Shown here: positions 1 through 64,000 of the stretch, piece by piece
How the letters are laid out: each line of letters opens with the position of its first letter
How positions within the stretch are numbered: position 1 is the stretch's first letter
Origin: Thermoanaerobaculia bacterium
GTDB taxonomy: Bacteria > Acidobacteriota > Thermoanaerobaculia > Multivoradales > UBA5704
Assembly (NCBI GenBank): GCA_044226625.1
Contig: JBGAGQ010000001.1
Location: forward strand, 64,001-128,000
Direction of reading: 5' to 3'
DNA: 64,000 nt
Made by a program: the position numbers and the translations under genes
The notes under the pieces: generated by a model
The model's input: only the letters and a program-made list of their open reading frames with translations
The model's database searches: none
What the model was told of the DNA's origin: nothing

Positions 1-2025
1 TCCATCCACCAGCGCAGCCCAGGGAACGAACTGGAGCGCTCCGTCCGGGCTGATCACGACGTCTCGGGTTCCCTCCGGAAACCGGGCGACGAGCGGACGC
101 CAGAGCAGATCGAACAGCTGCTGAAGCGGGGCGGCCGGGAGCGCTAAATCCTCCCCGGGCAGATCGGGCCGGGCGCCTCGGCTCCGACCCTCCAAATCTT
201 GCCGCAAGCGGGCGATCGATTCGTCGATCGGGCCGGCGGAGCCCAAGGGAACCCAAATCGGGGGCCCGGTCCGCGGCAGGACGACGGCACCGTACCGCGG
301 ATCGAGCCGCTTTCCACTCTGATAAACATGAAATCGTACCCACTCGACGAGAACCTGCCCTTCGGCGAGCGCCTTCCGGATTCGCGCGAGATCGAATTTC
401 GAACGCTCCGCACGGAGGGGCAAGGCGGCGGCTTTCGCCATCGCCGACTGCTCCGTGTCGATGGCGCGCGTCAAGTCCTCGCTTCGCTCCCGATCTTCGA
501 CCCGGCCCCGGGCGAGGGTCTCCAAGGCGGCGAGCTTCAGCCCGTGGATTCGGTCGAGGCGTTCACGGTCCTCTGGACGGATGCTCCGGCGGGCCAGAAG
601 GCGCTCCGAAAGAAGGGAGTCCTCGATCGCTCCCTTCATCCTCAACACGGCCTCCAAGAGGAGATCGGCGTCACCGAGCTCGGCGAGGTGGTCGTAATTC
701 AAGAGGGTCCTTTGGTACGCGAGACGCTGCGTCTCGGAGCCGAACGCAAGGACTCGATCGAGCACCTCGCCTTTGAGGTCCAGGGCAACCCGGCCCAGCT
801 CGAGGGCCTTCCTTCGTTCGCCGCGCCGAAGCGCGACCAAGGCGAGGCCTTGGTTGACTTCCGAAAGGAGAGATTGGTTCGGGAAGGCCTCTTTGGAAAG
901 CACGGATTTCGTGTCCGCGAGGAGCGTTTCGGCCAGGCCGAAGTCGCCCTGATAGAAAGCCACGGTTCCCAAGGTCGCCCGAAGTGGGAAGTTCGAGGGG
1001 GCCCCGGGCTCGCCCGCCGGTTCGAGCCACGCCAACGCTTCTTTCAGCTCGTCTCGTGCCTGGTCGAGCTTTCCCATCTCGAAGTGGGTAGCACCCAAGC
1101 TGGAGAGGGCCTGTCCTCGCGCCCGCCCCCTCCCGGCAAGCTTCAACGCCTCGACGAATCGCGCTTCGGCGTCGTCCAGCCTCCCGAGGCATCGCAGCAT
1201 GGCGCCGAGATCGTTGACGATCAAAAAACGCGTCGAAACGTCCTCGACAGGACCTCGCTCCAGGAGACCCTCGAGAATCCTCTGGCCGGACTCGCAAGCG
1301 CCGGTCGCCCCGTAGAGCAGGGCCAGATTGTTGCTGGTCTCTTGAAACACGCGGCTCCGCCGCTCCCCCAGCTCGCGGAGGAGGTCGAGCGCCTGAAGGT
1401 AGGCACCCTCGGAAGCCTCCACGTCTCCGAGCAGGTGGTACATGGTCGCCAAGTTCTGGAGCGCAATCGCCCGCGATTCGCGCGCCCCGCGGTCCGCCTC
1501 GCCTAAGGTCGCCGCAACGGCGGCTCGGAACGACACCGCGGCTCGGGCAATGCTCCGGGCCTTCCACCGGTTCATTCCCTGGTTGTTGAAGAGCCAGGCG
1601 CGACTTCTCCATGCGTCGCTCCGGTTCCCGAGAGTGAAGAGCGCCTGCCCATAGAGCTGCTCGGCTTTGTCGAAGCGTCCCAACGAGGCATAGAGCCCGG
1701 CAAGGTATCCGACGCGAAGCGCGTCTGAAACGGGATCGTTCCCCGGAACCTTCCGAAGGAGGACCACCATCGTCTCGACGATCGGGATTGCATCCTCTAC
1801 TGACTTCTCCGGCAGCGGGAACGGGAAAGGGGATCCGGGAACGGAAACCCAACCGCCAATCGGCTCTCGAGGCAACGTGCCGAGATCGGGCGTCAGGAGT
1901 TGCGCCTCTTCCGAGACGATTCGTTGCTCGTTGACGTTCCGATCCGCTCGACCGCTCGGACCATCCGAAAGCAGGCCCAACATGGTCATCGAGAGAAAAA
2001 GGCCCGTTCGAGGGTTCCAAGGCAT
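1..2025 (-). CDS. TPR + CHAT domain protein, 3' end beyond the left window edge (not in ORF track)
   Basis: Manual translation from ATG 2025, with RBS GAAAGGAG at 2040-2033: MPWNPRTGLFLSMTMLGLL...PIGGWVSVPGSPFPFPLPEKSVEDAIPI. The window edge reads VVISPDGALQFVPWAALVDG in the same frame, a typical CHAT N-terminal strand motif. Paralogue of 2061-4805. Confidence 0.85.
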   Translation of the reverse strand, partial: MPWNPRTGLFLSMTMLGLLSDGPSGRADRNVNEQRIVSEEAQLLTPDLGTLPREPIGGWVSVPGSPFPFPLPEKSVEDAIPIVETMVVLLRKVPGNDPVSDALRVGYLAGLYASLGRFDKAEQLYGQALFTLGNRSDAWRSRAWLFNNQGMNRWKARSIARAAVSFRAAVAATLGEADRGARESRAIALQNLATMYHLLGDVEASEGAYLQALDLLRELGERRSRVFQETSNNLALLYGATGACESGQRILEGLLERGPVEDVSTRFLIVNDLGAMLRCLGRLDDAEARFVEALKLAGRGRARGQALSSLGATHFEMGKLDQARDELKEALAWLEPAGEPGAPSNFPLRATLGTVAFYQGDFGLAETLLADTKSVLSKEAFPNQSLLSEVNQGLALVALRRGERRKALELGRVALDLKGEVLDRVLAFGSETQRLAYQRTLLNYDHLAELGDADLLLEAVLRMKGAIEDSLLSERLLARRSIRPEDRERLDRIHGLKLAALETLARGRVEDRERSEDLTRAIDTEQSAMAKAAALPLRAERSKFDLARIRKALAEGQVLVEWVRFHVYQSGKRLDPRYGAVVLPRTGPPIWVPLGSAGPIDESIARLRQDLEGRSRGARPDLPGEDLALPAAPLQQLFDLLWRPLVARFPEGTRDVVISPDGALQFVPWAALVDG

Positions 2026-2060
2026 CCGAGGGCTCCTTTCGCCTTTGCGGACCGACGCGA

Positions 2061-4805
2061 TCAGCGCGCGAGAACGAAGCCGCCCGCCTGAGCTACGGCC
2101 CAGCGGATGTCTTCGTGCAGATCTCTCAATTGGCGCAGGCGGGCGACCTGCGTCTCGTGAAACGCAAGGAAGGGGTCCTTGGCCGCGAACAATCGCTCGT
2201 AGAACCGCTCCATGAACTGCGCCGTCGCCGCGTCGTCGACCGACCAAAGGGTGAACAGGAGATTCCGGGTGCCCGCCAAGGCGAAGCCGCGCCGAAGGCC
2301 GAGCACCCCTTCGCCCCCCCTAGACTCACCGCTGCCCGTTTGGCACGCGGAGAGCACGGTCAGCCAGGTGTGGCTGAGGTCGAGCCCGCTCACCTCTTCG
2401 GCGTTCAAGATCCCATCGGAGGAGGCCGCTGGAACCACTCCCCGACTCCAGGCCTCGAGGCTCTGTCGCGCGCCGCCCAGCAGCACGTAGGCGCGGTACA
2501 TCGGCTGGCGGCTCAGCCGCGTTTGGATCGCCGATTTCAAATCGGCGCGAAGCTGTCCGCCGTGCGTCGCCAAATGGAGGATCGTGGGCCCGGGCTCCTT
2601 GAAAAGAGCCGGCTCGGAGGCTTGATCTCCCGTCAGAACCTTCACCTTCCAGTCGTTCGATTCCGCGGTTTTCGCCAGCGTCTCGGCCTCCTCCCGGGCG
2701 TAGGGAAGGTTGCCCAGGCCGTCGGCGAGCGCGAGCACCGTTTTGCCTTCCGGAACGGGCGAGGACCGCAGCAGGTCTCGGCCTGAGGTCACCTGCGAGA
2801 TTTGCCAGCTTTCCGCCACGAAAACGTCCCGGTCGTCAATCAGCGCCGCCCACGGTACGAAATGCAGCGCGCCGTCGGGGCTCAACAGGACCCTTTTCGT
2901 GCCGGTCGGGAACTCCGCCGCAAGGGGCGTCCAGAGCCGATCGAACAGCTTGCGAAGGGCATCCTTCGCGTCGCTGGCGCCCCCCTCGGGCAGATCGGGT
3001 TTTGCGCCGCGATCTCCGCCATCCATCGCGCCGACGACCTTCTCCGCGAGGGCATCCATCTCTTCGGCCCGGGCGAGGGGAATCCAACAGGGCCTACCCG
3101 AGTGGGGAATCAGTACGGCGCCGTAATGGGGTTCGAGCGTTCCTCCCTTGACGGAGAGTCGATAGCGCATCATCTCGACGAGAACCTCGTCCGATGCGAG
3201 CGCTGCCTGAATCTTCGCCAGATCGAAGGGGGGGCGTTCGCCGCGGAGCGGCAGCGAGACGCTCCGTGCCAGCGCGGTCTCCTCCCGCTTGAGTGCCCTC
3301 GCGATCTCTTCGTCCTTGGCCGTGCTTTCCAATCCGCCACGCGCGAGGCTCTCCATCACCCGAATCTTCAGCGCGTGGATTCGGTCGAGGCGTTCGCGAT
3401 CTTCCACCTTGACCGCCCGCCTCGCAATGGAGCGCTCGGCGAGCAGCGAGTCGAGAACCACCCCTTTGAGACGAAGCACGGCCTCGGCGAGAAGAGGAGC
3501 GTCGCCGATCTCGGCCAGGTAGTCGTACAGGTACGCGTTGCTCTGATAAGCGAGCCGTTGGCTCTCCGACCCGAAGGCGAGAATCCGTTCTAGCTCTTCG
3601 ATTTCCTGATCGAGGGCCAAACGGCTCAGCTCCAACGCCCGCGCAGGCTGTCCTCGCCTCTGGGCGACCAATGCCAGTCCTCGATTGAGGTCCGACAGGA
3701 GCCACCGGTCGCGCCTCGTGCCGCTGGCAAAATCACTTTTCGATCGCACCCATCTCGCCTCGGCCGACGCGAGGTTCCCCTGCAAGAGATCGAGATTTCC
3801 CAGAGTCGCTTCGACTCCCCCCAGGAGGCGCCGGTCCGTCCGATCCGATTTCAAAAGCAGACCGCGGGCCTCTTCCGCCTCGGCGCGCGCCTTGTCCAAG
3901 TCGCCGGAGTCGGTGTGAGTTGCCGACAGAGATAAAAGAATCAAGACTCGGGAAGGACCGTTCCCCGCAAACTTCAGGGCCTCGCCGAGCCTCCGCTCGG
4001 CTCCTTCGAGATCCTTGACACCACGGAGCGCTTCACCCGAGTTCATGAGCAACGCCAAACGGAGGTTGGGGTTCCAGACTCCGCCTCGAGCGATCAGAGC
4101 GTCGAGCTGGCGACGCGCCCTCTCGAAGTCGCCGATCGATCCATAGAGCACCGCCAAGTTATTGACCGTCGCCTGGTATGCGGAACTGTCCTCTCCCGTC
4201 CCGCGAAGGAGGTCGAGTGCGAGGAGGTAGGCCTCTTCCGAGGCTTCGGCGTCACCGAGGAATTGATAAGCCGACGCAAGGTTCTGCCAGACGATCGCTT
4301 GCGGCTCGCTTTCAACGCCGCCCTTCTCGCCGATCACCGCCACGGCGGCCCGAAACGACTGCGCCGCTTCGGCATACCGCTCCGCGTTCAAGCGGGTCAT
4401 ACCTCGGTTGTTGAGAACCCACCCCAGGTCGCGCCCCGAGGCCTTGTTCCGCTCGAGGATCGTTTGCGCCTGGGCGTACAGATCCTCCGCTTTGGAGTAG
4501 TTGCCCGTCCCGCCATACAACCCAGCGAGAAACCCGAGGCCTCGGGCATACGCGGGCCCTTCGCCGCCAAACGTACGAATCCCCTCGAGAATCGATTGGT
4601 AAATCGGAATCGCATCTTGCACAGCTCCTTGAGGGACCGGAAAAGGGATTCCGGGAACCGAGATCGATCCGCCGATCGGCACGGGCTGCCATCTCGATCC
4701 GTCCGAGAGGGAGCGCGCCGATACCGGCCCGACGCACAACGGAAGGAGGACGGCGACGACCGCCGCCGTTCGGAAACCGACGTTTGGCGATCGCCGCCTT
4801 CTCAC
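2061..4805 (-). CDS. secreted TPR + CHAT (caspase-like, clan CD) protease
   Basis: Signal-peptide-like N-terminus, kinesin-light-chain-type TPRs, SPDGALHFVPW, catalytic HLATHG and LSACQTG, TLWSVDD. Confidence 0.92.
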   Translation of the reverse strand: MRRRRSPNVGFRTAAVVAVLLPLCVGPVSARSLSDGSRWQPVPIGGSISVPGIPFPVPQGAVQDAIPIYQSILEGIRTFGGEGPAYARGLGFLAGLYGGTGNYSKAEDLYAQAQTILERNKASGRDLGWVLNNRGMTRLNAERYAEAAQSFRAAVAVIGEKGGVESEPQAIVWQNLASAYQFLGDAEASEEAYLLALDLLRGTGEDSSAYQATVNNLAVLYGSIGDFERARRQLDALIARGGVWNPNLRLALLMNSGEALRGVKDLEGAERRLGEALKFAGNGPSRVLILLSLSATHTDSGDLDKARAEAEEARGLLLKSDRTDRRLLGGVEATLGNLDLLQGNLASAEARWVRSKSDFASGTRRDRWLLSDLNRGLALVAQRRGQPARALELSRLALDQEIEELERILAFGSESQRLAYQSNAYLYDYLAEIGDAPLLAEAVLRLKGVVLDSLLAERSIARRAVKVEDRERLDRIHALKIRVMESLARGGLESTAKDEEIARALKREETALARSVSLPLRGERPPFDLAKIQAALASDEVLVEMMRYRLSVKGGTLEPHYGAVLIPHSGRPCWIPLARAEEMDALAEKVVGAMDGGDRGAKPDLPEGGASDAKDALRKLFDRLWTPLAAEFPTGTKRVLLSPDGALHFVPWAALIDDRDVFVAESWQISQVTSGRDLLRSSPVPEGKTVLALADGLGNLPYAREEAETLAKTAESNDWKVKVLTGDQASEPALFKEPGPTILHLATHGGQLRADLKSAIQTRLSRQPMYRAYVLLGGARQSLEAWSRGVVPAASSDGILNAEEVSGLDLSHTWLTVLSACQTGSGESRGGEGVLGLRRGFALAGTRNLLFTLWSVDDAATAQFMERFYERLFAAKDPFLAFHETQVARLRQLRDLHEDIRWAVAQAGGFVLAR

Positions 4806-4808
4806 GAT

Positions 4809-5744
4809 CTAACTCCTCTCCTTCTGCGGCTGGACCCCCATCCCCTGCACGATCTGGTCGCCGTTGCCTCCGGTGACCGAGCAAAACGAGGTTCGCTCCG
4901 TGACGTTCGTGACTTTCACCCGGGCGCGCTCGTGGACGACCTCGTCGAGCGTCTCGCCGGTGTCGGGATCCGAAATGATTTCCGACTCGCCCACGACGAA
5001 CTCATCCCCGACCGAAACGCCTTCGCGCGAGCCCCGATTGAGGATGATCTTTTCGCCATCCACCTTGACGACCGAACCGCGCCAGGGCACCGAGGGGAGC
5101 TGCTCGACCATCCAAGGGATCACGTCTTTGATCGCCGTCTGCAGGGCCTCGTGTACGTTGTCCTTCTTCCCCGTGGTGATCGATCCCGCGTTCCCCAGTT
5201 TGTTCAGACCGAAGGAGATACCGTGTCCCTGCGCCAGTCCGACGAAATCCTTCGCGGCCACCAACGCGCCGGTCGTGGAGTCGATCATTTGCAAGGTGGC
5301 CCGAATTTCCGTCTTCGCTCGGTTCGCACCGATCTTGAACTGACCCAGATCGATTCCGCCCCCCTGGTTCGAGGCGTCCTTCTCGAAGTGGGTGATGACC
5401 CCTTTGACGAGAAGTTGTGCCGGGCTCATGCGACTCCGGACCGCCGTCTTCTTTCCCTGCACCGTCACACCCGACGCGCCACGTGCCTGCTCGTCGAGCG
5501 CGCTCTTCTGCATGTCGCTCTGCGCGACGACGATGAAATCGCCGCTTTCCTGGAGGGCCGTCGTCAACTCCGTCGCCCAGTCGTACCCGATACTGTCCGG
5601 AGCCTCGCTGTGGTTCTCGAACTTTTCGACGAAAACCGTATAGCGGAGCCCTCCGCTCGTACGGGCCCAGGCTGGTGAGAAGTGAAATGCGATTCCGAGT
5701 AGCAGACCAAGGCTCACGCTCTGAAGTCTTCGTTTCGAGTACAT
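4809..5744 (-). CDS. CsgG/HfaB-family exported protein with FlgT-like C-terminal beta domain
   Basis: Signal peptide; VFVEKFEN...LTTALQESGDFIVV...AQLLVKGVITHFE...MIDSTTG (CsgG pattern); C-terminal WRGSVVKVDGEKIILNRGSREGVSVGDEF. Confidence 0.8.
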   Translation of the reverse strand: MYSKRRLQSVSLGLLLGIAFHFSPAWARTSGGLRYTVFVEKFENHSEAPDSIGYDWATELTTALQESGDFIVVAQSDMQKSALDEQARGASGVTVQGKKTAVRSRMSPAQLLVKGVITHFEKDASNQGGGIDLGQFKIGANRAKTEIRATLQMIDSTTGALVAAKDFVGLAQGHGISFGLNKLGNAGSITTGKKDNVHEALQTAIKDVIPWMVEQLPSVPWRGSVVKVDGEKIILNRGSREGVSVGDEFVVGESEIISDPDTGETLDEVVHERARVKVTNVTERTSFCSVTGGNGDQIVQGMGVQPQKERS

Positions 5745-5787
5745 CGTGGTTCCTCCTTGAATAGGGATTGAGGGGTCCAGCGGGGAC

Positions 5788-7881
5788 TCATAGGTGAACG
5801 TCTCGCGAACGCAGAACCGCGAGCGTTCCGGCGATCAGGAGAAGCGCCTGGGCCGTGAGGACGAAAAGCAAGGTACCCGGGCGGGTTCGGTTCTTGGCCG
5901 GAAAATAGAACTCGGCAAACCCTTCCTGCTCGCTGTTCAAAACGGGAAGTTTCGTCTTCGATCCCGCCTTGGCCGGCTCCTGCCGCACGATCTCTTCCAT
6001 GGGCCGTCGCTTCTCCTCGGCGTCGACCGCGAGCTCGAGAGCCCAGCGCGAGGGCATCAGGTGGGCGATCGTTCGCGCGGTTTGTTGCATCTCGTGAACT
6101 GGACGCAGCATTCCGCCGAGCATCACCATCGGCAGGATGGCGATCGGCACGAGGGAGATCGCGACCTCAGAGCTCCGCGCGAGAGCCGAGAGTGTGAGAC
6201 CGATCGACGAGCCAACGAGGGCGCTCAAGAACAGGCCGGCGAGCAGGCGCGGCCATGGCGCCTCGATCTCGCAGCCGGCTCGAACGATCGCCAGCAACAG
6301 GCCGCACTGCACGAGGCCGATCAAGCCGAGCAGCACGAGCTTCGCCCCAAGGTACGCCACGAGGCGCAGGCCGACCATCCGTTCCCGGGCGAAGACCGGG
6401 CGCTCGGCGACAATCTCGCGCGCCGCGTTCGAACAGCCGAACCAAAGGGCGGCGATGTTGGACAGGAAGAGGACGGAAGCGACCGAAGGCCACGCCATGG
6501 CCTTGCTGACCCCTTCCTCCGGCCGAGTCGCGGCGCCGAAAACTAGGACGATCAGGAGCGCGATGATCGGTGCTTGGACCATCAGGATCACGCCGTTCCA
6601 GCGGTCTCTCGCCTTGAGCACCAGCTCCCGTCGAGTCAGGAGGATCAATTGGCGGAGTGCCGAGGGGAGCTTGCGGGGCCGCGGCTCCGTCGCGACCTGC
6701 ACGTCGCTCTGACCCGCCCGCTGGTCGACGAATCGGCTCTTGATCGCGGAGCGTTCGTACCGGTTCGACCATTCCGCCGTCGACTTCTTCGCGAGACCTC
6801 GAAGCACCCCCTCGGGTGAAGGCTCGGCGGGCAAGGAAAGGTCCGGATTGAAGAATCGAATCGCCTCCGGATAGGCCGGGCCGTAATAGACCACCCGGGC
6901 GGGATTGCGGGTCTCAACGTCGCGCGAGACCACGACCAGGTTGTCCATCAGGCGGAAGACCTCGCGGCTCGGCTGATGGATCGTGAGCAGGATCGTGCGC
7001 CCCTCCAGCGCGAGCTCGCGGAGCCCCTCCATCACCAGCAGGGCGTCCTCGGACGACAGGCCCGAGGTGGGCTCGTCGAGCAGCAGGACCGGTGGATCGG
7101 TCAGCAGCTCCATCGCGACGTTTACCCTCTTCCGTTCACCGCCACTCACGACCTTGCGCGTCGGCGAGCCGATCGCCGAGTCTCGAATGTGGGCGATGTG
7201 AAGCTGGGACAGCACACGGTCGATCCGCCGCTCGATCTCGTCGCGGCCGGTATCGCCGGGGAGCCTGAGCTTTGCGGTGAAGTACAAGGCCTCACGCACG
7301 GTCAGGTCGCCATGGAGAATGTCGTCCTGGGGTACGTAACCGATGCCGAGCCGGAATTGATCGAACTCGGCGTACAGGTCGCGGCCGTTGTAAAGCACTC
7401 GCCCGGCGCTCGGCGGCTGATAGCCGTTGAGCGCGGTCATGAGCGTCGTCTTGCCCGCACCGCTCGGCCCCATCAGGCCGACCAGCTCTGAGGGCAGAAG
7501 GGTGAGCGACACGCCTTCGATCAATCGCCGCTTGCCCGCATCGATCGCGACCCCTTGGGCCTCCACGCGGGTGTTGCCCCGGTAATCGCGCCGTTCGAGG
7601 AATTCGTCGTCCAAACGAACCAGGCGGCTGCCGCCCAGGTCGACGATGTCGCCGATCTCGAGAGGGGCGGTCGCCGAAAGGCGGGTACCGTTCAAAAAGG
7701 TCCCGTTGGTCGAACCGAGATCGGTCACCGTCCAGCGCGCACCGGAGCGCTCGATCCGCGCATGCCGACGCGAGATCAAGGGATGATCGATCGCCAGGTC
7801 GTTCTCCGACGTCCGTCCGACGATCAGAGCGGCGGAGGAGCCGAGTTGCAGGCGGAAGCCGGGAGGAGGAGCGGCCGTCAT
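5788..7881 (-). CDS. FHA domain-ABC transporter ATPase/permease fusion (Rv1747-like, ABCG-type)
   Basis: FHA motifs GR..ISRRH..STNGTFLNG; Walker A GPSGAGKT; VSGGE signature; LLLDEPTSGL; C-terminal ABC2 membrane domain. Confidence 0.92.
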   Translation of the reverse strand: MTAAPPPGFRLQLGSSAALIVGRTSENDLAIDHPLISRRHARIERSGARWTVTDLGSTNGTFLNGTRLSATAPLEIGDIVDLGGSRLVRLDDEFLERRDYRGNTRVEAQGVAIDAGKRRLIEGVSLTLLPSELVGLMGPSGAGKTTLMTALNGYQPPSAGRVLYNGRDLYAEFDQFRLGIGYVPQDDILHGDLTVREALYFTAKLRLPGDTGRDEIERRIDRVLSQLHIAHIRDSAIGSPTRKVVSGGERKRVNVAMELLTDPPVLLLDEPTSGLSSEDALLVMEGLRELALEGRTILLTIHQPSREVFRLMDNLVVVSRDVETRNPARVVYYGPAYPEAIRFFNPDLSLPAEPSPEGVLRGLAKKSTAEWSNRYERSAIKSRFVDQRAGQSDVQVATEPRPRKLPSALRQLILLTRRELVLKARDRWNGVILMVQAPIIALLIVLVFGAATRPEEGVSKAMAWPSVASVLFLSNIAALWFGCSNAAREIVAERPVFARERMVGLRLVAYLGAKLVLLGLIGLVQCGLLLAIVRAGCEIEAPWPRLLAGLFLSALVGSSIGLTLSALARSSEVAISLVPIAILPMVMLGGMLRPVHEMQQTARTIAHLMPSRWALELAVDAEEKRRPMEEIVRQEPAKAGSKTKLPVLNSEQEGFAEFYFPAKNRTRPGTLLFVLTAQALLLIAGTLAVLRSRDVHL

Positions 7882-7897
7882 CTCTTCTTCTCCTCTC

Positions 7898-9883
7898 CTA
7901 GCGAGCGCCAGCCGCTGCGCGCAGCTGGCTCCAGTCGTCTTGAATCGCCTGGATCACGTCGGCGGTCGGTCCGATGAAGGCGTTCCGCGCCTTCCCCTGG
8001 GCGGAGAGCTCCGTGTATTCGAGCGTCTCGGTCCATCCCGAGCCCAAGGTTCGACTGGTAGGCAGCATGTAGGCGTTCATGCGTATGCGCGCCGGTGTGA
8101 GCGAACCCTTGAGGCCCTTGAACCTCACGGTCTGGCGCTCGCCATCCTCGACCCGCAAGAGGACCAGGACATGGAAACCTTTCTGAACGAGCTCCGCGCC
8201 AAGCGCCTTTTGCGAAACTTTCGCGCCCTTTTTTTCGAGCATCTCGTCGATCTCCGGCTCGCCATGCTCGTCGACTACCTGGAATCGGCGCGACAGCCTC
8301 CGCTCCATCTCCTGTTCGAGCGGCACCGCGAGAACCGGATCCCCCCCGGCGAGCACCGCCACCTGGGGCCGATCGGGAAGCGCGCCCATGGAAGGAGGCA
8401 TCCCAGGGGGAGCTCCCGAGCCGGGAGGCATTCCCGGGGGCATGCCAGGCGGCATCCCCGGCGGCGCACCGGTCGTGCCGGGGGGGATCTGCGGAGCGCC
8501 CCCGTTCGCCGCCTGCGGCCAGCCCTGGGGCAGGGTGGGAGGCGCCTGGTTCGGATTGGCGTTCGGCACCGGAGGAGCCGGCGTCATTTGGGAGCCCGCC
8601 GTTGAGTCGTGCGGATGGAACTTCGCGAGATTCCCTTGCGTGCCCCCGTTTCCCACGTCGTCCGTCGACCCTTTCGAATCGGGCCGAGCTTTCCCCGTGC
8701 CCCCGACTTGGGAGGCGTCCTCCTTCTTCGAGACTTCGGAATCCGAAGACTCACCTTCGTCGTCGGTCTTCGACGCTTGGAAAGCGAACAGGCCGGCGAC
8801 TCCTAAAAGAAACGCCGCGCCGACGAGCATGCGGCGGCGAAAGATCCTGCGGCGGATCGCATTGAACTCGGCGGCCGACATCGCCGGGATCCTGCCCACC
8901 GGAGCGGGCGGTGAGGCGGGCCGCGGACTTGCCGCGCGGATCGTCGGATCTACGCCGAGGGGAGCCACCGACGCGCCGGCCAACGGCATCACGCTCTGCC
9001 GGACAGTGGCATCCACCATCGGCTCGTACGAAAGCCTTTGGCCCGCGGGGGCGAGGTCCGCGGTTTCCAGATCGCGCGCCATCGTTTCGCAATCGGGATA
9101 GCGGTCGGCGGCCCGCTTCGCGAGGGACCGCATCACGACCGCTTCGAGGGCAGGAGAGACCTCGGGCGCGGCAGACCGTAGAGGCGGCGGAGTCTCCGAA
9201 ACGTGGGCCTGAAGGATTGCGAATTGGGAACCCGAATCGAACGGCGTGCGCCCCGCGAGGAGCTGGTAGAGCACGACTCCGAGGGAATAGATGTCGGCGC
9301 GGCTATCGACCGCGTCCGGAGTCAGAATCTGTTCGGGGCTCATGTACTGGGGCGTGCCGACCGCGATACCGGTCGTCGTGAGGCCAGGCGACGCATCGGC
9401 CCTGGCGATTCCGAAGTCGGCGACAACGACCTCGCCGCTCTCGTTTAACAGCAGGTTCGCGGGCTTGACGTCGCGATGGACGATCCCCTTCTTGTGCGCA
9501 AAGCCAAGCCCCGCCAGAGCCTGGCGGGCCCAGAGCAGTGCCTGGGACCTCGGCACGGACCCGGCCCGCCGTTCCAGGACCTCGGCCAAACTCCCGCCGT
9601 CCACGTATTCGACGACGAGGAACCAACGCCCTCCGTCTTCCAGGTAGTCGAGGATGCGGGCGATGTTGGGGTGCCGCAATTGGGATTGCAGCTCGGCCTC
9701 GCGACGGAAGCGCTGGCGAAAGGACTCCACCGATTCCAGGCCCGGCGATAGAACTTTGACCGCGGCTCGAAGCATCAGAGAGGCATGGCGAGCGAGATAG
9801 ACCGAGCCCATGCCCCCCTGCCCCAACTCGCTTTCGAGCATCCAGCTGCCCACCTTGCGACCGATCAGAATCTCTTCCGCCAC
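7898..9883 (-). CDS. Hanks-type Ser/Thr kinase with TM, Pro-rich linker and extracytoplasmic domain
   Basis: LGQGGMGSVY, AVKVL, HRDVKPAN, DFGIA, GTPQYMSPE; TM after RRRIFRRR. Start set at GTG 9883 (GGAGG upstream) instead of the ORF-track start at 9991. Confidence 0.92.
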   Translation of the reverse strand: MAEEILIGRKVGSWMLESELGQGGMGSVYLARHASLMLRAAVKVLSPGLESVESFRQRFRREAELQSQLRHPNIARILDYLEDGGRWFLVVEYVDGGSLAEVLERRAGSVPRSQALLWARQALAGLGFAHKKGIVHRDVKPANLLLNESGEVVVADFGIARADASPGLTTTGIAVGTPQYMSPEQILTPDAVDSRADIYSLGVVLYQLLAGRTPFDSGSQFAILQAHVSETPPPLRSAAPEVSPALEAVVMRSLAKRAADRYPDCETMARDLETADLAPAGQRLSYEPMVDATVRQSVMPLAGASVAPLGVDPTIRAASPRPASPPAPVGRIPAMSAAEFNAIRRRIFRRRMLVGAAFLLGVAGLFAFQASKTDDEGESSDSEVSKKEDASQVGGTGKARPDSKGSTDDVGNGGTQGNLAKFHPHDSTAGSQMTPAPPVPNANPNQAPPTLPQGWPQAANGGAPQIPPGTTGAPPGMPPGMPPGMPPGSGAPPGMPPSMGALPDRPQVAVLAGGDPVLAVPLEQEMERRLSRRFQVVDEHGEPEIDEMLEKKGAKVSQKALGAELVQKGFHVLVLLRVEDGERQTVRFKGLKGSLTPARIRMNAYMLPTSRTLGSGWTETLEYTELSAQGKARNAFIGPTADVIQAIQDDWSQLRAAAGAR

Positions 9884-10052
9884 AGAACCTCCGAGCCTTG
9901 GGTTTGTTTTAGTAGACACACCCGAAAAGGTTTGGTGGATTGCCGAACAAAGAGAGGCTGGCCGCGGGGGACGAAAAACAAACGCTTCCACGCCGTGTCT
10001 CTCCCAAGGAAACCTTTCCGAGGGAATCGATGCTCTACGCGGCGACTACCGA

Positions 10053-11945
10053 GTGATCCGATTTCGTGTCGAAATCCAAGCCGTGGCGAGCGGCTTTGCG
10101 GTGCGAGCCTCCTGCCCGCGAGGGGAGGGCCGCTCCCAGCTCGTTCTGACCACCCCGATCTCGGCGGTACCTTCTTCCAACGGCGAGCACGATCCGAGAG
10201 CGATCGGAGAAGAGCTTTTTAGCTCGCTGCTGATGGGAGAAACCCTTTCGCTCTACGAGCGCTCGATCGACGACCTCGAAGCCGACCCCGACGGCATGCT
10301 CAGGATGGAACTCAGCTTCGATCCGCGGGACCCCGACGTGGCGGCTCTTCAGCGCCTTCCCTGGGAGCTCCTGAACAAACCCGGCTCCCCCGATCTCCTC
10401 GCGCTCGACCGGAGGAGGTCGATCGTCCGGTATCTCACCGTACCCCAGCGGATTACCGCGGCCCCAAAGCCCCAAAAACTGCGCATCCTGGCGGTCACGT
10501 CCGATCCCCGTCTGACCGGAATGCGTCCGTTGAACCTCGAAGGCGAGCTTCAGAGCCTTCGGGACGCCATCGGAAATTCAGGCACTCTCGAGCTGATCGA
10601 GCTAAGGAACGGCACCCTCGCCGCGCTCCGCGAAAAGCTCGTCGAACAGGAGTTCCACGTCCTTCATTTCCTCGGCCACGGGGTTCGACACCCAGCGTCC
10701 GGTGACCAGGTGCTCTATTTCGAGGGGCCTCTTCGCCAAGCCGATCCGGTGAGCGGTTCGGACCTGATGAACAAGCTTTCCGGACGCCCTCGCTTGCGTC
10801 TCGTCGTGCTCAACGCCTGCGAATCCGGCGTCGTTCCCGAGGGATCGAAGGAGATGGAATTCCGGCCCCTGGCGAGTGTTGCGACCTCGCTCGTACTCGG
10901 GGGCATGCCCGCGGTGATCGCGATGCGCAAGCCGATTCGGGACTCCGCGGCGGTGGCTTGGGCCCACGGATTCTATTCGCGCCTGGCGGCGGGCGACACG
11001 ATCGACGCCGCCATGGTCGAAGGGCGCCAACAGGTCCATTCGAGAGACCGTGCTGGCGACGAATGGGCGACGCCGATCCTTTTTCTTCGCTCGGCGACCG
11101 GCGAGCTCTACCCCGAGCGGGAGCTACCGCCAGAGGGGGTCACCCGCTGGCGCCTCGGCCGCCGCTTCGCGATTCTGGTTACCCTGCTTCTCGTCGCCGG
11201 TTTGGCCTGGCTCGGCCGGAGAGAGTGGGTGGATCAGCGGGTCCAGCGCCTCTGCGCGGAGGGCGCCGCCAAGGTCACCGCCGGAAACTGGAACGAGGCA
11301 CGCGAGCGCTTCCGGACCGCTCTGAAGCTCGCTCCCCGCTCGGCCAAGGTGGCGACAAATCTGGCCGCCGCCGAGGAGCAGTTGGGCGACGTGCGCGCGG
11401 CCGAGGATCTCTATCGCGAGGCCGCGCTGCGGGAGCCGGAATCCGTGGATCGGCTCTACGACCTCGGCCACTTCCTAAACGATCACGGCAACCCCGTCGA
11501 GGCTTACGGCGTCCTTTCCAAGGCTGTGACGTGGCCCGCTCCCTCGCCGCGAAACTCCGAGGTCTACGCCGAGCTGGCGCGAGCCGCCCTGTCTCGCGGG
11601 CTTTTCTCCCGCGCGAGAACGAACATCGCCGTCGCGTTGCGGCTCGACCCGGAGCGCGCCGAGTACTACAGGCGCCTCGGCGAGATCGAGCTGGCGAGCG
11701 GCTCTCCCGCGGCGGCGATCGCTCCGCTTGAGAGGGCTCTCGACCTCTTCGCCGTCGGCGATCTCGGGCGCATCGAGACGCTCGCCCTGCTCGCGCAATC
11801 CGAAGACCGGCTCGGCAACGCCGCCGCCACCTGCCGTCGGGTCGACGACTTCCGCCTGCTCGACAACCAGGGGATCTCGCCCTGGGCCCCGGCGGTGGAG
11901 GAAATCGCCCGCCGCCGGGCTTGCCCTGAAAGGACCGACGGATGA
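10053..11945 (+). CDS. N-terminal CHAT domain + TM + C-terminal TPR protein
   Basis: LQRLPWELL, HVLHFLGHG, VVLNACES, EWATPILF; TM FAILVTLLLVAGLAWL; then TPRs. Start uncertain: GTG 10053 chosen, frame is open from 9810. Confidence 0.85.
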   Translation: MIRFRVEIQAVASGFAVRASCPRGEGRSQLVLTTPISAVPSSNGEHDPRAIGEELFSSLLMGETLSLYERSIDDLEADPDGMLRMELSFDPRDPDVAALQRLPWELLNKPGSPDLLALDRRRSIVRYLTVPQRITAAPKPQKLRILAVTSDPRLTGMRPLNLEGELQSLRDAIGNSGTLELIELRNGTLAALREKLVEQEFHVLHFLGHGVRHPASGDQVLYFEGPLRQADPVSGSDLMNKLSGRPRLRLVVLNACESGVVPEGSKEMEFRPLASVATSLVLGGMPAVIAMRKPIRDSAAVAWAHGFYSRLAAGDTIDAAMVEGRQQVHSRDRAGDEWATPILFLRSATGELYPERELPPEGVTRWRLGRRFAILVTLLLVAGLAWLGRREWVDQRVQRLCAEGAAKVTAGNWNEARERFRTALKLAPRSAKVATNLAAAEEQLGDVRAAEDLYREAALREPESVDRLYDLGHFLNDHGNPVEAYGVLSKAVTWPAPSPRNSEVYAELARAALSRGLFSRARTNIAVALRLDPERAEYYRRLGEIELASGSPAAAIAPLERALDLFAVGDLGRIETLALLAQSEDRLGNAAATCRRVDDFRLLDNQGISPWAPAVEEIARRRACPERTDG

Positions 11946-13153
11946 CTCAGAGCTTTCTTCGTTCGGGATTCCGCGCGGCCTCCCGGCTCGCGCTTCTCAC
12001 GGCCCTGCCGGCTGGCGCGCTATCTGCCCGCCCCGAGATCTCCGCTCGGCTCACCCAGATCGGCGGCGCGGTGGAGGTGGCAGGCCCAGGGGTCCGGAGC
12101 CTGCCCGCCGCGAACGCCTGGCAAATCGTTCAAGAAGGAGCCCTGGTGCGCGTACCCGCCGAGGGGTTCGTCGGCGTGGTCTGCTCGAACCGCCGCTACG
12201 TCCCGCTCAAGGGACCGGCCGTTTGGAAGCTTTCAGAGAGGGCATGCAATACCGGCCGGCTCCTGACCGAAGCCCAATACGCGCTCGTGGCGCCGCGCGC
12301 CGGCCGGTTCGAGGTGGTGGAAGGGATGATGGTCATCGACCGCGAGCTGCGCACCATTCGGGGCGAGAACCCTTTCGCGCCGACGGTCTATTCGCTTCGG
12401 AACTGTGTACTGCCCTCGCTTCGTCCCACCCTTTGGTGGCTCGCGGGCGAGAGCGCGGAAGAGTACCGGGTCGAATGGCGACGAGGCGACGTGACCGAGC
12501 ATCGCTTCCAGATTTCAGCGGCCGAAGCGACCTGCCATCGAGATCCGGACGGGCTCGACCTCTGCTCGTACCCTTGGCCCGCGGAGGCTCCGGATCTTGC
12601 CCAGGATTCGGAATACCTCCTCAACGTCTCGGCTCGAAACGGCGTCTCTCCAAACTGGTTCGCCGACACGCCGGTTGACGCGCGAACGCCGCGGCCGGGG
12701 GACGACGCCCAACTTCGAGCCGCACTGGCCGAGCTACGGAACGCGGGCCTCGTGGGCGACGATCTGCTGACGGCAGAGGCCGGGCTCTTCGCGAGGCGAC
12801 GCCTGTACTCGCAAGCGATCCCGATCTATCGACAGCTTCGCGCCAGTAATCCATCCCCGGAGCTCGCCGTCACCCTCGCCGACCTCTACCTCGTCACCGG
12901 CCTCGACTTCCTCGCCGAGCCGCTCTACCGCGAGGCGCTCGCGGGCGATTCGAAAGCCGTTCGAGCGGCCGCCTACTTCGGGTTGGGCCGGATCGCCTAC
13001 GAGGGCCAACGCTATTGCGACGCCGTCGGCTCTTTCGAGCTGGCGAGGCAAGTCTACGACGAGCGAAGTCTCACCCAAGAGGCCGAGGCGGCGAATCGAG
13101 CGCTAACGCGAGCGGTGCAGGAATCGGCGAAGTCTTTGGAAAAGTCGCCGTGA
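11942..13153 (+). CDS. exported protein: FecR-like N-terminus, Ig/FN3-like middle, C-terminal TPR
   Basis: ATGA overlap with the upstream CHAT gene; signal peptide; ARLTQIGGAVEV; RPTLWW..YRVEW; TPR-like helices. Confidence 0.7.
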   Translation: MTQSFLRSGFRAASRLALLTALPAGALSARPEISARLTQIGGAVEVAGPGVRSLPAANAWQIVQEGALVRVPAEGFVGVVCSNRRYVPLKGPAVWKLSERACNTGRLLTEAQYALVAPRAGRFEVVEGMMVIDRELRTIRGENPFAPTVYSLRNCVLPSLRPTLWWLAGESAEEYRVEWRRGDVTEHRFQISAAEATCHRDPDGLDLCSYPWPAEAPDLAQDSEYLLNVSARNGVSPNWFADTPVDARTPRPGDDAQLRAALAELRNAGLVGDDLLTAEAGLFARRRLYSQAIPIYRQLRASNPSPELAVTLADLYLVTGLDFLAEPLYREALAGDSKAVRAAAYFGLGRIAYEGQRYCDAVGSFELARQVYDERSLTQEAEAANRALTRAVQESAKSLEKSP

Positions 13154-13396
13154 TGCACCTCGGACCCGCAAGCGCAGGTCGCCGAACGCGCGAGCGATGA
13201 GGAAGACGCGGGCGCCTTGAAGCTCGGCCGGCGGAACCCGACGGGAAAGCTCGACCACCGCGCGCTCCGCATCGCTCTCGACGATGCGGCCGAAAGCCAG
13301 ACGGGTGACGGCGTTGTCTCGTTCAGCACCGGCCCGATGGACTTTGACTTTGGGGGCCGGAGCGGAGGAGGAGCTCAGCGAACTCGGCGGGACACT

Positions 13397-16300
13397 TCAC
13401 GGTCGTTTGGATTCGGAAATCCTTTCGGATCGGAACAGCCTTTCCGTCGAAGTACGGGGGTCTCCGGTGTACGCGTAACCGGCCCAATAGAAAGGCGCCC
13501 CGTATTTCGGGTGAACGATCATCTCGCTTTGCGCCGCGCGTAGCGCTTCCGACGCGGCTCGGCCCTCGACGAGGTGGCGGTAGAGAGAATCGATCAGCAA
13601 CGCCGAGGCCTCGTCGTCGATGCTCCAGAGGGTTGCGACCACGCCCCCCGCACCCGCGAAGAGAAAGGCGCGAATCATCCCTTCGATCTCGTCGCCCCCG
13701 GATCTCTTGCCGAGGCCGCTCTGACAGGAGGACAGCACCACGAGCGGCCGTGCGGGCAACCGCAGCTCGTCGAAGATCTCCCCCATCTCCAGACGGCCGT
13801 CCTGTTCGGCGTCCGGCGCGAGGGCCAGATAGCTCACCCTCGGCCGTTTCGAATCCTGCTCACCGTGCGCCGCGAGGTGGAGCAACGAGAGCGACGCAGC
13901 CTGCTTTCGCAGGATCGATTCCCGCGCCTGCGCTCCCACCTTCGCGGTCACGCCCAGGAGCCGCGCGACCCCTTCCGCCTCTCGCCGGGCCGCTGGCAAG
14001 GGCGGAAGGTCCGGGATTTCGGTCGCAGGATCGCCGAACACTAGCGCGCCGGCAGCAGCAGATAGCGACGGCTCCCCGGGCCTCGCGTTCGCCTCCGCCA
14101 CCAGCGCACCGGCCGCGGGGAGCAGGCTCAAGGCGTAGTCCTGGATCAGATACCGCCCCGTGCCCGGCTCCTGGAGCGCGCCCCAAGGCAACCGCTGAAG
14201 GGCATCATGGGGGACGAGCAGCAGGCGCGAGGCCCGCAGATGGGGACGCAAAGGGGCGATCAACGATCGATATAAACCCTCGCTCACCGAGCGGAATGTC
14301 GTCAAACCGGGATCGACCACCTCCACGCCCCGCTCGAGGAGACGATCGGGCCGGACGCCCGAATACCCTTCGGCCGGGATCGCCGAACGAAGCCTCTCGA
14401 CGTCCCGGGCTAACTGCCCGCGGGAGGGCGAAAGCTCGAACGAGGCCAGGCCTTCGCGGTCGAGAACCCAGGCGATCGTCTTGCCCGGCAAGGTGAAGAA
14501 GCTCACCAGAGCGGTATCCTCCGGAAGCGCCGCTCGGATCTCCGCGACGGTCGGGGGTCGGCTGACCGGCAACTCGGAGTACCCGGGTTGCAGCAACTTA
14601 AGCCGGAGCAGCAGGTCGTCCCTCGAGCCGCGCAGTTCTTCGACCTTCGCCAAGCTGTCCCGATCGTCCGCGGGCTCGAGCGTCTTCAAACGGGCGTTGA
14701 TCTCGTCGATGCGGGCGAGAAGGTCCGGATCCCCTTCCGCTCGGGGGTCGGATCGCGGCCCCCCCAACCAGCGAAGGAGCGTCGACGCTCGGGCGCGTTC
14801 GGCGCTCGCGAAAGCGTCCTCCGTACGGCCCGCGGCGACTTCCAGCTCGATCAGGGGCTCGAAGCTCTTCGCCGTTTCGCGCGCGACGTTCAGGGAGAAC
14901 TCGTCGAGACGGAGATGCTCTTGGCGCTCCTCGGCGGAGTCCGCGAGCTCTCGGGCCGCCGCGATCGCCTCCTCCGGTTTGCCCTGGCTCGCTAGCAGGC
15001 TCGACCGGAGGGCCAGGATCACCTTCCGATCCGGGGCATCCTTCGCCATCGCCTCGGCGGGGAGATTCGCGAGCTCCTTCAGCCTCCGTCGCCAGGGGGC
15101 CGAAATCGGCCGTCGGATCGTCGCGAACGGCCTCGAGCAGCCGTCGCGTGTTGGTCATGCCTTCCGCCGGAAGTAGATCCTCCAGCGCCACCCCGAGCTT
15201 CCCGAGCTGAGCGAGGCTCACGGGCTCCTTCTCGTCCATCGCTGCAGCAGCCTCGAGGAGCGCGCCAACTTCAGGAGAGATGTCGGAAATCAGCTCGGCC
15301 AGCTTCCGAAAGGCCTTCACCTTCTCCGGCCCATCGGCTTGCTCTCCCAGCGCTACAGAGAACCAATGCAAGGTTTCTGCTTGCCTCATGTCATCCTCGG
15401 TGCCGGCCTTTTCCCGCGCGACGTCCGCCGCGCGCCGGCTTCGTTCCGACGCTCCCAGGTCCGAGAACAGGATTGACTCCAGACTATGAAGAAAGGAGGG
15501 CAACGAAGGTTCGAGCTTTTGGGCTTCCGCCAGGAGCGCCACCGCCTCCTCCGCCCGATTTGCGTTCCGCGCCAGGAGCGACAACACCGCGAGCACCTTC
15601 GCTCGATCCTCGGGCTCCATGGCCGCGGAGAGCAGCTTCTTACCCTGGACGAATAGCTCCTCGGCCGCGGGCGATCCGAGCGGAACGCCGCGCCGCTGCG
15701 ATTCCTCCAGCAGGGCCACCACCTTCCGCTTGGGGTCGCTCTTGGACTTTTCGATAAAGGCCAAAACCTTACGGGCCGGTATGCCAAGGGACGTTTCCAG
15801 ACCCGATGAAAGCTCGAGGACTCGGTTCAGCTCATTGTTCGCCTCATCGAAACGGCCATGTCCGACCAGAATCTCGGCCAGGCTTCCACGCGACAGCCCT
15901 TCCAACAGGGCGGGAATTCGTTCGATCTTTTCCGCCGGTTTCCAGCCGAGCTTCGCAGCGAGCCGCAAAGCCCAGAGGAGCTTTTCGATGCCGTCGACGG
16001 GCTTCCGAAAGACGTGATTCAGAGAACGGGGCATCGCCGCGGCCAGCTTCGCGGCCCGACGCAAGAGCGTCTCCGCCTCGGCATCGTCGTCGCGCTCTTT
16101 CGCCGTAAGACCGAGGCTCAGTGAGAGGACTGCGGGCGCCAGCCGATCGCCCGCTTGCACGTACCGCTCCAAGGCCTGCTCGAAGTACGCCCGCGACGTC
16201 GCTTCGTCCTCGAAAGTGGAGAGCCCGAGCAGGGTGAGCGCGTTCGCCTCCTCGCCGAGATCTCCCTTCGCTTTCGCCTCGGCGCGCTGCTTTTCCAGTT

Positions 16301-16478
16301 GTTCGACGACGAAGTGGCGGGCCGAGCTCGTCAACTCTCCCGGTTTGAGCGAGGTTCGGGCTTCCGCTTCTCCGAGTCCGGCGATCGTCAAAGCCCAGGC
16401 GAGGAGGATGACGAGGCGTCGGCGCACAGCCCCCCTTCCAGCTTCGGTCTGCGTCCTCTCGGTACCCGGTCTGGCCAC
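13397..16478 (-). pseudogene. TPR + CHAT protease split by a 1-nt frameshift (ORFs 14598-16559 and 13397-15049)
   Basis: GTG 16478 with AGGAGG RBS, signal peptide and TPRs. Removing one base from the G5 run at 15095-15099 joins the two frames (FGPWRRRLKELANLPAEAMAKD). CHAT motifs HLAAHG, LSSCQSG and PFYWAGY are intact. Confidence 0.75.
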
Positions 16479-16615
16479 GTTCGAGCCCTCCTTCTTTTCA
16501 AAGACACTCTTGATCGCTGAGAGGGGGCGACTGTTCAGACGGAGAGGGCTCGGAATCACGGCGGGCGTGTCATCGAAGCGGCGCGGGCTCCCTTGCCCTG
16601 CCCGTCCCCGATCGA

Positions 16616-16645
16616 TTGACGCTTATAGCCCGTTGGTGATACCTT
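16616..16645 (+). promoter_or_regulatory. putative sigma70 promoter
   Basis: TTGACG-N18-TACCTT with extended TG, upstream of AAGGAG RBS and ATG 16669. Confidence 0.4.
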
Positions 16646-16668
16646 CCTCAGGTCCAAAAGGAGTGGTC

Positions 16669-17127
16669 ATGGTCACAGTGCGATTCGGCAAGATCCTGTT
16701 GGCTGCTGGAATGTTCGCCGCGAGCCTTTCGGCTTCGGCCCAAACCGGTCCCTTTCAATTTCACGCGATCTCGCCCTGCCGTATCGCGGACACCCGTTCG
16801 GGCTTCGGCGGCATCATGACCGCCGGTGCGACGCGCGACTTCACGGTGCAGGGCGTTTGCGGCATCCCCTCCGGAGCGGCCGCGGTCGTCGTGAACGTGA
16901 CGGTCGTCGGCCCGACCGCGACCGGATTCCTCACGCTCTATCCCTCGAACCTCGCGAGCCCGCCGCTCGTCGCCACGCTGACGTTCAACGCGGGCGAGCC
17001 GGCGCTCGGCAACGGCGCGATCGTGCCGCTCAAGGCGACCACCCCCGACCTGCGGGCGGTGTACGGCATCGCCGGCGGCTCGGCGACCACCCACGTGGTC
17101 ATCGACGCCACGGGCTACTTCCAGTAA
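16669..17127 (+). CDS. secreted protein with PCRxxDTR beta-domain (acidobacterial surface-protein type)
   Basis: AAGGAG RBS; signal peptide ending ASA-Q; SPCRIADTR...CGIPSGAAAVVVNVTV...HVVIDATGYF. Confidence 0.8.
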   Translation: MVTVRFGKILLAAGMFAASLSASAQTGPFQFHAISPCRIADTRSGFGGIMTAGATRDFTVQGVCGIPSGAAAVVVNVTVVGPTATGFLTLYPSNLASPPLVATLTFNAGEPALGNGAIVPLKATTPDLRAVYGIAGGSATTHVVIDATGYFQ

Positions 17128-17163
17128 ACGGCGAGTAGAACCCGCTCGCACACGAGCGATCGA

Positions 17164-17203
17164 GGGCCGCTCGGCAGCACCTGCCGGGCGGCCCTTTTGC
17201 TTT
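17164..17203 (+). terminator. rho-independent terminator
   Basis: GGGCCGCTCGGCAG-cac-CTGCCGGGCGGCCC followed by TTTTGCTTT. Confidence 0.85.
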
Positions 17204-19190
17204 GGGACGAGAACCGCACCCTCCCCGAACCGCCCCCTTGAGTTCCCCACTCCGACCGCCCCGGCCGCTCGTCGCCGCGATCCTGCTCGTCCTGGTCGCG
17301 AGCTTGTCGATGACCCTGTTCGAGCTCCGGGGCCGCGTCCCGTTCAGCTCCGACCAGTCGATCATCGGCCTGATCGGGCTCGACATCCTGAACCACGGCA
17401 AGCATCCGGTCTTCTGCTACGGCTCGGAGTACGGCGGCACGCTTGAGCCCCATCTGCTCGCCCTCACGTTCGGCCTGTTCGGCGCGTCACCGGCCGTCTT
17501 CCGCGTCACCCTCGCCGTGCTGGTCGTCCTCCTCGTCCTCGCCGTCTGGGCGTTCACTCGGCGGGCGTTCGGCGAGGGCGCGGCGTTCGCGGCGGGGCTC
17601 TATCTGGCGATCGCCCCGTCGTTCTTCCTCTACAAGGGGCTTACGTCGGACGGCGCCTACACTTCGCTCCTCCTCCTCTCGGCGCTCGCCCTGCTGTTCG
17701 CCCTGCGGGTCGACGACCATTTCGAGTGGAACCAAGTTGACGGACTGCGGTCGCCGGCCCAGCCGGACACCAGGAAGACGGCGCTCGATCTCCTCGTCCT
17801 CGGCGGCCTGCTCGGCATGGCCTGGTGGGTCCATCCGCTGTCGATCTTCCTCGGCGCGCCAATCGCGATCCTCGCGTTGACGGGCCGTTGGCGGCTCTGG
17901 CTCGGGCCGAAGAGCCTGGCTCTGCTCGCCCTCGGTTTCCTGGTGGGCGATTTCCCCTGGTGGTGGCACAACGTGCGCCACGGTTTCCCGAGCTTGAAGG
18001 CACCGGAGATGGCCGCGGCGACCTCGGCGCAAGGGGTCGATCCCCTATCCGAGCGGCTCGGCGACCTGTTCCGCCTCGGTTGGAACGACGTGCTCGGCGG
18101 GCGCTCGACCTGGGCGCACGGAACGACGTTTCCCGGCTCGACCGCGATCGCGATCGTCCTGCTGCTGGTCCTGCTCGGTTTCGGCCTTTACCAGCTGCGC
18201 GCCGCCGCCGGGCGGGCTCGCCGCCGACACGCGGCGATGCTGGTCTCGATCCTGGTCGCCGTGCCGGTCCTGAACCTCGCGATCGCGCGCACCGATTTCG
18301 TCGATCCGCGCTATCTGCTCCCGACCTATCTCGCGATCGCGCCGCTCGCGGGGCTCGCGGTCGTCTCGCTCCGGCCGCGGGCGCTCGCCGCCCTGCTCGC
18401 CACTGCACTTCTCGGCATGAACCTCGCGAGCCAGTGGACGGCGCCCCAGCTCGCCGGTCGCGAGGGGGGACGCTTCGACGTTTCGGGCGCCCGTCTGGTC
18501 GCCGAGATCCGCGCGCGCGGCATCGATTCGCTCTACGCCTCGTACTGGACCGCCTACCGCATCGCGTTCCTCTCAGGCGGCATGATCGCCGCGAGCCCGT
18601 TCGGCACGTCGACGAACTCGTTCGTGCGCGATCTCGACCTGCGGGCGAAGGTCGACGCCGATCCGCACCCGAGCTTCCTGCTGAGCGGCGAGGACCGGCG
18701 GCGCCTCACCGAGCTGCTGGAGCGCCGCGGCCTCCCCTCCAAGCGCGAGACGCTCGAGGGGTACACGCTGTTTTCCGACCTCGACCCAGACTTCGCGGGC
18801 AAGCTCCGGGCCTGCCACTGCATTCCGGCCGCGGCAAGCCCAGGCGACATCGAGTGGCTGAAGGCCGAGGGCCCGACGGAGATGCACCGCGGAGAAAGGG
18901 CGATCTTCACGGTCGAATTCCGCACGTTCCTCCTGATGCCGTTCTCGAACAACGTCCACCTCTCCTACCGCTGGCGCCCCGCCGACGGCTCCGCCGCGGT
19001 CGAGGGCGACCGGGTGATGCTCGTCACGAAAGCGATGCGCGGCGCGACGGTCGAAGCCGAGCTGCCGGTGGTCGCCGACCTGCCGCCCGGCAAGCACCGC
19101 CTGGTGATCGATCTGGTCGAGGAGAACTTCGCCTGGTTCGAGGATTTGGGCCTGCCGCCGAAATCGCTCGACGTGGCGGTGGTGCCGTAG
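17202..19190 (+). CDS. GT-C (ArnT/PMT-like) integral membrane glycosyltransferase with C-terminal Ig-like domain
   Basis: FSSDQSIIGL...YGSEYGGTLE first loop, many TM helices, RYLLP, YASYWTAY, HLSYRW...IDLVEENFAWF; start uncertain. Confidence 0.75.
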   Translation: MGREPHPPRTAPLSSPLRPPRPLVAAILLVLVASLSMTLFELRGRVPFSSDQSIIGLIGLDILNHGKHPVFCYGSEYGGTLEPHLLALTFGLFGASPAVFRVTLAVLVVLLVLAVWAFTRRAFGEGAAFAAGLYLAIAPSFFLYKGLTSDGAYTSLLLLSALALLFALRVDDHFEWNQVDGLRSPAQPDTRKTALDLLVLGGLLGMAWWVHPLSIFLGAPIAILALTGRWRLWLGPKSLALLALGFLVGDFPWWWHNVRHGFPSLKAPEMAAATSAQGVDPLSERLGDLFRLGWNDVLGGRSTWAHGTTFPGSTAIAIVLLLVLLGFGLYQLRAAAGRARRRHAAMLVSILVAVPVLNLAIARTDFVDPRYLLPTYLAIAPLAGLAVVSLRPRALAALLATALLGMNLASQWTAPQLAGREGGRFDVSGARLVAEIRARGIDSLYASYWTAYRIAFLSGGMIAASPFGTSTNSFVRDLDLRAKVDADPHPSFLLSGEDRRRLTELLERRGLPSKRETLEGYTLFSDLDPDFAGKLRACHCIPAAASPGDIEWLKAEGPTEMHRGERAIFTVEFRTFLLMPFSNNVHLSYRWRPADGSAAVEGDRVMLVTKAMRGATVEAELPVVADLPPGKHRLVIDLVEENFAWFEDLGLPPKSLDVAVVP

Positions 19191-19287
19191 GCCGTCGTCC
19201 ACGCCCGCTTGTGGGGTCGAAGCGCGCCTAACACCAGGGCCGGCCCCTGGGGGTCTTTGCTGCCATCAACCTCGATGGGAGACCTCC

Positions 19288-21852
19288 ATGCCAAGACGTT
19301 TCGGTCGCCGCCTCCTCGCTCTCCTCGTTTGTGTCGCCTTCGGAGCCGTGGCCTCGCTCGGGCAGCTCCAGCCGCGAGTGCCGTTCGCGAAATCCCTGCC
19401 CGGGCCTCCCTCCGGGTCGGCCATCGACTCCGTGATGGTCAAGTTTCACGAGGGGACGCGCATCCGCTTCCGGGACCCGGATTTCGTGATCCTCGAACGC
19501 TCGCCGCGCGACGAGGATCAGTTGGCGACCCGAAAGCTCGACGACAAGCAGGTGGAGACCGATCTCCAGACCTTCCAGGGGATCCTCGCCGCGTCTCCCC
19601 TCGTCGTCGGCGTCGCGCGGACCTTCGACGCCAGCGAGCCGGTTCTCGAGCTGCGCCGCGCCGCCGGGGAGAACGCGGCGGGAAGAGAGTTGGCCGACCT
19701 CGACCTCTACGTCAGGATCGAAGTGCCCTCCGGCACCACGGCCGGCGCGGTCGCGGGCTTGATCGCTGACCTCGACGACCTCGCGAGCGTCGAGGTGGCT
19801 TACGCCGCGGCCGTACCCTCGCTGCCGACCGACCTGCCGCCGACGACTCCCGATTTCACGGTCCTCGGCTTCCAGGGCTACCTCGAGAGCGCGAGCCTGG
19901 GTGGGATCGACGCTCGCTACGCCTGGACCGTCCCCGGCGGGAAGGGGGACGGCGCCCGGGTGGTCGACGTCGAATACACCTGGCGGCTCGCGCACGAGGA
20001 CTTCCCCGCGGTCTCCTATCAGGGGGGTGCCAATACCGGCAACGGCACGGAACACGGCGACGCCGTGATCGGCATCCTCGCCGCTCCGGACAACGGTTAC
20101 GGAGTGACCGGCATCGCCCACCACGCTTCGATCGGCCTGCAGAGCGTGCTCGGCGTGGGGCTCGCGAACGCGATTCACCAGGCGGCTTTGAACGCCGGCC
20201 CCGGCGGCATCGTCCTGATCGAGCAACAGGTCGGTTCCACCCCGCCGCCAGGCTCAACCTGCCCGTGCCCGCAGGGCTTCTCCTGCATCTTTAGCCTCGT
20301 CCCGGTCGAGTACGAGCCCGCGAGCTTCGACGCGATCCACACCGCGACCGCGAACGGGGTGATCGTCGTCGAGGCCGCCGCGAACGGCTCCAACAACTTG
20401 GACGATCCCCACTACGGCGGAGCGTTCGATCGCCAGGTCCGGGATTCCGGAGCGATCCTGGTCGCGGCGAGCACGGGCGCGCCGCGCGTGCCCGTCTGCA
20501 CCACGAATTTCGGCTCTCGCGTCGACCTCCACGGCTGGGGCCGTACGATCACCACGCTCGGGTACGGCGACCTCTTCGGCTCCGGCGATCCGAGCCAGGC
20601 CTATACCGCCCTGTTCGGCGGAACCTCCGGCGCTTCGCCGATGGTGGCCGGCGCGGCCGCCGACCTGCAAGGCGCCGCGCTCGCCCACAACCTGCAGGCC
20701 CTCTCGCCCGCGGCGATGCGGCAGCTGCTGCGAAACACCGGGACGGCGCAGGCGGCGGATCCCCGGCAGATCGGTCCTCTCCCCAACCTCCATGCCGCGC
20801 TCGATCAACTGATCGGCACGACGACCGACAATCCGCCCAACCCACGCCTTTCGGTGACCTGTGCCGGTCTGTACTGCCAGGCCAACGCGAGCGGCTCGAC
20901 GGACGATTTCCCGGGCATGACGTTCAGCTTCCAGTGGGAGACCGGAGGGGCGGCGACACCGTTCTCGAGCGTCCCGAACGCCAATCACACGTACGCGGTT
21001 CCCGGGGTGATCTATCCGATCACGGTCACGGTCAAGGACAGCGCGGGCCAGACGCGGGCCGCCTCGGTCTCCGCCTGGGTCGCCGGCACGACGCCGATCG
21101 ATACGGTCGGGCTCGCTCCGGCCGACCCTGCGGCGATCGAGCTTCGCCTGTTCCACGCCGCGGGCCTCGGCCAGAACCTCCAAGTGCAGATCTCCGGCGC
21201 CACCGGCGTGGGCGTGAGCGGCGACTGGAACGGCGACGGCATCGACACAGTGGGGCGCTACGATCCGGTGACCTCGACGTTCACCTTGCGCAATTCGAAC
21301 TTCTCCGGCGCGCCGGACGTCACGTTCTCCTTCGCCGCGGGGAGCATCCTCCGGACCGACCCGCTGATTCCGATCGCCGGAGACTGGAACGGCGACGGCC
21401 GCGACACGTGCGGGCTCTACGATCCGGCGACCGGCTGGTTCTACCTGCGCAACGCCAACACCACCGGAGACGCCGAGATTTCGTTCAAGATCAACGCCCT
21501 GCTGGGCACCGGCAGCTCGGTCCGGCCGGTCGCGGGAGATTGGAACGGCGACGGCATCGACAGCGTCGGCCTCTTCGACGCGACGAGCGGCGTCTTCTTC
21601 CTGCGCAACGAAAACAGCGCGGGTGGCCCCGAGAGCATCTTCAACTTCGGTACCCCCGGAGGCGGGCTCCTGCCCGAGGCGGGGGACTGGGACGGCGACG
21701 GCTGGGACTCGATCGGAGTTTGGAATCCGGCGACCGGCCAGCACCTCCTGCGCAATCTGAACAGCGCGGGCGTCGCCGACCACCAGTTCGTCTTCACCCT
21801 CAATCAGGCGAACACCCTGCCGATCGCCGGCGATTGGGACGGAGACTTCTAG
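19288..21852 (+). CDS. secreted subtilase (S8) with pro-domain, PKD domain and GDWNGDG propeller repeats
   Basis: Triad VVDVE / EHGDAV / GTSGASP; PKD-like ASGSTDD..FQW..HTY; five GDW(N/D)GD repeats. Confidence 0.9.
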   Translation: MPRRFGRRLLALLVCVAFGAVASLGQLQPRVPFAKSLPGPPSGSAIDSVMVKFHEGTRIRFRDPDFVILERSPRDEDQLATRKLDDKQVETDLQTFQGILAASPLVVGVARTFDASEPVLELRRAAGENAAGRELADLDLYVRIEVPSGTTAGAVAGLIADLDDLASVEVAYAAAVPSLPTDLPPTTPDFTVLGFQGYLESASLGGIDARYAWTVPGGKGDGARVVDVEYTWRLAHEDFPAVSYQGGANTGNGTEHGDAVIGILAAPDNGYGVTGIAHHASIGLQSVLGVGLANAIHQAALNAGPGGIVLIEQQVGSTPPPGSTCPCPQGFSCIFSLVPVEYEPASFDAIHTATANGVIVVEAAANGSNNLDDPHYGGAFDRQVRDSGAILVAASTGAPRVPVCTTNFGSRVDLHGWGRTITTLGYGDLFGSGDPSQAYTALFGGTSGASPMVAGAAADLQGAALAHNLQALSPAAMRQLLRNTGTAQAADPRQIGPLPNLHAALDQLIGTTTDNPPNPRLSVTCAGLYCQANASGSTDDFPGMTFSFQWETGGAATPFSSVPNANHTYAVPGVIYPITVTVKDSAGQTRAASVSAWVAGTTPIDTVGLAPADPAAIELRLFHAAGLGQNLQVQISGATGVGVSGDWNGDGIDTVGRYDPVTSTFTLRNSNFSGAPDVTFSFAAGSILRTDPLIPIAGDWNGDGRDTCGLYDPATGWFYLRNANTTGDAEISFKINALLGTGSSVRPVAGDWNGDGIDSVGLFDATSGVFFLRNENSAGGPESIFNFGTPGGGLLPEAGDWDGDGWDSIGVWNPATGQHLLRNLNSAGVADHQFVFTLNQANTLPIAGDWDGDF

Positions 21853-21979
21853 CCGGCCCCCCTCCGCCCCCTTCGGGGCGCGCCTCGGACCCTTCCCCCT
21901 CGGTCCGGGGCGCGCCGCTTCGCCGTGACCGCGCACCGTCCGGCCTGATATCTTCCGCCGCGGATTCATCGCCCTCGCA

Positions 21980-22660
21980 ATGCGCGTAACCCTGCTCAAG
22001 CTGCTCGACGGGCTCACCCGCTCGGTCGACCTGCCGGAACCGATCTACGAGTTCGGGGCGTTTCGCGTGCCCGGGCAGCAGCACCTGCCGTACGTCCGCG
22101 ATTACTTCCCCGGCAAGCGCTACGTCGGCTGCGACATGCGGCCGGGCGACGGGGTGGACGAGATCCAGGACCTCCACCAGCTTTCGCTCCCCGACGCCTC
22201 GGTCGGCACCGCGATCCTGTTCGACACGATCGAGCACGTCCGCGAGCCCTGGCGCGCGACCGCCGAGGTGCTCCGCTGCCTGAAGCCGGGCGGGGTGATC
22301 CTGATGACCTCCGTCTGGTATTTCCCGATCCACGCCTACCCCGACGACTACTGGCGCTTCACCGCGAGCGCGTTCGACGCGCTGCTCAAGGACTACCACC
22401 CGATCGCGACCGCCATGTGCGGCCTGGAGAAGCTCCCCCACACGGTCGTCGGCCTCGCCGGCAAGGGGCCGATCGATCCCGCGTTCGAGGCCGAGATCCG
22501 CCGCGTCGTTGCGGCCTGGAAGCGGCACGGCGCCACGAGTTGGAAGGAGCGGGTGCTCGACTGGGCGCCGCCCGCCCTGTTGATCCCCGCCTACGGGCTC
22601 TTCCTGCGCGCGATGGCCCGAAGAACGCCGAAGCGCGCCCAACCGCCGCAGGACGGATGA
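21980..22660 (+). CDS. class I SAM-dependent methyltransferase
   Basis: EFGA, YVGCDM, IEHV..PW, LKPGG, HAYPDDYWRFT (type common in glycan loci). Confidence 0.85.
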   Translation: MRVTLLKLLDGLTRSVDLPEPIYEFGAFRVPGQQHLPYVRDYFPGKRYVGCDMRPGDGVDEIQDLHQLSLPDASVGTAILFDTIEHVREPWRATAEVLRCLKPGGVILMTSVWYFPIHAYPDDYWRFTASAFDALLKDYHPIATAMCGLEKLPHTVVGLAGKGPIDPAFEAEIRRVVAAWKRHGATSWKERVLDWAPPALLIPAYGLFLRAMARRTPKRAQPPQDG

Positions 22661-23682
22661 CGGCGCCGAGCCCTCCCTCGCCGTTCCGCGGAGAGCCCGA
22701 ACCGCTCGCCGCCCCCTCGATCGCACATCCGGTCGCCCTCTCGATCATCATCCCGAGCCGCGACACGAAAGACCTCACCCTCACCTGCCTCCATTCTCTC
22801 GGCGATCTGCCGGCCGACGTCGAAGTGCTCGTGGTCGACGACGGCAGCACCGACGGCACCGCCGAGGCGATCGCCGCCGATCCCCGGCTCCCGTGTGTGC
22901 GAACTCTCCGCTCGGAGGTGGGCACCGGCTTCACCCGCGCGGCGAACCGCGGCCTGCTCGCCGCGCGCGGCGACCTGCTCCTGCTGCTCAACAGCGACAC
23001 GGAGGTCGAAGCCGGAGGGATCGCGGTGCTCCGGGCCGCGTTCGCAGCCGACCCCAAGCTCGGCATCGCCGGCGCCGCCCTCTCGTTCCCCGACGGCCGG
23101 CCGCAATGGAGCGGCGGCGGCGCGCCGAGCGACCTCTGGCTGTTCGGCCTCGCGAGCGGCCTCCCCGCGTTCATCGGCCGCCTCGCTCCGTATCGCAGGG
23201 CGCGCCCGCTCCGCCGGGCGGGCGAGGTCGAATGGGTCACCGGCGCCGCGCTCTGCGTGCGCCGCGCCGCGGTCGAACCGATAGGGGCCCCCGGGCCTCT
23301 CGACGAGCGCTATCGGTTCTACGCCCAAGACCTCGACCTCTGCCTGACCGTGCGAGAGCGCGGGTGGAAGGTCGCGATCCTGCCGGAGTTCCACGTCCTC
23401 CATCACCACGGCGCCACGATCCGCCAAGACGGCGGGACGAGCTCGGACCAGAAACATCCGGAGCTCTTGCTCACCGACCTCCTGCTCGCCGCGGCGAAGC
23501 ACCGCGGGACTTCCGGAGCCGCCGCCGCCCGCCGCGCCCTGCGCGCGGGAGCCGCCCTGCGCGCGCTCGGTCGGATGGTCCACCGTCCTTTCGTCCGCGC
23601 CGCCGACCGCGCCGCCTGGACCGCCGACGACGAGGCGTTTCGCCGCGCCCGCTGCGCCCTTTCCGGCGCGCGAATCCCATAG
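22657..23682 (+). CDS. GT2 glycosyltransferase (WbbL-like)
   Basis: SIIIP, VVDDGSTDGT, LLLNSD, WVTGAAL; ATGA overlap at 22657. Confidence 0.88.
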   Translation: MTAPSPPSPFRGEPEPLAAPSIAHPVALSIIIPSRDTKDLTLTCLHSLGDLPADVEVLVVDDGSTDGTAEAIAADPRLPCVRTLRSEVGTGFTRAANRGLLAARGDLLLLLNSDTEVEAGGIAVLRAAFAADPKLGIAGAALSFPDGRPQWSGGGAPSDLWLFGLASGLPAFIGRLAPYRRARPLRRAGEVEWVTGAALCVRRAAVEPIGAPGPLDERYRFYAQDLDLCLTVRERGWKVAILPEFHVLHHHGATIRQDGGTSSDQKHPELLLTDLLLAAAKHRGTSGAAAARRALRAGAALRALGRMVHRPFVRAADRAAWTADDEAFRRARCALSGARIP

Positions 23683-23777
23683 AATCCGCGCCACTGCCCC
23701 GGCGGCTCGTTCGTATGCCGCTCGGCCGGCCTGTCTTTTCCACGCCGGTTTCCACTTTCGCCCCCCGGGAGGCTCCA

Positions 23778-25211
23778 ATGAAACATCGGGTCGCGTTCGC
23801 CTTGCTCCTTGCGCTGTCTTGCCTGCCGGCCTCCGCCACGTGCGGCGGCGGAGGAGGGGGCGGCGTCGGCGGCATCGCCCCCGCGCCGCAGGGCTTCCCG
23901 CAGGACGACCTCGCGACCTATCGCGTGCCGTGGAAGGTGCTCGCTCCCGGCGATCCCGCCCCGGAGGGGACGTGGGTCCTCTACTGGTTCCCGATCTCGC
24001 CCGAGGAAGCGCGCGGCTCGGAGCTGCAGAGCTCCCGCATCCTCACCCTGGCGGCCGGCCGCTGCGTCGGCATGGCCCTCGTGCCGGCGAACCTCGCGGA
24101 TCTGCAAACGCGCTTCCAGGTCGCCGGGGACACGGCGACCGCGGTGCTCGCCGGCGCCGACGGCAAGGAGATCGCCCGCGCCTCGATCCGCCCCGGCCAG
24201 CCGCTCGGCCGCGCCGACGTCGAAAAGATCGTCGACAAGGCGCTCTCGCAGCGCGAGGACGAGCTCGACGCCCAGCTCGACGCGGCGAAAGCGAAGGAGA
24301 AGAGCGGCGACAAGGACGGCGCGGCCACCCTCTACCAGCAGGTCTGGGAGCAGCGCTGCATGGTCCCGAAGCTCGGCAAGAAAGCCGCCAAGGCGCTCGA
24401 CAAGCTCGGCAAGCCGGTGCCGAAGGACGCGCGCCTCGACCTGCCGTTCGCCGATCCGAGCCGTTCGACGGAGACCCGCGTCGCCAGGGCGCTCGCCATC
24501 GGGCTCCGCGCCGAGGACGCCCTCGACCTGCCCGCCGCCGCCAAGGCCTACGAGGCGGCGCGCCGGCTCGATCCGGGCGATCCCGTGCCGCTGCGTTACC
24601 TGGGCGAGCTCTACCGCCACCACACCGGCGAGTGGGACAAGGCGCGCGCGGCGTTCCACCGGCTGCTCGACCTCGGCGGCGACCCGCTGTCGCGCGCCGT
24701 CGCCCTCCACGGCCTCGGCAAGATGACCATCCACGACGGCGAGTTCCAGAAGGGCGTCGACCTGTTCGTACAGTCGGTCGCCACCTTCCCGCTCGCAATC
24801 ACCTACCGCAACCTCGCCGTCTACTGGAACTCCGAGGGGCAGTTCGACAAGGCGTACGGCTTCGTCCAGAAGGCGATGGCGCTCGATCCCGACGACACCT
24901 ACAACCAGGTCTTCGCCGCCACCTATCTGGTCAACCTCGGCCACCCGGACGAGGCCGCGCGCATCGCGCGGGAGAACGAGTCGCTCCTGCCCGCCTCCTA
25001 CAACCTGGCGGCGATCTGGGCGCAGCTGGGCCAGAGCGAGAAGGCGCTCGAGCTCCTCACCCGCCATTTCTTCCGCTACGAGCGCGTCGACGCGGTGCGC
25101 GCCAAGGAGATGGAAGAGGCGCGCGTCGACGCCGTGTTCGTGTCGCTGCGCGAGAACCCGAAGTTCGTCGACCTGATCAAGAACGCCGACCACGCGACCG
25201 GGATGCGCTGA
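23778..25211 (+). CDS. exported TPR protein with TCGGGGGGG N-terminus and thioredoxin-like domain
   Basis: GGAGG RBS, signal peptide, TPR repeats in the C-terminal half. Confidence 0.8.
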   Translation: MKHRVAFALLLALSCLPASATCGGGGGGGVGGIAPAPQGFPQDDLATYRVPWKVLAPGDPAPEGTWVLYWFPISPEEARGSELQSSRILTLAAGRCVGMALVPANLADLQTRFQVAGDTATAVLAGADGKEIARASIRPGQPLGRADVEKIVDKALSQREDELDAQLDAAKAKEKSGDKDGAATLYQQVWEQRCMVPKLGKKAAKALDKLGKPVPKDARLDLPFADPSRSTETRVARALAIGLRAEDALDLPAAAKAYEAARRLDPGDPVPLRYLGELYRHHTGEWDKARAAFHRLLDLGGDPLSRAVALHGLGKMTIHDGEFQKGVDLFVQSVATFPLAITYRNLAVYWNSEGQFDKAYGFVQKAMALDPDDTYNQVFAATYLVNLGHPDEAARIARENESLLPASYNLAAIWAQLGQSEKALELLTRHFFRYERVDAVRAKEMEEARVDAVFVSLRENPKFVDLIKNADHATGMR

Positions 25212-25246
25212 CGCTCCCTCCGAGGAACGAGGCGACGACAAGCCGA

Positions 25247-26011
25247 ATGACCGAGCTTCTCCGCTACCGCGACCTGATCCGCGTTCTGGTCGAACGCGAT
25301 CTGAAGGTCCGTTACCGCCGCTCGGCGTTCGGCTTCCTCTGGACGATGCTCCAGCCGCTCCTGATGATGCTGGTCTTCACCATGGTGTTCTCGTCGATCT
25401 TCGGCTCGGACCGGCCGGGGTACTGGATCTACGCCCTGGCCGGGATCCTGTTCTGGAACTTCTTTTCCCAGTCGATCGTCGCCTCGATGAACAGCCTGCG
25501 CGGCAACGCGCAGCTGCTCCAGAAGTTGCCGGTGCCGAAGGTGGTCTTCCCGCTCTCGACCGTGATCTCGGGCGTGATCAACCTCGCGCTCGCGTTGATC
25601 CCGCTGTTCCTGATCCTGATCTTCTCGGGCCACCGGCCGGGATGGTCGATCCTGTTCCTGCCGGTCGCCATCCTGCTCGCCGCGCTGTTCACGCTCGGCG
25701 CGGGGCTGCTGCTCTCACCTCTCGCCGTTTTCTTCTCCGACGTGGTCGAGCTGATCGGCGTCCTGCTCACCCTGCTCATGTACCTCACGCCGGTCATCTA
25801 CCCGTACGAGATCGTTCCCGAGCACGTGCGCTGGATCGTCCGGTTCAATCCGCTGCGCTCGATCCTCGAGATCTTCCGCGACCCGATCTACCTGCAGAAG
25901 GTCCCGCCGATGACGCACATCGCGGTCTCGGCCGGAATCGCGATCGTGGCGCTCGGCATCGGCATCTGGGCGTTCCGCAAGTCGAGCGACCGGATCCCGT
26001 TCTACGTCTAG
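25247..26011 (+). CDS. wzm: polysaccharide ABC exporter permease
   Basis: RDLKVRYRRSAFGFLWTMLQPL, YLTPVIYP, NPL. Confidence 0.9.
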   Translation: MTELLRYRDLIRVLVERDLKVRYRRSAFGFLWTMLQPLLMMLVFTMVFSSIFGSDRPGYWIYALAGILFWNFFSQSIVASMNSLRGNAQLLQKLPVPKVVFPLSTVISGVINLALALIPLFLILIFSGHRPGWSILFLPVAILLAALFTLGAGLLLSPLAVFFSDVVELIGVLLTLLMYLTPVIYPYEIVPEHVRWIVRFNPLRSILEIFRDPIYLQKVPPMTHIAVSAGIAIVALGIGIWAFRKSSDRIPFYV

Positions 26012-26044
26012 CGTCGTCGAGCCTCGCCGAACGAAGCGTCCGCC

Positions 26045-26857
26045 ATGTCCAAGACTCCAGGCTCCGACCTGCGCATCCGGCTCGACGACGTGTCGCTCTG
26101 CTACCGGCTCGCCAAGCAGCGCATCCCGTCGTTCAAGGACTACGCGATCCACCTGATGAAGGGCGCCCTCTCCTACGAGAAGCTCTGGGCGCTCTCCGGC
26201 GTGAGCTTCTCGGTGCGCGACGGCGAGACGGTCGGCATCATCGGCCGAAACGGCGCGGGCAAGAGCACCCTGCTCAAGGTGATCTCCGGCGTGCTCAAGC
26301 CGAGCGCCGGCCGCCGGGAGGTCGACGGCCTCGTGGTGCCGATTCTCGAGCTCGGTACCGGCTTCGACCACGAGCTTTCCGGACTCGAAAACATCTACCT
26401 GAACGCCCTGCTGCTCGGGCGCAAGCGGCGCGAGATCGACCTCGCGCTCGACCGGATCATCGAGTTTTCCGGACTCGGCGATTTCGTTCGGGCGCCGATC
26501 CGCAACTATTCCTCCGGGATGGTCGCGCGGCTCGGATTCTCGATCGCGACCGCCTGGCTGCCCGACGTGCTCATCCTCGACGAGGTGCTCTCGGTGGGCG
26601 ACGCCGCGTTCACCCGCCGTTGCGAAGACCGAATTGCCGAGTTTCACGACGCGGGAACGACGATCCTGCTCGTCTCGCACAGCGAGGCGGCGATCCGCCG
26701 CAGCTGCGGCCGCTGTCTCTGGCTCGATGCCGGCCGCCTGCGCGGCGACGGACCGACCGACGAGGTCCTCGCCTCCTACTCCGGCGACTCCCAGGGAACC
26801 GAGCCGGCGGCGCGCGAGGTCGGCCAGCTCCACCCCGAGGAGCTGCCGCGCGGGTAG
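26045..26857 (+). CDS. wzt: polysaccharide ABC exporter ATPase (no C-terminal carbohydrate-binding domain)
   Basis: GRNGAGKST, YSSGMVARLGF, ILDEVLSVGD. Confidence 0.9.
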   Translation: MSKTPGSDLRIRLDDVSLCYRLAKQRIPSFKDYAIHLMKGALSYEKLWALSGVSFSVRDGETVGIIGRNGAGKSTLLKVISGVLKPSAGRREVDGLVVPILELGTGFDHELSGLENIYLNALLLGRKRREIDLALDRIIEFSGLGDFVRAPIRNYSSGMVARLGFSIATAWLPDVLILDEVLSVGDAAFTRRCEDRIAEFHDAGTTILLVSHSEAAIRRSCGRCLWLDAGRLRGDGPTDEVLASYSGDSQGTEPAAREVGQLHPEELPRG

Positions 26858-26885
26858 GATCCTCGTCCAGCTCAGGAGGAAACCC

Positions 26886-27281
26886 ATGCCCCCCGAACGA
26901 ATCAACGTCCCCGGCCTCGGCCGGCTCCCGGCGTTCTGCCACGCGGTGATCGCGGGCGATCTGATTTACGTCTCCGGCACCCTCGGTACCGTCGGCGACA
27001 CCTTCGATCTCGTCCCGGGAGGAACGGGACCCGAGACCGAGCAGGCCCTGCGCAACGTCGAGCGAATCCTCGCCGCCTGCGGCGCGACGTTCGCCGACCT
27101 GGTGAAGGTGAACGTCTACCTCCATGACATCGGCACCTTCGCCGAGATGAATGCCGCCTATCTCGCCCTCGTCGCCGGACCCGGCGGCGAGCCCCCCGCG
27201 CGGATCACCGTCGGCGGCGCCGTCCTCGCCCTCGGCGCCGCGGTCGAGATCGACGCCGTCGCCTTGAAGCCCAACCGTTGA
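26886..27281 (+). CDS. RidA/YjgF family protein
   Basis: AGGAGG RBS; IYVSG, VKVNVYL, PARITV, VEID. Confidence 0.88.
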   Translation: MPPERINVPGLGRLPAFCHAVIAGDLIYVSGTLGTVGDTFDLVPGGTGPETEQALRNVERILAACGATFADLVKVNVYLHDIGTFAEMNAAYLALVAGPGGEPPARITVGGAVLALGAAVEIDAVALKPNR

Positions 27282-27292
27282 GGAGGCCTCGC

Positions 27293-27877
27293 ATGCGCAA
27301 CCGGTCGCTCCCCTCGCTTCGCTCCCTCCGACCCACGCTCCCGCTCCTCGCCCTGACCCTTGCGGGCGCTTTGTTACCGTTCTCCGCAACGTCCCAGGCT
27401 GCGACGGCCAAGGGGACCACCACGTTCGTTCTCGTCCGCCATGCCGAGAAAGCGACCGACCATCCCACGGATCCCACCCTCTCCTCCGCGGGCGCGGAGC
27501 GGGCCCGGGATCTCGCCCGGGTGCTCGACGGAGCGGGGCTCTCGGCGGTCTACGTCACCGAGTACAAGCGCACGAGCCTCACGGCCGAGCCGACGGCCCA
27601 GCACTTCGACCTCACGCCCGTGTCGCGGCCGCGCGCCCAGATGACCCCCGAGGCCTACGCCGCCGACCTGGCGCCGAAGCTGGTGAAGAAGCACGCCGGC
27701 CAGGCCGTGCTGATCGTCGGCCACAGCGACACCGTGCCCGCGCTGGTGAAAGCCCTCACCGGCCAGACCGTGCCACCGATCGCCGAGACCGAGTTCGACC
27801 GGCTCTACCTCGTCGAGGTGCCGAAGACCGGCGCCGCGCGCGTGATCGCCGCGCGTTACGGCAAACCGGCCCCCTGA
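27293..27877 (+). CDS. exported histidine phosphatase (SixA/PGM family)
   Basis: Signal peptide, LVRHAEK, IVGHS. Confidence 0.88.
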   Translation: MRNRSLPSLRSLRPTLPLLALTLAGALLPFSATSQAATAKGTTTFVLVRHAEKATDHPTDPTLSSAGAERARDLARVLDGAGLSAVYVTEYKRTSLTAEPTAQHFDLTPVSRPRAQMTPEAYAADLAPKLVKKHAGQAVLIVGHSDTVPALVKALTGQTVPPIAETEFDRLYLVEVPKTGAARVIAARYGKPAP

Positions 27878-27982
27878 GGCCGGGACGGGCAGGCCAACGT
27901 TAGACGCCCGAGCTTCGTAACGCCGGGCCCCTTCGGGGATCGTTCTCCTAGGAGCGACGGCCGCACGCCGCGCCCGGGACCC

Positions 27983-28495
27983 ATGATCGACTTCTCGAGC
28001 CTGTTCCAGACCTACGCCCCCGACCTGCACCGGTTCGCCCTCTACCTCTCGGGCAACCCCGCGCTCGCGGACGACCTCGTGTCGGAGACCTTCGTCCGGC
28101 TCTGGAATGCGCAGAAGCGGGTCGACCTCGCGACCGTGCGCGGCTACCTGTTCGCCATCCTCCGCAACCTCTATCTCCAGGACCTCCGGCGCTCCTCCCG
28201 CGCGACCGAGCTCGACGACAGCGCCCACGATCCGGCCCCCGGGCCCGACCGGCAGGCCGAGAGTCGCGCCGAGCTCGACGCGGTTCTCGCGGCGCTCCAG
28301 GAGCTTCCGGAGGTCGACCGCTCCGCCCTGCTCCTGCGCGCCCAAGGGAACATGCCCTACGAAGAGATCGGCGCCGCCCTCGGCCTCGCGCCCGCTTCCG
28401 TCCGCGTGCGCGTCCACCGCGCCCGCCTCAAGCTCGCCACGGCCCGACGGGAGGGGCGCCTCCACTCCTCCACGAGAAAGGAACGAACGTCATGA
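27983..28495 (+). CDS. ECF sigma-70 factor
   Basis: ADDLVSETFVRLW (region 2); YEEIG..LG...VRVRVHRAR (region 4). Confidence 0.92.
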   Translation: MIDFSSLFQTYAPDLHRFALYLSGNPALADDLVSETFVRLWNAQKRVDLATVRGYLFAILRNLYLQDLRRSSRATELDDSAHDPAPGPDRQAESRAELDAVLAALQELPEVDRSALLLRAQGNMPYEEIGAALGLAPASVRVRVHRARLKLATARREGRLHSSTRKERTS

Positions 28496-28911
28496 ACGTC
28501 ACCCGCGACGTGGTGAAAGACCTGCTCACCGTCTACCTCGCCGGAGAGGCGAGCGCCGACACCCGCGCCCTGGTCGAGGAATACCTCCAAACCGACTCCG
28601 ACCTCGCGGCCGACGTCGCCGCCGCCCGCTTCGAAGCCCTCCCCCTTCCCGACGCCTCGCTCCTGCCAACCGACGCTGAGAAGGAAGCGCTCGAGAAGAC
28701 CCGCCAGATGCTCAAGTCGCGCACCTCGACGCTCGTCGTGGCGACCCTCTTCTCCGTCCTGCCGCTGAGCTTCGTCTTCCACGGATCGAAAATCACCTTC
28801 CTCTTGATCCGCGACGCCCCGGTCGTCGGCCTCGCCTGGTGGGCGACGGCCGCGGTGATGTGGGCCTGGCACATCGCGGTGCGGCGGCGGCTCAAGGTTT
28901 CGGGGCTGTAG
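28492..28911 (+). CDS. putative anti-sigma factor (zf-HC2-like N-terminus lacking His/Cys ligands, 2 TM)
   Basis: Overlaps the sigma gene; VVKDLLTVYLAGEASADTRALVEEYL; two hydrophobic segments. Confidence 0.75.
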   Translation: MNVTRDVVKDLLTVYLAGEASADTRALVEEYLQTDSDLAADVAAARFEALPLPDASLLPTDAEKEALEKTRQMLKSRTSTLVVATLFSVLPLSFVFHGSKITFLLIRDAPVVGLAWWATAAVMWAWHIAVRRRLKVSGL

Positions 28912-28986
28912 ACGAGCGCCCGACTCGATCCGGGGCGATAGACTCCGCTCCTCCAAGTCTTGAAGCGACCGGCAGCGAGGCGACCG

Positions 28987-29553
28987 ATGGACGCTCCCAA
29001 CTTTCGCGTGACGATCCACATGGTGGCGAGCCTCGACGGCTTCGTCGCCCGCAGGGACGGCAGCACCGATTGGCTCGAAACCGCCGACGAATTCGCCGAC
29101 GGCGAAACGCTCGACCCCGAATTCGTGGAGTCCTTCCTCCGCTCGATCGACTGCTACGTCATGGGCTCGCGGACCTACGAGACCGCCTTGGGCTTCGAAG
29201 CGAAGGGGTACGGCTGGGCCTACGGCGACAAGCCCGTCTTCGTCCTCACCCACCGCGACCTGCCGCGGACCCGTGAGACCATCGAATTTCACGCCGGCGA
29301 TCTCGCCTCGTTCGTCAACGACCGCCTCCGCCTCGCCTACCGCTCCGTCTGGTTCGTCGGCGGAGGAGCCCTCTCCGCCGACTGTCTCCGCTCCGGCCTC
29401 GCCGACGAAGTCCGCTACTCGATCGTGCCGATCCTGATCGGCGACGGAATCCCCTTCTTCGACCGCCTCAACCGGGACGTCCCCCTCCACCTCGCCGAAG
29501 TCAAAGCCTACAAAAGCGGCATGGTCGGGCTGCGGTATGAGGTCCGGCGGTAG
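28987..29553 (+). CDS. dihydrofolate reductase/RibD C-terminal family protein
   Basis: SLDGFVA, MGSRTYE, VGGG, PILIGDGIPFF. Confidence 0.9.
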   Translation: MDAPNFRVTIHMVASLDGFVARRDGSTDWLETADEFADGETLDPEFVESFLRSIDCYVMGSRTYETALGFEAKGYGWAYGDKPVFVLTHRDLPRTRETIEFHAGDLASFVNDRLRLAYRSVWFVGGGALSADCLRSGLADEVRYSIVPILIGDGIPFFDRLNRDVPLHLAEVKAYKSGMVGLRYEVRR

Positions 29554-29796
29554 GAAGCAAGGGTCAGATCAAAAAAAGCAGGGCGACGATAGGGGCTTCC
29601 CGCGCGTTTGCCGCGGGTGACTGTATGGGATCAAGCGACGCTCAGGCTCCCAGGCACGGCGCCGTGTCGACTCCTTCTCTGCTTCTATCGCATATACTCT
29701 GCGGGTCGCCCCACCTATCCAGCATCAACCCGTCGCCGCAGATCCCTGCGCTGGCGTTCGCAGGAGTTTTTATCTCCAACCCCGGGGAGAAAGCGC

Positions 29797-30546
29797 TTGA
29801 AATTAAAAGATATAGGAGGCCACATCGTATCGGGCGTGATCGGAACGGCGATCGGCTACTTCATCACGCAAATTACATCGAAAGACATCGGGCAGGTCGT
29901 GGCTGCACTTTGCCTGACCTTGGTCATCGGTCTGATCGCGCTCGCCGCCGGGAAGGGAGCCTCGCAAACCACCGAGATGCTGAACATGATGCGAAGTCAG
30001 GCTCCGCAGATCGCAATCTATTGGTCGACCTCCTTGGAGCGAGCCGAGATTTACGAGGCATCCTTCAAACTGATCAATGAGGCGAAAGAAAGCATCAGGA
30101 TCGTGAGCTTCCACCGGAGTGAATACATTCGTTCTTCTTCCCGGGATTCCTACTTCGACCGCCTCGAAGAGATCCTGCAACAGAAACAAGCCAGAAATCA
30201 GAGATTCTTGTACCAGAGAATTTTCCAGGTTCCGGACGAAACCTCGGAGCCTTCGGAATCGCTGCTGGGAAAGCGCGAGTTTTCACACTACGAGAAATTG
30301 AAGGCCCTGAGCGTCAAAGGATTCCGCGCTCCGACCAAGATCCGCTTCTCGATCAGCAGCGCCAAGGTCAACACGTCCATGATCGTCGTAGACGGACGTG
30401 CGGCATTGATCGGCATTCTCCAAGCGACCGAAAGCGGGCTGATTCTTTCCATGGCCATCGAGATCTCGGACCAGACCGGACGATTGATCGAGCCGTTCAC
30501 CGAGCTTCTTGACTCGATCGAGAGAGAAGCCAGAGCGCTTCCTTGA
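29797..30546 (+). CDS. hypothetical protein, 2 TM + PLD/TrmB-like domain without catalytic HKD
   Basis: TTG start after GGGGAG; LINEAKESIRIVS and TSMIVVDGRAALIG; visibly more AT-rich than the flanks. Confidence 0.6.
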   Translation: MKLKDIGGHIVSGVIGTAIGYFITQITSKDIGQVVAALCLTLVIGLIALAAGKGASQTTEMLNMMRSQAPQIAIYWSTSLERAEIYEASFKLINEAKESIRIVSFHRSEYIRSSSRDSYFDRLEEILQQKQARNQRFLYQRIFQVPDETSEPSESLLGKREFSHYEKLKALSVKGFRAPTKIRFSISSAKVNTSMIVVDGRAALIGILQATESGLILSMAIEISDQTGRLIEPFTELLDSIEREARALP

Positions 30547-30804
30547 GCGAGACAAGCGATCGCTCCTCAGCGGGCGATCCCCCGGCGCAACGGCGAGGAC
30601 TCTCGGATCCCAACAAGCGCAGGTTCGAGAAATCGAGGGGACGGGCCGAGCTCTAAGGCCATCCCGATCGATGAATTAAACGCTGTCAAGAATCCTTCCA
30701 CGAAAGCGAATGCCCTTTGTGCGAGGGATTCACCCTCGCGGCTTCGCGAGCGATGTAGCGGCTTCTAGAGCCGGCTCCACGCTGGAACGCAAGGAAGGAA
30801 TCGT

Positions 30805-31074
30805 ATGGCTATCGCCGGCCGGAATCTCACCCTTCATCAGATCGAGAGCGAGCTCAACGAGCGCCTCGATCGCACGTTGGCAGAACCCTCGTCGATTTCA
30901 CCCGCCGAGATCCAGGAAAGGGTCCAACGAGCGGCTCGGGATCTGGGGCTGGATGCCGAGACAAGAGTCGAATTTCGCTTCGAACGGAGCACTTCGACGA
31001 GTGGCGGTGAAGTCGCACGTCAGGCGCCCAAGACGGTCGTCGTCGTGGTCGTCGTGGTCGTCGTCGTAAGGTAG
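30805..31074 (+). CDS. 89-aa protein with C-terminal poly-valine (V11) tract
   Basis: AAGGAAGG RBS, ATG, mixed Val codons (GTC/GTG/GTA), terminator directly downstream. Confidence 0.7.
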   Translation: MAIAGRNLTLHQIESELNERLDRTLAEPSSISPAEIQERVQRAARDLGLDAETRVEFRFERSTSTSGGEVARQAPKTVVVVVVVVVVVR

Positions 31075-31087
31075 GAGGAGCTCGTGC

Positions 31088-31120
31088 GAGGGCCTCGGCG
31101 TCGGCCGAGCGCCCTCTTTC
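31088..31120 (+). terminator. terminator-like hairpin
   Basis: GAGGGCCTCGGC-gtcg-GCCGAG(C)GCCCTC followed by TTTC. Confidence 0.6.
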
Positions 31121-31400
31121 AGAAGCGCTCGAGCGGAACCACCCGATGGACTCAATTCGCGGAGCTCGGCCCTCGCCGCCCCAGTCGATCGACGCCGTCG
31201 CCTACAAACCGGCTCGCTGACGCTTCAATCGAGCCCACTCGAGGTCCTCAGGATCCGGCTCCGTGGGGGACACGATCGGCAAAGGTTCGAGGCGGATCCG
31301 TTCCTCCTCCCACCTGCCGAACCGTCAAGACTCAACCGACCCCGGCAAAGCAACTTTCCGAGCTCGAAAACCGTCCCCGAAGGCGCATTTCCGTAGGAAG

Positions 31401-31505
31401 ATCCTGGAAGTCGCTTCTCAGCATGGGAAATCGCCTCCCGGGTCGGCGAGCCTCTTCCTGTGGCAAGAGGGCGCTTCCTGGGCTGGGAAGTCACTTCCTG
31501 GGCTC
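31401..31505. repeat. degenerate 20-bp tandem repeat, about 5 units
   Basis: CTTCCTG-like ends at 31420/31440/31460/31480/31500; best unit GGCTGGGAAGTCACTTCCTG. Confidence 0.55.
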
Positions 31506-31610
31506 GCACCACCCCGACGAGTCGCGGAAGCCCCTTGCGGTGGCGCTACGCCGCGATCTAGGCCCGCCCGAGCCTCCCAGGATCGTCCCACGGACCCGGC
31601 GTCCCCATTT

Positions 31611-31952
31611 TCAGGCCCGCGGGTCGAATCCGAAGACGCGTAGCTCCTGCTCGCATCGGCAGGCTTTCGCAATCCGCGCCGCCCAGGCGACGGCTTCTGC
31701 GCGCGAGTGCAGCTCGAACACGGCAAAGCCGCCGTTGAGCGGCGGCGCCCAGGGGTACCCCCCCTCGGCGACCGAACCGTCGCCGGAGACGAGCACGGGC
31801 GGCACGGCTTCGTCGATTCCGCCGGCGAAGACGTAGACGCCCGCAGCCTTCGCCTCTTCGACCACGGCGGCCGCATCGTTCCCCACCGATTCCAACTCGC
31901 CTTCGGGAACGACCATTGCCGCGCTGGGGAAGGAGATCAGGTATTTGGCCAT
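31611..31952 (-). CDS. YciI/DGPF family protein
   Basis: KAAGVYVFAGG, EGGYP, LNGGFAVFE...EAVAWA. Confidence 0.85.
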   Translation of the reverse strand: MAKYLISFPSAAMVVPEGELESVGNDAAAVVEEAKAAGVYVFAGGIDEAVPPVLVSGDGSVAEGGYPWAPPLNGGFAVFELHSRAEAVAWAARIAKACRCEQELRVFGFDPRA

Positions 31953-32070
31953 GGTGTGCCTTTAGGGAGGTTGGTTGGACGATGCCTCGATGGGCCTGCA
32001 ACTGGTGAAGCGACAGGCTGAGCCTCTGCGGCTCAAAGCCCTCTCCTAGTTTGCATCATAGCGCGAAGCC

Positions 32071-32110
32071 TCGACAGTTTCCGCCGGACCCTGTACAGTC
32101 TCCTGTACGG
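32071..32110 (+). promoter_or_regulatory. yefM-yoeB promoter/operator
   Basis: TCGACA-N17-TACAGT overlapped by TGTACA (32092) and TGTACG (32104), 12 bp apart, as in the E. coli YefM operator. Confidence 0.7.
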
Positions 32111-32124
32111 AAGGAGCACCAGAG

Positions 32125-32376
32125 ATGAACACGCTCTCCTACACTCAGGCTCGGGCGCAGCTCGCAAAAACCATGGAATCGGTGTGCGATCGGCACGAGC
32201 CGGTGATCATTACCCGCAATGGTGAGGACTCCGTGGTGATGCTGTCGCTCGAGGACTTCAAGTCTCTCGAAGAGACGGCCTACCTCTTGCGCAGCCCGAA
32301 AAACGCCCGGCGCCTTCTCGATTCGATCGCCGAGCTTGAGCGGGGCGGCGGGGTCGAGCGCGAGCTGGCCGAGTGA
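32125..32376 (+). CDS. yefM: Phd/YefM antitoxin
   Basis: SYTQARAQLA...EPVIITR...SLEETAYLLRSPKNARRL. Confidence 0.95.
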   Translation: MNTLSYTQARAQLAKTMESVCDRHEPVIITRNGEDSVVMLSLEDFKSLEETAYLLRSPKNARRLLDSIAELERGGGVERELAE

Positions 32377-32627
32377 AGCTGGTCTTTTCGGAGCAGGCCT
32401 GGGAGGACTATCTCCACTGGCAAAAGACCGACCGACATCTGCTCGAGCGGGTGAACCTACTAATCCGCGAGATTCAGCGCGATCCCTTCCGCGGCCTGGG
32501 CAAGCCCGAACCGCTTCGGCATGCCCTCAAAGGGTATTGGTCGCGGCGGGTCAATGACGAGCACCGGATCGTCTATCGCATGGAGGGTGATTCCGTGCTC
32601 ATCGCCCAGGTGCGCTACCACTACTGA
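32373..32627 (+). CDS. yoeB: Txe/YoeB toxin
   Basis: AWEDYLHWQ, GKPEPL, WSRR..EHRIVY, RYHY; GTGA overlap with yefM. Confidence 0.95.
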   Translation: MKLVFSEQAWEDYLHWQKTDRHLLERVNLLIREIQRDPFRGLGKPEPLRHALKGYWSRRVNDEHRIVYRMEGDSVLIAQVRYHY

Positions 32628-32759
32628 TCGGGCACGAACGACCGCTGGACCAGCCTCCGCGACATCGCTGCGACGGATATCACTTCCGTTTCCTGTGCGG
32701 GCTCCGCCCCTACTTCGCTGGCAGACAGCTCGGCGAGCCCGGGGAGAGCCCGCTTTCGA

Positions 32760-33893
32760 TTACCGCAACATACTCCGCGCAATCACCAGCCGCTGCATCT
32801 CGCTGGTCCCTTCGTAGATCGTGGTCACGCGTACGTCTCGATACAGCCGGGAGATCTCGTAGTCGGCGTGGAAGCCGTTGCCGCCGTGAATTTGGAGGCT
32901 TTCGGCGCAGGCTCGGTTCGCGGCTTCGGAGGCGTAGAGCTTGGCTTGGGCGGCGAGGCGGCCGGCTTCGTTTCCGTGCTCGATCGCGGCGCGGTAGGTG
33001 AGGGCGCGGGAGGCGGCGAGCTCGGTGGCGATCTGGGCGATCTTCCATTGGATCGCTTGGTGCTCGGCGATCGGACGGCCGAATTGGACGCGCTCTTTGG
33101 CGTAGGAGACCGCGAGCTCGAGGGCCCTCTGGTGGATACCGAGCGCCTGGGCGGCGATGCCCACGCGGGAGTGGTCGAGGGTCGACTTGGCGATCGCGAG
33201 GCCGCGGCCCTCTTCGCCGAGCAGGAATTCGGACGGGATGCGGCATTGATTGAAGGTGATCGCCGCCGTGCGCGAGGCGCGGAGCCCCATCTTCTCCTCG
33301 GGCTTGCCGACGCCGAAGCCCGGCGCGTCGGCCGGCACCGCGAAGGCCGAGATGCCTTTCTTGCCCGCGTTCGGGTCGGTGCGCGCGAGCACCACGTACC
33401 AGGAGGCGAAACCGGCGTTGGTGATCCACGCCTTCTCGCCGTCGAGCACCCAGGCGTCGCCGTCGCGCTTCGCGGTCGTGCGCATCGAGGAGGGGTCGGA
33501 GCCGGCGCCGGGCTCGGTCAAGCCGAAGCCGCCGAGCTTGCCGCTCGCGAGGTCCGGCAGCGCGCGGCTCTTCGCCGCTTCGCCGCCGAAGGTCTGGATC
33601 GGCCAGGCGCAGACGGAGTTGGTGACGCTCATGGTCACGGCAACCGAAGGGCAGACGCGCGCCAGCTCTTCCACCGCGATCGCGTAGGTGAGCACGTCGG
33701 CGCCCGCGCCGCCGTAGCTTTCGGGGATCATCATGCCGAGCAGGCCGAGCTCGGCCATCTCGGCCATCACGTCGCTCGGGAACTCGTGGTCGCGGTCGCG
33801 CTGGTCCACGCCCGGCCGGATTCGCTCCTCGGCGAATCGGCGCACCTGCTCGCGCAGCAGCTCCTGGTCTTCCGAGAGGCCGAAGTCGATCAT
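32760..33893 (-). CDS. acyl-CoA dehydrogenase
   Basis: LTEPGAGSD, KAWITN, IHGGNG, IYEGTSE; ATG 33893 overlaps the upstream stop. Confidence 0.93.
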   Translation of the reverse strand: MIDFGLSEDQELLREQVRRFAEERIRPGVDQRDRDHEFPSDVMAEMAELGLLGMMIPESYGGAGADVLTYAIAVEELARVCPSVAVTMSVTNSVCAWPIQTFGGEAAKSRALPDLASGKLGGFGLTEPGAGSDPSSMRTTAKRDGDAWVLDGEKAWITNAGFASWYVVLARTDPNAGKKGISAFAVPADAPGFGVGKPEEKMGLRASRTAAITFNQCRIPSEFLLGEEGRGLAIAKSTLDHSRVGIAAQALGIHQRALELAVSYAKERVQFGRPIAEHQAIQWKIAQIATELAASRALTYRAAIEHGNEAGRLAAQAKLYASEAANRACAESLQIHGGNGFHADYEISRLYRDVRVTTIYEGTSEMQRLVIARSMLR

Positions 33894-35035
33894 GCCTTGT
33901 TGATCACCCAATCCGCGATCACCATCTTCTGGATCTCGCTCGTGCCCTCGTAGATCTCGGTGATCCGGGCGTCGCGGAAGTAGCGCTCGACGTTGTATTC
34001 CTTGGTGTAGCCGTAACCGCCGTGGATCTGGAGCGCCTTGTTGGTCACCCGCTGCGCCATCTCGGCCGAGAACAGCTTGGCCTGCGCGGCCTCGAGCGTG
34101 AACCGCTTCTGGTTCTCCTTCGCCCACGCGGCTTTCCAGACCAGCAGGCGCGCGGCGTCGAGCTCGGTCGCCATGTCGGCGAGGTAGAACTGGATCGCCT
34201 GGAACTCCGAGATCGCCTGGCCGAACTGCTTGCGCTGCTGGGCGTAGGCGACCGCCTCTTCGAACGCCCCCTGGGCGATACCCACCGCCTGCGCGGCGAT
34301 GCCGATCCGGCCGCCGTCGAGCGTCGCCATGGCGATCTTGAAGCCGTCGCCCTCTTCACCCAGCCGGTTCGCCGCCGGGATCCGCAGGTCCTGGAACGCC
34401 AGCTCCGTGGTACCCGAGGCGTTCACGCCGAGCTTGAACTCGTGGGTGCCGTGGCTGTAGCCGGGGGTGTCGGTCGGCACGATGAAGCAGGTGATCCCCT
34501 TGTGCTTCTTCGCGAGGTCGACGCTCGCGAAGACGAGCGCGATGTCGGCGTCGGTGCCGTTGGTGATGAAGACTTTGTTGCCGTTCAGGACGTACGAGTC
34601 GCCGTCTTTCCGCGCGGTGGACAGCAGCCCGCCGGCGTCGCTCCCCGCGCCCGGCTCGGTGAGCGCGAAGCAGCCGAGCTTCTGGCCCGCGGCGAGGGGG
34701 GTGAGGAACTCCTTCTTCTGCGCCTCGGTGCCGAATTTCAAGAGCGGATCGCAGACAAGGGAGTTGTTGACCGAGAGGATGACGCCCGAGGTGGCGCAGA
34801 CGCGGCTGATTTCTTCGATCACGAGCGTGTAGGCGATCGTGTCCATGCCGGCGCCGCCGTACTCCTCGGGCACCGCGACGCCGCCCAGGCCCAGCTCGCC
34901 CGCCTGGTCGAAGAAGCTGCGCGGGAACTCGCCCGACTCGTCGATCTCCTTGGCCCGCGGCTTGACGACCTCCTCGGCGAACCGGCGAATGTTTTCACGC
35001 AGTAACTGCTGCTCCTCGGTGAGCTCGATCTTCAT
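33890..35035 (-). CDS. acyl-CoA dehydrogenase (butyryl-CoA/short-chain type)
   Basis: FALTEPGAGSD, KVFITN, IHGGYGY, IYEGTSE. Confidence 0.95.
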   Translation of the reverse strand: MKIELTEEQQLLRENIRRFAEEVVKPRAKEIDESGEFPRSFFDQAGELGLGGVAVPEEYGGAGMDTIAYTLVIEEISRVCATSGVILSVNNSLVCDPLLKFGTEAQKKEFLTPLAAGQKLGCFALTEPGAGSDAGGLLSTARKDGDSYVLNGNKVFITNGTDADIALVFASVDLAKKHKGITCFIVPTDTPGYSHGTHEFKLGVNASGTTELAFQDLRIPAANRLGEEGDGFKIAMATLDGGRIGIAAQAVGIAQGAFEEAVAYAQQRKQFGQAISEFQAIQFYLADMATELDAARLLVWKAAWAKENQKRFTLEAAQAKLFSAEMAQRVTNKALQIHGGYGYTKEYNVERYFRDARITEIYEGTSEIQKMVIADWVINKA

Positions 35036-35240
35036 GCGCGTTCCTATGGCGAATCCTGCACTCGCGGAGGGAGAGAAAAATCAGGGAGAGACGGAAGGGC
35101 GAACGCCCGGGAACCGACCCGGATCGTAGCAACCGGGCAAAGAGAGGGTCAAGGAACGATACGGGACGGGTCCCCGCCCCCCTGGGAGACCGCTCGGCAT
35201 CTCCGGGGTGCGTGCGCCTATAGGAAGAAGGAAAGGAGGC

Positions 35241-37013
35241 CTACGCGGTCGCCGTGCGCTCGCCCGACATGATGCGCCAGCCGATGACTTTTTCATCGAT
35301 CTCGCGCAGCCGGTTGGCGATCAGGCGGCAGAGTAGCTGGAGGAACTCGAGCGAGGCGTGGGGGTCCATCGCCAGGACCTCGCGCACGGTCGCCTGGTTG
35401 AGCGCGAGCGCGGTCATCGGTCCGCCGTGGGCGCGGGCGTCGGCCGAGCGGGGCTGGCCGTCGATCAGCGACATCTCGCCGAAGAAGTCACCGCGGTCGA
35501 GGATCGCGAGCGCCTCTTCCCCGCCGCCCGGGATGAACTTGCTGATCATCGCCTTGCCTTCGAGGATGACGTACATCTCGGCGCCCTGGTCGCCCTCCTG
35601 GAAGACGTAGGCGCCCGCGGCGTAGCGCACTTCCTTGGAGAAGGTGGCGAGCGTCATCAGCTCGCGGCGCGAGAGCCCTTGCTCGCGGAACAGGCGAATC
35701 TTGTCGGAGCTGTCGACCGTCACGGCGCCCAGGACCGCGGCGTTCGCCGGCTGGCGGCGCAGGCGGAGGAAATTCTCCGGCTGCGACTCGGCGTTGAAGA
35801 ACCCCTTGAGCTGCTCGTTGGTGCCGCGCAGCTTCCGCGCGAGCGCATGCCAGAGGATCCAGGCGAACTGGCTGCCGAGCTCCGGGCTGTCTTCGATCAG
35901 CGAATCGAGCGCCGAGGCGTCGATGCGCAGGACCTGAGTCGTTTCGGCGGCGATCGCGTCGCCGGTGCGCGGCTGGCCGGTGACGTAGCTCGCCTCGCCG
36001 AACATCTCGCCCGAGCCGTAGCTGCCGAGCACGAACGTGCCGTACGAGGTCGGACGCTGGATCGCGACCTCCCCGTCCTCGATCAGGTAGAGGTCGCGCC
36101 CCTCGTGCTGGTGGGCGAAGATTAAGCTGCCGGCTTCGAACGTCTCGGATTCGACCGCGCGGGTGAGCTTGAAGATCAGCTCGTCGGGCAGGTGGGCGAA
36201 GAGGCGGATGCGGCGCAGGCGCGTCGCCACCTCCAGCTGCCCCCCCGGCATGCGGCGCGGCATGGCGCCCGGCCCGGCGACGCCGCGCGGCAGGAGACCG
36301 TCGGCTTCGAGCTGTCGCTCGCGGTGCCACTCGAGGCGGTCGAACGCGACGTGGAGCGCGTCTTGCCGCTCGTGGAACTGGAGCGCGAGCTCGCGCGTTC
36401 CCCAGCCAAGGATCTGTTTGAGCGTCTGGATGCGGCGGCGCAGCCGGTCGCTGCCGTCGTGGTCCGCCTCGTTGAGAAGCAGGAAGGCGTGAATCGTCGC
36501 GCGCAACGCGTCCTCGTGCCGTTGGCGCTCGAGCTCGGCGCGGCCGAGGATCTCGGCGGTCTCGCGATCGAACGGGTTGAACCGGAGCGCCTGTGCCAGC
36601 TCCTCCGCCGCCGCCTCGTACTCCTTCTTGCGGAAGTGGAGGCGTCCGAGCAGCTTGTGGCGGGACGGCCCGGCGTCGTCCTTCGCCCGCGCCATGTCGA
36701 GGCATTCGAGCGCGCGGGCGCTTTCGCCCTTCTCGGCGTAGAGGTGGGCCAGGCCGACGAACTGTGCGGCGTCGATCGAGCTACGGCGATGCTCTTCCCG
36801 TAGCCGTTCGCGCAGACCGCGCGGCGGCTTGCCCTGGCGGGCGGCCTGGCGCTTCCTCACCTCGGCGAGGCCGAGCTTGATTCCGAGGTTCGCCGGCTCG
36901 ATCCGCAGCGCGACGAGGAACAGCTCGGCCGCCTCCTCGAACTGCTCCCGCTCACCGAAGCGGCGCGCGAGCTCGAGCAGCGTTTCGAGATCGTTGTGCG
37001 GTTCGATCGCCAT
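35241..37013 (-). CDS. TPR + two cyclic-nucleotide-binding domains
   Basis: TPR N-terminus; FGEAS..PRTG and FFGEMSLIDGQPRSADA. Confidence 0.88.
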   Translation of the reverse strand: MAIEPHNDLETLLELARRFGEREQFEEAAELFLVALRIEPANLGIKLGLAEVRKRQAARQGKPPRGLRERLREEHRRSSIDAAQFVGLAHLYAEKGESARALECLDMARAKDDAGPSRHKLLGRLHFRKKEYEAAAEELAQALRFNPFDRETAEILGRAELERQRHEDALRATIHAFLLLNEADHDGSDRLRRRIQTLKQILGWGTRELALQFHERQDALHVAFDRLEWHRERQLEADGLLPRGVAGPGAMPRRMPGGQLEVATRLRRIRLFAHLPDELIFKLTRAVESETFEAGSLIFAHQHEGRDLYLIEDGEVAIQRPTSYGTFVLGSYGSGEMFGEASYVTGQPRTGDAIAAETTQVLRIDASALDSLIEDSPELGSQFAWILWHALARKLRGTNEQLKGFFNAESQPENFLRLRRQPANAAVLGAVTVDSSDKIRLFREQGLSRRELMTLATFSKEVRYAAGAYVFQEGDQGAEMYVILEGKAMISKFIPGGGEEALAILDRGDFFGEMSLIDGQPRSADARAHGGPMTALALNQATVREVLAMDPHASLEFLQLLCRLIANRLREIDEKVIGWRIMSGERTATA

Positions 37014-37155
37014 GAGAAAAACTCTACCGTAGTGTAGCTCAGTTCGCGGCCGGGCCGGATCCGCTTCCGCAGGCCCATCCCTTTTTTACACGCGCTCGCT
37101 CCCATGCTCTAGACCGCAGCCCAACGGGTCGGTCCCCCGAGAGCGAACGGCGGGA

Positions 37156-37184
37156 TTGCAACGTCAAATAGATTCTTGTACATT
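37156..37184 (+). promoter_or_regulatory. putative sigma70 promoter in a divergent intergenic region
   Basis: TTGCAA-N17-TACATT in an AT-rich patch, 10 nt before ATG 37195. Confidence 0.5.
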
Positions 37185-37194
37185 TTTCCGTTAG

Positions 37195-37875
37195 ATGAGC
37201 TCGTGGATCGGCGGTTTCGTGGCCACGGGGCGTTCGCGCGCCGTGCGGTCGCCGGAGTACCAACAGGCGCTCCAGGGGATCGAACAGTGCCGGCGAGGCG
37301 ACTGGAACGAGGGCATCGGCCACCTCGCCAAGGCGGCGGCGAGCGCCGAGCGCGGCTCGCTGCCGGGGCTGGTTTTCTCGTTCCTGGGGTACGGGCTCGC
37401 GCTCAAAGAGGGGCGGGTCGACGACGGGCTCGCCCTCTGCCGCCACGCCCTGCGCGTCCAGCTGTTCGAGCCGGAAAACCATCTCAACCTCGCGCGCACC
37501 CAACTGCTAGCGGACGACCGGTCGGCCGCCTATCGCACGGTGCGGGAAGGGCTCCGCGTCGACCGCAACGACAAGGAGCTGCAGGCGATGCGCCGGCAGC
37601 TCGGCGTACGCCGGCCGCCGGTGTTCTCGTTCCTGGCGCGGCACCATCCGCTCAACCGCGCGTTCGGCCGGCTGCGCCACGCCGTGATGTCGGTCTTCAA
37701 CGCGGAGCTCGAAGCGCCCAAGCCGCGGGCGCGCCCGGCGAGCAACGTGGCACGCGCAGCTTCCGAGGCCGCGCCGAGCCCGGCGTCTCCGACCGCTACT
37801 TCCGCGTCGAGTCCGACGCGGCCGGCTCCCCCGGGGCCGAAATCACTAGTTGCATCGCGGGGTCGAGCGTCATGA
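37195..37875 (+). CDS. TPR-like hypothetical protein
   Basis: SFLGYGLA..ALCRHAL..ENHLNLAR..LGVRRPPVFSFLARHHPLN. Confidence 0.75.
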   Translation: MSSWIGGFVATGRSRAVRSPEYQQALQGIEQCRRGDWNEGIGHLAKAAASAERGSLPGLVFSFLGYGLALKEGRVDDGLALCRHALRVQLFEPENHLNLARTQLLADDRSAAYRTVREGLRVDRNDKELQAMRRQLGVRRPPVFSFLARHHPLNRAFGRLRHAVMSVFNAELEAPKPRARPASNVARAASEAAPSPASPTATSASSPTRPAPPGPKSLVASRGRAS

Positions 37876-38614
37876 ACAGCCGCCGCGCTTCGTCGGGCGC
37901 CAGGTAGAGCACGATCCGCCGCGGCACCGGCTGGCCGATCGCCCGCCGGCCGATCCACTGCCACCCTTCATAGAGCCGGAACCGGACCCGCCAGAGGCGC
38001 GCGAGCGCCGACTCGTCGGGGGCATCGACGCCACTTTCGCCGCGGATCGAGACCTCGAGCGCAGGCTCGAAGCGCAACCGATAGTGCGTGGGCATCTGCG
38101 CCATCGATTCGGCGCGCGCCTCGGAGACTGCGAGGCTGCTCGAGCCGGCGCCGGCTCCCTCGGGGGAGCGGATCGGGATCAGAGGCCGCTCCGGCTCGGG
38201 CAGCTCCGTGGTCAAACGGAAACGGGCGACGGGGAGCGCTCCGCGGTCGCCGAAACGGGGGCGCCCGAACAGGCCGCGCTCGACCTCGAAGCGGCGCAGG
38301 AGCAGGCCGTCCACCTTGAGATCGAGATGCCCGGCGCGCGGGTCGAGAGCCCAGTAGATCGCGTGGGTCTTCGCCGCGGCGACCTCGGCGGCGAGCGCCG
38401 CGGCCTGCTCCTCGGGGCTCGCCGGCGCGGCGGGAGCCACCGCTCCTGAGGGAGCGCTCCCGAGGCGCTGGGGATCGCTCACGAAGTTCCAGGCGACGCC
38501 CGCGAGCACGGCGAGGGCGAGGACGATCGCCGCGCGTCTGCCCGGGCCACGCAGATGCGCGAGGCCCTCGAAACGCGAGCGCTTGAACGCGCTCCCCCCG
38601 TAGCCCCGGCTCAC
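37796..38614 (-). CDS. membrane-anchored YkuD-like protein, catalytic residues apparently absent
   Basis: N-terminal TM; YWALD...LDLKVDGLLLRRF; C-terminal IVLYLAPDEARRLF..L....QLVI. Confidence 0.65.
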   Translation of the reverse strand: MSRGYGGSAFKRSRFEGLAHLRGPGRRAAIVLALAVLAGVAWNFVSDPQRLGSAPSGAVAPAAPASPEEQAAALAAEVAAAKTHAIYWALDPRAGHLDLKVDGLLLRRFEVERGLFGRPRFGDRGALPVARFRLTTELPEPERPLIPIRSPEGAGAGSSSLAVSEARAESMAQMPTHYRLRFEPALEVSIRGESGVDAPDESALARLWRVRFRLYEGWQWIGRRAIGQPVPRRIVLYLAPDEARRLFMTLDPAMQLVISAPGEPAASDSTRK

Positions 38615-38693
38615 CGGGCCACCCCGTCGCCGCGGCGGCGAGCGAGCGACGGCCCGGAGAGATGGTAGTCAGAACGACCCGGCCCGGCGAAGC

Positions 38694-39539
38694 TCAATAG
38701 ATGTAGACCCTCGCCCCCACCGGCGTGGCGCGGAAAACCGCTTCGAGATCGTCGTCGCCAAGCCGGATGCAGCCGTGGGTGACACTGCGGCCGAGCAGCC
38801 GCTGGTAGAGCGTGCCGTGGATCAGGTAGCCGCCGCCGAGATAGAGGGCGTAGTCGCCGAGCGAATAGGGATCGAGCCGCTCCGCCTCGGACTTCGGGAT
38901 CGGCGCTCCCTCCTCGACGAACGCCCAATCGGGCTTGTTCCACACCGGATCCTTCTTCTTGTCGAGCACGCGGTGGACGCCGTGCGGCGTCTCGAACACC
39001 CAGCGCCGTCCGGACCCGGGATCGATCAGCAGGCCGCCGGTTCCGGTCGAGCAGACCGCCTCGCGCAGGGTCTTCGTCCCCAGCTTGAGGAAAAGGCGAT
39101 TCGCGATCGTGTCGACCTCGATGAACACGCCGCGCGGGGCGCTCGCGGCGAGCTTCTTCTCCGCTCGGGCGAGCGCTCGCGGGCTCGCCGCGGCGAGTGT
39201 CGGATTTTCCGGCAGCGGCATTTCGCCGAGCTCGCCGTAGGAGAACCCGAAGCCGAGGCCGAGGGCGACCGCGGCGAGCAGCGCGACGCCGATCCAGGCG
39301 ACGAGCGGGAGGAAGTCGGCGACGTGGAGGCGGCGCCGCGCGACCGCCGCCCAGCCCTGGTCGGGAGAGAGCGCCGCCGCAGGTCCCGCAAAAGTTCCTG
39401 AGGAAGGGCCTGGGCCGGCGCCCGCGGGCTCGGCCGGGCTCGCCACCCCGTCCGGATCGAACACCTCGGCGATCGAGCGGAGGGAGGCGCGATCGCGGTC
39501 CGGCGCGGCGCCGGGGCGGAGGAACCGATCGGCGCTCAT
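38694..39539 (-). CDS. L,D-transpeptidase (YkuD)
   Basis: CSTG, ETPHG, IHGTLYQRLLGRSVTHGCIRL. Confidence 0.9.
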   Translation of the reverse strand: MSADRFLRPGAAPDRDRASLRSIAEVFDPDGVASPAEPAGAGPGPSSGTFAGPAAALSPDQGWAAVARRRLHVADFLPLVAWIGVALLAAVALGLGFGFSYGELGEMPLPENPTLAAASPRALARAEKKLAASAPRGVFIEVDTIANRLFLKLGTKTLREAVCSTGTGGLLIDPGSGRRWVFETPHGVHRVLDKKKDPVWNKPDWAFVEEGAPIPKSEAERLDPYSLGDYALYLGGGYLIHGTLYQRLLGRSVTHGCIRLGDDDLEAVFRATPVGARVYIY

Positions 39540-40690
39540 CGGCTCGTCGCCGCCTCCCGGAGGATCGCGGTCGGGACCAGCGTCACGGGCGTCCCCACCT
39601 CGACCTCCGGGAACAGCCGGTCGATGTCGTCGTCGTCGAGCGCGACGCAGCCGTTCGTCCAGTCGAGGCCCCGCCCGCCCGCGCCGTGGATCTCGATCAA
39701 GCCGCCCGGGCCGCGGCGGGTCGGCACCAGGCCGCGTCGCACCGCCTCGGCGTGGTCGCGCCGATCCTCGGCGTTCGGATAGTCGAGCAACAGCGCGCGG
39801 TGGAACCGGCTCGATCCGAGGTCCTTCTTCGCCGTGACCGAGTACCGCCCTTCCGGCGTGGCGCCGTCCCCTTCCCATAGCTTGCGGAACATGCCCCGGG
39901 TGCCGAGCTCGACCGGAAAGCCGAGGACCACCCGGCCACCGCGGATGAGGAAGCCGCGCCGGCGGGCCTTGTCGACCACCACCGCCGCCCGGTCCGGCAG
40001 CGTGCCGGAGACCGTCTCGTCGACCCAGGTCTGCCAGCGCCGGCGCCAGCCGAGGTCCTCCAGCCGCTCCTCGCGCAGATCGAGCCGCCGGTCGAGCTCC
40101 GCGAGCGCTTCCGAGGCCGAATCGAGGAGGGGGCCGACGGCCCCAAGGTCGCCGCGGCGCGCGGCGTCGGTCGCCGCCTCGATGTCGACTCGCGCGGCCT
40201 GCGCCGAGGCGCGTAGCTCGCGGTCGCCCGCCGCCGCTTCCTCGGCCACGGCGAGGCGCTCCTCCATCTCGCGCAGGCGCGGCGCGATCTGATTCTCCGA
40301 GCGCGCGCGGTCGGCAGCGATGGCCTCGCGCGCGCGCCGCGCGGCCGCCTCGGTCTCGGTCGCGAGCGAGGCGATCTCGTCGTTCCGTTTCGGCCGCCAG
40401 CGGACGGCGGCCTCCTCGGCCCAACGCGATTCGAGCCGGCGCGCCGCGTCTTCCGCCCGCGCGAGCTCGGGCGAACTCTTCCCCTCCGCCGCGACGCGCG
40501 CCGCTTGAAGCGCGGCCCGGGCGCGCTGGACGGCTCCGAGCGGCAGCGGCGAGCGCGGAACGAGCGCGCTGCCGAACAGCACGCCGAGCCCGAGCAGGCC
40601 GAGCGCGAACAGCCGCTCCCCCCAGGACAGGAGCGAGCGCACCCGCGGGGGCGAGGGGGAGGAAGCGCTGGGAGCGGTGGGCTCGGTCAT
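39536..40690 (-). CDS. L,D-transpeptidase with coiled-coil/DUF4398-like stalk
   Basis: EGDGATPEGRY, LDYPN, IEIHG...WTNGCVAL. Confidence 0.9.
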   Translation of the reverse strand: MTEPTAPSASSPSPPRVRSLLSWGERLFALGLLGLGVLFGSALVPRSPLPLGAVQRARAALQAARVAAEGKSSPELARAEDAARRLESRWAEEAAVRWRPKRNDEIASLATETEAAARRAREAIAADRARSENQIAPRLREMEERLAVAEEAAAGDRELRASAQAARVDIEAATDAARRGDLGAVGPLLDSASEALAELDRRLDLREERLEDLGWRRRWQTWVDETVSGTLPDRAAVVVDKARRRGFLIRGGRVVLGFPVELGTRGMFRKLWEGDGATPEGRYSVTAKKDLGSSRFHRALLLDYPNAEDRRDHAEAVRRGLVPTRRGPGGLIEIHGAGGRGLDWTNGCVALDDDDIDRLFPEVEVGTPVTLVPTAILREAATSR

Positions 40691-40802
40691 TCGCGGGAGG
40701 GTTTCGCTCAGGAGGTGACGCCTCGTCGTTGCCGAGGAGTCTCTACCAGGAAGAGCCTGGCCGCCAAGGGGCGGAACACCCAGGCCTGCGGCCCTGCTCC
40801 TG

Positions 40803-40843
40803 AAAAGCAAGAAAGGGCGGCCCGGATGCACGGACCGCCCTTC
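40803..40843 (-). terminator. rho-independent terminator after tonB
   Basis: AAGGGCGGTCCG/CGGGCCGCCCTT stem followed by TCTTGCTTTT on the minus strand. Confidence 0.7.
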
Positions 40844-40866
40844 CTGCTCTGTTGCCTACCGCTCGC

Positions 40867-41625
40867 TCAGCTCAGCGAGAACTGCACCGTCAGGTTGAAG
40901 AACACCTTGACCGGCCGGCCGTTCATCGTCGCGGGCGAGAAGCGCCACTTCGTCACCGCGTCGATCGCCGCCTGCTGCAGGCCGAAACCGAGGCCCTTGA
41001 CGATGGTCACGTCGATCACGCGGCCGCTTTCGTCGATCACGGTCCGGAGGATCACCGTTCCGCCCTGGCGCGCCCGGCGGGCGCTCTCCGGGTAAAGCGG
41101 CTCGACCCGGGTGATGATCACCGGCTTAGCGATCGCGCCGGTCAGCGTGTAGGGCTGATCGCTGACCACTCCCGGGCCGCTCGCCTCGGACCCGTTGCTC
41201 GGACCGTCCCATCCGCTGTCCGGGCCGTTGCCGGAACCGGAAATCCCCATGTTGCTCGTGCCGACGTTCGCGGTCGAGGCGACCTCCTGCTGCGACGCGC
41301 TCGGCGACTCCTGCTCGGCCGCCTTCGGGATCGTGTCGGAGACGTCTTGCGGTTTCGGCTGCACGGACTCATGGTTGGGCGCCGTGGGCTTCGGCGGAGC
41401 CGCCTCAGGCTTCACCCGATTGCCGCTCGCGGGCGGCGGAGGCGGTAGAGCCGCCTGAAGGTAGAAGACCGCGTTCTCGATCGGCTCCTTGACCGGACCG
41501 ATGGTCCAGTAGGTGGCGCTCACGGCCGCGACGGCGATCGCGAGGTGCAAGCCGGCGGAGGTGGCGAGGACGCTCTTCGGGGTGCGGCGGGGTTTCTGGA
41601 TATCGATCAACGAGGTCTCGAACAT
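40867..41625 (-). CDS. tonB: energy transducer TonB (paralogue 2)
   Basis: TM with His, Pro-rich linker, PLYPESARRARQGGTV..KWRFSPA. Confidence 0.88.
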   Translation of the reverse strand: MFETSLIDIQKPRRTPKSVLATSAGLHLAIAVAAVSATYWTIGPVKEPIENAVFYLQAALPPPPPASGNRVKPEAAPPKPTAPNHESVQPKPQDVSDTIPKAAEQESPSASQQEVASTANVGTSNMGISGSGNGPDSGWDGPSNGSEASGPGVVSDQPYTLTGAIAKPVIITRVEPLYPESARRARQGGTVILRTVIDESGRVIDVTIVKGLGFGLQQAAIDAVTKWRFSPATMNGRPVKVFFNLTVQFSLS

Positions 41626-41806
41626 GGGAACCTCCTTCCGAATCGTTGGACACCCACCCCGCTCGAAACGAAACCGGCGCGTGCCGCGCGGGCGTCCCAA
41701 GGTGTCGAGGAGTTTGGACCGGAAAGTGGGTCGATCGGTTCCCGGGAACGAGCTGGCGATCGATCACGCGGCTCGGGACGGGCTCGCCACCCGTCCCGGT
41801 TCGGGT

Positions 41807-42415
41807 CTACTTGCGCGCGAACTTCTCGCGCGCACGGGCGATGTCGGCGTCGATCGCTTTCGCCTGCTCGAGGATCTGGTCGGCCTTCTGCTTCGCCGCC
41901 GCATAGTCGCCGCCAGCAAAGGCGCTCGTGGCGTCGGAGAGGGCGGTGTCCAGCCCGTCGAGATCGCCTTTCATCGCCTCGAGATCGGCCCGGCTGTCCT
42001 TGCCCACCGGCGCGGTCGAGAGGGAGGTGCGGGCGGATTCGATCGCGAGGCGCGCCTGGTCGAGAGCGGTCTGCGCCTGCCCCTTGTACTGCTCCTTGCC
42101 CGAGACGGCCTGCATCTTCGCGTTGTTGGCGTCCGTGCGCGCCTGGGAGATGAGGGCGCGGGCCTTGCCGTAGCTGCGCAGCAGGGCGAACCGGCCGTCC
42201 TGCGCCGCCACCTCGGCTTTTGCCTGATCGAACGTCTGCTGGGCCTTCGTGTACTCCTCGGCCGCATAGGAGTCGGCGCCCGCGCTCTTCGCCTCGCCGA
42301 GGCTGTTCTGGGCCATCTGGAGGTCGGCCGTCGGCGGCTTCGCGCAGCCCGCGGCCAGGAGGAGCGGAAAGGCGACGAGGTACGAGAGACGGAACGCGGA
42401 ACGGAAACGGTTCAT
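41807..42415 (-). CDS. DUF4398-like helical lipoprotein
   Basis: Lipobox LAAGC, AKPP, GADSYAAEEY. Confidence 0.8.
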   Translation of the reverse strand: MNRFRSAFRLSYLVAFPLLLAAGCAKPPTADLQMAQNSLGEAKSAGADSYAAEEYTKAQQTFDQAKAEVAAQDGRFALLRSYGKARALISQARTDANNAKMQAVSGKEQYKGQAQTALDQARLAIESARTSLSTAPVGKDSRADLEAMKGDLDGLDTALSDATSAFAGGDYAAAKQKADQILEQAKAIDADIARAREKFARK

Positions 42416-42717
42416 CGGCAGGGCCTCCGGAACGGAACGCAGGGTTGAACTTGGGCGAGAGCTTATCAGGAAGGATCTATACGATGAGGCGGGCCGACGG
42501 AACGGGCTTCGCTTCGCCCGCGGAGCGACGGGGAGCGCTGCAGGCGCGCACACGAAGGAGCCGACGTTCCCGGAAAAGCGAACGGCCCGGCGGGGTGGCC
42601 GGGCCGAACGTTGGACTGCTTTAACTTCCGCCTGCTGGTGATTCCGCCGGACGACCCTCCAGGTCCAGGAGGCCGTCCGGAGTCGAAACCCAAGAAAAGT
42701 AGCGGTGGACGCTTTCT

Positions 42718-43164
42718 CTAGGTCGCGCCGACCGCGGTCGCCGCGGCGCTCGGACCGTCGAGGTCGTCGAAGACGATCCCGAGGTTCTCCGCGCCGCTGT
42801 CCCGGCACATGTCCATGAAGTCCGCGACCCGGCCGTACTCGAGATCGCCGTCGGCCGCGAAGAAGATCACCTTCGACGATCGGCCGGTAAGCGCTTCCTT
42901 GAGCTTGCCCGGGAACTCGGGGAGCGACACCGCCACCTTGTTGATGTAGGTGACGCCCTTATCGTCCATGCGGACGATCAGCTGGTCGCTCGACGGCGGC
43001 GGCTGCGCCGACTCGACCTTCGGCGGCACCTGCACCGGATAGCCCATCTGGATCAACGGCGTGATCACCATGAAGATGATCAGCAGCACCAAGACCACGT
43101 CGACGAGCGGCGTGATGTTGATGTCGCTTCGAGGCCCCCCGGAGGGGCCGACGCTCATAGCCAT
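42718..43164 (-). CDS. exbD: ExbD/TolR
   Basis: INITPLVDVVLVLLIIFMV. Confidence 0.92.
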   Translation of the reverse strand: MAMSVGPSGGPRSDINITPLVDVVLVLLIIFMVITPLIQMGYPVQVPPKVESAQPPPSSDQLIVRMDDKGVTYINKVAVSLPEFPGKLKEALTGRSSKVIFFAADGDLEYGRVADFMDMCRDSGAENLGIVFDDLDGPSAAATAVGAT

Positions 43165-43215
43165 CGCAAGTACCTCGTCTCTTCGGCCCCCAGTCGGGAA
43201 CCGGTCAAACCCGCC

Positions 43216-43653
43216 TTAGGCCCCGGCCGCCTGCTTGCGCTCGGTGATCAAGCCCACGCGCGTGAACCCGGCCTCGTTGATCGTCTGCATCAGCTTGCGC
43301 ACGTCCTTGTACTTCAAACGCCGGTCCGCCTTGACCACGACCTCGCGGTCGTTGTTGCGGCTGTAGATGTCCGCCAGCATGTTCGGCAGCTGGTTGTCCG
43401 GAATCCACTTCTCCTGGACGAAGACCGTACCGTCGAGCTTCAAAGCGACGTTCAGCTGCTTCTCGTTCTCCGGCATCTTGGTCGGCGAAGCGGTCTCCGG
43501 CAACTGAACGTCGACACCTTTCTGGAGCAGCGGGGTGACCACCATGAAGATGATCAGCAGCACCAGGCAGACGTCTACCAACGGGGTGACGTTGATGTCA
43601 CCCCGGACGTTCGAGTCGTTGATCGGATGCCACTTAGCGCGTTTGTGCAGCAT
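43216..43653 (-). CDS. exbD: ExbD/TolR
   Basis: INVTPLVDVCLVLLIIFMV. Confidence 0.92.
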   Translation of the reverse strand: MLHKRAKWHPINDSNVRGDINVTPLVDVCLVLLIIFMVVTPLLQKGVDVQLPETASPTKMPENEKQLNVALKLDGTVFVQEKWIPDNQLPNMLADIYSRNNDREVVVKADRRLKYKDVRKLMQTINEAGFTRVGLITERKQAAGA

Positions 43654-44326
43654 GCCGAGACCTCTGCCGCTTCATGAAGAAGTCGACCAGCTCCGACGAG
43701 GAGTTCGACATCTCCACCTGCAGGCGCTCGATGCGACCGGTGAAGTAGTTGAACATCCAGGCGGCGGGAATGGCCACGAACAGGCCGAACGCCGTGGTGA
43801 CGAGCGCCTCGGCGATACCGGCCGAGACCGCGCCGATGCCGCCCGAGCCGGTGGCCGCCATGCCCTGGAACGCGTTGATGATGCCGATGACGGTGCCGAA
43901 CAGGCCGATGAACGGAGCCGTCGTGGCGATCGTCGCGAGGCTGCCGATGCCGCGCTTGAAATCCGCGGTGGTAAGCAGCGCCGAGCGGTCGACGGCGCGG
44001 GTGGCGGCTTCGACGACCTCCGGATCGGAGAGCGGGCTCGTTTCGCTTTCGAATTGATAGGACTGTAGACCGGCTGAGACGACGCGGGCGAGGTGGCTCT
44101 GCGGGAACTTCGCCGCCGCGTCGATCGCGGCCTGCGCGCGATCATGCTTCATGTGATCGGTCGCGAGCCGGGCGAACGCAAGCGACTGCTTGCGCGCCTT
44201 GTTGAACAGCAGCAGGCGGTCGAACGCGATGTACAGCGACCAGATCGACATGATCAGCAGGATGATCGCGACGCCCTTCGCGATGACGCCCATCGATTCC
44301 CAAAGTGCACCGGGGGAGAGATCCAT
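43634..44326 (-). CDS. exbB: ExbB/TolQ/MotA proton channel
   Basis: APFIGLFGTVIGII, GIAEALVTTAFGL. Confidence 0.93.
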   Translation of the reverse strand: MDLSPGALWESMGVIAKGVAIILLIMSIWSLYIAFDRLLLFNKARKQSLAFARLATDHMKHDRAQAAIDAAAKFPQSHLARVVSAGLQSYQFESETSPLSDPEVVEAATRAVDRSALLTTADFKRGIGSLATIATTAPFIGLFGTVIGIINAFQGMAATGSGGIGAVSAGIAEALVTTAFGLFVAIPAAWMFNYFTGRIERLQVEMSNSSSELVDFFMKRQRSRHAAQTR

Positions 44327-44382
44327 TCTTTGTTCTCCTTTTCTCTTCTCGGATTCGACTTAAGCCTTGGCGAAAGCCTCGA

Positions 44383-45135
44383 TTACTGGACCTGGAAGTT
44401 GACCGTTAGAACGTAGTAGACCTTGACCGGCCGCCCCTGGAACATGGCCGGCTTGAATTTCCACTTCTGGACCGCGTCGACGGCCGCCTTGTCGAGCCCC
44501 ATCGGCAGCCCCTTGAGCACGCGCACGTTGGTGACGTTGCCGCGCTCGTCGATGATCGCTTCGACGATGACGGTGCCCTGGAGCCGAGCGCGACGCGCGA
44601 TCTCGGTGTAGACCGGGTTCACGCGGGTGATGAACTCGGGGCGGGAGACGCCACCGCCGACCCGCAGCGGTGCGTCGTCGACCACCGGAGCGACCCCCGT
44701 GCTGCCGAGCACGCCTCCGGGGACTCCCCCTTCGACGCCGCCCGCCACGCCACCCGGGATGCCGCCTTCAACGCCCCCTTCGACGCCGACCGAGGCCGAG
44801 GGCTCTTCGGTCGGTTTCGGGATCTCTTCCGGAACCTCGACCGGCTGGACCGGCTCCGTCGGCGTGACCACGGGGGCCGTCTTCTGGACCACCGGCTTGG
44901 GAGCGGCCGGAGGTGGCGGAGGCGGCGGAGGCGGCGGAGGCGGCGGAGGGGCCGCGGCCGACATGAACACGACGTTGATCGGCGGTTCGGGAACCGGCTC
45001 GATCTGCCAGTAGTGCATCACCAGATAGACGGCCCCCAGGACGAGATGGAGACCGACCGCTATCGGCACGAACAGATAGCGGTACTTACTGAAGATTCGC
45101 GTCTTGTCCAGGTCGATCAGCGAGTTCTCAAACAT
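44383..45135 (-). CDS. tonB: energy transducer TonB
   Basis: Poly-Pro, GGV repeats, PVYTEIARRARLQGTV..KWKFKPA. Confidence 0.92.
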   Translation of the reverse strand: MFENSLIDLDKTRIFSKYRYLFVPIAVGLHLVLGAVYLVMHYWQIEPVPEPPINVVFMSAAAPPPPPPPPPPPPPPAAPKPVVQKTAPVVTPTEPVQPVEVPEEIPKPTEEPSASVGVEGGVEGGIPGGVAGGVEGGVPGGVLGSTGVAPVVDDAPLRVGGGVSRPEFITRVNPVYTEIARRARLQGTVIVEAIIDERGNVTNVRVLKGLPMGLDKAAVDAVQKWKFKPAMFQGRPVKVYYVLTVNFQVQ

Positions 45136-45138
45136 CGC

Positions 45139-45972
45139 TTACCCTTCTGCCGGAGGCTTCGGCTTCTGCTCGTTGGCCGCTGCTTTCTTACGCAGCTCGA
45201 TCGCTTTCTGCATCCACTCGGTCGCCTTGTCGAGGAATTCCTGACGCTTGGCGGGGTCGGTGGTCATCTTCGCCTTCTCGCGGTAGAGAAGGTTGTAGTA
45301 CGCCATGGCTTCAAAATAATCGGGCTTGATCTGGAGCGCCTTGTCGGTCGCGGCGAGACCGAGGTCGACGATGTGCTCGCGATCCGCCAGGCTGTATTTC
45401 GGATCGTTGTACGACTTGTCCCAAGCGGAGACGCCCAACGTATAGAGGATCTCCGGCGCCTCGGGCCCTTCGAACTTCATCCCCAGCTGGGTCGCCTCTT
45501 CGAAGCGATCGGCCTGGTTCAGGATGTTGATGCGGGTGCGCATGAAGTCGCCGGCCTTCGTCGGATCCTTCTGCGCCTCCTGGTCGATGAAGGCGAGCGC
45601 CTTGTCGTAGGACTTCGAGTTCAGGTACATCGACAGCAGGTAGTCCTTGACCTTCTGATCGTCGGCGTACTCCGGATCGGCCAAGTACTTTTCGAACGCG
45701 TCGGTCGCGATCTTGCCGAGCTCGACGTTGCCCGGGCTCTCATCCCCTGGCTTGAACAGCGCCAGCGCGGAGAGACCGACCGAGCGCCACGCGAACGTCG
45801 CCTCCGGATCGTTGTTCAGTCCGTCCTGGAAGGAGCTCAGAGCCTCGCGATACTCCTCGTTCGCGTAATACTCATTGGCCTTCTTCATTTCCATCCGGGC
45901 CTTGACCTTGTGGCAGCCGGCCGCCGGAAGCATCAAGAGGGTTGCTGCGATGGCGATCGAACACTTGTGCAT
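45139..45972 (-). CDS. TPR lipoprotein
   Basis: Lipobox AAGC; TPR helices; YYNLLYREKA. Confidence 0.85.
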   Translation of the reverse strand: MHKCSIAIAATLLMLPAAGCHKVKARMEMKKANEYYANEEYREALSSFQDGLNNDPEATFAWRSVGLSALALFKPGDESPGNVELGKIATDAFEKYLADPEYADDQKVKDYLLSMYLNSKSYDKALAFIDQEAQKDPTKAGDFMRTRINILNQADRFEEATQLGMKFEGPEAPEILYTLGVSAWDKSYNDPKYSLADREHIVDLGLAATDKALQIKPDYFEAMAYYNLLYREKAKMTTDPAKRQEFLDKATEWMQKAIELRKKAAANEQKPKPPAEG

Positions 45973-46134
45973 GAGAGCCGCTTCCCCGACGTGTTAGAAG
46001 GGTGAGACTGCCGTTTGGTTCCCGGGTTTGAGGACAGGAGGGAAATACAAACATTCCGGCGAACGCTCCATGAGCCTGCCTTTCGATCGTCGCGCGGCCT
46101 GCGAGCGCATTTTCCCCCCGAGCTCAGGGCGGGA

Positions 46135-46162
46135 AGTCTACTCGGCCCCCCGCTCCTGTCAA
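46135..46162 (-). promoter_or_regulatory. sigma70 promoter for the TPR-tonB-exbBD operon
   Basis: TTGACA-N16-TAGACT on the minus strand. Confidence 0.6.
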
Positions 46163-46627
46163 GCCCGAAAGGGCTCGCCGAAAGCCGGCCTATGAGCCAT
46201 AGATTCCAATGCTTTATCCGCGCGTGAACGGTCTCGTGGGACGGCCTTCCGAGGCCCGGGACGAACGGTCCATGCGCCGGGTTGGGGATCTGAAATCGCG
46301 AGGGGCCGCCCGTGCGAGGCGCCCAGCAACGACCGCTGCTGCGAGTTTCGAGATCGTTTCGCTTCAAGTTGGCTCCGAGTCCGCGGATGGTATGCGAAAG
46401 CCGCCGACGAGGCCAAGCGAGAGGTCAACCCGATGCTGGGTCATCTCGGTTCGGCCCGCCTCCTTCCAGGGCGCCCCTGGGCGCCGCCCCTCGCCTCCAC
46501 GGTTCGCACCGAGCCGGTTGCAAACCGGAAGCCAGCCTGGGCGCGCCGGCGGGCGAACGGGTCCCTTGCGATTGTCTCGGCCTCCGGACGCGCGCGCCGG
46601 ACGGCGCGCGCGCAAAATCTGCCGGAT

Positions 46628-48352
46628 TCAGCGGACGGCGAACACGTCGTCCGGGATCTCGCGGCGAATCGAGGTGTCGCGCCGGATCACGTCGGCGAGC
46701 CGCGTGTGCGAGATCTGGTTCGCCCAAGCGGGCGGAAAGTAGTTGAGGTAGAAGAAGCGGTCGCCGTCCCGCAGGCGCGTGAACTGGTCGGTCAACACGC
46801 GGCGCAGCAGCTCCCCCACGAGCCCGGGGGCGACCGGCCGCTCGGCGAGCCCACCCACCCACGGATCGATTCGGTCGACCGAGCCGTACGCCTCGGCGAG
46901 GCGGGCGGTGATCGTCGGATTCCCCGGGTTGACCGAGGCGATGTCGGGCTTCGGCGCGAGGCCGAACGCCTGGCGCACCTCGTTGTAGCTCGGCAGGCCG
47001 TGGTCGCGCCCGCGCTGGATGTTGAGCGAGGCGAGGTCGAACCCGCCTTGGCCCGGCTGGCCGAACAGGAAGTTGCGGACGTCGTCGACGATGAACGGAT
47101 CGACGTCGTTGGCGCGCTGCCGCGCGGCACCGCGCAGGAACGGCTCGATGCCGCCGCCGGCCACGAGCTCGGCCGGGTTGAAGAAGGCGTCCCGCAACGG
47201 CACGCCGCCGCCCGCGAGCGGACGGAGGTGGGCATCGAGCCGCGACAGCTCCGACGTGAGCATGCTGTGGCCGAAGCGATAGGCCGCGGTCGAGAAGGTG
47301 GCCGAGATCGTCGGATCGAGGTTCGGGTGGTAGCCGGTATAGCGGCGGAGCGCGTGCTTGCCCAGCAGGGCGGGAAGGAACTCGTTGAACGTGATCGCCT
47401 GGATCTCGCCGGTCACGAGCGCTCGGGCTCGGAGGTAGATCTCGTCGCCGGACAGCGCGGCACCCGCGCGGGTGTGGCGGATCTGGTTCGCCCAGTAGTT
47501 GTGCTCGCGCACCCAGAGCGTGTGCAGCGAGGTGAGGGCCAGGTTCTCGTTCGCGCGCACGTCGCCCGCGAGGTACATCGAGGTCGGATCTTGGCCGGGG
47601 TTGCTCGCGTTCGGCATGCCGAACGTGTTGTACGGCATCATGACGCGGCCGCCCGGACCGGCCTGCATTTTGAGCCGGCCGCTGCCGTCCGTCATGCGCA
47701 GTGCCGCGGAGCGCGCCGAGTCGGAGCCGTAGACGTTCGAGGCGTCGATCCACGCGGTGATCACGTTGTCCTGCCCGCGCGGATTGCCGGCGGCGGTGCC
47801 GGTGCCGGCGGTCGCGAGCGAGCGGCAGAGCGCGATGGTCTGGGTGCCGGTCGAGTCGGGATCGAAATACGGATCGCCCGCGGGCACTTCGACGTCGAAC
47901 GGCTGGTCGCAGCCGGTGTTCGTGAGATCGAGGTCGTGGTCGACGAATTGGCCCCAGAGCCAGACGAAGTTCGACGGACCCGTAGGCGAAAGCGTCGTCG
48001 CGGGCTGGGCGACGACCAGATTGCTGATCCGGCGCGCGCTCGGCCGGTCGGCTCCCGAGGGGGCGTCGAAGCCGTCGTCGTAAGCCGGCTCCGCCACCCG
48101 GCGCAGCTCGGCGCCCGCCGCGCCCCAGCTCGGATGCGCGAGGTTGTGACCCGTGCCGTCGATCGACGAAAACTCGTGCAGAACCAGGGTGTCGAGCGGC
48201 GGGCGGGCGAGCGCCGGGGCCGCGAACGTACCGAGCAAGACGACCCAGCCGAGCAGGACCGAGCCGAGCGGCGAGAGGCTCGACCCTGCGAAGGTGGGAG
48301 TACGGAGCCGAATCCGGAGGGCGAGACCGGGAAGGTTCCGGGTCGTGGGCAT
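46628..48352 (-). CDS. exported heme peroxidase, peroxidase-cyclooxygenase (animal-type) family
   Basis: DGTGHN, WGQFVDHD, GDVRANEN, AYRFGHS, NIQRGRDHG, LRDGDRFF. Confidence 0.92.
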   Translation of the reverse strand: MPTTRNLPGLALRIRLRTPTFAGSSLSPLGSVLLGWVVLLGTFAAPALARPPLDTLVLHEFSSIDGTGHNLAHPSWGAAGAELRRVAEPAYDDGFDAPSGADRPSARRISNLVVAQPATTLSPTGPSNFVWLWGQFVDHDLDLTNTGCDQPFDVEVPAGDPYFDPDSTGTQTIALCRSLATAGTGTAAGNPRGQDNVITAWIDASNVYGSDSARSAALRMTDGSGRLKMQAGPGGRVMMPYNTFGMPNASNPGQDPTSMYLAGDVRANENLALTSLHTLWVREHNYWANQIRHTRAGAALSGDEIYLRARALVTGEIQAITFNEFLPALLGKHALRRYTGYHPNLDPTISATFSTAAYRFGHSMLTSELSRLDAHLRPLAGGGVPLRDAFFNPAELVAGGGIEPFLRGAARQRANDVDPFIVDDVRNFLFGQPGQGGFDLASLNIQRGRDHGLPSYNEVRQAFGLAPKPDIASVNPGNPTITARLAEAYGSVDRIDPWVGGLAERPVAPGLVGELLRRVLTDQFTRLRDGDRFFYLNYFPPAWANQISHTRLADVIRRDTSIRREIPDDVFAVR

Positions 48353-48639
48353 GGGTGTTCCTCCATGAATCCTTCGTTCGCCGGGTGCCGTACCGTAAGA
48401 GGACAGGTGAACCCGGGTGGTTCAGTGCAAAGGCGGTCGGATGCGGGAAGGGGCGGGAGAGTGAGTCCTCCAAAGTCTAAAGATGCGGCCGAACGCAAGC
48501 CATCGGCGCACTGATCGATTTCTCCTACATCGAGGGATCTAGTGCCTCGAGGCGCGCGGAGACGTATCATCGATCGCGCCGAGGCCCTCTCGATTCATCG
48601 ATCCTCCGATCCGGACGACGGCGCTCTCGGCGGGCCGCC

Positions 48640-50391
48640 ATGGAACGCCTCGACTTTCCGCATCAACGCGCCGAACGGCTGATCGCGGCCGGTCGCGTGG
48701 CCCTCTCGCTCGCGTCGCTGTTCGCGATCTGGTTCGATCCCACCGAGCCGGTCGAGCGCGCGCGGATCGCCTACGCGCTGCTCTTCCTCTACGTCGCCTA
48801 TTCCACCGCGATCGCGACGATCGTCTTTCGCGCCGACTCGACCTCGCCACTCCAGCGCGCCGTCACCCACGTCTTCGATTTCATCTATTTCTCGGTCTTT
48901 ATCTACTTCACCACCGGGCCCGCGAGCCCGTTCACCGCCTACTTCATCTTCTCGATGGTCTGCGCGACGTTGCGCTGGCGCTGGCGCGTGGCGCTCTGGA
49001 CCGCGGTGGCCGTCCTGTCGACCTACGCGGTGCTCGGCGTCGTTTTTTCCGAGGTGCTTCACGACCCGACGTTCCATGCCACGCGGTTCATCCTGCGCGG
49101 TACCTACCTCACCGCCATCGGCGCCCTGCTCGCCTATCTCGGCGCGCACGAGCAGCGCACGCGGCGCGAGATGGCCGCGCTCGCCGCCTGGCCGCACGCC
49201 GTGCCCAGCACGCTGTCCGAAACGTTGGTCGACCTGTTGACCCAGACGGCACGGACGTTCGAGGCGCCGCGGGCGGCGCTCGCCTGGTGCGAGCCGGAGG
49301 AGCCCTGGCTCTATCTCGCCCACTGGTCGGAGCGCGGGTTTTCGCTCGAACGGGAGCCTCCCGACCGCTTCGAGCCGCTGGTCGACGGGGCGCTCGCCGA
49401 ACGGAGCTTTCTCTGCGCCGAGCTGCACGGCCGGGATTCGTCCGTGCTCGCACGAACCGATCAGGGCTTCGAGCGCTTGCGCGCGCTCCCCCTGCACCCC
49501 GATCTCGCCGAGCGGTTCGCCTCGCGCTCGATCTTGAGCCTGCTGCTGCGCGGCGAGTGGTTCGAGGGGCGGCTGTTCGTGCTCGATCCGCCCGATCCGA
49601 GCTCCGACGAGCTGTCGCTCGGGATCGTGGTCGCCGAACGGGTGGGGGCGCGGCTCGATCACTTCTACCTCGCCGAGCGCCTGCGCCAGAGCGCCGCCAC
49701 CGAGGAGCGGATCCGTGTCGCCCGCGACCTGCACGACGGCGTGCTTCAGTCGTTCACCGGCATCGCGCTGCGGCTGGAGTCGATGCGGCGCCAGCTCGCC
49801 TCCGGCGCGCCCGGCGCCGAGGTGGCCGAAGGCGCGCTCTCGGCGTTGATGCGCCAGGTGGCGACCGACCAGCGCGACCTGCGGCTGTTCATCCGCGAGC
49901 TGGGACCGGGCGCGATCGCGGAGCGGGCGCCCGCCTTCGACCTGTCGACCCGGCTCGCGGACCTGGCAGAGCGGCTGGCGCTCGAATGGGGCGTGGCGAT
50001 CGAGCTCGAAACGACCGCAGCGGTCGAGACCGTAGAGACCAACGCGGACCTCGAGCCCGCTTCCCCGCCGAGCCTGGCGCCGGAGATCGCGCGTGAGGTC
50101 TACCTGCTCGCGCGGGAGGCGCTGATCAACGCCCTGCGCCACGGCGAGGCCTCGGCGATACGGCTGCGGGTCGACGCGCGCGACCGCGGCTCGATCTCCG
50201 TGACCGTGGTCGACAACGGCCGCGGCTTCCCGTTCGAAGGGCGCTTCTCCGGACCGGAGCTCGCGGCACGCGACCTCGGGCCGCGCTCCTTGCGCGAACG
50301 GATCGCCGCCCTCGCCGGAACCTTGGAGCTCGAGTCGAGCCCGCGCGGTAGCGTGGTCGACATGCGGTTGCCGCGAAAGGACGCCGCCTAA
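48640..50391 (+). CDS. membrane sensor histidine kinase (HisKA_3, NarX-like)
   Basis: N-terminal TMs; RIRVARDLHDG; EALINALRH; DNGRGF. Confidence 0.92.
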   Translation: MERLDFPHQRAERLIAAGRVALSLASLFAIWFDPTEPVERARIAYALLFLYVAYSTAIATIVFRADSTSPLQRAVTHVFDFIYFSVFIYFTTGPASPFTAYFIFSMVCATLRWRWRVALWTAVAVLSTYAVLGVVFSEVLHDPTFHATRFILRGTYLTAIGALLAYLGAHEQRTRREMAALAAWPHAVPSTLSETLVDLLTQTARTFEAPRAALAWCEPEEPWLYLAHWSERGFSLEREPPDRFEPLVDGALAERSFLCAELHGRDSSVLARTDQGFERLRALPLHPDLAERFASRSILSLLLRGEWFEGRLFVLDPPDPSSDELSLGIVVAERVGARLDHFYLAERLRQSAATEERIRVARDLHDGVLQSFTGIALRLESMRRQLASGAPGAEVAEGALSALMRQVATDQRDLRLFIRELGPGAIAERAPAFDLSTRLADLAERLALEWGVAIELETTAAVETVETNADLEPASPPSLAPEIAREVYLLAREALINALRHGEASAIRLRVDARDRGSISVTVVDNGRGFPFEGRFSGPELAARDLGPRSLRERIAALAGTLELESSPRGSVVDMRLPRKDAA

Positions 50392-50394
50392 GCC

Positions 50395-51030
50395 ATGCCG
50401 ATCCGTATCGCGATCGTCGATGACCACCCGATCGTCCTCGATGGGCTCGCCCAGCTGTTCCAGCTGGAACCCGACCTCGAGATCGTCCACCGCTGCAGCG
50501 GCGGCGAACAGGTGCTCGATGCCCTGCGCGAGCAGGAGGTCGACGTGCTGCTCCTCGATCTCAAGCTCCCCGGCATGGACGGCCTCGCGGTGCTCGGTGC
50601 GGTCCGCGCCGCGGGTCTGACCGCCAAGGTCCTGCTGCTTACGGCGGCGATCGCCGACGACCAGCTCGCCCACGCCTTCCATCTCGGCGTCTCCGGCGTC
50701 GTGCTCAAGGAGGTGGCGCCGCGAGTGCTGATCCAGGCGGTGCGGACGGTCCAGGCGGGGGGCCTGTGGCTCGACGAGGGGTTCGGCGGGACGATCGACC
50801 AACTGCTCAAGAAGAGCTCCGCGGCGCGCGAAGCGAGCCAACTGCTCACCAAGCGCGAGCTCGAGATCGTCCGGATGGCCGCTAGCGGCCTGCGCAACCG
50901 CGCGATCGGCGAGCGGCTGTTCATCAGCGAGGCGACGGTGAAGATCCACCTCCACAACATCTACCAGAAGCTCAAGCTGAACGGCCGCCTCGACCTCGCC
51001 GCCTTCGCCCACCGGAGCGGCCTGGTCTGA
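50395..51030 (+). CDS. NarL/LuxR-family response regulator
   Basis: VDDH, LLDLKLP, LTKRE..TVKIHL. Confidence 0.95.
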   Translation: MPIRIAIVDDHPIVLDGLAQLFQLEPDLEIVHRCSGGEQVLDALREQEVDVLLLDLKLPGMDGLAVLGAVRAAGLTAKVLLLTAAIADDQLAHAFHLGVSGVVLKEVAPRVLIQAVRTVQAGGLWLDEGFGGTIDQLLKKSSAAREASQLLTKRELEIVRMAASGLRNRAIGERLFISEATVKIHLHNIYQKLKLNGRLDLAAFAHRSGLV

Positions 51031-51079
51031 GCGGAGCGCCCTGCGAGCGACGCCGGGCACGCTTCGATAAACTCATCGA

Positions 51080-52552
51080 ATGATCCCGAGCCCCGAAGCC
51101 ACCGCCGCGCGTCTCTTCCCGACCCAGCTATCGAGCTATCCCCCGGCGTCGCCCGACGGCCTGTTCGCGACGCTCGCCGACCGGGTCCGCTTCGATCCGT
51201 GGAACGGCGTGGCGACGCTGATCTTCGCGCTCGCGATCCTTCACACCTTCGCCGCGGCCCGCTTCACGAAGCTCGCGCATTCGGTCCAGCACAGGCACGA
51301 CGAGCGGGCCCATCGCGAGAAGCGGCCGGCGCGGCCGAGCGTGCTCGCCGAGCTTCTCCACTTCCTCGGTGAGGTGGAGGTGGTGTTCGGGCTCTGGGCG
51401 GTCGTGCTATTCGGAACGCTCACCCTCTACGACGGCTGGGACGTCGCTTCGGGCTATCTCGACCACACGGTGAACTTCACCGAGCCGCTGTTCGTGATCG
51501 TGATCATGGCGCTCGCCTCGACGCGGCCGATCGTCGGCCTCGCCGAAAGCTCGCTCCGGCGGGTGGCGCGGCTCGGCAACGGGACGCCGCTCGCCTGGTG
51601 GTTTTCGATCCTCACGCTCGGGCCGCTGCTCGGCTCGCTGATCACTGAGCCCGCTGCGATGACCATCTGCGCTCTCCTGCTCGCCCGGCAGTTCTACGAT
51701 CTCGAGCCTTCGACCCGTCTGCGCTACGCGACGCTCGGCCTGCTGTTCGTCAACGTCTCGATCGGCGGCACGCTCACCCACTTCGCGGCGCCGCCGATCC
51801 TCATGGTGGCGCGCCCCTGGGGTTGGGGGTCTGCGTTCCTGTTCGAGCACCTGGGATGGCGGGCGGTGATCGGGGTCTTTGCAGCGACGAGCCTCTACGC
51901 CCTCGCTTTCCGCCGTGAGCTGCTCGCGCTCGCCCGGCGGCCGGCGGTGCCGGACCGGGAGATCCCCGAGCCCTCCGACGACCCCGCGGAGGCGGCGACC
52001 GAGCCGGTCCGAGACCTCCTGCCGGTGCCCGCCTGGATCACGGGGGTGCACGTCGCGTTCATGGCCTGGACGGTCGTCAACGCTCACCATCCGGTGCTGT
52101 TCCTCGGCGCGTTCCTGTTCTTCCTCGGCTTCGTTCGCGCCACCGCGCACTACCAGTCGGTGGTCGACCTCAAGGGTCCTCTGCTGGTTGGTTTCTTCTT
52201 GGGCGGGCTGGTGATCCACGGCGGTTTGCAAGGTTGGTGGATCGCGCCGGTGCTCGCGCACCTCGGGGAACAATCGCTCTTCTTCGGCGCGGCGATCCTC
52301 ACCGCGTTCAACGACAACGCGCTGATCACCTACCTCTCGACTCTCGTTCCCGACCTGCCGCGAGCGCTGCAGATCGCGGTGGTCCAGGGCGCCGTCACCG
52401 GCGGCGGCTTGACGGTGATCGCGAACGCCCCGAACCCCGCCGGCCAGGCGCTGCTCGGCCGCTTCTTCGGCGACGGGATCTCGCCGCTCAAGCTGTTCCT
52501 GGCGGCGCTCCTGCCGACGATCGTCGCGACGCTCGCGTTCCGATTGTTCTAG
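51080..52552 (+). CDS. putative Na+/H+ antiporter (DUF1504-type)
   Basis: HFLGEVEVVFG, ITEPAAMT, DNALITYL, IANAPNPAG. Confidence 0.8.
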   Translation: MIPSPEATAARLFPTQLSSYPPASPDGLFATLADRVRFDPWNGVATLIFALAILHTFAAARFTKLAHSVQHRHDERAHREKRPARPSVLAELLHFLGEVEVVFGLWAVVLFGTLTLYDGWDVASGYLDHTVNFTEPLFVIVIMALASTRPIVGLAESSLRRVARLGNGTPLAWWFSILTLGPLLGSLITEPAAMTICALLLARQFYDLEPSTRLRYATLGLLFVNVSIGGTLTHFAAPPILMVARPWGWGSAFLFEHLGWRAVIGVFAATSLYALAFRRELLALARRPAVPDREIPEPSDDPAEAATEPVRDLLPVPAWITGVHVAFMAWTVVNAHHPVLFLGAFLFFLGFVRATAHYQSVVDLKGPLLVGFFLGGLVIHGGLQGWWIAPVLAHLGEQSLFFGAAILTAFNDNALITYLSTLVPDLPRALQIAVVQGAVTGGGLTVIANAPNPAGQALLGRFFGDGISPLKLFLAALLPTIVATLAFRLF

Positions 52553-52577
52553 AGGGCCCGAGGGGAGGCACGAGCCG

Positions 52578-54160
52578 ATGACCGACGAGGCGCCGCAGCC
52601 CGAGGTCGAAACCGCGGCGGAGCTCGGCATCACTCCGCAGGACGTCTCGGGCGAGATCCGCGACTTCGTCAAGCGCCAGGAGCGACGCCGGCGGCTGGTG
52701 CCGCGCGCGGCGCTGGTGGGGCTCGCGGCCGGGGGGCTCGCGATCGCCTTCCGGTTGGCGGCGTGGGGGCCTGGGGCTACGCGCTGCCGCCGCTCGCCTT
52801 GGCGGGCGCCGCCGGGCTGTCGCTGTTCCTGGTCCAGCGTTTCGCGCCCGAAGCCGCCGGGAGCGGCATCCCTCACTTGAAGGCGGTGCTCCACCGCCTT
52901 CGCGGCCTGCGCTCGAAGCGTGTGGTCCCGGTCAAGTTCGCGAGCGGTCTGCTGTCGATCGGCGCCGGCCTGGCGCTCGGCCGCGAGGGCCCCACGGTGC
53001 AGATGGGAGGCGCCTCCGGCCATCTGCTCGGCGGCTGGCTCGGCGTCACGGCGCGCGAGCGCCAGGTGCTGATCGCGGCCGGTGCGGGCGCGGGGCTCGC
53101 CGCGGCGTTCAACGCGCCGCTCGCCGGGGTGATCTTCGTGCTCGAGGAGCTACAAGGCGATTTCGCCCCCGGCGTGCTCACCTCGTCGTTCGTCGCCTCG
53201 CTCACCGCCGACCTGGTCTCGCGCCTGGCGCTCGGCCAGCTGCCGGTGTTCCACCTCGCCTCGGCGCCGCTGCCGCCGCTCGGCAGCCTCCCCGCCTTTC
53301 TCCTGCTCGGCGCTCTTGCAGGGCTGCTCGGCGTCGTCTTCAACCGCTCGCTGCTCGCCGGCCTGCGGGGGTTCTCGCTGCTGTCGCGCTGGCCGATCGG
53401 CCTGCCGGCGGCGATCGTGGGCCTGCTGATCGGCATCGCCGGCTGGTTCCTCCCCGGAGCGCTCGGCGGCGGCACGCCGTTGCTCGCCGAAACGTTCGCC
53501 GGGCACCTTACGCTCGCGCCGCTCCTCGGCCTGCTCGCGCTGCGCTTCGCGATGACCATTCTCTCGTACGGCACCGGCGTCGCGGGAGGGATCTTCGCTC
53601 CGCTGCTCGTGCTCGGCGCGCTGCTCGGCCAGGCGGTGGGGCTCGGCACCGGGAGGCTCGCCGGAGGCTTTTCGCCCGCGCCGGGCTCGGCCTCGGCGTT
53701 TCCCGTGGTGGGCATGGCCGCGCTGTTCGCCGCGATCGTGCGCGCGCCGCTCACCGCGATCGTGTTGATCCTGGAGATGACCGCGGGCTATTCGCTCATG
53801 CTGCCGCTGCTCGCCGCGACGTTCATCGCCTATGGCCTCGCCGACCTGCTCGGCGACCGGCCGATCTATCAAGCGCTGCTCGAGCGCGACACGCTACGCG
53901 GCCAGGACGCCCCCGAGCTCGCCGGAACGCTCCTGATCGAGCGGACGATCCAAACCGGCGCGCCGTTCGACGGCATCAAGGTCGCCGACCTCAACCTACC
54001 GCCGGGATGCCTGGTGATCACCGTCGAGCGCCACGGCAAGAGCGTCGTACCCGACCGCGACACCCTGCTCGAAGCGGGCGACCGATTGACCGCCGTAGTC
54101 GCCCCCCGCGCCGCCGACGGCCTGAGGTTGATCACCGAGGGGACGTCGCCGCACGGGTGA
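52578..54160 (+). pseudogene. clcA: ClC H+/Cl- exchanger with TrkA-C domain, frame disrupted near 52765
   Basis: GSGIP, GREGP, FNAPL, GGIFAP, PIY; the N-terminal ~62 aa lie in a different frame (52578) from the body (52763). Confidence 0.8.
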
Positions 54161-54199
54161 ATTGGCAAGCGGCGGATTTCGCACGATCGCGGCGAAGCT

Positions 54200-54208
54200 T
54201 GTTAGACT
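54200..54208 (+). promoter_or_regulatory. extended -10 element, probably leaderless TA transcript
   Basis: TGtTAGACT ending 6 nt before ATG 54215; no RBS. Confidence 0.4.
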
Positions 54209-54214
54209 TTCGGT

Positions 54215-54424
54215 ATGCGAGCCACGGTCACCGCTGAAGTCGACGAAAAGGGGAACCTCCATCCCGACGAGCCTCTCGCCATCTCGGCTGGGGCGAAGGT
54301 ACTGATCACCGTGGTCGAATCTGGGCCGAGTGAAACGGCACTCTTGAGCGAAGCCGCTCTGGCAGAGGATTGGAACCGACCCGAGGAAGACGCCGCATGG
54401 TCACACTTGGCCCTGGAGACGTAG
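54215..54424 (+). CDS. putative antitoxin
   Basis: C-terminal LLSEAALAEDWNRPEEDAAWSHL typical of MazF-associated antitoxins; overlaps the toxin gene. Confidence 0.8.
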   Translation: MRATVTAEVDEKGNLHPDEPLAISAGAKVLITVVESGPSETALLSEAALAEDWNRPEEDAAWSHLALET

Positions 54425-54738
54425 TCCTCGTACGATTTCCGTTCTCCGATCTCTCCGCGACGAAGGTTCGACCCGCCGTCGTTCTCGCATGGGTCGGGAG
54501 GTCCGACTGGATCCTCTGTCAAGTGACGAGCAACCCATATGGCGACCCGCATTTCATTCTCGTAAACAATGCCTCTTTCGCCCGCGGCGGGCTGGATCGA
54601 GACAGCTTCGCGCGAGCCGGCAAATTGTTCACCGCGGACGCCGGGATCGTGCTTCGTGCCGTCGGCTCTCTCCTGCCTCAGGCGCACCGGCTCGTGGTTC
54701 AATCGGCGGTCCGCATTCTTTCGACGGACGTCCGATAG
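54397..54738 (+). CDS. PemK/MazF family toxin
   Basis: GDVVLVRFPFSDLSATKVRPAVV, CQVTS. Confidence 0.9.
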   Translation: MVTLGPGDVVLVRFPFSDLSATKVRPAVVLAWVGRSDWILCQVTSNPYGDPHFILVNNASFARGGLDRDSFARAGKLFTADAGIVLRAVGSLLPQAHRLVVQSAVRILSTDVR

Positions 54739-54808
54739 CTCGAATCGACCCTGCCCCTGATCGCCGTCGGGACGCCACCCGCGACGAAAGGCCATCGCCC
54801 TGGGGCCC

Positions 54809-56560
54809 TCAGCGCCCCGTTCGCCGCAAACGCCGCAGCAGACGCCGGGCGCGGAGGCGCGAGACGACGTAGGCGAGGGCGAAGAAGCCGCCGAGCGCGA
54901 ACAACCAAGGGGCGAGCTTCGGCGCGCCGGCCTGACCGGCGATCCAGGCCGCGATCGAGGAGACGATGGCCGAAACCGCGTAGGTCCGCTGCTGCCCGGC
55001 GGCATAGAGCAGCTCGACGCCGTCCGCGAAGCCGCGAATGCCCACCTGGAGCTCGCCGCGGTTCGCTTTCGCGAGCAGGCTCCGCAGCTCGGCCGGCACG
55101 CTGAGGAGCGAGGCGACGATCTCTCGACCGAATGTCTTGGCGAGGCCCACCCAGTCGCGGCCCGGGCCGAGCAGCAGCTCTTCGACGTAAGGGCGGACGA
55201 TCGCGACGGGCTTCAAGTCGGGGGCGAGGTCGTTGGCGAGGCCGACGAGCAGCAGCAGCGTGCGCTGGAGCAGGATCCACTCGCGCGGCACCGAAAACAC
55301 CGCGGTGAGGTCGCGGAGCGACAGGTCGAGCTTCGAAAGATCGGCCATCATTTCGGCCTTCATCCGCACGTTGACCTCCAGCTCTTCGAGCCGGAACGAG
55401 TCGAAGTCGAGCCCGGCGAGCAGGCGGCCGTAGAGGTAGTCGATCGCCCGACCGGCGACGTCGTCGTCCGGGTCGCGGCGGACGAAGCCCATTTGCTCGA
55501 GCGCGCCGACGATCTCGTCGCGGTCGCGGCGGAGCACCGCGCCGAGCAGGCGCGAAACCCCCGTTCTCATCCGCGGCGACAGCCGCGCCACCGCGCCGAA
55601 GTCGACGAGGCCAATCCGTCCATTGGGCAGGACCAGGAGGTTCCCCGGGTGCGGATCGGCATGGTAGAGGCCGTCGCGGAACACCATCCGGCACCAGAGG
55701 TCGAGCACGGTCTCGGCGACCGCCGCCGGATCGTGCCCGGCGGCGACGAGCGCCGCGCGGTCGCTCACCTTGACGCCGTCCAAGTATTCCGTCGTGAGCA
55801 CGCGGCGCGACGAGCGGGCCCGGACGACCGCCGGAATCGCCACCCGCGGGCTCGCGGCCCCCGATTCCGTCGCGTCTGCGCGGGCGAAATTCGCGGCGAT
55901 CTCTTCGAGCGATCGCGCCTCGCGCGAGAAATCGAGCTCCTCCTCGATCGTCTCGCGCACCTGCTCGGCGAGGTCGACGAGGCCGCGGATGCGCAGCAGC
56001 GCCTGGACCAGCCGGAGGATGCGCGAGAGCGCCGCGAGGTCGCGGCGGGCGGTCGCCTCGATCGCGTGGTGCTGGACTTTGACCGCGACGCGTAGCGGGC
56101 CGCGCTCGAGGTCGTCGAAGGTCGCGACGTGAACCTGCGCGAGGGAGGCGCTCGCGACGGGCGTCCGATCGAAGCTCGAAAACAGCTCGTCCGGGCCGGC
56201 GCCGAGCTCGGATTGGAGGCGCGCCTCGATCTCCGAGAACGGCCGCGCCGGGACGCGGTCCTGGAGCGCCTCCAAATCGGCGCGAAAATCCGCCGGCAGG
56301 AAGTTGCTGAGGACGCTCACCAGTTGGCCGACCTTGATGAACAGCCCCTGGACCTCGAGGATCGTCGTCCTGATCCGCCGTGCGCTCCGTCGATGGCAGG
56401 CGACCCTCAGCTCGGCGCGGCGGCGCTCGCCGACGAAGCGGCCGAGCGCGAAGACGCGGCCGTAGCCCAGCAGGACCCGCGCCACGGTCGCATAGACCCG
56501 GAGCCGGCGAAAACGGACGGGGGCGACGGCAGGCTCGGGCGCGGCGGGAAGTCCGGTCAT
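54809..56560 (-). CDS. ABC1/UbiB/AarF atypical kinase
   Basis: FIKVGQ, ASASLAQVH, VAVKVQ, HADPHPGN, DFG. Confidence 0.93.
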   Translation of the reverse strand: MTGLPAAPEPAVAPVRFRRLRVYATVARVLLGYGRVFALGRFVGERRRAELRVACHRRSARRIRTTILEVQGLFIKVGQLVSVLSNFLPADFRADLEALQDRVPARPFSEIEARLQSELGAGPDELFSSFDRTPVASASLAQVHVATFDDLERGPLRVAVKVQHHAIEATARRDLAALSRILRLVQALLRIRGLVDLAEQVRETIEEELDFSREARSLEEIAANFARADATESGAASPRVAIPAVVRARSSRRVLTTEYLDGVKVSDRAALVAAGHDPAAVAETVLDLWCRMVFRDGLYHADPHPGNLLVLPNGRIGLVDFGAVARLSPRMRTGVSRLLGAVLRRDRDEIVGALEQMGFVRRDPDDDVAGRAIDYLYGRLLAGLDFDSFRLEELEVNVRMKAEMMADLSKLDLSLRDLTAVFSVPREWILLQRTLLLLVGLANDLAPDLKPVAIVRPYVEELLLGPGRDWVGLAKTFGREIVASLLSVPAELRSLLAKANRGELQVGIRGFADGVELLYAAGQQRTYAVSAIVSSIAAWIAGQAGAPKLAPWLFALGGFFALAYVVSRLRARRLLRRLRRTGR

Positions 56561-56690
56561 TGCGGCTGGGAGGGAGGTTCTTCCGCGATGTTACGACACT
56601 CGTTCTTCCGCGCGGGAAAGGGGGGAACGTTGAAAGCGGGCCGCCGCGACCCGGCTCCGAGCCGCGGCGACCCCGAGAGGCCTTCGAGTC

Positions 56691-56870
56691 CTACGGGATG
56701 CGCAACCGGCAATCGGGCGCGCAGGTGAAAACCGTGATGGTCTGGCAGATGATGGCGCAGGTGTTCGCGGTACAGACCGAGGTCACGGGAACCCCGTCGC
56801 CGCCCGTGGCGGATTCGAGGTTCAGCACGGTCTCGCGGCGAAGGTTGAGCTTGCGGTTCTGCTTCTTCAT
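56691..56870 (-). CDS. RiPP precursor, class I lanthipeptide-like, 59 aa (not in ORF track)
   Basis: AAAGGA RBS; MKKQNRKLNLRRETVLNLESATGG-DGVPVTSVCTANTCAIICQTITVFTCAPDCRLRIP*. Confidence 0.85.
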   Translation of the reverse strand: MKKQNRKLNLRRETVLNLESATGGDGVPVTSVCTANTCAIICQTITVFTCAPDCRLRIP

Positions 56871-57045
56871 GATCGTTTCCTTTGAAGGTCCTCACGAACC
56901 GGATGTCCGACGAGGCAAGGCGCTTCGTGTGCGCCGTCGGGTAGGGGAACGATCCGAGACGTTCGATTCCCTCACCTCGATCGAAAAGGAAATTCGCGGG
57001 CGCGCTCGCCTTGCCCCGCTCGACCGAGTCGGGTAAGGTGACTTC

Positions 57046-57471
57046 ATGACCGTGGCGGACGCGTCCTTCCCCCCGCTCGATCTGGACTCCTTCCTGCGTG
57101 ATTACGTCTGGAGCTACGAGGAGCTCAAGGCCGTCATCTGCCTCGGCACTCGGCGTGATGTCTGGTGGTCGATCGCGGCAGTCGCGAGCGACTGTAAGGT
57201 CGACGTCGACGCGGTCGTCTTCGCTCTGAATCGGCTATCCCAACTGGGCCTGTTCGCCGTGCGCGGCGCTCCCGAAGCCCTCGAGTTCAGCCTGCACGAG
57301 AATTTCCACACCCGGGCCGAGTTCTTCGATCAGCTTGCCGTAGAGTACCGGGAAGACCCTCTCCGTCTGATCGAGCTCATGACGAGGAACTCCTTCGATC
57401 GCGTCCGCACCTCGGCGCTGAAGACTTTCGCCGACTGTTTCCGCATCCGCAAGCCGAAAGAGGACCAGTGA
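57046..57471 (+). CDS. hypothetical winged-helix-like protein
   Basis: FLRDYVWSYEEL...ALKTFADCFR; translationally coupled to the next two genes. Confidence 0.7.
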   Translation: MTVADASFPPLDLDSFLRDYVWSYEELKAVICLGTRRDVWWSIAAVASDCKVDVDAVVFALNRLSQLGLFAVRGAPEALEFSLHENFHTRAEFFDQLAVEYREDPLRLIELMTRNSFDRVRTSALKTFADCFRIRKPKEDQ

Positions 57472-57731
57472 CGATGGCCCACGCGGTCTACCTCCTCTGC
57501 GCGCTCGCGAGCGTCTTCTGCGCCGGGCTCCTCACCCACAGCTATCGGCGGACACGCATCCGCCTCGCTCTCTGGACCAGCCTCTGCTTCGTCGGCCTCG
57601 CGATCAACAACCTGCTTCTGTTCGTCGACCTGGTCGTGGTGCCGGACATGAGCTTCGGCCTCTGGCGCTCGCTGTCCGCCCTCGTCGCGGTCTCGATTCT
57701 CCTGTTCGGCATGATCTGGGAGGAGCGATGA
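57468..57731 (+). CDS. DUF5985-like small membrane protein
   Basis: AVYLLCALAS..RLALWTSLCFVGL..LFVDL. Confidence 0.75.
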   Translation: MTMAHAVYLLCALASVFCAGLLTHSYRRTRIRLALWTSLCFVGLAINNLLLFVDLVVVPDMSFGLWRSLSALVAVSILLFGMIWEER

Positions 57732-57991
57732 CCCAGTTCCTCTCGGGCGCCTCGGCGGCGGTCTGCCTGTTCATCAGCATCTTCTTCCTCCGCTATTGGT
57801 GCACCAGCCGCGACCGCCTGTTCCTGACCTTCGCCGTCGCGTTCGGGATCTTCGGCTTGCACTGGGCGATCCTCGGCCTGGCGGACGTGCCGAACGAGTC
57901 CCGGCACTATTACTACCTGCTGCGCCTCCTCGGCTTCCTGTTGATCCTGGGGGCCGTGATCGACAAGAACCGGTCTCCCGACAAGTCCTGA
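57728..57991 (+). CDS. DUF5985-like small membrane protein
   Basis: FLSG..FFLRYW..RDRLF..RLLGF..IDKNR. Confidence 0.75.
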   Translation: MTQFLSGASAAVCLFISIFFLRYWCTSRDRLFLTFAVAFGIFGLHWAILGLADVPNESRHYYYLLRLLGFLLILGAVIDKNRSPDKS

Positions 57992-58145
57992 GTCCGCCGC
58001 CGCGAAACCCCGAGCCGGTCTCGCCGTACCAAGGGAGTCGAACGCTCGCACCTTCTGAACGACCGGAGGCGGCCCCGTCCCCCGTCCCCGCTCGCGCCGA
58101 CGATTCGGCTATCGTTCCACCGCTCCGGCATCTCGGGAGATCGAC

Positions 58146-60581
58146 ATGCACGACCTGCTCCTCGAAGCCCGACTGACGCTCCGCGGCCTCGCCCGGCAGC
58201 CGGGATTCGCCTCGACCATCGTCGTGACCCTCGCGGTGGGGATCGGCGCGAACCTCGCGTTCTTCGGTTACGCGAGCTACTTCCTCTCGCCGACGATCGA
58301 CGCGCCGGAGCCCGAGCGCGTGGTCAGCGTCCACACGGGAACCAAGGAGTCGCCCGACGGCGCTTGCTCGTATCTCGATTGGCTCGACCTCCGGGCGGGG
58401 ACCGCGAAGACCTTTTCTCAAACGTCCGCCGCCCAAGTCTTCGGCTCGTCGTTGGTCGCCAAGGAGCAGACGATCCACGCCTGGGGCACGGCGGTCTCCG
58501 GTCAATACTTCCCGCTGTTCGGCAAACCGGCACGCCTCGGCCGGCTGATCGCTCCGAGCGACGACCAGCCGGGCGCCGAGCGCGTGCTGGTGCTCAACTA
58601 TTTCTTCTGGCGGAACCGGTTCGGCTCCGATCCGACGGTCCTCGGACGGACCGTTTCGCTCGAGGGGCAGCGGACCTACCGCATCGTCGGCGTCGCCGCC
58701 GATGGATTCCAGGGCGACGGGCTAGCAACCTCGATCTACGTTCCGCTCGCGACCGCCGACGGGCTGATCCGCGGCCTCGACGATCGTTCGAGCCGGAGAC
58801 TCTCGGTGCTCGGACGGCTGCGCCCGGGCGTCACGATCGACGCCGCGCGATCGACGCTCTCCGCTCTCGCGCGCGGGCTCGACCAAGAGCATCCGGAAGC
58901 CGATCCGCGCCTCGTCTCGACCAGACCGGTCACCGAGCCCGATCCGTCGGTGCTCGCCGATCCGACCGCTCGCGCGGCCACGGGACTGCTGTTCGCGGTC
59001 GGCCTGCTGCAATTGCTCGCCTGCGCCAACGTGACGAATCTCGTGCTCGCCCGCACGGTGGCGCGGCGACGCGAGACGGCGATCCATGCCGCGCTCGGCG
59101 CGGGCCGCTGGCGGATCGGCCGGCGGCTGCTCGTCGAATCGCTGGCCCTATCGCTCGCCGGCGGCCTGCTCGGGGTCGCTCTCGCGCGCGGCATCACGCG
59201 GGTGATCGAGCACTACCTGAGCCAGGGGGTGCCGGTCGGGCTGGGCGACTTCAGCGCCGGCTCGAGCCTGATCGCCGATCCGCGCCGGACGGCCTGGTAC
59301 TTCGCCGCGCTCTGTCTCGGAACCGCGCTGCTGGTAAGCCTCGCGCCGCTCGCCCAGGCGCTGCGCAAGAACCTCGTCGGAGCCCTCAAGAGTCACGGCG
59401 AAGGGGACGGCGGCAGCCGCCGGCTCGACTTCCGGGGTCTGTTGGTGGTGACGCAGGTCGCGCTGTCGGTCGTGCTGCTGCTCGCGGCGGGGCTTCTGGT
59501 CCGCACCCGATTCGAGGTACGGAGCCAGGAGCTCGGCTTCGATCCAACGCACCTCACCCTCGTGACCCTTCACATCCCGACGTTGCGCGGCGGCGACAAC
59601 ACGAAGGGGCTCGCTCTGTACGACGACGTCCTGCGACAGGTGCGGACGCTCCCCGCGGTCGAGAGCACGGGCTTCGCCTGGCGCGTGCCACTCTCGATCA
59701 CCAACTCGACCGAGTTGGTGGCGCTGCCGGGGGCCGATCACAAAGAGGCGGTCTCGTTCAACGTGGTGAGCCCCGAGTATTTCGAGACGCTCGGCGTGCG
59801 GCTAGTTTCCGGACGCCGCCTGTCGAACGCCGACCGGAGTGAGGACGCGACCGTCGTCGTCTTGAATCAGGCCGCCGCCCAGCAGTTCTTCCCCGACGGC
59901 CAGGCGATCGGCCGTCGGTTGGAGGTAACGACAGACGAGGTTCCCGGCGGCCAGGTGGAAGTCGTGGGCGTCGTCGCCAATTCGCGATTCGGCCGGGTCA
60001 CCGAACCGATCCGGCCGCTGATCTATTACCCTTGCGCCCAGCGCTTCAAGCAGCGGATGACCCTGATGGTGCGCGCCAGCGCTCCGCTCGAGCGACCGCT
60101 CGCCGAGCTGCTGCGCCGTAGCTTCCCCGACGTCGCGGTGATCGATTTCCAGCCGATGAGCGAGCAGGTACGGCGCGCCGCCGCGGACCAGACGATGAAC
60201 GCCGACCTCGCCTCCGGCTTCGGCCTGTTCGGCTTGGGGCTCGCCGCCCTCGGTATCGTGAGCGTCCTCTCCTTCACCGTCCATCGGAGCGGCCGGGCGA
60301 TCGGCATTCGCATGGCGCTCGGGGCGAACGCGCGCGACGTGATGCTCTGGGTCTTGAAAGGTGCTGGCCGCTGGGTCGCCGCGGGACTCGCGCTGGGGCT
60401 CCTCGCCTCGTGGCCGCTGTCGCGTCTGATCGAAGGACTGCTCTATGGCGTCCCAGCCCGCGACCCGCTCACCGCGGCGGGGGTCGTCGTCCTCCTCGGC
60501 GCCGTCGCTCTCGCCGCCGCCCTCGGCCCGGCGACCCGTGCCGCCCATATCGAGCCGGTGCGGGCGCTCAAGGGGGAGTAG
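58146..60581 (+). CDS. ADOP-type duplicated MacB/FtsX permease (no adjacent ATPase)
   Basis: PGF..TLAVGIGAN, LACANV, ALGAGR, QVALS, IGIRMALGA. Confidence 0.9.
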   Translation: MHDLLLEARLTLRGLARQPGFASTIVVTLAVGIGANLAFFGYASYFLSPTIDAPEPERVVSVHTGTKESPDGACSYLDWLDLRAGTAKTFSQTSAAQVFGSSLVAKEQTIHAWGTAVSGQYFPLFGKPARLGRLIAPSDDQPGAERVLVLNYFFWRNRFGSDPTVLGRTVSLEGQRTYRIVGVAADGFQGDGLATSIYVPLATADGLIRGLDDRSSRRLSVLGRLRPGVTIDAARSTLSALARGLDQEHPEADPRLVSTRPVTEPDPSVLADPTARAATGLLFAVGLLQLLACANVTNLVLARTVARRRETAIHAALGAGRWRIGRRLLVESLALSLAGGLLGVALARGITRVIEHYLSQGVPVGLGDFSAGSSLIADPRRTAWYFAALCLGTALLVSLAPLAQALRKNLVGALKSHGEGDGGSRRLDFRGLLVVTQVALSVVLLLAAGLLVRTRFEVRSQELGFDPTHLTLVTLHIPTLRGGDNTKGLALYDDVLRQVRTLPAVESTGFAWRVPLSITNSTELVALPGADHKEAVSFNVVSPEYFETLGVRLVSGRRLSNADRSEDATVVVLNQAAAQQFFPDGQAIGRRLEVTTDEVPGGQVEVVGVVANSRFGRVTEPIRPLIYYPCAQRFKQRMTLMVRASAPLERPLAELLRRSFPDVAVIDFQPMSEQVRRAAADQTMNADLASGFGLFGLGLAALGIVSVLSFTVHRSGRAIGIRMALGANARDVMLWVLKGAGRWVAAGLALGLLASWPLSRLIEGLLYGVPARDPLTAAGVVVLLGAVALAAALGPATRAAHIEPVRALKGE

Positions 60582-60596
60582 GCGTATGAACCATGC

Positions 60597-60700
60597 CTGC
60601 AACTCGCGACCGGCACGGTCATCCGCGGAAAAACCGTCGTAGACGGAGACCTTCTTCCCGAGGATCGACCGTCAGCATCCTGGCTCGCGAGACGGTAGCT
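60597..60700 (+). pseudogene. possible antitoxin gene remnant
   Basis: LQLATGTVIRGKTVVDGDLLPE / frameshift / STVSILARE, truncated by the repeat array. Confidence 0.4.
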
Positions 60701-60938
60701 CGGTCCCGTTCTCTGGAATTACGTCCCGTTCTCTGGATATTCGTCCCGAATCCTGCAGGAAACGTCCCGTATTCTGAATATTCGTCCCGTACTCCACAAA
60801 TTCGTCCCGTATTCTGCGTGTACGTCCCGTACTCCGGATAAGCGTCCCGTATTCCGAATTTACGTCCCGTATTCCGAATTTACGTCCCGTATTCTGAATT
60901 TACGTCCCGTATTCTGAATTTACGTCCCGTATTCTGGA
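60701..60938. repeat. 12-unit 20-bp tandem array, consensus TACGTCCCGTATTCYGAATT
   Basis: GTCCCG core at 60703, 60723, 60743, 60764, 60784, 60804, 60824, 60844, 60864, 60884, 60904, 60924. Confidence 0.95.
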
Positions 60939-60969
60939 CTAAGCGGCGAGCCGCTCTTATTCCAGCTAC

Positions 60970-63900
60970 TTACTGAGCTCCGCGTCGCAGTTCCTTTTCA
61001 ATGCGCTCGGCGACATCGGCGACCGCCGGAGGGCTGAGGAGGCCATGGTGGTCCGCCGCGAGGGGCTCGATCTCAAACGAGCCCAGCGTGAGAGCTCGAC
61101 AATCGGCGATCTGAAGCGCGCGCAGCTCCTCGACGACCTGGGCGGACAGGTGCGCGGGTGAGGTCACCCCCTGGATCAGAAGGACCGGCGTGCGATGCGC
61201 ACGCGGCGAGAAGGCGGCGCCGCCACCGTCTCCGATCGATCTGGGGCGGTGGGTATCGAGCAGGATCAAGCGCTCGGCCGGCCGCCCCAGATCTTCGAGC
61301 CGGGCAGCCATCGCGGAGGCGAGCAGGCCGCCCGTCGACCAGCCGCAGAGCGCGAAGGGACCCTCCGGCCGATGCTCGATCAGCGCGCGGACGTGATGGG
61401 CAGCGAGCGCCTCGAAGTCGTCGAGAGGGGCAGGCGGTGCGACCGGCCAGGTAGCGCCGCCGTCGCAGGCGGACGCTTCGACACCGGGCGCCTCGAGGCC
61501 GAAGACGGCCACCCGCTCGCCGAGCCGCCAGGCGAGTTGGGCGTAACCGTGGACCGCGCCGTCGATCGCGTGGACGCAGAACAGCGCGGTCTCCAACGAG
61601 CGATCCGCCGAGCGGCTCGCCGAGAGCAGGATCGGCGCGCCGCTCGGCCGCCGCGTCCGCTCGCGGATGCGACGAGCCATCTCCTCGACCGTGCCCGCGG
61701 AGTAGAGGTCGGCCAAGCCGAGCGCGACGTCCATCCTTCTCTGGATCTCGGACATGAGCTTCACCGCGAGCAGCGAGTGGCCGCCGAGATCGAAGAAGTG
61801 ATCCGTCACCGAGACCTCGTCGAGACCGAGCGCGCGGCGCCAGATCGCGACCAGCTCGGCTTCGAACCGGTCGCGCGGCGGGACGACCGCGCGCTCTCCC
61901 CCGTCGGGCGCCGGCAGCGCCGCCCGGTCCACCTTACCGTTCACCGTCACCGGCATCGCCGCGAGGAAGACGTAGGCCCCCGGCACCAGGGGAGCGGGCA
62001 CATGCTCGGCGAGACCAGCGCGCAGGCTCGCGGGGGTGAGGCCCGAAGAACCGGAACCGGACGCGGAGCCGTCGCCCGGGCGGTCGGGCACGACGTACGC
62101 GACCAGCCGCTTCTCGCCCGGCGCGGCACCGGGGACGTCGGTTCGGGCGAGCACCGCGGCGTCGAGTACTCCCGGCTGCTCGCGCAGGTGCGCCTCGATC
62201 TCCTGAAGCTCGACGCGCACGCCGCGGATCTTCACCTGCCGATCGACGCGGCCGAGGAACTCGAGCGTGCCGTCAGCGAGGCGTCGCGCGAAGTCGCCGG
62301 TCCGATAGAGGCGCTCTCCCCCCAAGGCGGAAAAGGGATTGGGGACGAAACGCTCGGCGGAGAGGTCGGCGCGGTTCTGGTATCCGAACGTAAGCCCGAC
62401 GCCCGAGGCGAAGACCTCCCCCGCCACTCCGAAAGGAACCGGCTGGCCCGAGGCGTCGAGCAGGTAAGCGCGGGTGTTGGCGATCGGCCGTCCGATCGGC
62501 ACCGAGGGCGACCGCCCCCTTCGGTCGGCGGTCGCGGCGGAGATGGTGAGCGAGGTCTCGGTCGGCCCGTAGACGTTCACCAGGCGGGCGTTCGGGAGCG
62601 CCGAGAACACGCGTCGCGCGAGGGCGCGGTCGAGCGCCTCGCCGCCCGAGACGACTTGACGCAGGGCGGGGGCCCACGCGCCCTCTCCTGGAACCGCGGC
62701 GTCGAGCAGGGCGGCGAGGACCGAGGGGACGAAATCGGCGGCCGTCACCTGCTCCTCTACGATCGAGCGGCCGAGCCGCGCGACGTCGATGTGCTCGCCC
62801 GGCGGCGGCAGGACGATCGACGCTCCGACGATCAAAGGAGCGAAGATCTGCCAGGTCGAGGCGTCGAACCCGATCGACAGGTTCTGGAGCACGCGGTCGT
62901 CGGGCCGCAACGGATAGGCCGCCTGCTGCCAGAGCAGGCGGTTCGCGAGCCCCCGGTGGTGCATCAGCACGCCCTTGGGCTGCCCCGTCGAACCGGAGGT
63001 GTAGACCACGTAGGCGAGGTCGTCCGGCGTAGGCGCGGGCTCCCCGGCCGGCTCGTCTTTCGAGTCCGGCTCCTCCGGCTCGGCCGCTCTCGCCGCCGCC
63101 GGATCGACGACCGTTCCGCGCCAGGTGGAAGGAAGGCGCGCGGAGAGACGCGGATCGGCGATCGCGATCTCCGCCCGCGTGTCGTCGAGCAGGAAGCGTA
63201 GGCGGTCCGCGGGGTGGTCGGGATCGAGCGGCACCGCGACGCCCCCCGCGCGCAGCACCGCGAGGAAAGCAACCGGCAGATCGAGCGAACGTTCGAGGTA
63301 GATCCCGACGGGCGAGCCGAGCCGCAAACCGGAGGCCCGCATCCGGCGGGCGAGCCGCGACGAGAGCCGACCCAGCTCGCCGTAGGTGAGGGTCGCGCCG
63401 CGGAAGCGGGCACACTCGGCGTCGGGACGGAGGGCGACCTGATCCTCCACCCGGCTCGGAAGGGTGCGCGAGAGGTCGAATTGCAGGTCGTCTCCCGCAA
63501 GCTCGACCAGCAGCTGATGGCGCTCGCCGGGCGAGAGCAGGTCGAGCCGATCGAGCGGCGTCGTGGGATGCGCCGCGACGGCCGCGACGAGTGCCGCGAG
63601 CCCCTCGGCCAGACGTGCCACGGTCGCCGCTTCATAGAGATCGGTGCGGTACTCGAAGGTGCCGGAGAGTCCGTCGATCTCTTCCGTCATCGACAGGCTG
63701 AGCTCGAAGCGGGACGTGCCGCTGTGAGCTTCGGTCGGTACGATCTCGAACACCGAATCGAATCGATCGGAGCGGAACGCGTTCTGGAGCGCGAAGCCGA
63801 GCTGGACGAAAGGCATGCGGCCGCTCTCGCGCTCCGGGCGCAGCGCCTCGACCAGGCGCACGAACGGCAGGTCTTGGTGGGCGAAGGCGTCGAGACAGAA

Positions 63901-64000
63901 CTCGCGCGTAGCGGCGAGCAGCGAGGCGAAACTGCGCACACCGGTCGCGTTCTCGGCTCCGCCGCCGCACGCCGGCTCGGCCGACGATTCGTTGACGTCT
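60970..64000 (-). CDS. NRPS terminal module (partial C - A - PCP - TE); 5' part lies beyond the right window edge
   Basis: HQDLPF; YTSGSTGQPKG; YGPTE; YRTGD; GGHSL; GWSTGG; frame is open to the window end. Confidence 0.95.
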   Translation of the reverse strand, partial: DVNESSAEPACGGGAENATGVRSFASLLAATREFCLDAFAHQDLPFVRLVEALRPERESGRMPFVQLGFALQNAFRSDRFDSVFEIVPTEAHSGTSRFELSLSMTEEIDGLSGTFEYRTDLYEAATVARLAEGLAALVAAVAAHPTTPLDRLDLLSPGERHQLLVELAGDDLQFDLSRTLPSRVEDQVALRPDAECARFRGATLTYGELGRLSSRLARRMRASGLRLGSPVGIYLERSLDLPVAFLAVLRAGGVAVPLDPDHPADRLRFLLDDTRAEIAIADPRLSARLPSTWRGTVVDPAAARAAEPEEPDSKDEPAGEPAPTPDDLAYVVYTSGSTGQPKGVLMHHRGLANRLLWQQAAYPLRPDDRVLQNLSIGFDASTWQIFAPLIVGASIVLPPPGEHIDVARLGRSIVEEQVTAADFVPSVLAALLDAAVPGEGAWAPALRQVVSGGEALDRALARRVFSALPNARLVNVYGPTETSLTISAATADRRGRSPSVPIGRPIANTRAYLLDASGQPVPFGVAGEVFASGVGLTFGYQNRADLSAERFVPNPFSALGGERLYRTGDFARRLADGTLEFLGRVDRQVKIRGVRVELQEIEAHLREQPGVLDAAVLARTDVPGAAPGEKRLVAYVVPDRPGDGSASGSGSSGLTPASLRAGLAEHVPAPLVPGAYVFLAAMPVTVNGKVDRAALPAPDGGERAVVPPRDRFEAELVAIWRRALGLDEVSVTDHFFDLGGHSLLAVKLMSEIQRRMDVALGLADLYSAGTVEEMARRIRERTRRPSGAPILLSASRSADRSLETALFCVHAIDGAVHGYAQLAWRLGERVAVFGLEAPGVEASACDGGATWPVAPPAPLDDFEALAAHHVRALIEHRPEGPFALCGWSTGGLLASAMAARLEDLGRPAERLILLDTHRPRSIGDGGGAAFSPRAHRTPVLLIQGVTSPAHLSAQVVEELRALQIADCRALTLGSFEIEPLAADHHGLLSPPAVADVAERIEKELRRGAQ

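What the first reader, a model, noticed from the sequence alone, without database searches (positions are those of the whole stretch)
1..9883. Operon linking a Ser/Thr kinase, an FHA-ABC transporter, a CsgG-like protein and two exported caspase-like CHAT proteases
Seen: five co-oriented genes with 3-43 bp gaps (kinase > FHA-ABC > CsgG-like > TPR-CHAT > TPR-CHAT); the complete CHAT keeps its His/Cys dyad. Known: FHA-ABC transporters such as Rv1747 are activated by Hanks kinases, CsgG forms an outer-membrane secretion pore, and CHAT proteases act in development and defence (HetF, Csx29). Inference: a phosphorylation-gated export or envelope proteolysis system. I do not recognise this combination as a described pathway.
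Basis: partly seen in the sequence, partly recalled or inferred. Interest (0 to 1): 0.75.

Follow-up and report, generated by a model that had tools for sequence, protein, structure and literature searches.

The report
Kinase, FHA-ABC exporter, CsgG/FlgT-like protein, exported CHAT
A conserved, undescribed four-gene envelope module of Thermoanaerobaculia joins a membrane kinase, a phospho-regulated ABC exporter, a CsgG/FlgT-like periplasmic protein and an exported caspase-like protease; what it does is still inferred.

Summary
Five co-oriented minus-strand genes lie 3-43 nt apart: a Hanks kinase, an FHA-ABCG exporter, a CsgG-family protein and two TPR-CHATs.

The first four form a cassette in 9 of 9 genome loci whose CsgG-like protein is at least 55% identical, in nine Acidobacteriota MAGs with unrelated flanks. 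Those CsgG-like proteins form one clade.

Catalytic residues of the kinase, FHA, ABC and CHAT are conserved, and the CHATs carry signal peptides.

Two points change the picture:
- **The "CsgG" is atypical.** It has no lipobox and no Phe/Asn/Tyr constriction. Its best structural match is the periplasmic ring protein FlgT.
- **The kinase has an unnamed periplasmic domain.** It sits on a 76-178 aa low-complexity tether and has the PelC/LpoB/CsgG fold. Such kinases sit next to CsgG-like genes in 11 further loci.

My best reading, at 0.4, is a trans-envelope signalling unit that gates an ABCG exporter and uses a periplasmic CHAT protease. CHAT secretion through a pore is the main rival. No paper describing the combination was found.

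The parts
7898..9883 (-). Single-pass Hanks Ser/Thr kinase, 661 aa: cytoplasmic kinase domain, one TM helix, a low-complexity Pro-rich periplasmic tether and a C-terminal domain
   Evidence: Pkinase 2.3e-50 over residues 16-261. The motifs VAIK-Lys, HRD, DFG and SPE are conserved in 17 of 17 aligned kinases. The TM helix and a 130-aa linker with 20% Pro are. GGAGG lies before the GTG start at 9883.
7901..8365 (-). C-terminal periplasmic domain of the kinase, about 155 aa, not in Pfam, with a PelC/LpoB/GNA1162/CsgG/FlgT-M-type fold
   Evidence: The AF2 model has pLDDT 92 and pTM 0.85. Foldseek against the PDB gives CT253 at 7.5e-6, FlgT at 1.5e-5, PelC with TM up to 0.63, then GNA1162, LptE, TolB-N and CsgG. 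No Pfam hit. A profile search finds 428 cluster representatives at E<=1e-3, with the domain at or near the C-terminus in all but a few of the 150 best listed. Of 60 representatives of 500 aa or more, 47 are kinases. Atlas neighbours include LpoB and GNA1162-like clusters.
5788..7881 (-). FHA-ABCG half-transporter, 697 aa: N-terminal FHA, nucleotide-binding domain, ABC-2 membrane domain and an extra C-terminal TM helix
   Evidence: Pfam FHA, ABC_tran and ABC2_membrane. The protein matches ABCG5 over residues 117-619, and also ABCG2 and CDR1. FHA residues G-R, S-x-x-H and N-G, and the Walker A, signature, Walker B and H-loop motifs, are invariant in 44 of 44 orthologues.
7633..7824 (-). FHA domain of the ABC protein (residues 20-83), followed by the conserved linker motif ERRDYRGxTRxEA with Thr104
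   Evidence: FHA 2.1e-21. Thr104 is conserved in at least 90% of 44 orthologues. Its role as a phospho-acceptor is inference.
4809..5744 (-). CsgG/FlgT-family exported protein, 311 aa: signal peptide without lipobox, CsgG-like alpha/beta core with two Gly-rich hairpin insertions, and a FlgT_C-like beta domain
   Evidence: CsgG 8.4e-17 and FlgT_C 1.9e-08. The family profile matches E. coli CsgG residues 59-229 at 9e-07. The AF2 model has pLDDT 72. Foldseek gives FlgT and the LPHT ring at 4-5e-13 over about 306 columns, and CsgG at 3e-11 over about 200 columns.
2061..4805 (-). Exported TPR-CHAT caspase-like protease 1, 914 aa: signal peptide, conserved N-terminal motif, TPR array and CHAT domain with a His748/Cys822 dyad
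   Evidence: CHAT 1e-55 with TPR_12. The TPR part resembles kinesin light chain. The dyad is invariant in 11 of 11 orthologues.
1..2025 (-). Exported TPR-CHAT 2, a paralogue cut by the window edge (675 of 930 aa); lineage-specific duplication
   Evidence: TPR repeats plus the start of CHAT. It is identical to the first 675 aa of P0276, which keeps the His and Cys motifs. A second copy is present only in the window and in L001.
9884..10040 (.). Divergent intergenic region upstream of the kinase; it holds the ribosome-binding site, and no sigma-70-like promoter was recognised
   Evidence: Sequence. The promoter scan found 0 sites. The upper bound is approximate, because the true start of the divergent CHAT-TM-TPR gene is not fixed.

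Best explanation
I read this as a trans-envelope signalling and response module of Thermoanaerobaculia. Only the conserved four genes count; the second CHAT is a local duplicate.

Proposed steps, all inferred:
1. The single-pass Hanks kinase spans the periplasm on a long low-complexity tether. Its C-terminal PelC/LpoB/CsgG-fold domain sits against the exported CsgG/FlgT-family protein, which forms or joins a ring under or in the outer membrane.
2. The exported TPR-CHAT is the periplasmic protease of this assembly. It acts as a sensor or processing enzyme, as proposed for the periplasmic TPR-CHAT of the anti-sigma factor DdvA. Its most accessible candidate substrate is the kinase's flexible tether or the ring protein.
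3. A change at the envelope alters kinase activity. Phospho-threonine on the kinase's juxtamembrane linker, or on Thr104 of the ABC protein, is read by the FHA domain of the ABCG-type exporter. That switches on export of a lipid-like or hydrophobic envelope compound, as PknF does for Rv1747.

Shown here: gene order and its conservation, domain content, intact catalytic and binding residues, signal peptides, predicted topology and fold relationships.

Inferred: every contact, the direction of signalling, the protease substrate and the transported compound.
For: **Synteny.** The full cassette is present in 9 of 9 loci with at least 55% CsgG-like identity, in nine different MAG assemblies with unrelated flanks. 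The cassette CsgG-likes form one clade (10 rows, SH-aLRT 100), sister to L010, where a CHAT gene also abuts the CsgG-like gene (quick tree).

**Wider co-occurrence, by a proxy.** Of 35 CsgG-like clusters (at least 50% identity) on contigs of 8 kb or more, 27 share that length with an FHA-ABC or TPR-CHAT orthologue, and 16 with both. Of 46 FHA-ABC orthologues, 34 share it.

**Link between the kinase sensor domain and the CsgG-like protein.**
- Both have the same fold class.
- A kinase lies directly beside a CsgG-like gene in 11 of the other 70 loci, in both gene orders and at three or more places in the tree. The same C-terminal domain is seen in 10 of these; in L066 the contig ends first.
- All 17 kinases examined have a disordered tether of 76-178 aa where a TM helix was called, which was 16 of 17 at the threshold used.
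- The complex prediction gave weak support. The median score was 0.51 (runs 0.51, 0.54, 0.00) and the best of 3 controls was 0.01. The mark was reached by 116 of 157 solved complexes and 2 of 215 mismatched pairs. At 0.60 or under it was reached by only 18 of those 157, and by both mismatches that passed. The runs agree in at least 42% of contacts and the partner's pLDDT is at least 78. My own alignments were used, so the counts hold only roughly.

**Link between the kinase and the ABC.** FHA phospho-threonine-binding residues and ATPase motifs are invariant in 44 of 44 orthologues, and Thr104 is conserved in the FHA-NBD linker. The cassette kinases share a conserved G-[AG]-T-[VI] motif in the juxtamembrane linker. 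The PknF/Rv1747 precedent comes from the abstracts of PMC3138270, PMC3908365 and PMC8339232, seen in the listing.

**Periplasmic TPR-CHAT precedent.** DdvA, from passages of PMC11506125 read.

**Exported CHATs.** Signal peptides in 12 of 12 sequences inspected. A hydrophobic N-terminus is present in 45 of 52 orthologues; by eye, several of the 7 misses begin at a later start codon inside the conserved motif.
Against: - No contact is demonstrated. The only interaction test is a weak pass, and one of its three runs scored 0.00. Both chains also share a ring-forming fold with solved homo-oligomers (CsgG, PelC), so the pass may reflect that likeness.
- The kinase domain and the CsgG-like family show no sequence homology (hhalign probability 0.1).
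- Among 70 non-cassette loci, 59 have no adjacent kinase, so the link is not obligatory.
- The cassette has no phosphatase and no recognisable substrate gene.
- The ABC has one FHA domain, not the two of Rv1747.
- The CsgG-like protein passes Pfam's CsgG threshold and keeps both hairpin insertions. A pore, and hence the secretion rival, is not excluded.
- The tight coupling of the CsgG-like and CHAT genes (a 3 nt gap) fits a transporter-cargo pair as well as it fits my reading.
Confidence: 0.4

Rival explanations
1. Secretion system. The CsgG-like protein forms an oligomeric outer-membrane beta-barrel pore. It exports the Sec-delivered TPR-CHAT protease(s) to the cell surface or the medium. 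The conserved N-terminal motif of the CHAT serves as the targeting signal, as the N-terminus of CsgA does for CsgG. The kinase and ABC pair regulates or supports this.
For: - The Pfam CsgG score is above the gathering threshold (61.6 against 20.8 bits).
- The family profile aligns with E. coli CsgG across both transmembrane hairpin regions.
- AF2 predicts long beta-hairpins there.
- The CsgG-like and CHAT genes are contiguous in 10 of 10 cassette loci, with a 3 nt gap in the window. L010 independently places a CHAT gene next to the sister CsgG-like.
- A conserved motif (IGGxVSIPGxPLPP...) directly follows the signal peptide of the CHATs.
Against: - The window's protein has no lipobox Cys. Of 116 family members, 106 lack even a loose lipobox. 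Non-lipidated CsgG is a soluble pre-pore (title of PDB 4uv2).
- The loop that aligns with the CsgG constriction is variable, three residues shorter than in the sister subfamily, and has no aromatic residue. Passages of PMC4594475 read say the Phe ring plus an H-bond ring is required.
- The hairpins show only 2-3 hydrophobic positions per strand, and conserved Arg142, Lys144 and Glu146 lie where CsgG has lipid-facing residues.
- The best fold match is the periplasmic protein FlgT.
- The cargo would be a TPR protein of about 880 aa, against small unfolded curli subunits.
- Of the 70 loci of the sister subfamily, 59 have neither a kinase nor a CHAT gene beside the CsgG-like gene, and the recurrent neighbours are housekeeping genes.
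Confidence: 0.25
2. Conflict or defence module. The exported and cytoplasmic CHAT proteases of this CHAT-rich island are effectors or sensors of an anti-phage or anti-competitor system. The kinase and FHA parts are its trigger logic, comparable to the DdvA-controlled defence island or to kinase-based defence systems.
For: - Five CHAT genes lie within 17 kb, three of them outside the finding (9810-11945, 13397-15049 and the TPR ORF 14598-16559).
- GC3 is 0.73-0.82 in 1-17000, against 0.85-0.93 for most genes elsewhere in the window. This suggests a distinct origin or expression class.
- The flanks differ between genomes, as for mobile islands.
- The periplasmic TPR-CHAT of DdvA controls a CBASS/CRISPR island.
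- The CHAT-TM-TPR protein weakly matches the PADLOC SAVED_CHAT model (2.4e-10).
Against: - PADLOC has no match for the CsgG-like protein or either TPR-CHAT. The kinase matches only generic kinase models.
- I saw no nuclease, NTPase, STAND or CRISPR/CBASS gene in the cassette or next to it.
- I saw no integrase or tRNA at the borders.
- The cassette genes are conserved at 55-90% identity across nine MAG assemblies, without the rapid diversification usual in defence genes.
Confidence: 0.12
3. Trans-envelope exporter for a lipid or polymer. The ABCG pump in the inner membrane feeds a PelBC- or Lpt-like outer part, in which a ring of PelC-fold domains holds a TPR protein. The CHAT domain processes the exported product or a carrier, and the kinase adjusts the flux.
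For: - The kinase domain and the CsgG-like protein both hit PelC, including PelBC 9h80. The kinase domain also hits LptE of LptDE.
- PelC works together with the TPR-bearing porin PelB (title of 9h80, plus my own recall).
- ABCG/ABC-2 exporters move lipids and lipid-linked polymers (family knowledge; one search shows only the likeness).
Against: - Neither the cassette nor its variable flanks holds a porin, a periplasmic bridge, a glycosyltransferase or a polymerase.
- The TM-scores to PelC and LptE are modest, 0.25-0.63.
- The reading does not explain why a caspase-like dyad is invariant.
Confidence: 0.1

Closest known systems
PknF / Rv1747 of Mycobacterium tuberculosis (Hanks kinase plus FHA-ABC exporter operon)
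   Same: The kinase gene lies directly upstream of an ABC exporter with an N-terminal FHA domain, an ABC-2/ABCG-type membrane domain and intact phospho-threonine-binding residues. In Rv1747 the kinase positively regulates the transporter through Thr residues in a linker (abstracts in the listing).
   Different: This ABC has one FHA domain, not two. The kinase has a large periplasmic part with a folded PelC/CsgG-type domain. Two exported proteins (CsgG-like and TPR-CHAT) are added. The host is diderm Acidobacteriota.
CsgG, the curli secretion channel (and the CsgG/HfaB family)
   Same: The protein scores above the gathering threshold of Pfam PF03783. Its alpha/beta core has two Gly-rich hairpin insertions at the positions of TM1 and TM2 of CsgG.
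   Different: It has no lipobox and no Phe/Asn/Tyr constriction. The hydrophobic faces of the hairpins are short. It carries an extra FlgT_C-like domain. There are no csgE, csgF, csgA or csgB-like neighbours.
FlgT (Vibrio flagellar H/T-ring protein; PDB 3w1e, 8z5n)
   Same: FlgT is the best whole-length structural match, with about 306 aligned columns at E 4-5e-13. The C-terminal domain hits Pfam FlgT_C above its cut-off. The protein is exported without a lipid anchor. That FlgT is a ring-associated periplasmic protein rests on the PDB titles and my own recall.
   Different: The TM-scores are only about 0.4. FlgT_M scores below its cut-off. The Pfam scans of the window found no flagellar genes.
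DdvA of Myxococcus xanthus (anti-sigma factor with a periplasmic TPR-CHAT)
   Same: DdvA has a TPR-CHAT with a His-Cys dyad located in the periplasm. It is proposed to sense a signal and cut a flexible periplasmic linker of a transmembrane signalling protein (passages of PMC11506125).
   Different: Here the TPR-CHAT is a separate, Sec-exported soluble protein. The transmembrane signaller is a Hanks kinase, not a zinc-binding anti-sigma factor. No ECF sigma factor is adjacent. Whether the three-helix motif of the active site is present was not tested.
PelC / PelBC and LptE / LptDE (outer-membrane-associated ring or plug proteins of export machines)
   Same: They share the fold class of the kinase's C-terminal domain. 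PelC also matches the CsgG-like protein. PelC forms a dodecameric ring (PDB titles).
   Different: There is no sequence similarity. The window's CsgG-like protein has no lipid anchor, and the cassette has no porin partner. Here the fold is fused to a kinase.

Membership tests
CsgG curli-type secretion channel (PF03783) | Sequence match to the family model above the curated threshold | tested here: met
   61.6 bits against a cut-off of 20.8, over profile positions 29-207 of 210. The family profile hits E. coli CsgG at 9e-07.
CsgG curli-type secretion channel (PF03783) | N-terminal lipoprotein signal (lipobox Cys) that anchors the protein to the outer membrane | tested here: not met
   The signal peptide ends ...SPAWA|RTSGG and has no Cys. 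None of the 22 aligned members has a lipobox in register. Of 116 full-length relatives, 10 match a loose lipobox pattern, about 3 of them plausibly by eye, and none lies close to the window's protein.
CsgG curli-type secretion channel (PF03783) | Constriction loop with a stacked Phe ring and an Asn/Tyr H-bond ring | tested here: not met
   Residues 45-51 (HSEAPDS) are variable, contain no aromatic residue and are 3 residues shorter than in the sister subfamily. The requirement is stated in passages of PMC4594475. The test rests on an alignment, not a structure.
CsgG curli-type secretion channel (PF03783) | Two amphipathic transmembrane beta-hairpins per protomer that build a 36-stranded barrel | tested here: inconclusive
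   Both insertions are present and aligned, and AF2 predicts them as beta-hairpins at pLDDT 53-86. Only 2-3 hydrophobic positions per strand are seen, with conserved Arg142, Lys144 and Glu146 at the base.
CsgG curli-type secretion channel (PF03783) | Nonameric assembly | not tested
CsgG curli-type secretion channel (PF03783) | Curli partner genes (csgE, csgF, csgA, csgB) nearby | tested here: not met
   The Pfam scans of the cassette and the rest of the window found none.
FlgT (flagellar H/T-ring protein) | FlgT middle and C-terminal domain architecture | tested here: inconclusive
   FlgT_C scores 35.1 bits against a cut-off of 27, which is met. FlgT_M scores 18.9 against 31.2, which is not met. 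FlgT is the top Foldseek hit, but with TM about 0.4.
FlgT (flagellar H/T-ring protein) | Flagellar gene context | tested here: not met
   No flagellar families appear in the Pfam scans of the window or among the recurrent neighbours in the 80 loci.
Rv1747-type FHA-ABC exporter with cognate Hanks kinase | N-terminal FHA with intact phospho-threonine-binding residues on an ABC-2/ABCG-type exporter | tested here: met
   The residues G-R, S-x-x-H and N-G are invariant in 44 of 44 orthologues.
Rv1747-type FHA-ABC exporter with cognate Hanks kinase | Hanks kinase encoded directly upstream in the same orientation | tested here: met
   The gap is 16 nt in the window. The order is the same in L001-L007 and L009, and L008 retains the kinase's 3' end.
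Rv1747-type FHA-ABC exporter with cognate Hanks kinase | Two FHA domains joined by a phospho-acceptor linker (T152, T210) | tested here: not met
   There is a single FHA domain. A conserved Thr104 lies between the FHA and the NBD, but it is only a candidate site.
Rv1747-type FHA-ABC exporter with cognate Hanks kinase | Phosphorylation-dependent activation of transport | not testable with these tools
   This needs kinase and transport assays.
TPR-CHAT proteases (separase, craspase/Csx29, DdvA type) | CHAT domain with a His-Cys dyad preceded by a TPR array | tested here: met
   CHAT 1e-55 with TPR repeats. The dyad is invariant in 11 of 11 orthologues. NCBIfam Csx29 and HetF models match only the neighbouring CHAT genes, and far below their cut-offs.
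TPR-CHAT proteases (separase, craspase/Csx29, DdvA type) | [quoted passage not shown] | not tested
DdvA-like transmembrane anti-sigma factors | Cytoplasmic zinc-binding anti-sigma domain and TM helix before the TPR-CHAT, with a cognate ECF sigma factor | tested here: not met
   The TPR-CHATs start with a signal peptide only. No sigma factor is in the cassette; the nearest ECF sigma gene is at 27878-28495.
Known anti-phage defence systems (PADLOC-DB 2.0) | Match of the system-specific proteins to a defence model | tested here: not met
   The CsgG-like protein and both TPR-CHATs have 0 families. The kinase matches only generic kinase models.

The most novel reading that the evidence does not exclude
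This would be a new kind of trans-envelope switch. A eukaryote-like Ser/Thr kinase is plugged, through its own PelC/CsgG-fold domain on a periplasm-spanning tether, into an outer-membrane-proximal CsgG/FlgT-like ring. An exported caspase-like TPR-CHAT protease cuts that tether or the ring on an envelope signal. This converts an outer-membrane event into phospho-threonine signalling, which opens an FHA-gated ABCG exporter. The kinase-ring pairing would be the ancestral core, and it would be found well beyond this cassette.
Probability: 0.15. Interest if true: 0.8.

Novelty: new variant of a known kind. Interest (0 to 1): 0.58.

Why it matters
Three questions would become testable if the reading holds.

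1. **Caspase-like proteases in the periplasm.** Periplasmic TPR-CHAT proteases are almost unstudied. [quoted passage not shown] This cassette offers a soluble, conserved example with defined candidate partners.

2. **What Hanks kinases sense in diderm bacteria.** The unnamed PelC/CsgG-fold sensor domain occurs in 428 cluster representatives, mostly on kinases. It repeatedly sits next to a CsgG/FlgT-family gene. This points to a physical link between kinase signalling and an outer-membrane-proximal ring.

3. **How far the PknF/Rv1747 logic reaches.** The FHA-gated ABC exporter would be extended from mycobacteria to Acidobacteriota, with extra envelope components. CsgG-family proteins would also gain a role outside curli and holdfast secretion.

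The hosts are uncultured environmental bacteria, so the value is mechanistic rather than applied.

Tried and rejected
- **Homology of the kinase C-terminal domain to the CsgG-like family by profile-profile comparison:** none (probability 0.1). Its profile found nothing in PDB sequences either (best E 0.61). The relationship rests on fold only.
- **PADLOC:** nothing specific.
- **NCBIfam:** no family for the CsgG-like protein. Only far sub-threshold TPR hits for TPR-CHAT 1.
- **Promoter and terminator scan:** 0 promoter-like sites. There were 10 terminator-like sites against 8.4 +/- 3.2 in shuffles, so this is not informative.
- **Rfam on the whole window:** 0 matches. **tRNA scan:** 0.
- **A second CsgG-like gene or kinase-domain copy in the window:** none by tblastn.
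- **Frameshift at 13397-16559:** I tried to resolve it with CHAT proteins from L001 and L006, but only the CHAT domain aligned.
- **Careful phylogeny:** it did not finish in 300 s, so the quick IQ-TREE tree is what I cite.
- **N-terminal CHAT motif:** my first strict regular expression matched only 21 of 52 orthologues. By eye, the looser core [VI][ST]IPGxPLPP is present in most of the rest. I therefore give no count for it.
- **Loose lipobox pattern:** it flagged 10 of 116 CsgG-like proteins. In most of these the Cys sits in the middle of the hydrophobic core.
- **Paper searches:** 'CHAT domain'+'CsgG', two six- and five-term combinations and 'CHAT domain'+'FHA domain' returned 0. 'CsgG-like' returned 9 papers, none on this system. 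CsgG+FHA+kinase+ABC transporter and CsgG+caspase+TPR returned only proteome or annotation lists, judged from titles and abstracts.
- **ABC as the exporter of the CHATs:** rejected, because the CHATs carry Sec-type signal peptides and the ABC is of the ABCG type.
- **Chance juxtaposition:** rejected because of the conserved synteny.

Full report
**1. What is in the sequence**

The region holds five co-oriented genes on the minus strand.

| Gene | Coordinates | Pfam result |
|---|---|---|
| Hanks Ser/Thr kinase | 7898-9883 | Pkinase 2.3e-50 |
| FHA-ABC | 5788-7881 | FHA 2.1e-21, ABC_tran 9.3e-33, ABC2_membrane 9.8e-29 |
| CsgG-like | 4809-5744 | CsgG 8.4e-17 (61.6 bits, cut-off 20.8), FlgT_C 1.9e-08 |
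| TPR-CHAT 1 | 2061-4805 | CHAT 1e-55, TPR repeats |
| TPR-CHAT 2 | 1-2025, runs off the window | TPR repeats, first 45 positions of CHAT |

The kinase starts at GTG 9883, behind a GGAGG. The gaps are 16, 43, 3 and 35 nt.

The catalytic dyad of TPR-CHAT 1 (H748 in HLATHG, C822 in SACQTG) is invariant in 11 of 11 full-length orthologues. The full-length form of the second copy is P0276, identical over the 675 aa in the window, and it keeps both motifs.

**2. Is it a unit?**

The CsgG-like protein belongs to a sizeable family: 944 proteins at E<=1e-3 among 3394 candidates. Where the sources name them, they are mostly from Thermoanaerobaculia or Acidobacteriota MAGs.

A scan of species-representative genomes with a 22-sequence alignment found 405 relatives, and the best 80 loci were kept. 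I searched these with the window's domains and clustered the neighbouring genes.

- The order kinase > FHA-ABC > CsgG-like > TPR-CHAT appears in L001-L009. These are exactly the nine loci whose CsgG-like protein is at least 55% identical. L008 is cut inside the kinase.
- The nine come from nine different MAG assemblies. Their flanking genes are unrelated, except in the closest relative, L001.
- The second TPR-CHAT occurs only in the window and in L001.
- On a quick maximum-likelihood tree of 81 CsgG-like sequences, the cassette proteins form one clade (10 rows, SH-aLRT 100). It is sister to L010, where a CHAT gene also sits directly beside the CsgG-like gene.

A proxy extends this beyond the nine loci. 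Orthologue searches for the TPR-CHAT and the FHA-ABC each show a sharp orthogroup: 57 hits at 40% identity or more, and 46 hits at 65% or more. Many of these hits share their longest-contig length with CsgG-like hits. Of 35 CsgG-like clusters on contigs of 8 kb or more, 27 share it with one partner and 16 with both. Two of the 8 misses are L006 and L007, which do carry the cassette, so this is a lower bound. It remains only a fingerprint, not proof of adjacency.

**3. Anatomy of the parts**

*Kinase.*
- All catalytic motifs are conserved in 17 of 17 aligned kinases.
- A single TM helix follows the kinase domain, then a low-complexity P/T/S/A-rich stretch. It is 130 aa with 20% Pro in the window, and 76-178 aa across the 16 of 17 kinases in which a TM helix was called.
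- A C-terminal domain of about 155 aa has no Pfam match.
- The AF2 model of this domain is confident (pLDDT 92, pTM 0.85). Its Foldseek hits are CT253, FlgT, PelC (TM up to 0.63), GNA1162, LptE, TolB-N and CsgG, at E from 7.5e-6 to about 5e-4.
- The language-model atlas likewise finds LpoB and GNA1162-like clusters among otherwise unnamed neighbours.
- A profile of the domain finds 428 cluster representatives at E<=1e-3 in 1.84 billion proteins, at or near the C-terminus in all but a few of the 150 best listed. Of 60 representatives of 500 aa or more, 47 have a kinase domain and 13 have no Pfam family. Two further proteins carry Sel1 repeats.

*FHA-ABC.*
- This is an ABCG-type half-transporter. 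It matches ABCG5 over residues 117-619, and also ABCG2 and CDR1.
- The FHA phospho-threonine-binding residues and the Walker A, signature, Walker B and H-loop motifs are invariant in 44 of 44 orthologues.
- A conserved motif, ERRDYRGxTRxEA with Thr104, lies between the FHA and the NBD.

*CsgG-like protein.*
- It has a cleavable signal peptide with no Cys, a CsgG-like core and a FlgT_C-like beta domain.
- The family profile aligns with E. coli CsgG residues 59-229, including both transmembrane hairpin regions.
- The AF2 model (pLDDT 72) predicts long hairpins there.
- The best whole-length Foldseek matches are FlgT and the LPHT ring (E 4-5e-13, about 306 columns). CsgG follows (3e-11, about 200 columns), then PelC and GNA1162.
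- Column by column, the would-be constriction loop is variable, non-aromatic and three residues shorter than in the sister subfamily. Each hairpin strand has only 2-3 hydrophobic positions, and Arg142, Lys144 and Glu146 are conserved at the base.
- Passages of PMC4594475 state that CsgG is a lipoprotein nonamer whose Phe ring and H-bond ring are required.
- The protein is therefore a CsgG-family member by sequence. It fails two defining features of the curli channel, and a third is undecided.

*TPR-CHATs.*
- All 12 sequences inspected begin with a signal-peptide-like segment, followed by a conserved motif (IGGxVSIPGxPLPP...SVExAI).
- A hydrophobic N-terminus is present in 45 of 52 orthologues. 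By eye, several of the misses start at a later codon inside the motif.
- No SignalP-type predictor was available, so export rests on inspection.

**4.

In the other 70 loci the CsgG-like gene (41-49% identity) mostly lies among housekeeping genes. The malic enzyme gene is upstream in 24 loci, and Ddl, GTP cyclohydrolase I and MurA also recur.

In 11 of these 70 loci, however, a Hanks kinase lies directly beside the CsgG-like gene: L013, L020, L021, L036, L040, L043, L049, L056, L066, L067 and L078.
- The kinase lies upstream in two loci and downstream in nine. The loci sit at three or more separate places in the tree.
- Wherever its C-terminus is on the contig (10 of 11; in L066 the contig ends first), it carries the same C-terminal domain. 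For L021 and L056 this rests on the alignment only, not on the phmmer threshold.

So the pairing of a kinase bearing a PelC/CsgG-fold domain with a CsgG/FlgT-family protein is wider than the cassette. This suggests that the two meet in the periplasm.

One complex prediction of the two gave weak support.
- The median score was 0.51 (runs 0.51, 0.54, 0.00). The best of three controls was 0.01.
- The mark is reached by 116 of 157 solved complexes and 2 of 215 mismatched pairs. At 0.60 or under it is reached by only 18 of the 157, and by both mismatches that passed.
- Contact agreement was at least 42% and the partner's pLDDT at least 78. My own alignments were used.
- Both chains resemble ring-forming homo-oligomers such as CsgG and PelC, so the pass may reflect that likeness.
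- The two families show no sequence homology.

**5. Most likely mechanism**

I favour a trans-envelope signalling and response unit, at confidence 0.4.
1. The kinase's tether spans the periplasm. Its C-terminal domain docks on the CsgG/FlgT-like protein near the outer membrane.
2. The exported TPR-CHAT acts on this assembly. The analogy is DdvA, whose periplasmic TPR-CHAT is proposed to cut a flexible linker of a transmembrane signalling protein (passages of PMC11506125).
3. Kinase output is read by the FHA domain of the ABCG exporter, as PknF positively regulates Rv1747 through linker threonines (abstracts in the listing).

The candidate phospho-sites are inference: the conserved G-[AG]-T-[VI] in the kinase linker and Thr104 in the ABC. 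The exported compound is unknown. The ABCG fold suggests a lipid-like molecule.

**6. Rival explanations**

- *Secretion of the CHATs through a CsgG-like pore (0.25).* This fits the Pfam membership, the retained hairpins, the 3 nt gene coupling and the conserved N-terminal motif. It is weakened by the missing lipid anchor and constriction, the short hydrophobic faces, the FlgT-like fold, the size of the cargo, and the fact that 59 of the 70 sister-subfamily loci have neither a kinase nor a CHAT gene beside the CsgG-like gene.
- *A defence or conflict module (0.12).* This fits the CHAT-rich island. Three more CHAT-related genes lie at 9810-16559, and GC3 is 0.73-0.82 in 1-17000 against 0.85-0.93 for most genes elsewhere. 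The DdvA precedent also fits. PADLOC has nothing specific, though, and I saw no typical defence enzymes nearby.
- *A PelBC- or Lpt-like trans-envelope exporter (0.1).* This fits the fold hits, but the cassette has no porin, bridge or synthesis genes.
- *Chance adjacency.* This is excluded by the synteny.

**7. Novelty**

None of the searches of the held library returned a paper on this gene combination.
- Zero hits.
- 'CsgG-like': 9 papers, none on this system.
- 'CHAT domain' with 'periplasm': 9 papers, of which DdvA was the only relevant one.
- only proteome or annotation lists, judged from titles and abstracts.

The library lacks most subscription journals, so this does not prove absence. 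Each pairwise relation has a known analogue: PknF/Rv1747, DdvA, and CsgG/FlgT/PelC rings. I therefore rate it a new variant of a known kind rather than categorically new.

**8. Limits**

- There was no signal-peptide predictor, no oligomer model of the CsgG-like protein and no model of the TPR-CHAT.
- The tree is a quick search.
- The contig-length fingerprint is a proxy.
- All hosts are uncultured MAGs.

Noticed in passing
window 9810-11945 (+) and 11942-13153 (+): A gene pair lies divergent from the kinase. The first protein has a cytoplasmic CHAT (residues 167-420), a TM helix (449-467) and a periplasmic TPR part. It overlaps by ATGA with a 403-aa protein that has a signal peptide and only a weak TPR hit. 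The same pair lies beside the cassette in L001 and about 4 kb from it in L007. The listed ORF start at 9810 overlaps the kinase start, so the true start is probably near 10040.
   Followed up: partly
window 13397-15154 (-) and 14598-16559 (-): A CHAT ORF (CHAT 6.2e-61) and a TPR ORF overlap by about 450-550 nt in different frames. The last 150 aa or so of the TPR ORF are Arg/Gly/Pro-rich and look out of frame. This is probably one long TPR-CHAT gene split by a frameshift, either a pseudogene or an assembly error. Comparison with CHATs from L001 and L006 did not resolve it.
   Followed up: partly
window 1-17000 compared with 17000-64000: Third-position GC of the likely genes is 0.73-0.82 in the CHAT-rich stretch, against 0.85-0.93 for most genes in the rest of the window. 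This suggests a compositionally distinct island or a different expression class. No tRNA lies at the border, and I saw no integrase in the Pfam scans.
   Followed up: no
loci L022, L025, L029, L031, L032, L033, L042, L048 and 6 others, about 100 nt downstream of the CsgG-like gene: In 14 of the 80 loci, the non-cassette CsgG-like gene is followed by a small exported protein of about 130 mature residues. It has no Pfam family and a conserved start ...NPYQED.... It could be an accessory factor or a cargo of that subfamily.
   Followed up: partly
proteins P0147, P0153, P0167, P0171, P0174, P0179, P0183, P0187, P0190, P0195, P0203, P0219, P0226; P0206, P0270: Thirteen of 60 long proteins that end in the kinase-type C-terminal domain have no Pfam kinase hit, and no other family at 1e-5. 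Two other proteins combine the domain with Sel1 repeats.
   Followed up: no
window about 8384-8500 (-), within the kinase tether: The periplasmic tether ends in a run of PPGMPPGMPPGMPPG-type repeats. The tether's sequence is not conserved between orthologues, while its length and its P/T/S/A bias are.
   Followed up: no
window 46628-48352 (-): A bacterial member of the animal haem peroxidase family (PF03098, 1.8e-144) lies next to a two-component system and ion transporters.
   Followed up: no
window 32760-35035 (-): Two acyl-CoA dehydrogenase ORFs overlap by about 240 nt as listed. The upstream extension of the second ORF is probably spurious.
   Followed up: no
window 40867-45135 (-) and 60970-64000 (-): A TonB/ExbB/ExbD cluster has two TonB_C proteins and two ExbD genes. 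An NRPS module (C-A-T-TE) runs off the window end. Both fit a diderm, soil or sediment type of organism.
   Followed up: no
locus L067 11001-13050 (+): The kinase next to the CsgG-like gene is split into two overlapping ORFs, one with the kinase domain and one with the C-terminal domain. This suggests a frameshift in that MAG.
   Followed up: no

What the first reader, a model, noticed from the sequence alone, without database searches (positions are those of the whole stretch)
30721..31120. Stand-alone 89-aa protein ending in eleven consecutive valines
Seen: strong RBS, a helical acidic N-region, STSTSGG, then EVARQAPKT-V11-R-stop, followed by a terminator. There are two hairpins in the leader (GCGAGGG-attca-CCCTCGC and CGGCT-tctag-AGCCG). 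The Val codons are mixed (GTC/GTG/GTA), arguing for protein-level selection rather than microsatellite slippage. V11 is short for a TM helix and strongly beta-forming. Inference: a RiPP precursor with a poly-Val core (Val-rich cores are known from proteusins and borosins) modified by enzymes encoded elsewhere, or an amyloid/fibre-forming peptide. No modifying enzyme is adjacent.
Basis: partly seen in the sequence, partly recalled or inferred. Interest (0 to 1): 0.7.

Follow-up and report, generated by a model that had tools for sequence, protein, structure and literature searches.

The report
Small protein with poly-valine tail
This is a real but very rare bacterial gene for a tiny protein whose last strand is eleven valines (or isoleucines in a relative), probably a sticky strand that lets the protein assemble with itself, and nothing like it seems to have been described.

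Summary
Window 30805..31074 (+) encodes 89 aa ending T-V11-R-stop. The gene is real. A 75%-identical homologue ends VIIV9R, and a same-genus homologue (45% over the N-domain) ends I8LIL. The tail therefore keeps its length (11-12) and its beta-branched aliphatic character while the codons change. All three departures from GTC in the Val run are silent only in this frame.

More distant relatives (75-83 aa) share the helical head but end in amphipathic, Cys-containing hairpins. Only six protein clusters were found in billions of sequences, and none matches Pfam, NCBIfam, PADLOC or PHROGs. The gene occurs in 2 of 300 genomes of its order. In both it lies in the same variable, low-GC spot beside an acyl-CoA dehydrogenase gene.

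Structure prediction gives two helices plus a hairpin whose second strand is the poly-Val run. A four-copy prediction passes its controls (0.67 vs 0.00), with each tail pairing with the next subunit's amphipathic strand.

Best reading, confidence 0.4: a self-assembling small protein. The RiPP reading is not excluded but got no support: no known leader family, no paralogues, and no enzyme nearby in two contexts. A membrane-active tail is the main rival. Cellular function is unknown.

The parts
30805..31074 (+). 89-aa gene including the TAG stop
   Evidence: ORF listing. Homologues P0002, P0003, P0006, P0007 and P0008. Codon-position differences against the G005 copy are 22/22/35.
30792..30799 (+). 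Shine-Dalgarno-like AGGAAGGA, 5 nt before the ATG
   Evidence: Read from the sequence. The G005 copy has GAGGGAG at a similar distance.
30805..30990 (+). Conserved head, residues 1-62: two helices (10-24, 33-46) and an amphipathic strand (50-61, TRVEFRFE)
   Evidence: Alignments A1, A2 and A5. AlphaFold2 model with pLDDT 77.5.
30991..31035 (+). Low-confidence linker TSTSGGEVARQAPKT; 9 residues shorter in the G005 homologue; the Thr before the tail is invariant in the three close homologues
31036..31068 (+). Eleven Val codons (GTC x8, GTG x2, GTA x1), modelled as the second strand of the hairpin and as the contact to the next subunit
31069..31074 (+). Terminal Arg codon and TAG stop
   Evidence: The Arg is also present in P0002 and absent in P0003.
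31088..31120 (+). G+C-rich hairpin followed by UUUC, a terminator-like element
   Evidence: Fold z -3.81. Not called by the consensus terminator scan. No equivalent hairpin follows the G005 copy.
30721..30773 (+).
   Evidence: Present in the fold, but the leader folds no better than shuffles, z -0.56. Not conserved at the DNA level in G005.
29600..32700 (.). Low-GC variable island holding the gene, between a RibD_C gene (28960-29553) and an acyl-CoA dehydrogenase gene (32760-34127)
   Evidence: GC 0.53-0.65 against about 0.70 in the flanks. The content of this interval differs in all five sister genomes. The G005 copy lies beside the orthologous dehydrogenase.

Best explanation
The gene encodes a small cytoplasmic protein with no signal peptide. 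It is predicted to fold as two helices packed on a beta-hairpin. The first strand of the hairpin is amphipathic (T-R-V-E-F-R-F-E). The second is a homopolymer of beta-branched aliphatic residues, 11-12 long.

A poly-Val strand is hydrophobic on both faces, so one domain cannot bury it. The predicted solution is self-association. The tail of one subunit pairs edge-on with the amphipathic strand of the next, giving a continuous sheet (an oligomer or open filament) covered by the helices.

The run was probably made and homogenised by triplet slippage: (GTC)n here and (ATC)n in the relative. Selection held it to Val/Ile/Leu and to a fixed length.

Shown:
- The gene is real.
- The tail's character and length are conserved.
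- The family is tiny and sits in a variable island.

Inferred from predictions only: the fold and the self-assembly.

Not known: what the assembly does. My guess is a scaffold or a conditionally aggregating, membrane-perturbing accessory protein.
For: Coding:
- The plus frame is open in both genomes, and differences fall 22/22/35 on codon positions 1/2/3.
- The two near-identical G005-type copies differ by one synonymous change.
- All homologues start at the same Met and are 75-90 aa long.

Tail under protein-level selection:
- The tails are V11R, VIIV9R and I8LIL.
- The 3 non-GTC codons are all third-position changes. The same changes would give Trp or His in the other frames.

Structure:
- AlphaFold2 on 6 sequences gives pLDDT 77.5 and pTM 0.62, with H10-24, H33-46, E50-61 and E76-87.
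- Distant relatives keep an amphipathic hairpin at the same place.

Self-association:
- The four-copy prediction scores 0.63, 0.67 and 0.76 against a best control of 0.00.
- The partner pLDDT is at least 71 and contact agreement at least 73%.
- Residues 81-85 of one copy pair with 55-59 of another.
- In the tool's calibration on pairs, the mark was reached by 20 of 30 proteins solved as homo-pairs and 1 of 23 solved as single chains. The tool says these counts hold only roughly for four copies and my own alignment.

Stand-alone:
- No fused form appeared in a search without length limit or among longer proteins.
- There is no paralogue.
Against: - All mechanistic evidence comes from structure predictors working on a 6-row alignment. 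A poly-Val strand may be paired by such models for trivial reasons, and I could not run a tail-less control.
- Fold searches gave no clear match: Foldseek E >= 0.08 and a best VIA Z of 5.8, below the usual chance level.
- There are no expression data. No RNA run holds the stretch.
- A protein with an exposed V11 strand might simply aggregate or be degraded.
- The conserved-head, variable-tail pattern also fits a precursor peptide.
- Neighbouring genes give no functional hint.
Confidence: 0.4

Rival explanations
1. Membrane-active tail. The 11-12 residue Val/Ile stretch inserts into the cytoplasmic membrane. It would act as a short anchor or, after oligomerisation of the hairpins, as a membrane-perturbing element. 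The protein would then be a small accessory toxin-like or membrane-tethering factor of a mobile island.
For: - The tail is the most hydrophobic stretch possible, and in two of three close homologues it is bracketed by K-T and R.
- The gene sits in a variable low-GC island beside a YefM/YoeB pair.
- The first strand alternates hydrophobic and charged residues, as membrane beta-strands also do.
Against: - Eleven or twelve residues are far short of the roughly 20 needed for a helical span (established knowledge).
- The G005 tail has no flanking basic residue.
- Distant relatives have amphipathic rather than hydrophobic last strands.
- No PADLOC or PHROGs family matched.
- Predictors place the tail inside a soluble fold.
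Confidence: 0.2
2. RiPP precursor. Residues 1 to about 62-76 are a leader of a new type, and the poly-Val/Ile tail (or the Cys/Thr-rich tails of distant relatives) is a core peptide. It would be modified, for example by epimerisation or N-methylation, and released by enzymes encoded elsewhere.
For: - The head is conserved while the C-termini differ greatly across the family: V11R, VIIV9R, I8LIL, KCKLVCTIVPPNCTL[TA]CDI... and ...CERPAGGRLKCKLNIKITPTL.
- Gly-Gly is present before the tail in some members.
- The size is typical of long-leader precursors.
Against: - No NHLP, Nif11 or other precursor model matched in Pfam or NCBIfam, even at E up to 10.
- The gene is single-copy.
- No radical-SAM, YcaO, LanB/C/M, peptidase-ABC or TP-methylase gene was found among the 25 ORFs scanned at 17-48 kb. 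None was seen on the 4.6-kb G005 contig either, where the ORFs were read by eye with no family scan.
- SPASM and YcaO genes occur in all 5 genus genomes tested, with or without the gene.
- Gly-Gly is absent in G005.
- The tail is modelled with fair confidence as part of the fold.
Confidence: 0.12
3. A young, drifting orphan gene. The head is a real small protein, but the homopolymer tail is a tolerated slippage product with no function of its own. The gene is on its way to loss.
For: - The distribution is extremely patchy: 2 of 300 genomes in the order and 2 of 8 in the genus.
- It lies in a variable island.
- Period-3 DNA repeats of this type are common in the order, in 59 of 300 genomes.
Against: - Three lineages at 45-75% identity keep the same tail length and residue class, with no frameshift or truncation.
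- The interruptions of the repeat are silent.
- None of 36 other (GTN)>=10 runs examined in 30 loci is a credible Val-frame ORF end. The one Val frame ending within 4 codons is a 29-codon frame with GC3 0.14.
Confidence: 0.12
4. Val/Ile-sensing leader peptide. Ribosome stalling on the Val or Ile codons would control the hairpin after the stop, as in ivbL/ilvL attenuators.
For: A run of 11 Val codons ends 2 codons before the stop, and a strong hairpin follows 13 nt after it.
Against: - 89 codons with a conserved head that is predicted to fold is unlike leader peptides.
- No plus-strand gene follows. There are about 500 nt without a credible ORF and then a convergent YCII-like gene.
- In G005 there is no significant structure after the stop (z +0.30), and the next gene is convergent.
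Confidence: 0.03
5. The real gene is on the other strand. The repeat would encode an Asp/His run (DDDHDDHDDD), as it does in most other (GTN)n repeats of this order.
For: - An 85-aa antisense ORF, 30898..31155, exists.
- Both GTC and ATC are Asp codons on the opposite strand.
- In 30 loci from other genomes the same kind of repeat is usually the antisense of long Asp/His or Thr-rich genes.
Against: - The antisense frames of the head carry stops in one or both genomes.
- No antisense ORF of 50 aa or more covers the G005 gene.
- Most differences fall on the sense third position, which is the antisense first position.
- Six independent predicted proteins align from the same start Met in the sense frame.
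Confidence: 0.02

Closest known systems
Surfactant protein C precursor (proSP-C) with its BRICHOS domain
   Same: It is a natural protein with a poly-Val segment that is prone to beta-sheet amyloid, joined in one chain to a domain that handles that segment (PMC8946693, passage read; listings). Here the head supplies an amphipathic strand predicted to pair with the poly-Val strand.
   Different: SP-C's Val-rich stretch is a roughly 20-residue transmembrane helix of an animal secretory protein. Here the run is 11-12 residues at the extreme C-terminus of a bacterial cytoplasmic protein. No BRICHOS or other Pfam domain was found. This is analogy only.
Branched-chain amino-acid leader peptides (E. 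coli ivbL, ilvL; named from memory)
   Same: Runs of Val/Ile/Leu codons near the end of a small ORF, with an RNA hairpin after it.
   Different: Those are about 30 codons with no conserved folded part and stand before ilv operons. This ORF has 89 codons, a conserved head and no downstream gene.
Proteusin-type RiPP precursors (polytheonamide family; named from memory, reviews listed but not read)
   Same: A long leader with a Val/Ile-rich core, and precursors that can vary mainly in the core.
   Different: There is no NHLP/Nif11 leader, no epimerase nearby and no paralogues. A pure homopolymer core is not known to me.
Small alpha/beta modules that bind by beta-sheet augmentation: POTRA domains, Tctex-type dynein light chains
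   Same: These are among the weak top structural neighbours: TamA/BamA POTRA at Z 5.4-5.8 and DYNLT1 at Z 5.2, with a dynein outer-arm chain (7k58_N) top in Foldseek. All have two helices on a small sheet and use edge strands to bind partners or to dimerise (established knowledge).
   Different: The scores are below the level expected by chance for this library (note). The strand order differs, there is no sequence similarity, and none has a homopolymer strand.
Acyl carrier protein
   Same: A profile of the family gives E 6.9e-5 to one ACP chain (7e42_A). The stretches resemble ACP helix I (AEIQERVQRAARDLGL-like) and helices II-IV.
   Different: The score is the sum of two overlapping, mutually exclusive stretches, each non-significant (i-E 7.4 and 0.23). 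The position aligned with the phosphopantetheine Ser is N, N, S, T, A or S in the six members. This is not a carrier protein.

Membership tests
Proteusin / NHLP- or Nif11-leader RiPP precursors | Leader matching the NHLP or Nif11 models | tested here: not met
   NCBIfam and Pfam scans of P0001, P0002, P0003, P0006 and P0007 at E up to 1-10 gave no such family.
Proteusin / NHLP- or Nif11-leader RiPP precursors | Radical-SAM epimerase or other maturase in the same cluster | tested here: not met
   None among 25 ORFs scanned at 17-48 kb. None was seen on the 4.6-kb G005 contig, where ORFs were read by eye without a family scan. Enzymes encoded elsewhere in the genome are not excluded.
Proteusin / NHLP- or Nif11-leader RiPP precursors | Several paralogous precursors with variable cores in one genome (frequent, not obligatory) | tested here: not met
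   The only match in G000 is the gene itself; the next best has E 0.165.
Borosins | Precursor fused to or beside an alpha-N-methyltransferase | tested here: not met
   The protein has no methyltransferase domain. The only methyltransferase found nearby is a Methyltransf_11 protein 8 kb upstream. The rest of the genome was not searched.
Leader-peptide transcription attenuators (ilvL/ivbL type) | Short non-conserved ORF upstream of a co-directional biosynthetic operon, with alternative terminator and antiterminator structures | tested here: not met
   The ORF has 89 codons with a conserved head. There is no downstream co-directional gene in either genome, and the hairpin is absent in G005.
Tail-anchored membrane proteins | C-terminal hydrophobic span long enough to cross the bilayer as a helix (about 18-22 residues) | tested here: not met
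   The hydrophobic run is 11, 12 and 11 residues in the three homologues.
Secreted functional amyloids (curli, chaplins, TasA; named from memory) | Signal peptide and dedicated secretion or nucleator genes | tested here: not met
   The N-terminus is polar and helical with no hydrophobic signal sequence. No such Pfam families were found in the neighbourhood.
Gas-vesicle protein GvpA | Match to the Gas_vesicle model, with gvp genes in the genome | tested here: inconclusive
   The protein does not match PF00741. The genome search found nothing, but the control genomes gave no hit either. GvpA did not appear among the structural neighbours.
Acyl carrier protein | Conserved DSL serine and a four-helix bundle | tested here: not met
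   The aligned position is not a conserved Ser, and only two helices are present.
BRICHOS-containing proteins | BRICHOS domain | tested here: not met
   No Pfam hit reached its cut-off. The only hit was DUF5305, at 15 bits against a cut-off of 29.

The most novel reading that the evidence does not exclude
A previously unknown family of tiny bacterial proteins uses a genetically encoded homopolymer of beta-branched residues (V11, VIIV9, I8LIL) as a donor strand. The strand chains the subunits into a cytoplasmic cross-beta-like filament or ring. The helical head acts as a built-in cap that keeps the most aggregation-prone sequence imaginable under control. This would be a natural minimal steric-zipper assembly module, carried on a mobile island.
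Probability: 0.3. Interest if true: 0.75.

Novelty: categorically new. Interest (0 to 1): 0.58.

Why it matters
Long runs of valine or isoleucine are almost never tolerated in proteins, because they aggregate. Here such a run is kept in length and kind across diverged homologues, attached to a conserved small domain. It is therefore likely to be used, not merely tolerated.

If the predicted strand-to-strand chaining is real, it would show how a cell handles and exploits a pure poly-Val beta-strand. It would also give protein engineers a very small natural assembly tag.

If instead the tail is cut off and modified, it would define a new leader family for very hydrophobic peptides.

Either way the family has no annotation in any library I could search. 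The caveat is its rarity: six protein clusters and two genomes of one genus among those searched. Its ecological weight is probably small.

Tried and rejected
Family and similarity searches:
- Scans of the protein and its relatives found nothing above cut-off in Pfam, NCBIfam, PADLOC or PHROGs.
- The ESM Atlas gave a best score of 0.78 to unnamed clusters, which is a lead only, and no usable named hit for the head (did not complete).
- The PDB profile search gave a weak ACP similarity, rejected as two incompatible sub-significant stretches.
- Fold searches found no clear neighbour.

Searches for more members:
- The viral contig scan found none.
- Plasmid and phage tblastn found none.
- The phylum sample gave 3 of 401 genomes including G000. 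The two others are weak hits inside or antisense to larger genes.
- The class sample gave 1 of 401, G000 only.
- A weak G033 hit (E 0.006, inside a 1038-aa frame) did not recur with the profile.
- P0004, a 538-aa repeat protein, matches only 24 head positions and was set aside. P0005 (2674 aa) was not fetched.

Expression and variation:
- No RNA holder is listed for the stretch.
- Contigs of 4 coded DNA runs show the gene unchanged in the probable source sample and no length variant of the run. Contigs cannot show rare variants.

Genomic context:
- The gas-vesicle family search was uninformative because the control rang nowhere.
- No DNA homology between the two loci exists outside the conserved coding stretch.
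- No duplicated dehydrogenase 3' end was found inside this island.

Earlier notes of this scan on poly-Val leader peptides led me to test the attenuator reading. It does not fit.

Full report
1. THE OBSERVATION

Window 30805..31074 (+) is an 89-codon ORF. It reads MAIAGRNLTLHQIESELNERLDRTLAEPSSISPAEIQERVQRAARDLGLDAETRVEFRFERSTSTSGGEVARQAPKT, then eleven Val, Arg and TAG.
- The Val codons are GTC x8, GTG x2 and GTA x1.
- Tandem Repeats Finder reports the stretch as a period-3 array.
- An AGGAAGGA box ends 5 nt before the ATG.
- The two leader hairpins exist, but the leader folds no better than shuffled sequence (z -0.56).
- The hairpin after the stop is strong (z -3.81) but is followed only by UUUC. 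The consensus terminator scan did not report it.

2. IS IT CHANCE, OR THE WRONG FRAME?

The whole genome is 6.6 Mb with GC 0.677. In its six-frame translation there are 12 runs of seven or more V/I. This is the longest, and the only one that ends an open frame. Two other sets in this genome are the antisense of a poly-Thr protein.

At the DNA level, (GTN)10 repeats are not rare in the order: 59 of 300 genomes have one. That count includes one genome flagged unpublished, G555. I examined 36 runs in the 30 loci returned.
- Nearly all are antisense readings of long Asp/His- or Thr-rich genes.
- The only Val frame that ends within 4 codons of its run is a 29-codon frame with GC3 0.14, so it is not a credible gene.

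The antisense reading therefore had to be taken seriously here too. Both GTC and ATC are Asp codons on the other strand, and an 85-aa antisense ORF exists. It fails on four counts:
- Antisense frames of the head carry stops.
- No antisense ORF of 50 aa or more covers the relative's gene.
- Differences between the two genes fall 22/22/35 on sense codon positions 1/2/3.
- The three departures from GTC are silent in the Val frame but would give Trp or His in the others.

3. RELATIVES

A word-indexed search of 5.8 billion proteins found one homologue, P0002. It has 90 aa, is 75% identical and ends K-T-VIIVVVVVVVVV-R.

A search of 61 related genomes found a second, in a same-genus genome (G005). 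It has 79 aa, is 45% identical over residues 1-62, and ends N-T-IIIIIIII-L-I-L-stop, encoded ATC x7, ATT, CTG, ATT, CTC. The same gene recurs on a metagenome contig with one synonymous difference. The record title of that contig names a Thermoanaerobaculia bacterium.

The tail thus keeps its length (11, 12, 11), its beta-branched aliphatic nature and the preceding Thr. Meanwhile the codons, the linker length (9 residues shorter in G005) and 55% of the head change.

To avoid circularity, I searched 1.84 billion representatives with the head alone (62 positions, two sequences). Six proteins reached E <= 0.001.
- Two were the query sequences themselves.
- Two were long repeat proteins matching only a fragment. 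P0004 was set aside and P0005 was not fetched.
- Two were small proteins, P0006 (80 aa) and P0007 (75 aa).

A profile search added P0008 (83 aa). These three share the head, starting at the same Met. They end in amphipathic, Cys-containing hairpin-like sequences...LKCKLVCTIVPPNCTL[TA]CDI... and ...VEVTITCERPAGGRLKCKLNIKITPTL.

No longer or fused forms were found. No paralogue exists in the genome. No Pfam, NCBIfam, PADLOC or PHROGs family matches any member.

4. DISTRIBUTION AND CONTEXT

With the head profile the gene was found in:
- 2 of 300 genomes of the order, both in one genus of 8;
- 1 of 401 in a class sample, G000 itself;
- 3 of 401 in a phylum sample, where the two others are spurious-looking weak hits.

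It lies in a 3.1-kb low-GC interval (GC 0.53-0.65 against about 0.70), between a RibD_C gene and an acyl-CoA dehydrogenase gene. The interval also holds:
- a 312-aa membrane protein without family;
- about 500 nt without a credible ORF;
- a YCII-like gene;
- a YefM/YoeB pair.

In all five sister genomes the content of this interval differs, and homology resumes exactly at the 3' end of the dehydrogenase gene. The G005 copy sits in the same spot. Its contig ends in the orthologous dehydrogenase (81% identity) about 2.2 kb from the gene, in the same relative orientation, but with a secreted zinc-protease-like gene in between. Its left flank maps to another contig of G000.

Both copies are local GC dips, and the two loci share no DNA homology outside the conserved coding stretch. 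The immediate neighbours are thus not conserved, and no maturase-like gene is near in either genome.

5. STRUCTURE AND ASSEMBLY (PREDICTIONS)

AlphaFold2 gave pLDDT 65.5 with three sequences and 77.5 (pTM 0.62) with six. Both runs gave the same topology:
- helices 10-24 and 33-46;
- strand 50-61;
- a low-confidence linker;
- strand 76-87, which is the poly-Val run.

The first strand alternates V/F/F with R/E/R/E, and in G005 V/V/M/Y with K/Q/E/R. It therefore fits a sheet packed on helices. The distant relatives keep an amphipathic hairpin there.

Fold searches gave nothing clear. Foldseek best was E 0.08. The best VIA Z was 5.8, to a phage tail-sheath chain and a TamA POTRA chain. Contractile-injection baseplate chains, further POTRA chains and Tctex-type dynein light chains follow at Z 5.0-5.5. 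All are below the usual chance level.

A four-copy complex prediction scored 0.63, 0.67 and 0.76 against 0.00 for the best of three controls. The partner pLDDT was at least 71 and contact agreement at least 73%. In the tool's calibration on pairs, 20 of 30 homo-pairs and 1 of 23 single chains reach the mark. The tool warns that those counts hold only roughly for four copies and my own alignment.

The contacts show the tail (75-86) of one copy lying against strand 54-65 of the next, and that copy's own strand receiving the tail of a third. This is a head-to-tail chain through one continuous sheet.

6. WHAT IT MOST LIKELY IS

Best reading (0.4): a small cytoplasmic protein that self-assembles through a homopolymeric beta-branched strand. 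The run was generated by triplet slippage, (GTC)n or (ATC)n, and held by selection to Val/Ile/Leu and about 11 residues.

Rivals:
- Membrane-active short tail (0.2).
- RiPP precursor with enzymes elsewhere (0.12).
- Drifting orphan with a tolerated slippage tail (0.12).
- Val/Ile leader-peptide attenuator (0.03).
- Antisense Asp/His gene (0.02).

The RiPP reading keeps one real argument, a conserved head with very different tails. It fails each testable family criterion: leader model, nearby enzyme and paralogues. SPASM and YcaO genes occur in genus genomes irrespective of this gene.

The attenuator reading was prompted also by earlier notes of this scan on poly-Val leader ORFs. It does not fit an 89-codon conserved protein with no downstream gene, nor the lack of a hairpin in G005.

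7. COMPARISON WITH WHAT IS KNOWN

The nearest functional analogy I can name is proSP-C. Its poly-Val segment is amyloid-prone and is handled by the BRICHOS domain of the same precursor (PMC8946693, one passage read). That is an animal transmembrane helix, and there is no homology.

My searches for bacterial poly-Val or poly-Ile tails or precursor peptides returned only protein-design, polyglutamine, SP-C and unrelated papers. I judged them from listings only, so I found nothing in print on such a family. The library lacks most subscription journals.

8. VERDICT

Fold and self-assembly are predicted only, and the function is unknown. The family matches no known kind, but it is very rare. Interest is 0.58.

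Noticed in passing
window 31390-31505: The ORF-free stretch after the gene holds 20-nt-period repeats, each a small GGAAG-nnn-CTTCC hairpin. Similar arrays, often many units long, occur on at least 12 contigs of this genome. They also occur at many places in sister genomes, some at contig ends in G001.
   Followed up: partly
window 60703-60938: A different 20-nt tandem array, GTCCCGTATTCTGGAATTAC with 11.8 copies, also with a small internal palindrome.
   Followed up: no
window 32761-33156, and G001:C118, G002:C33, G003:C9: The interval downstream of the acyl-CoA dehydrogenase stop codon differs in every genus genome. Three sister genomes carry extra partial copies of the gene's last 100-400 nt nearby. 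This looks like repeated integration at the gene's 3' end. No such duplicate exists inside this window's island.
   Followed up: partly
window 32125-32627: A complete YefM antitoxin and YoeB toxin pair (Pfam E 1.5e-26 and 1.1e-37), with overlapping stop and start, lies in the same island. G006 has a 79%-identical pair at the same hotspot.
   Followed up: no
window 29608-30546: The co-directional upstream ORF (up to 312 aa; the real start is probably after a terminator-like hairpin at 29745-29764) has hydrophobic N-terminal segments. It matches no Pfam, NCBIfam, PADLOC or PHROGs family.
   Followed up: partly
window 46628-48352 (-): A 574-aa protein matches the animal haem peroxidase family almost end to end (E 1.8e-144).
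   Followed up: no
G000:C8:87661-87731 and G000:C5:95319-95389 (L069, L060): Two copies of a 270-aa-type protein with a signal-like N-terminus and two runs of 9-10 Thr. Their antisense frame reads as V9...V10, which shows how poly-Val frames usually arise as artefacts.
   Followed up: partly
window 30719-30727 and 31084-31092: The 9-mer GTGCGAGGG occurs just before the leader and just after the stop, each time as the 5' arm of a hairpin. This may be chance.
   Followed up: no
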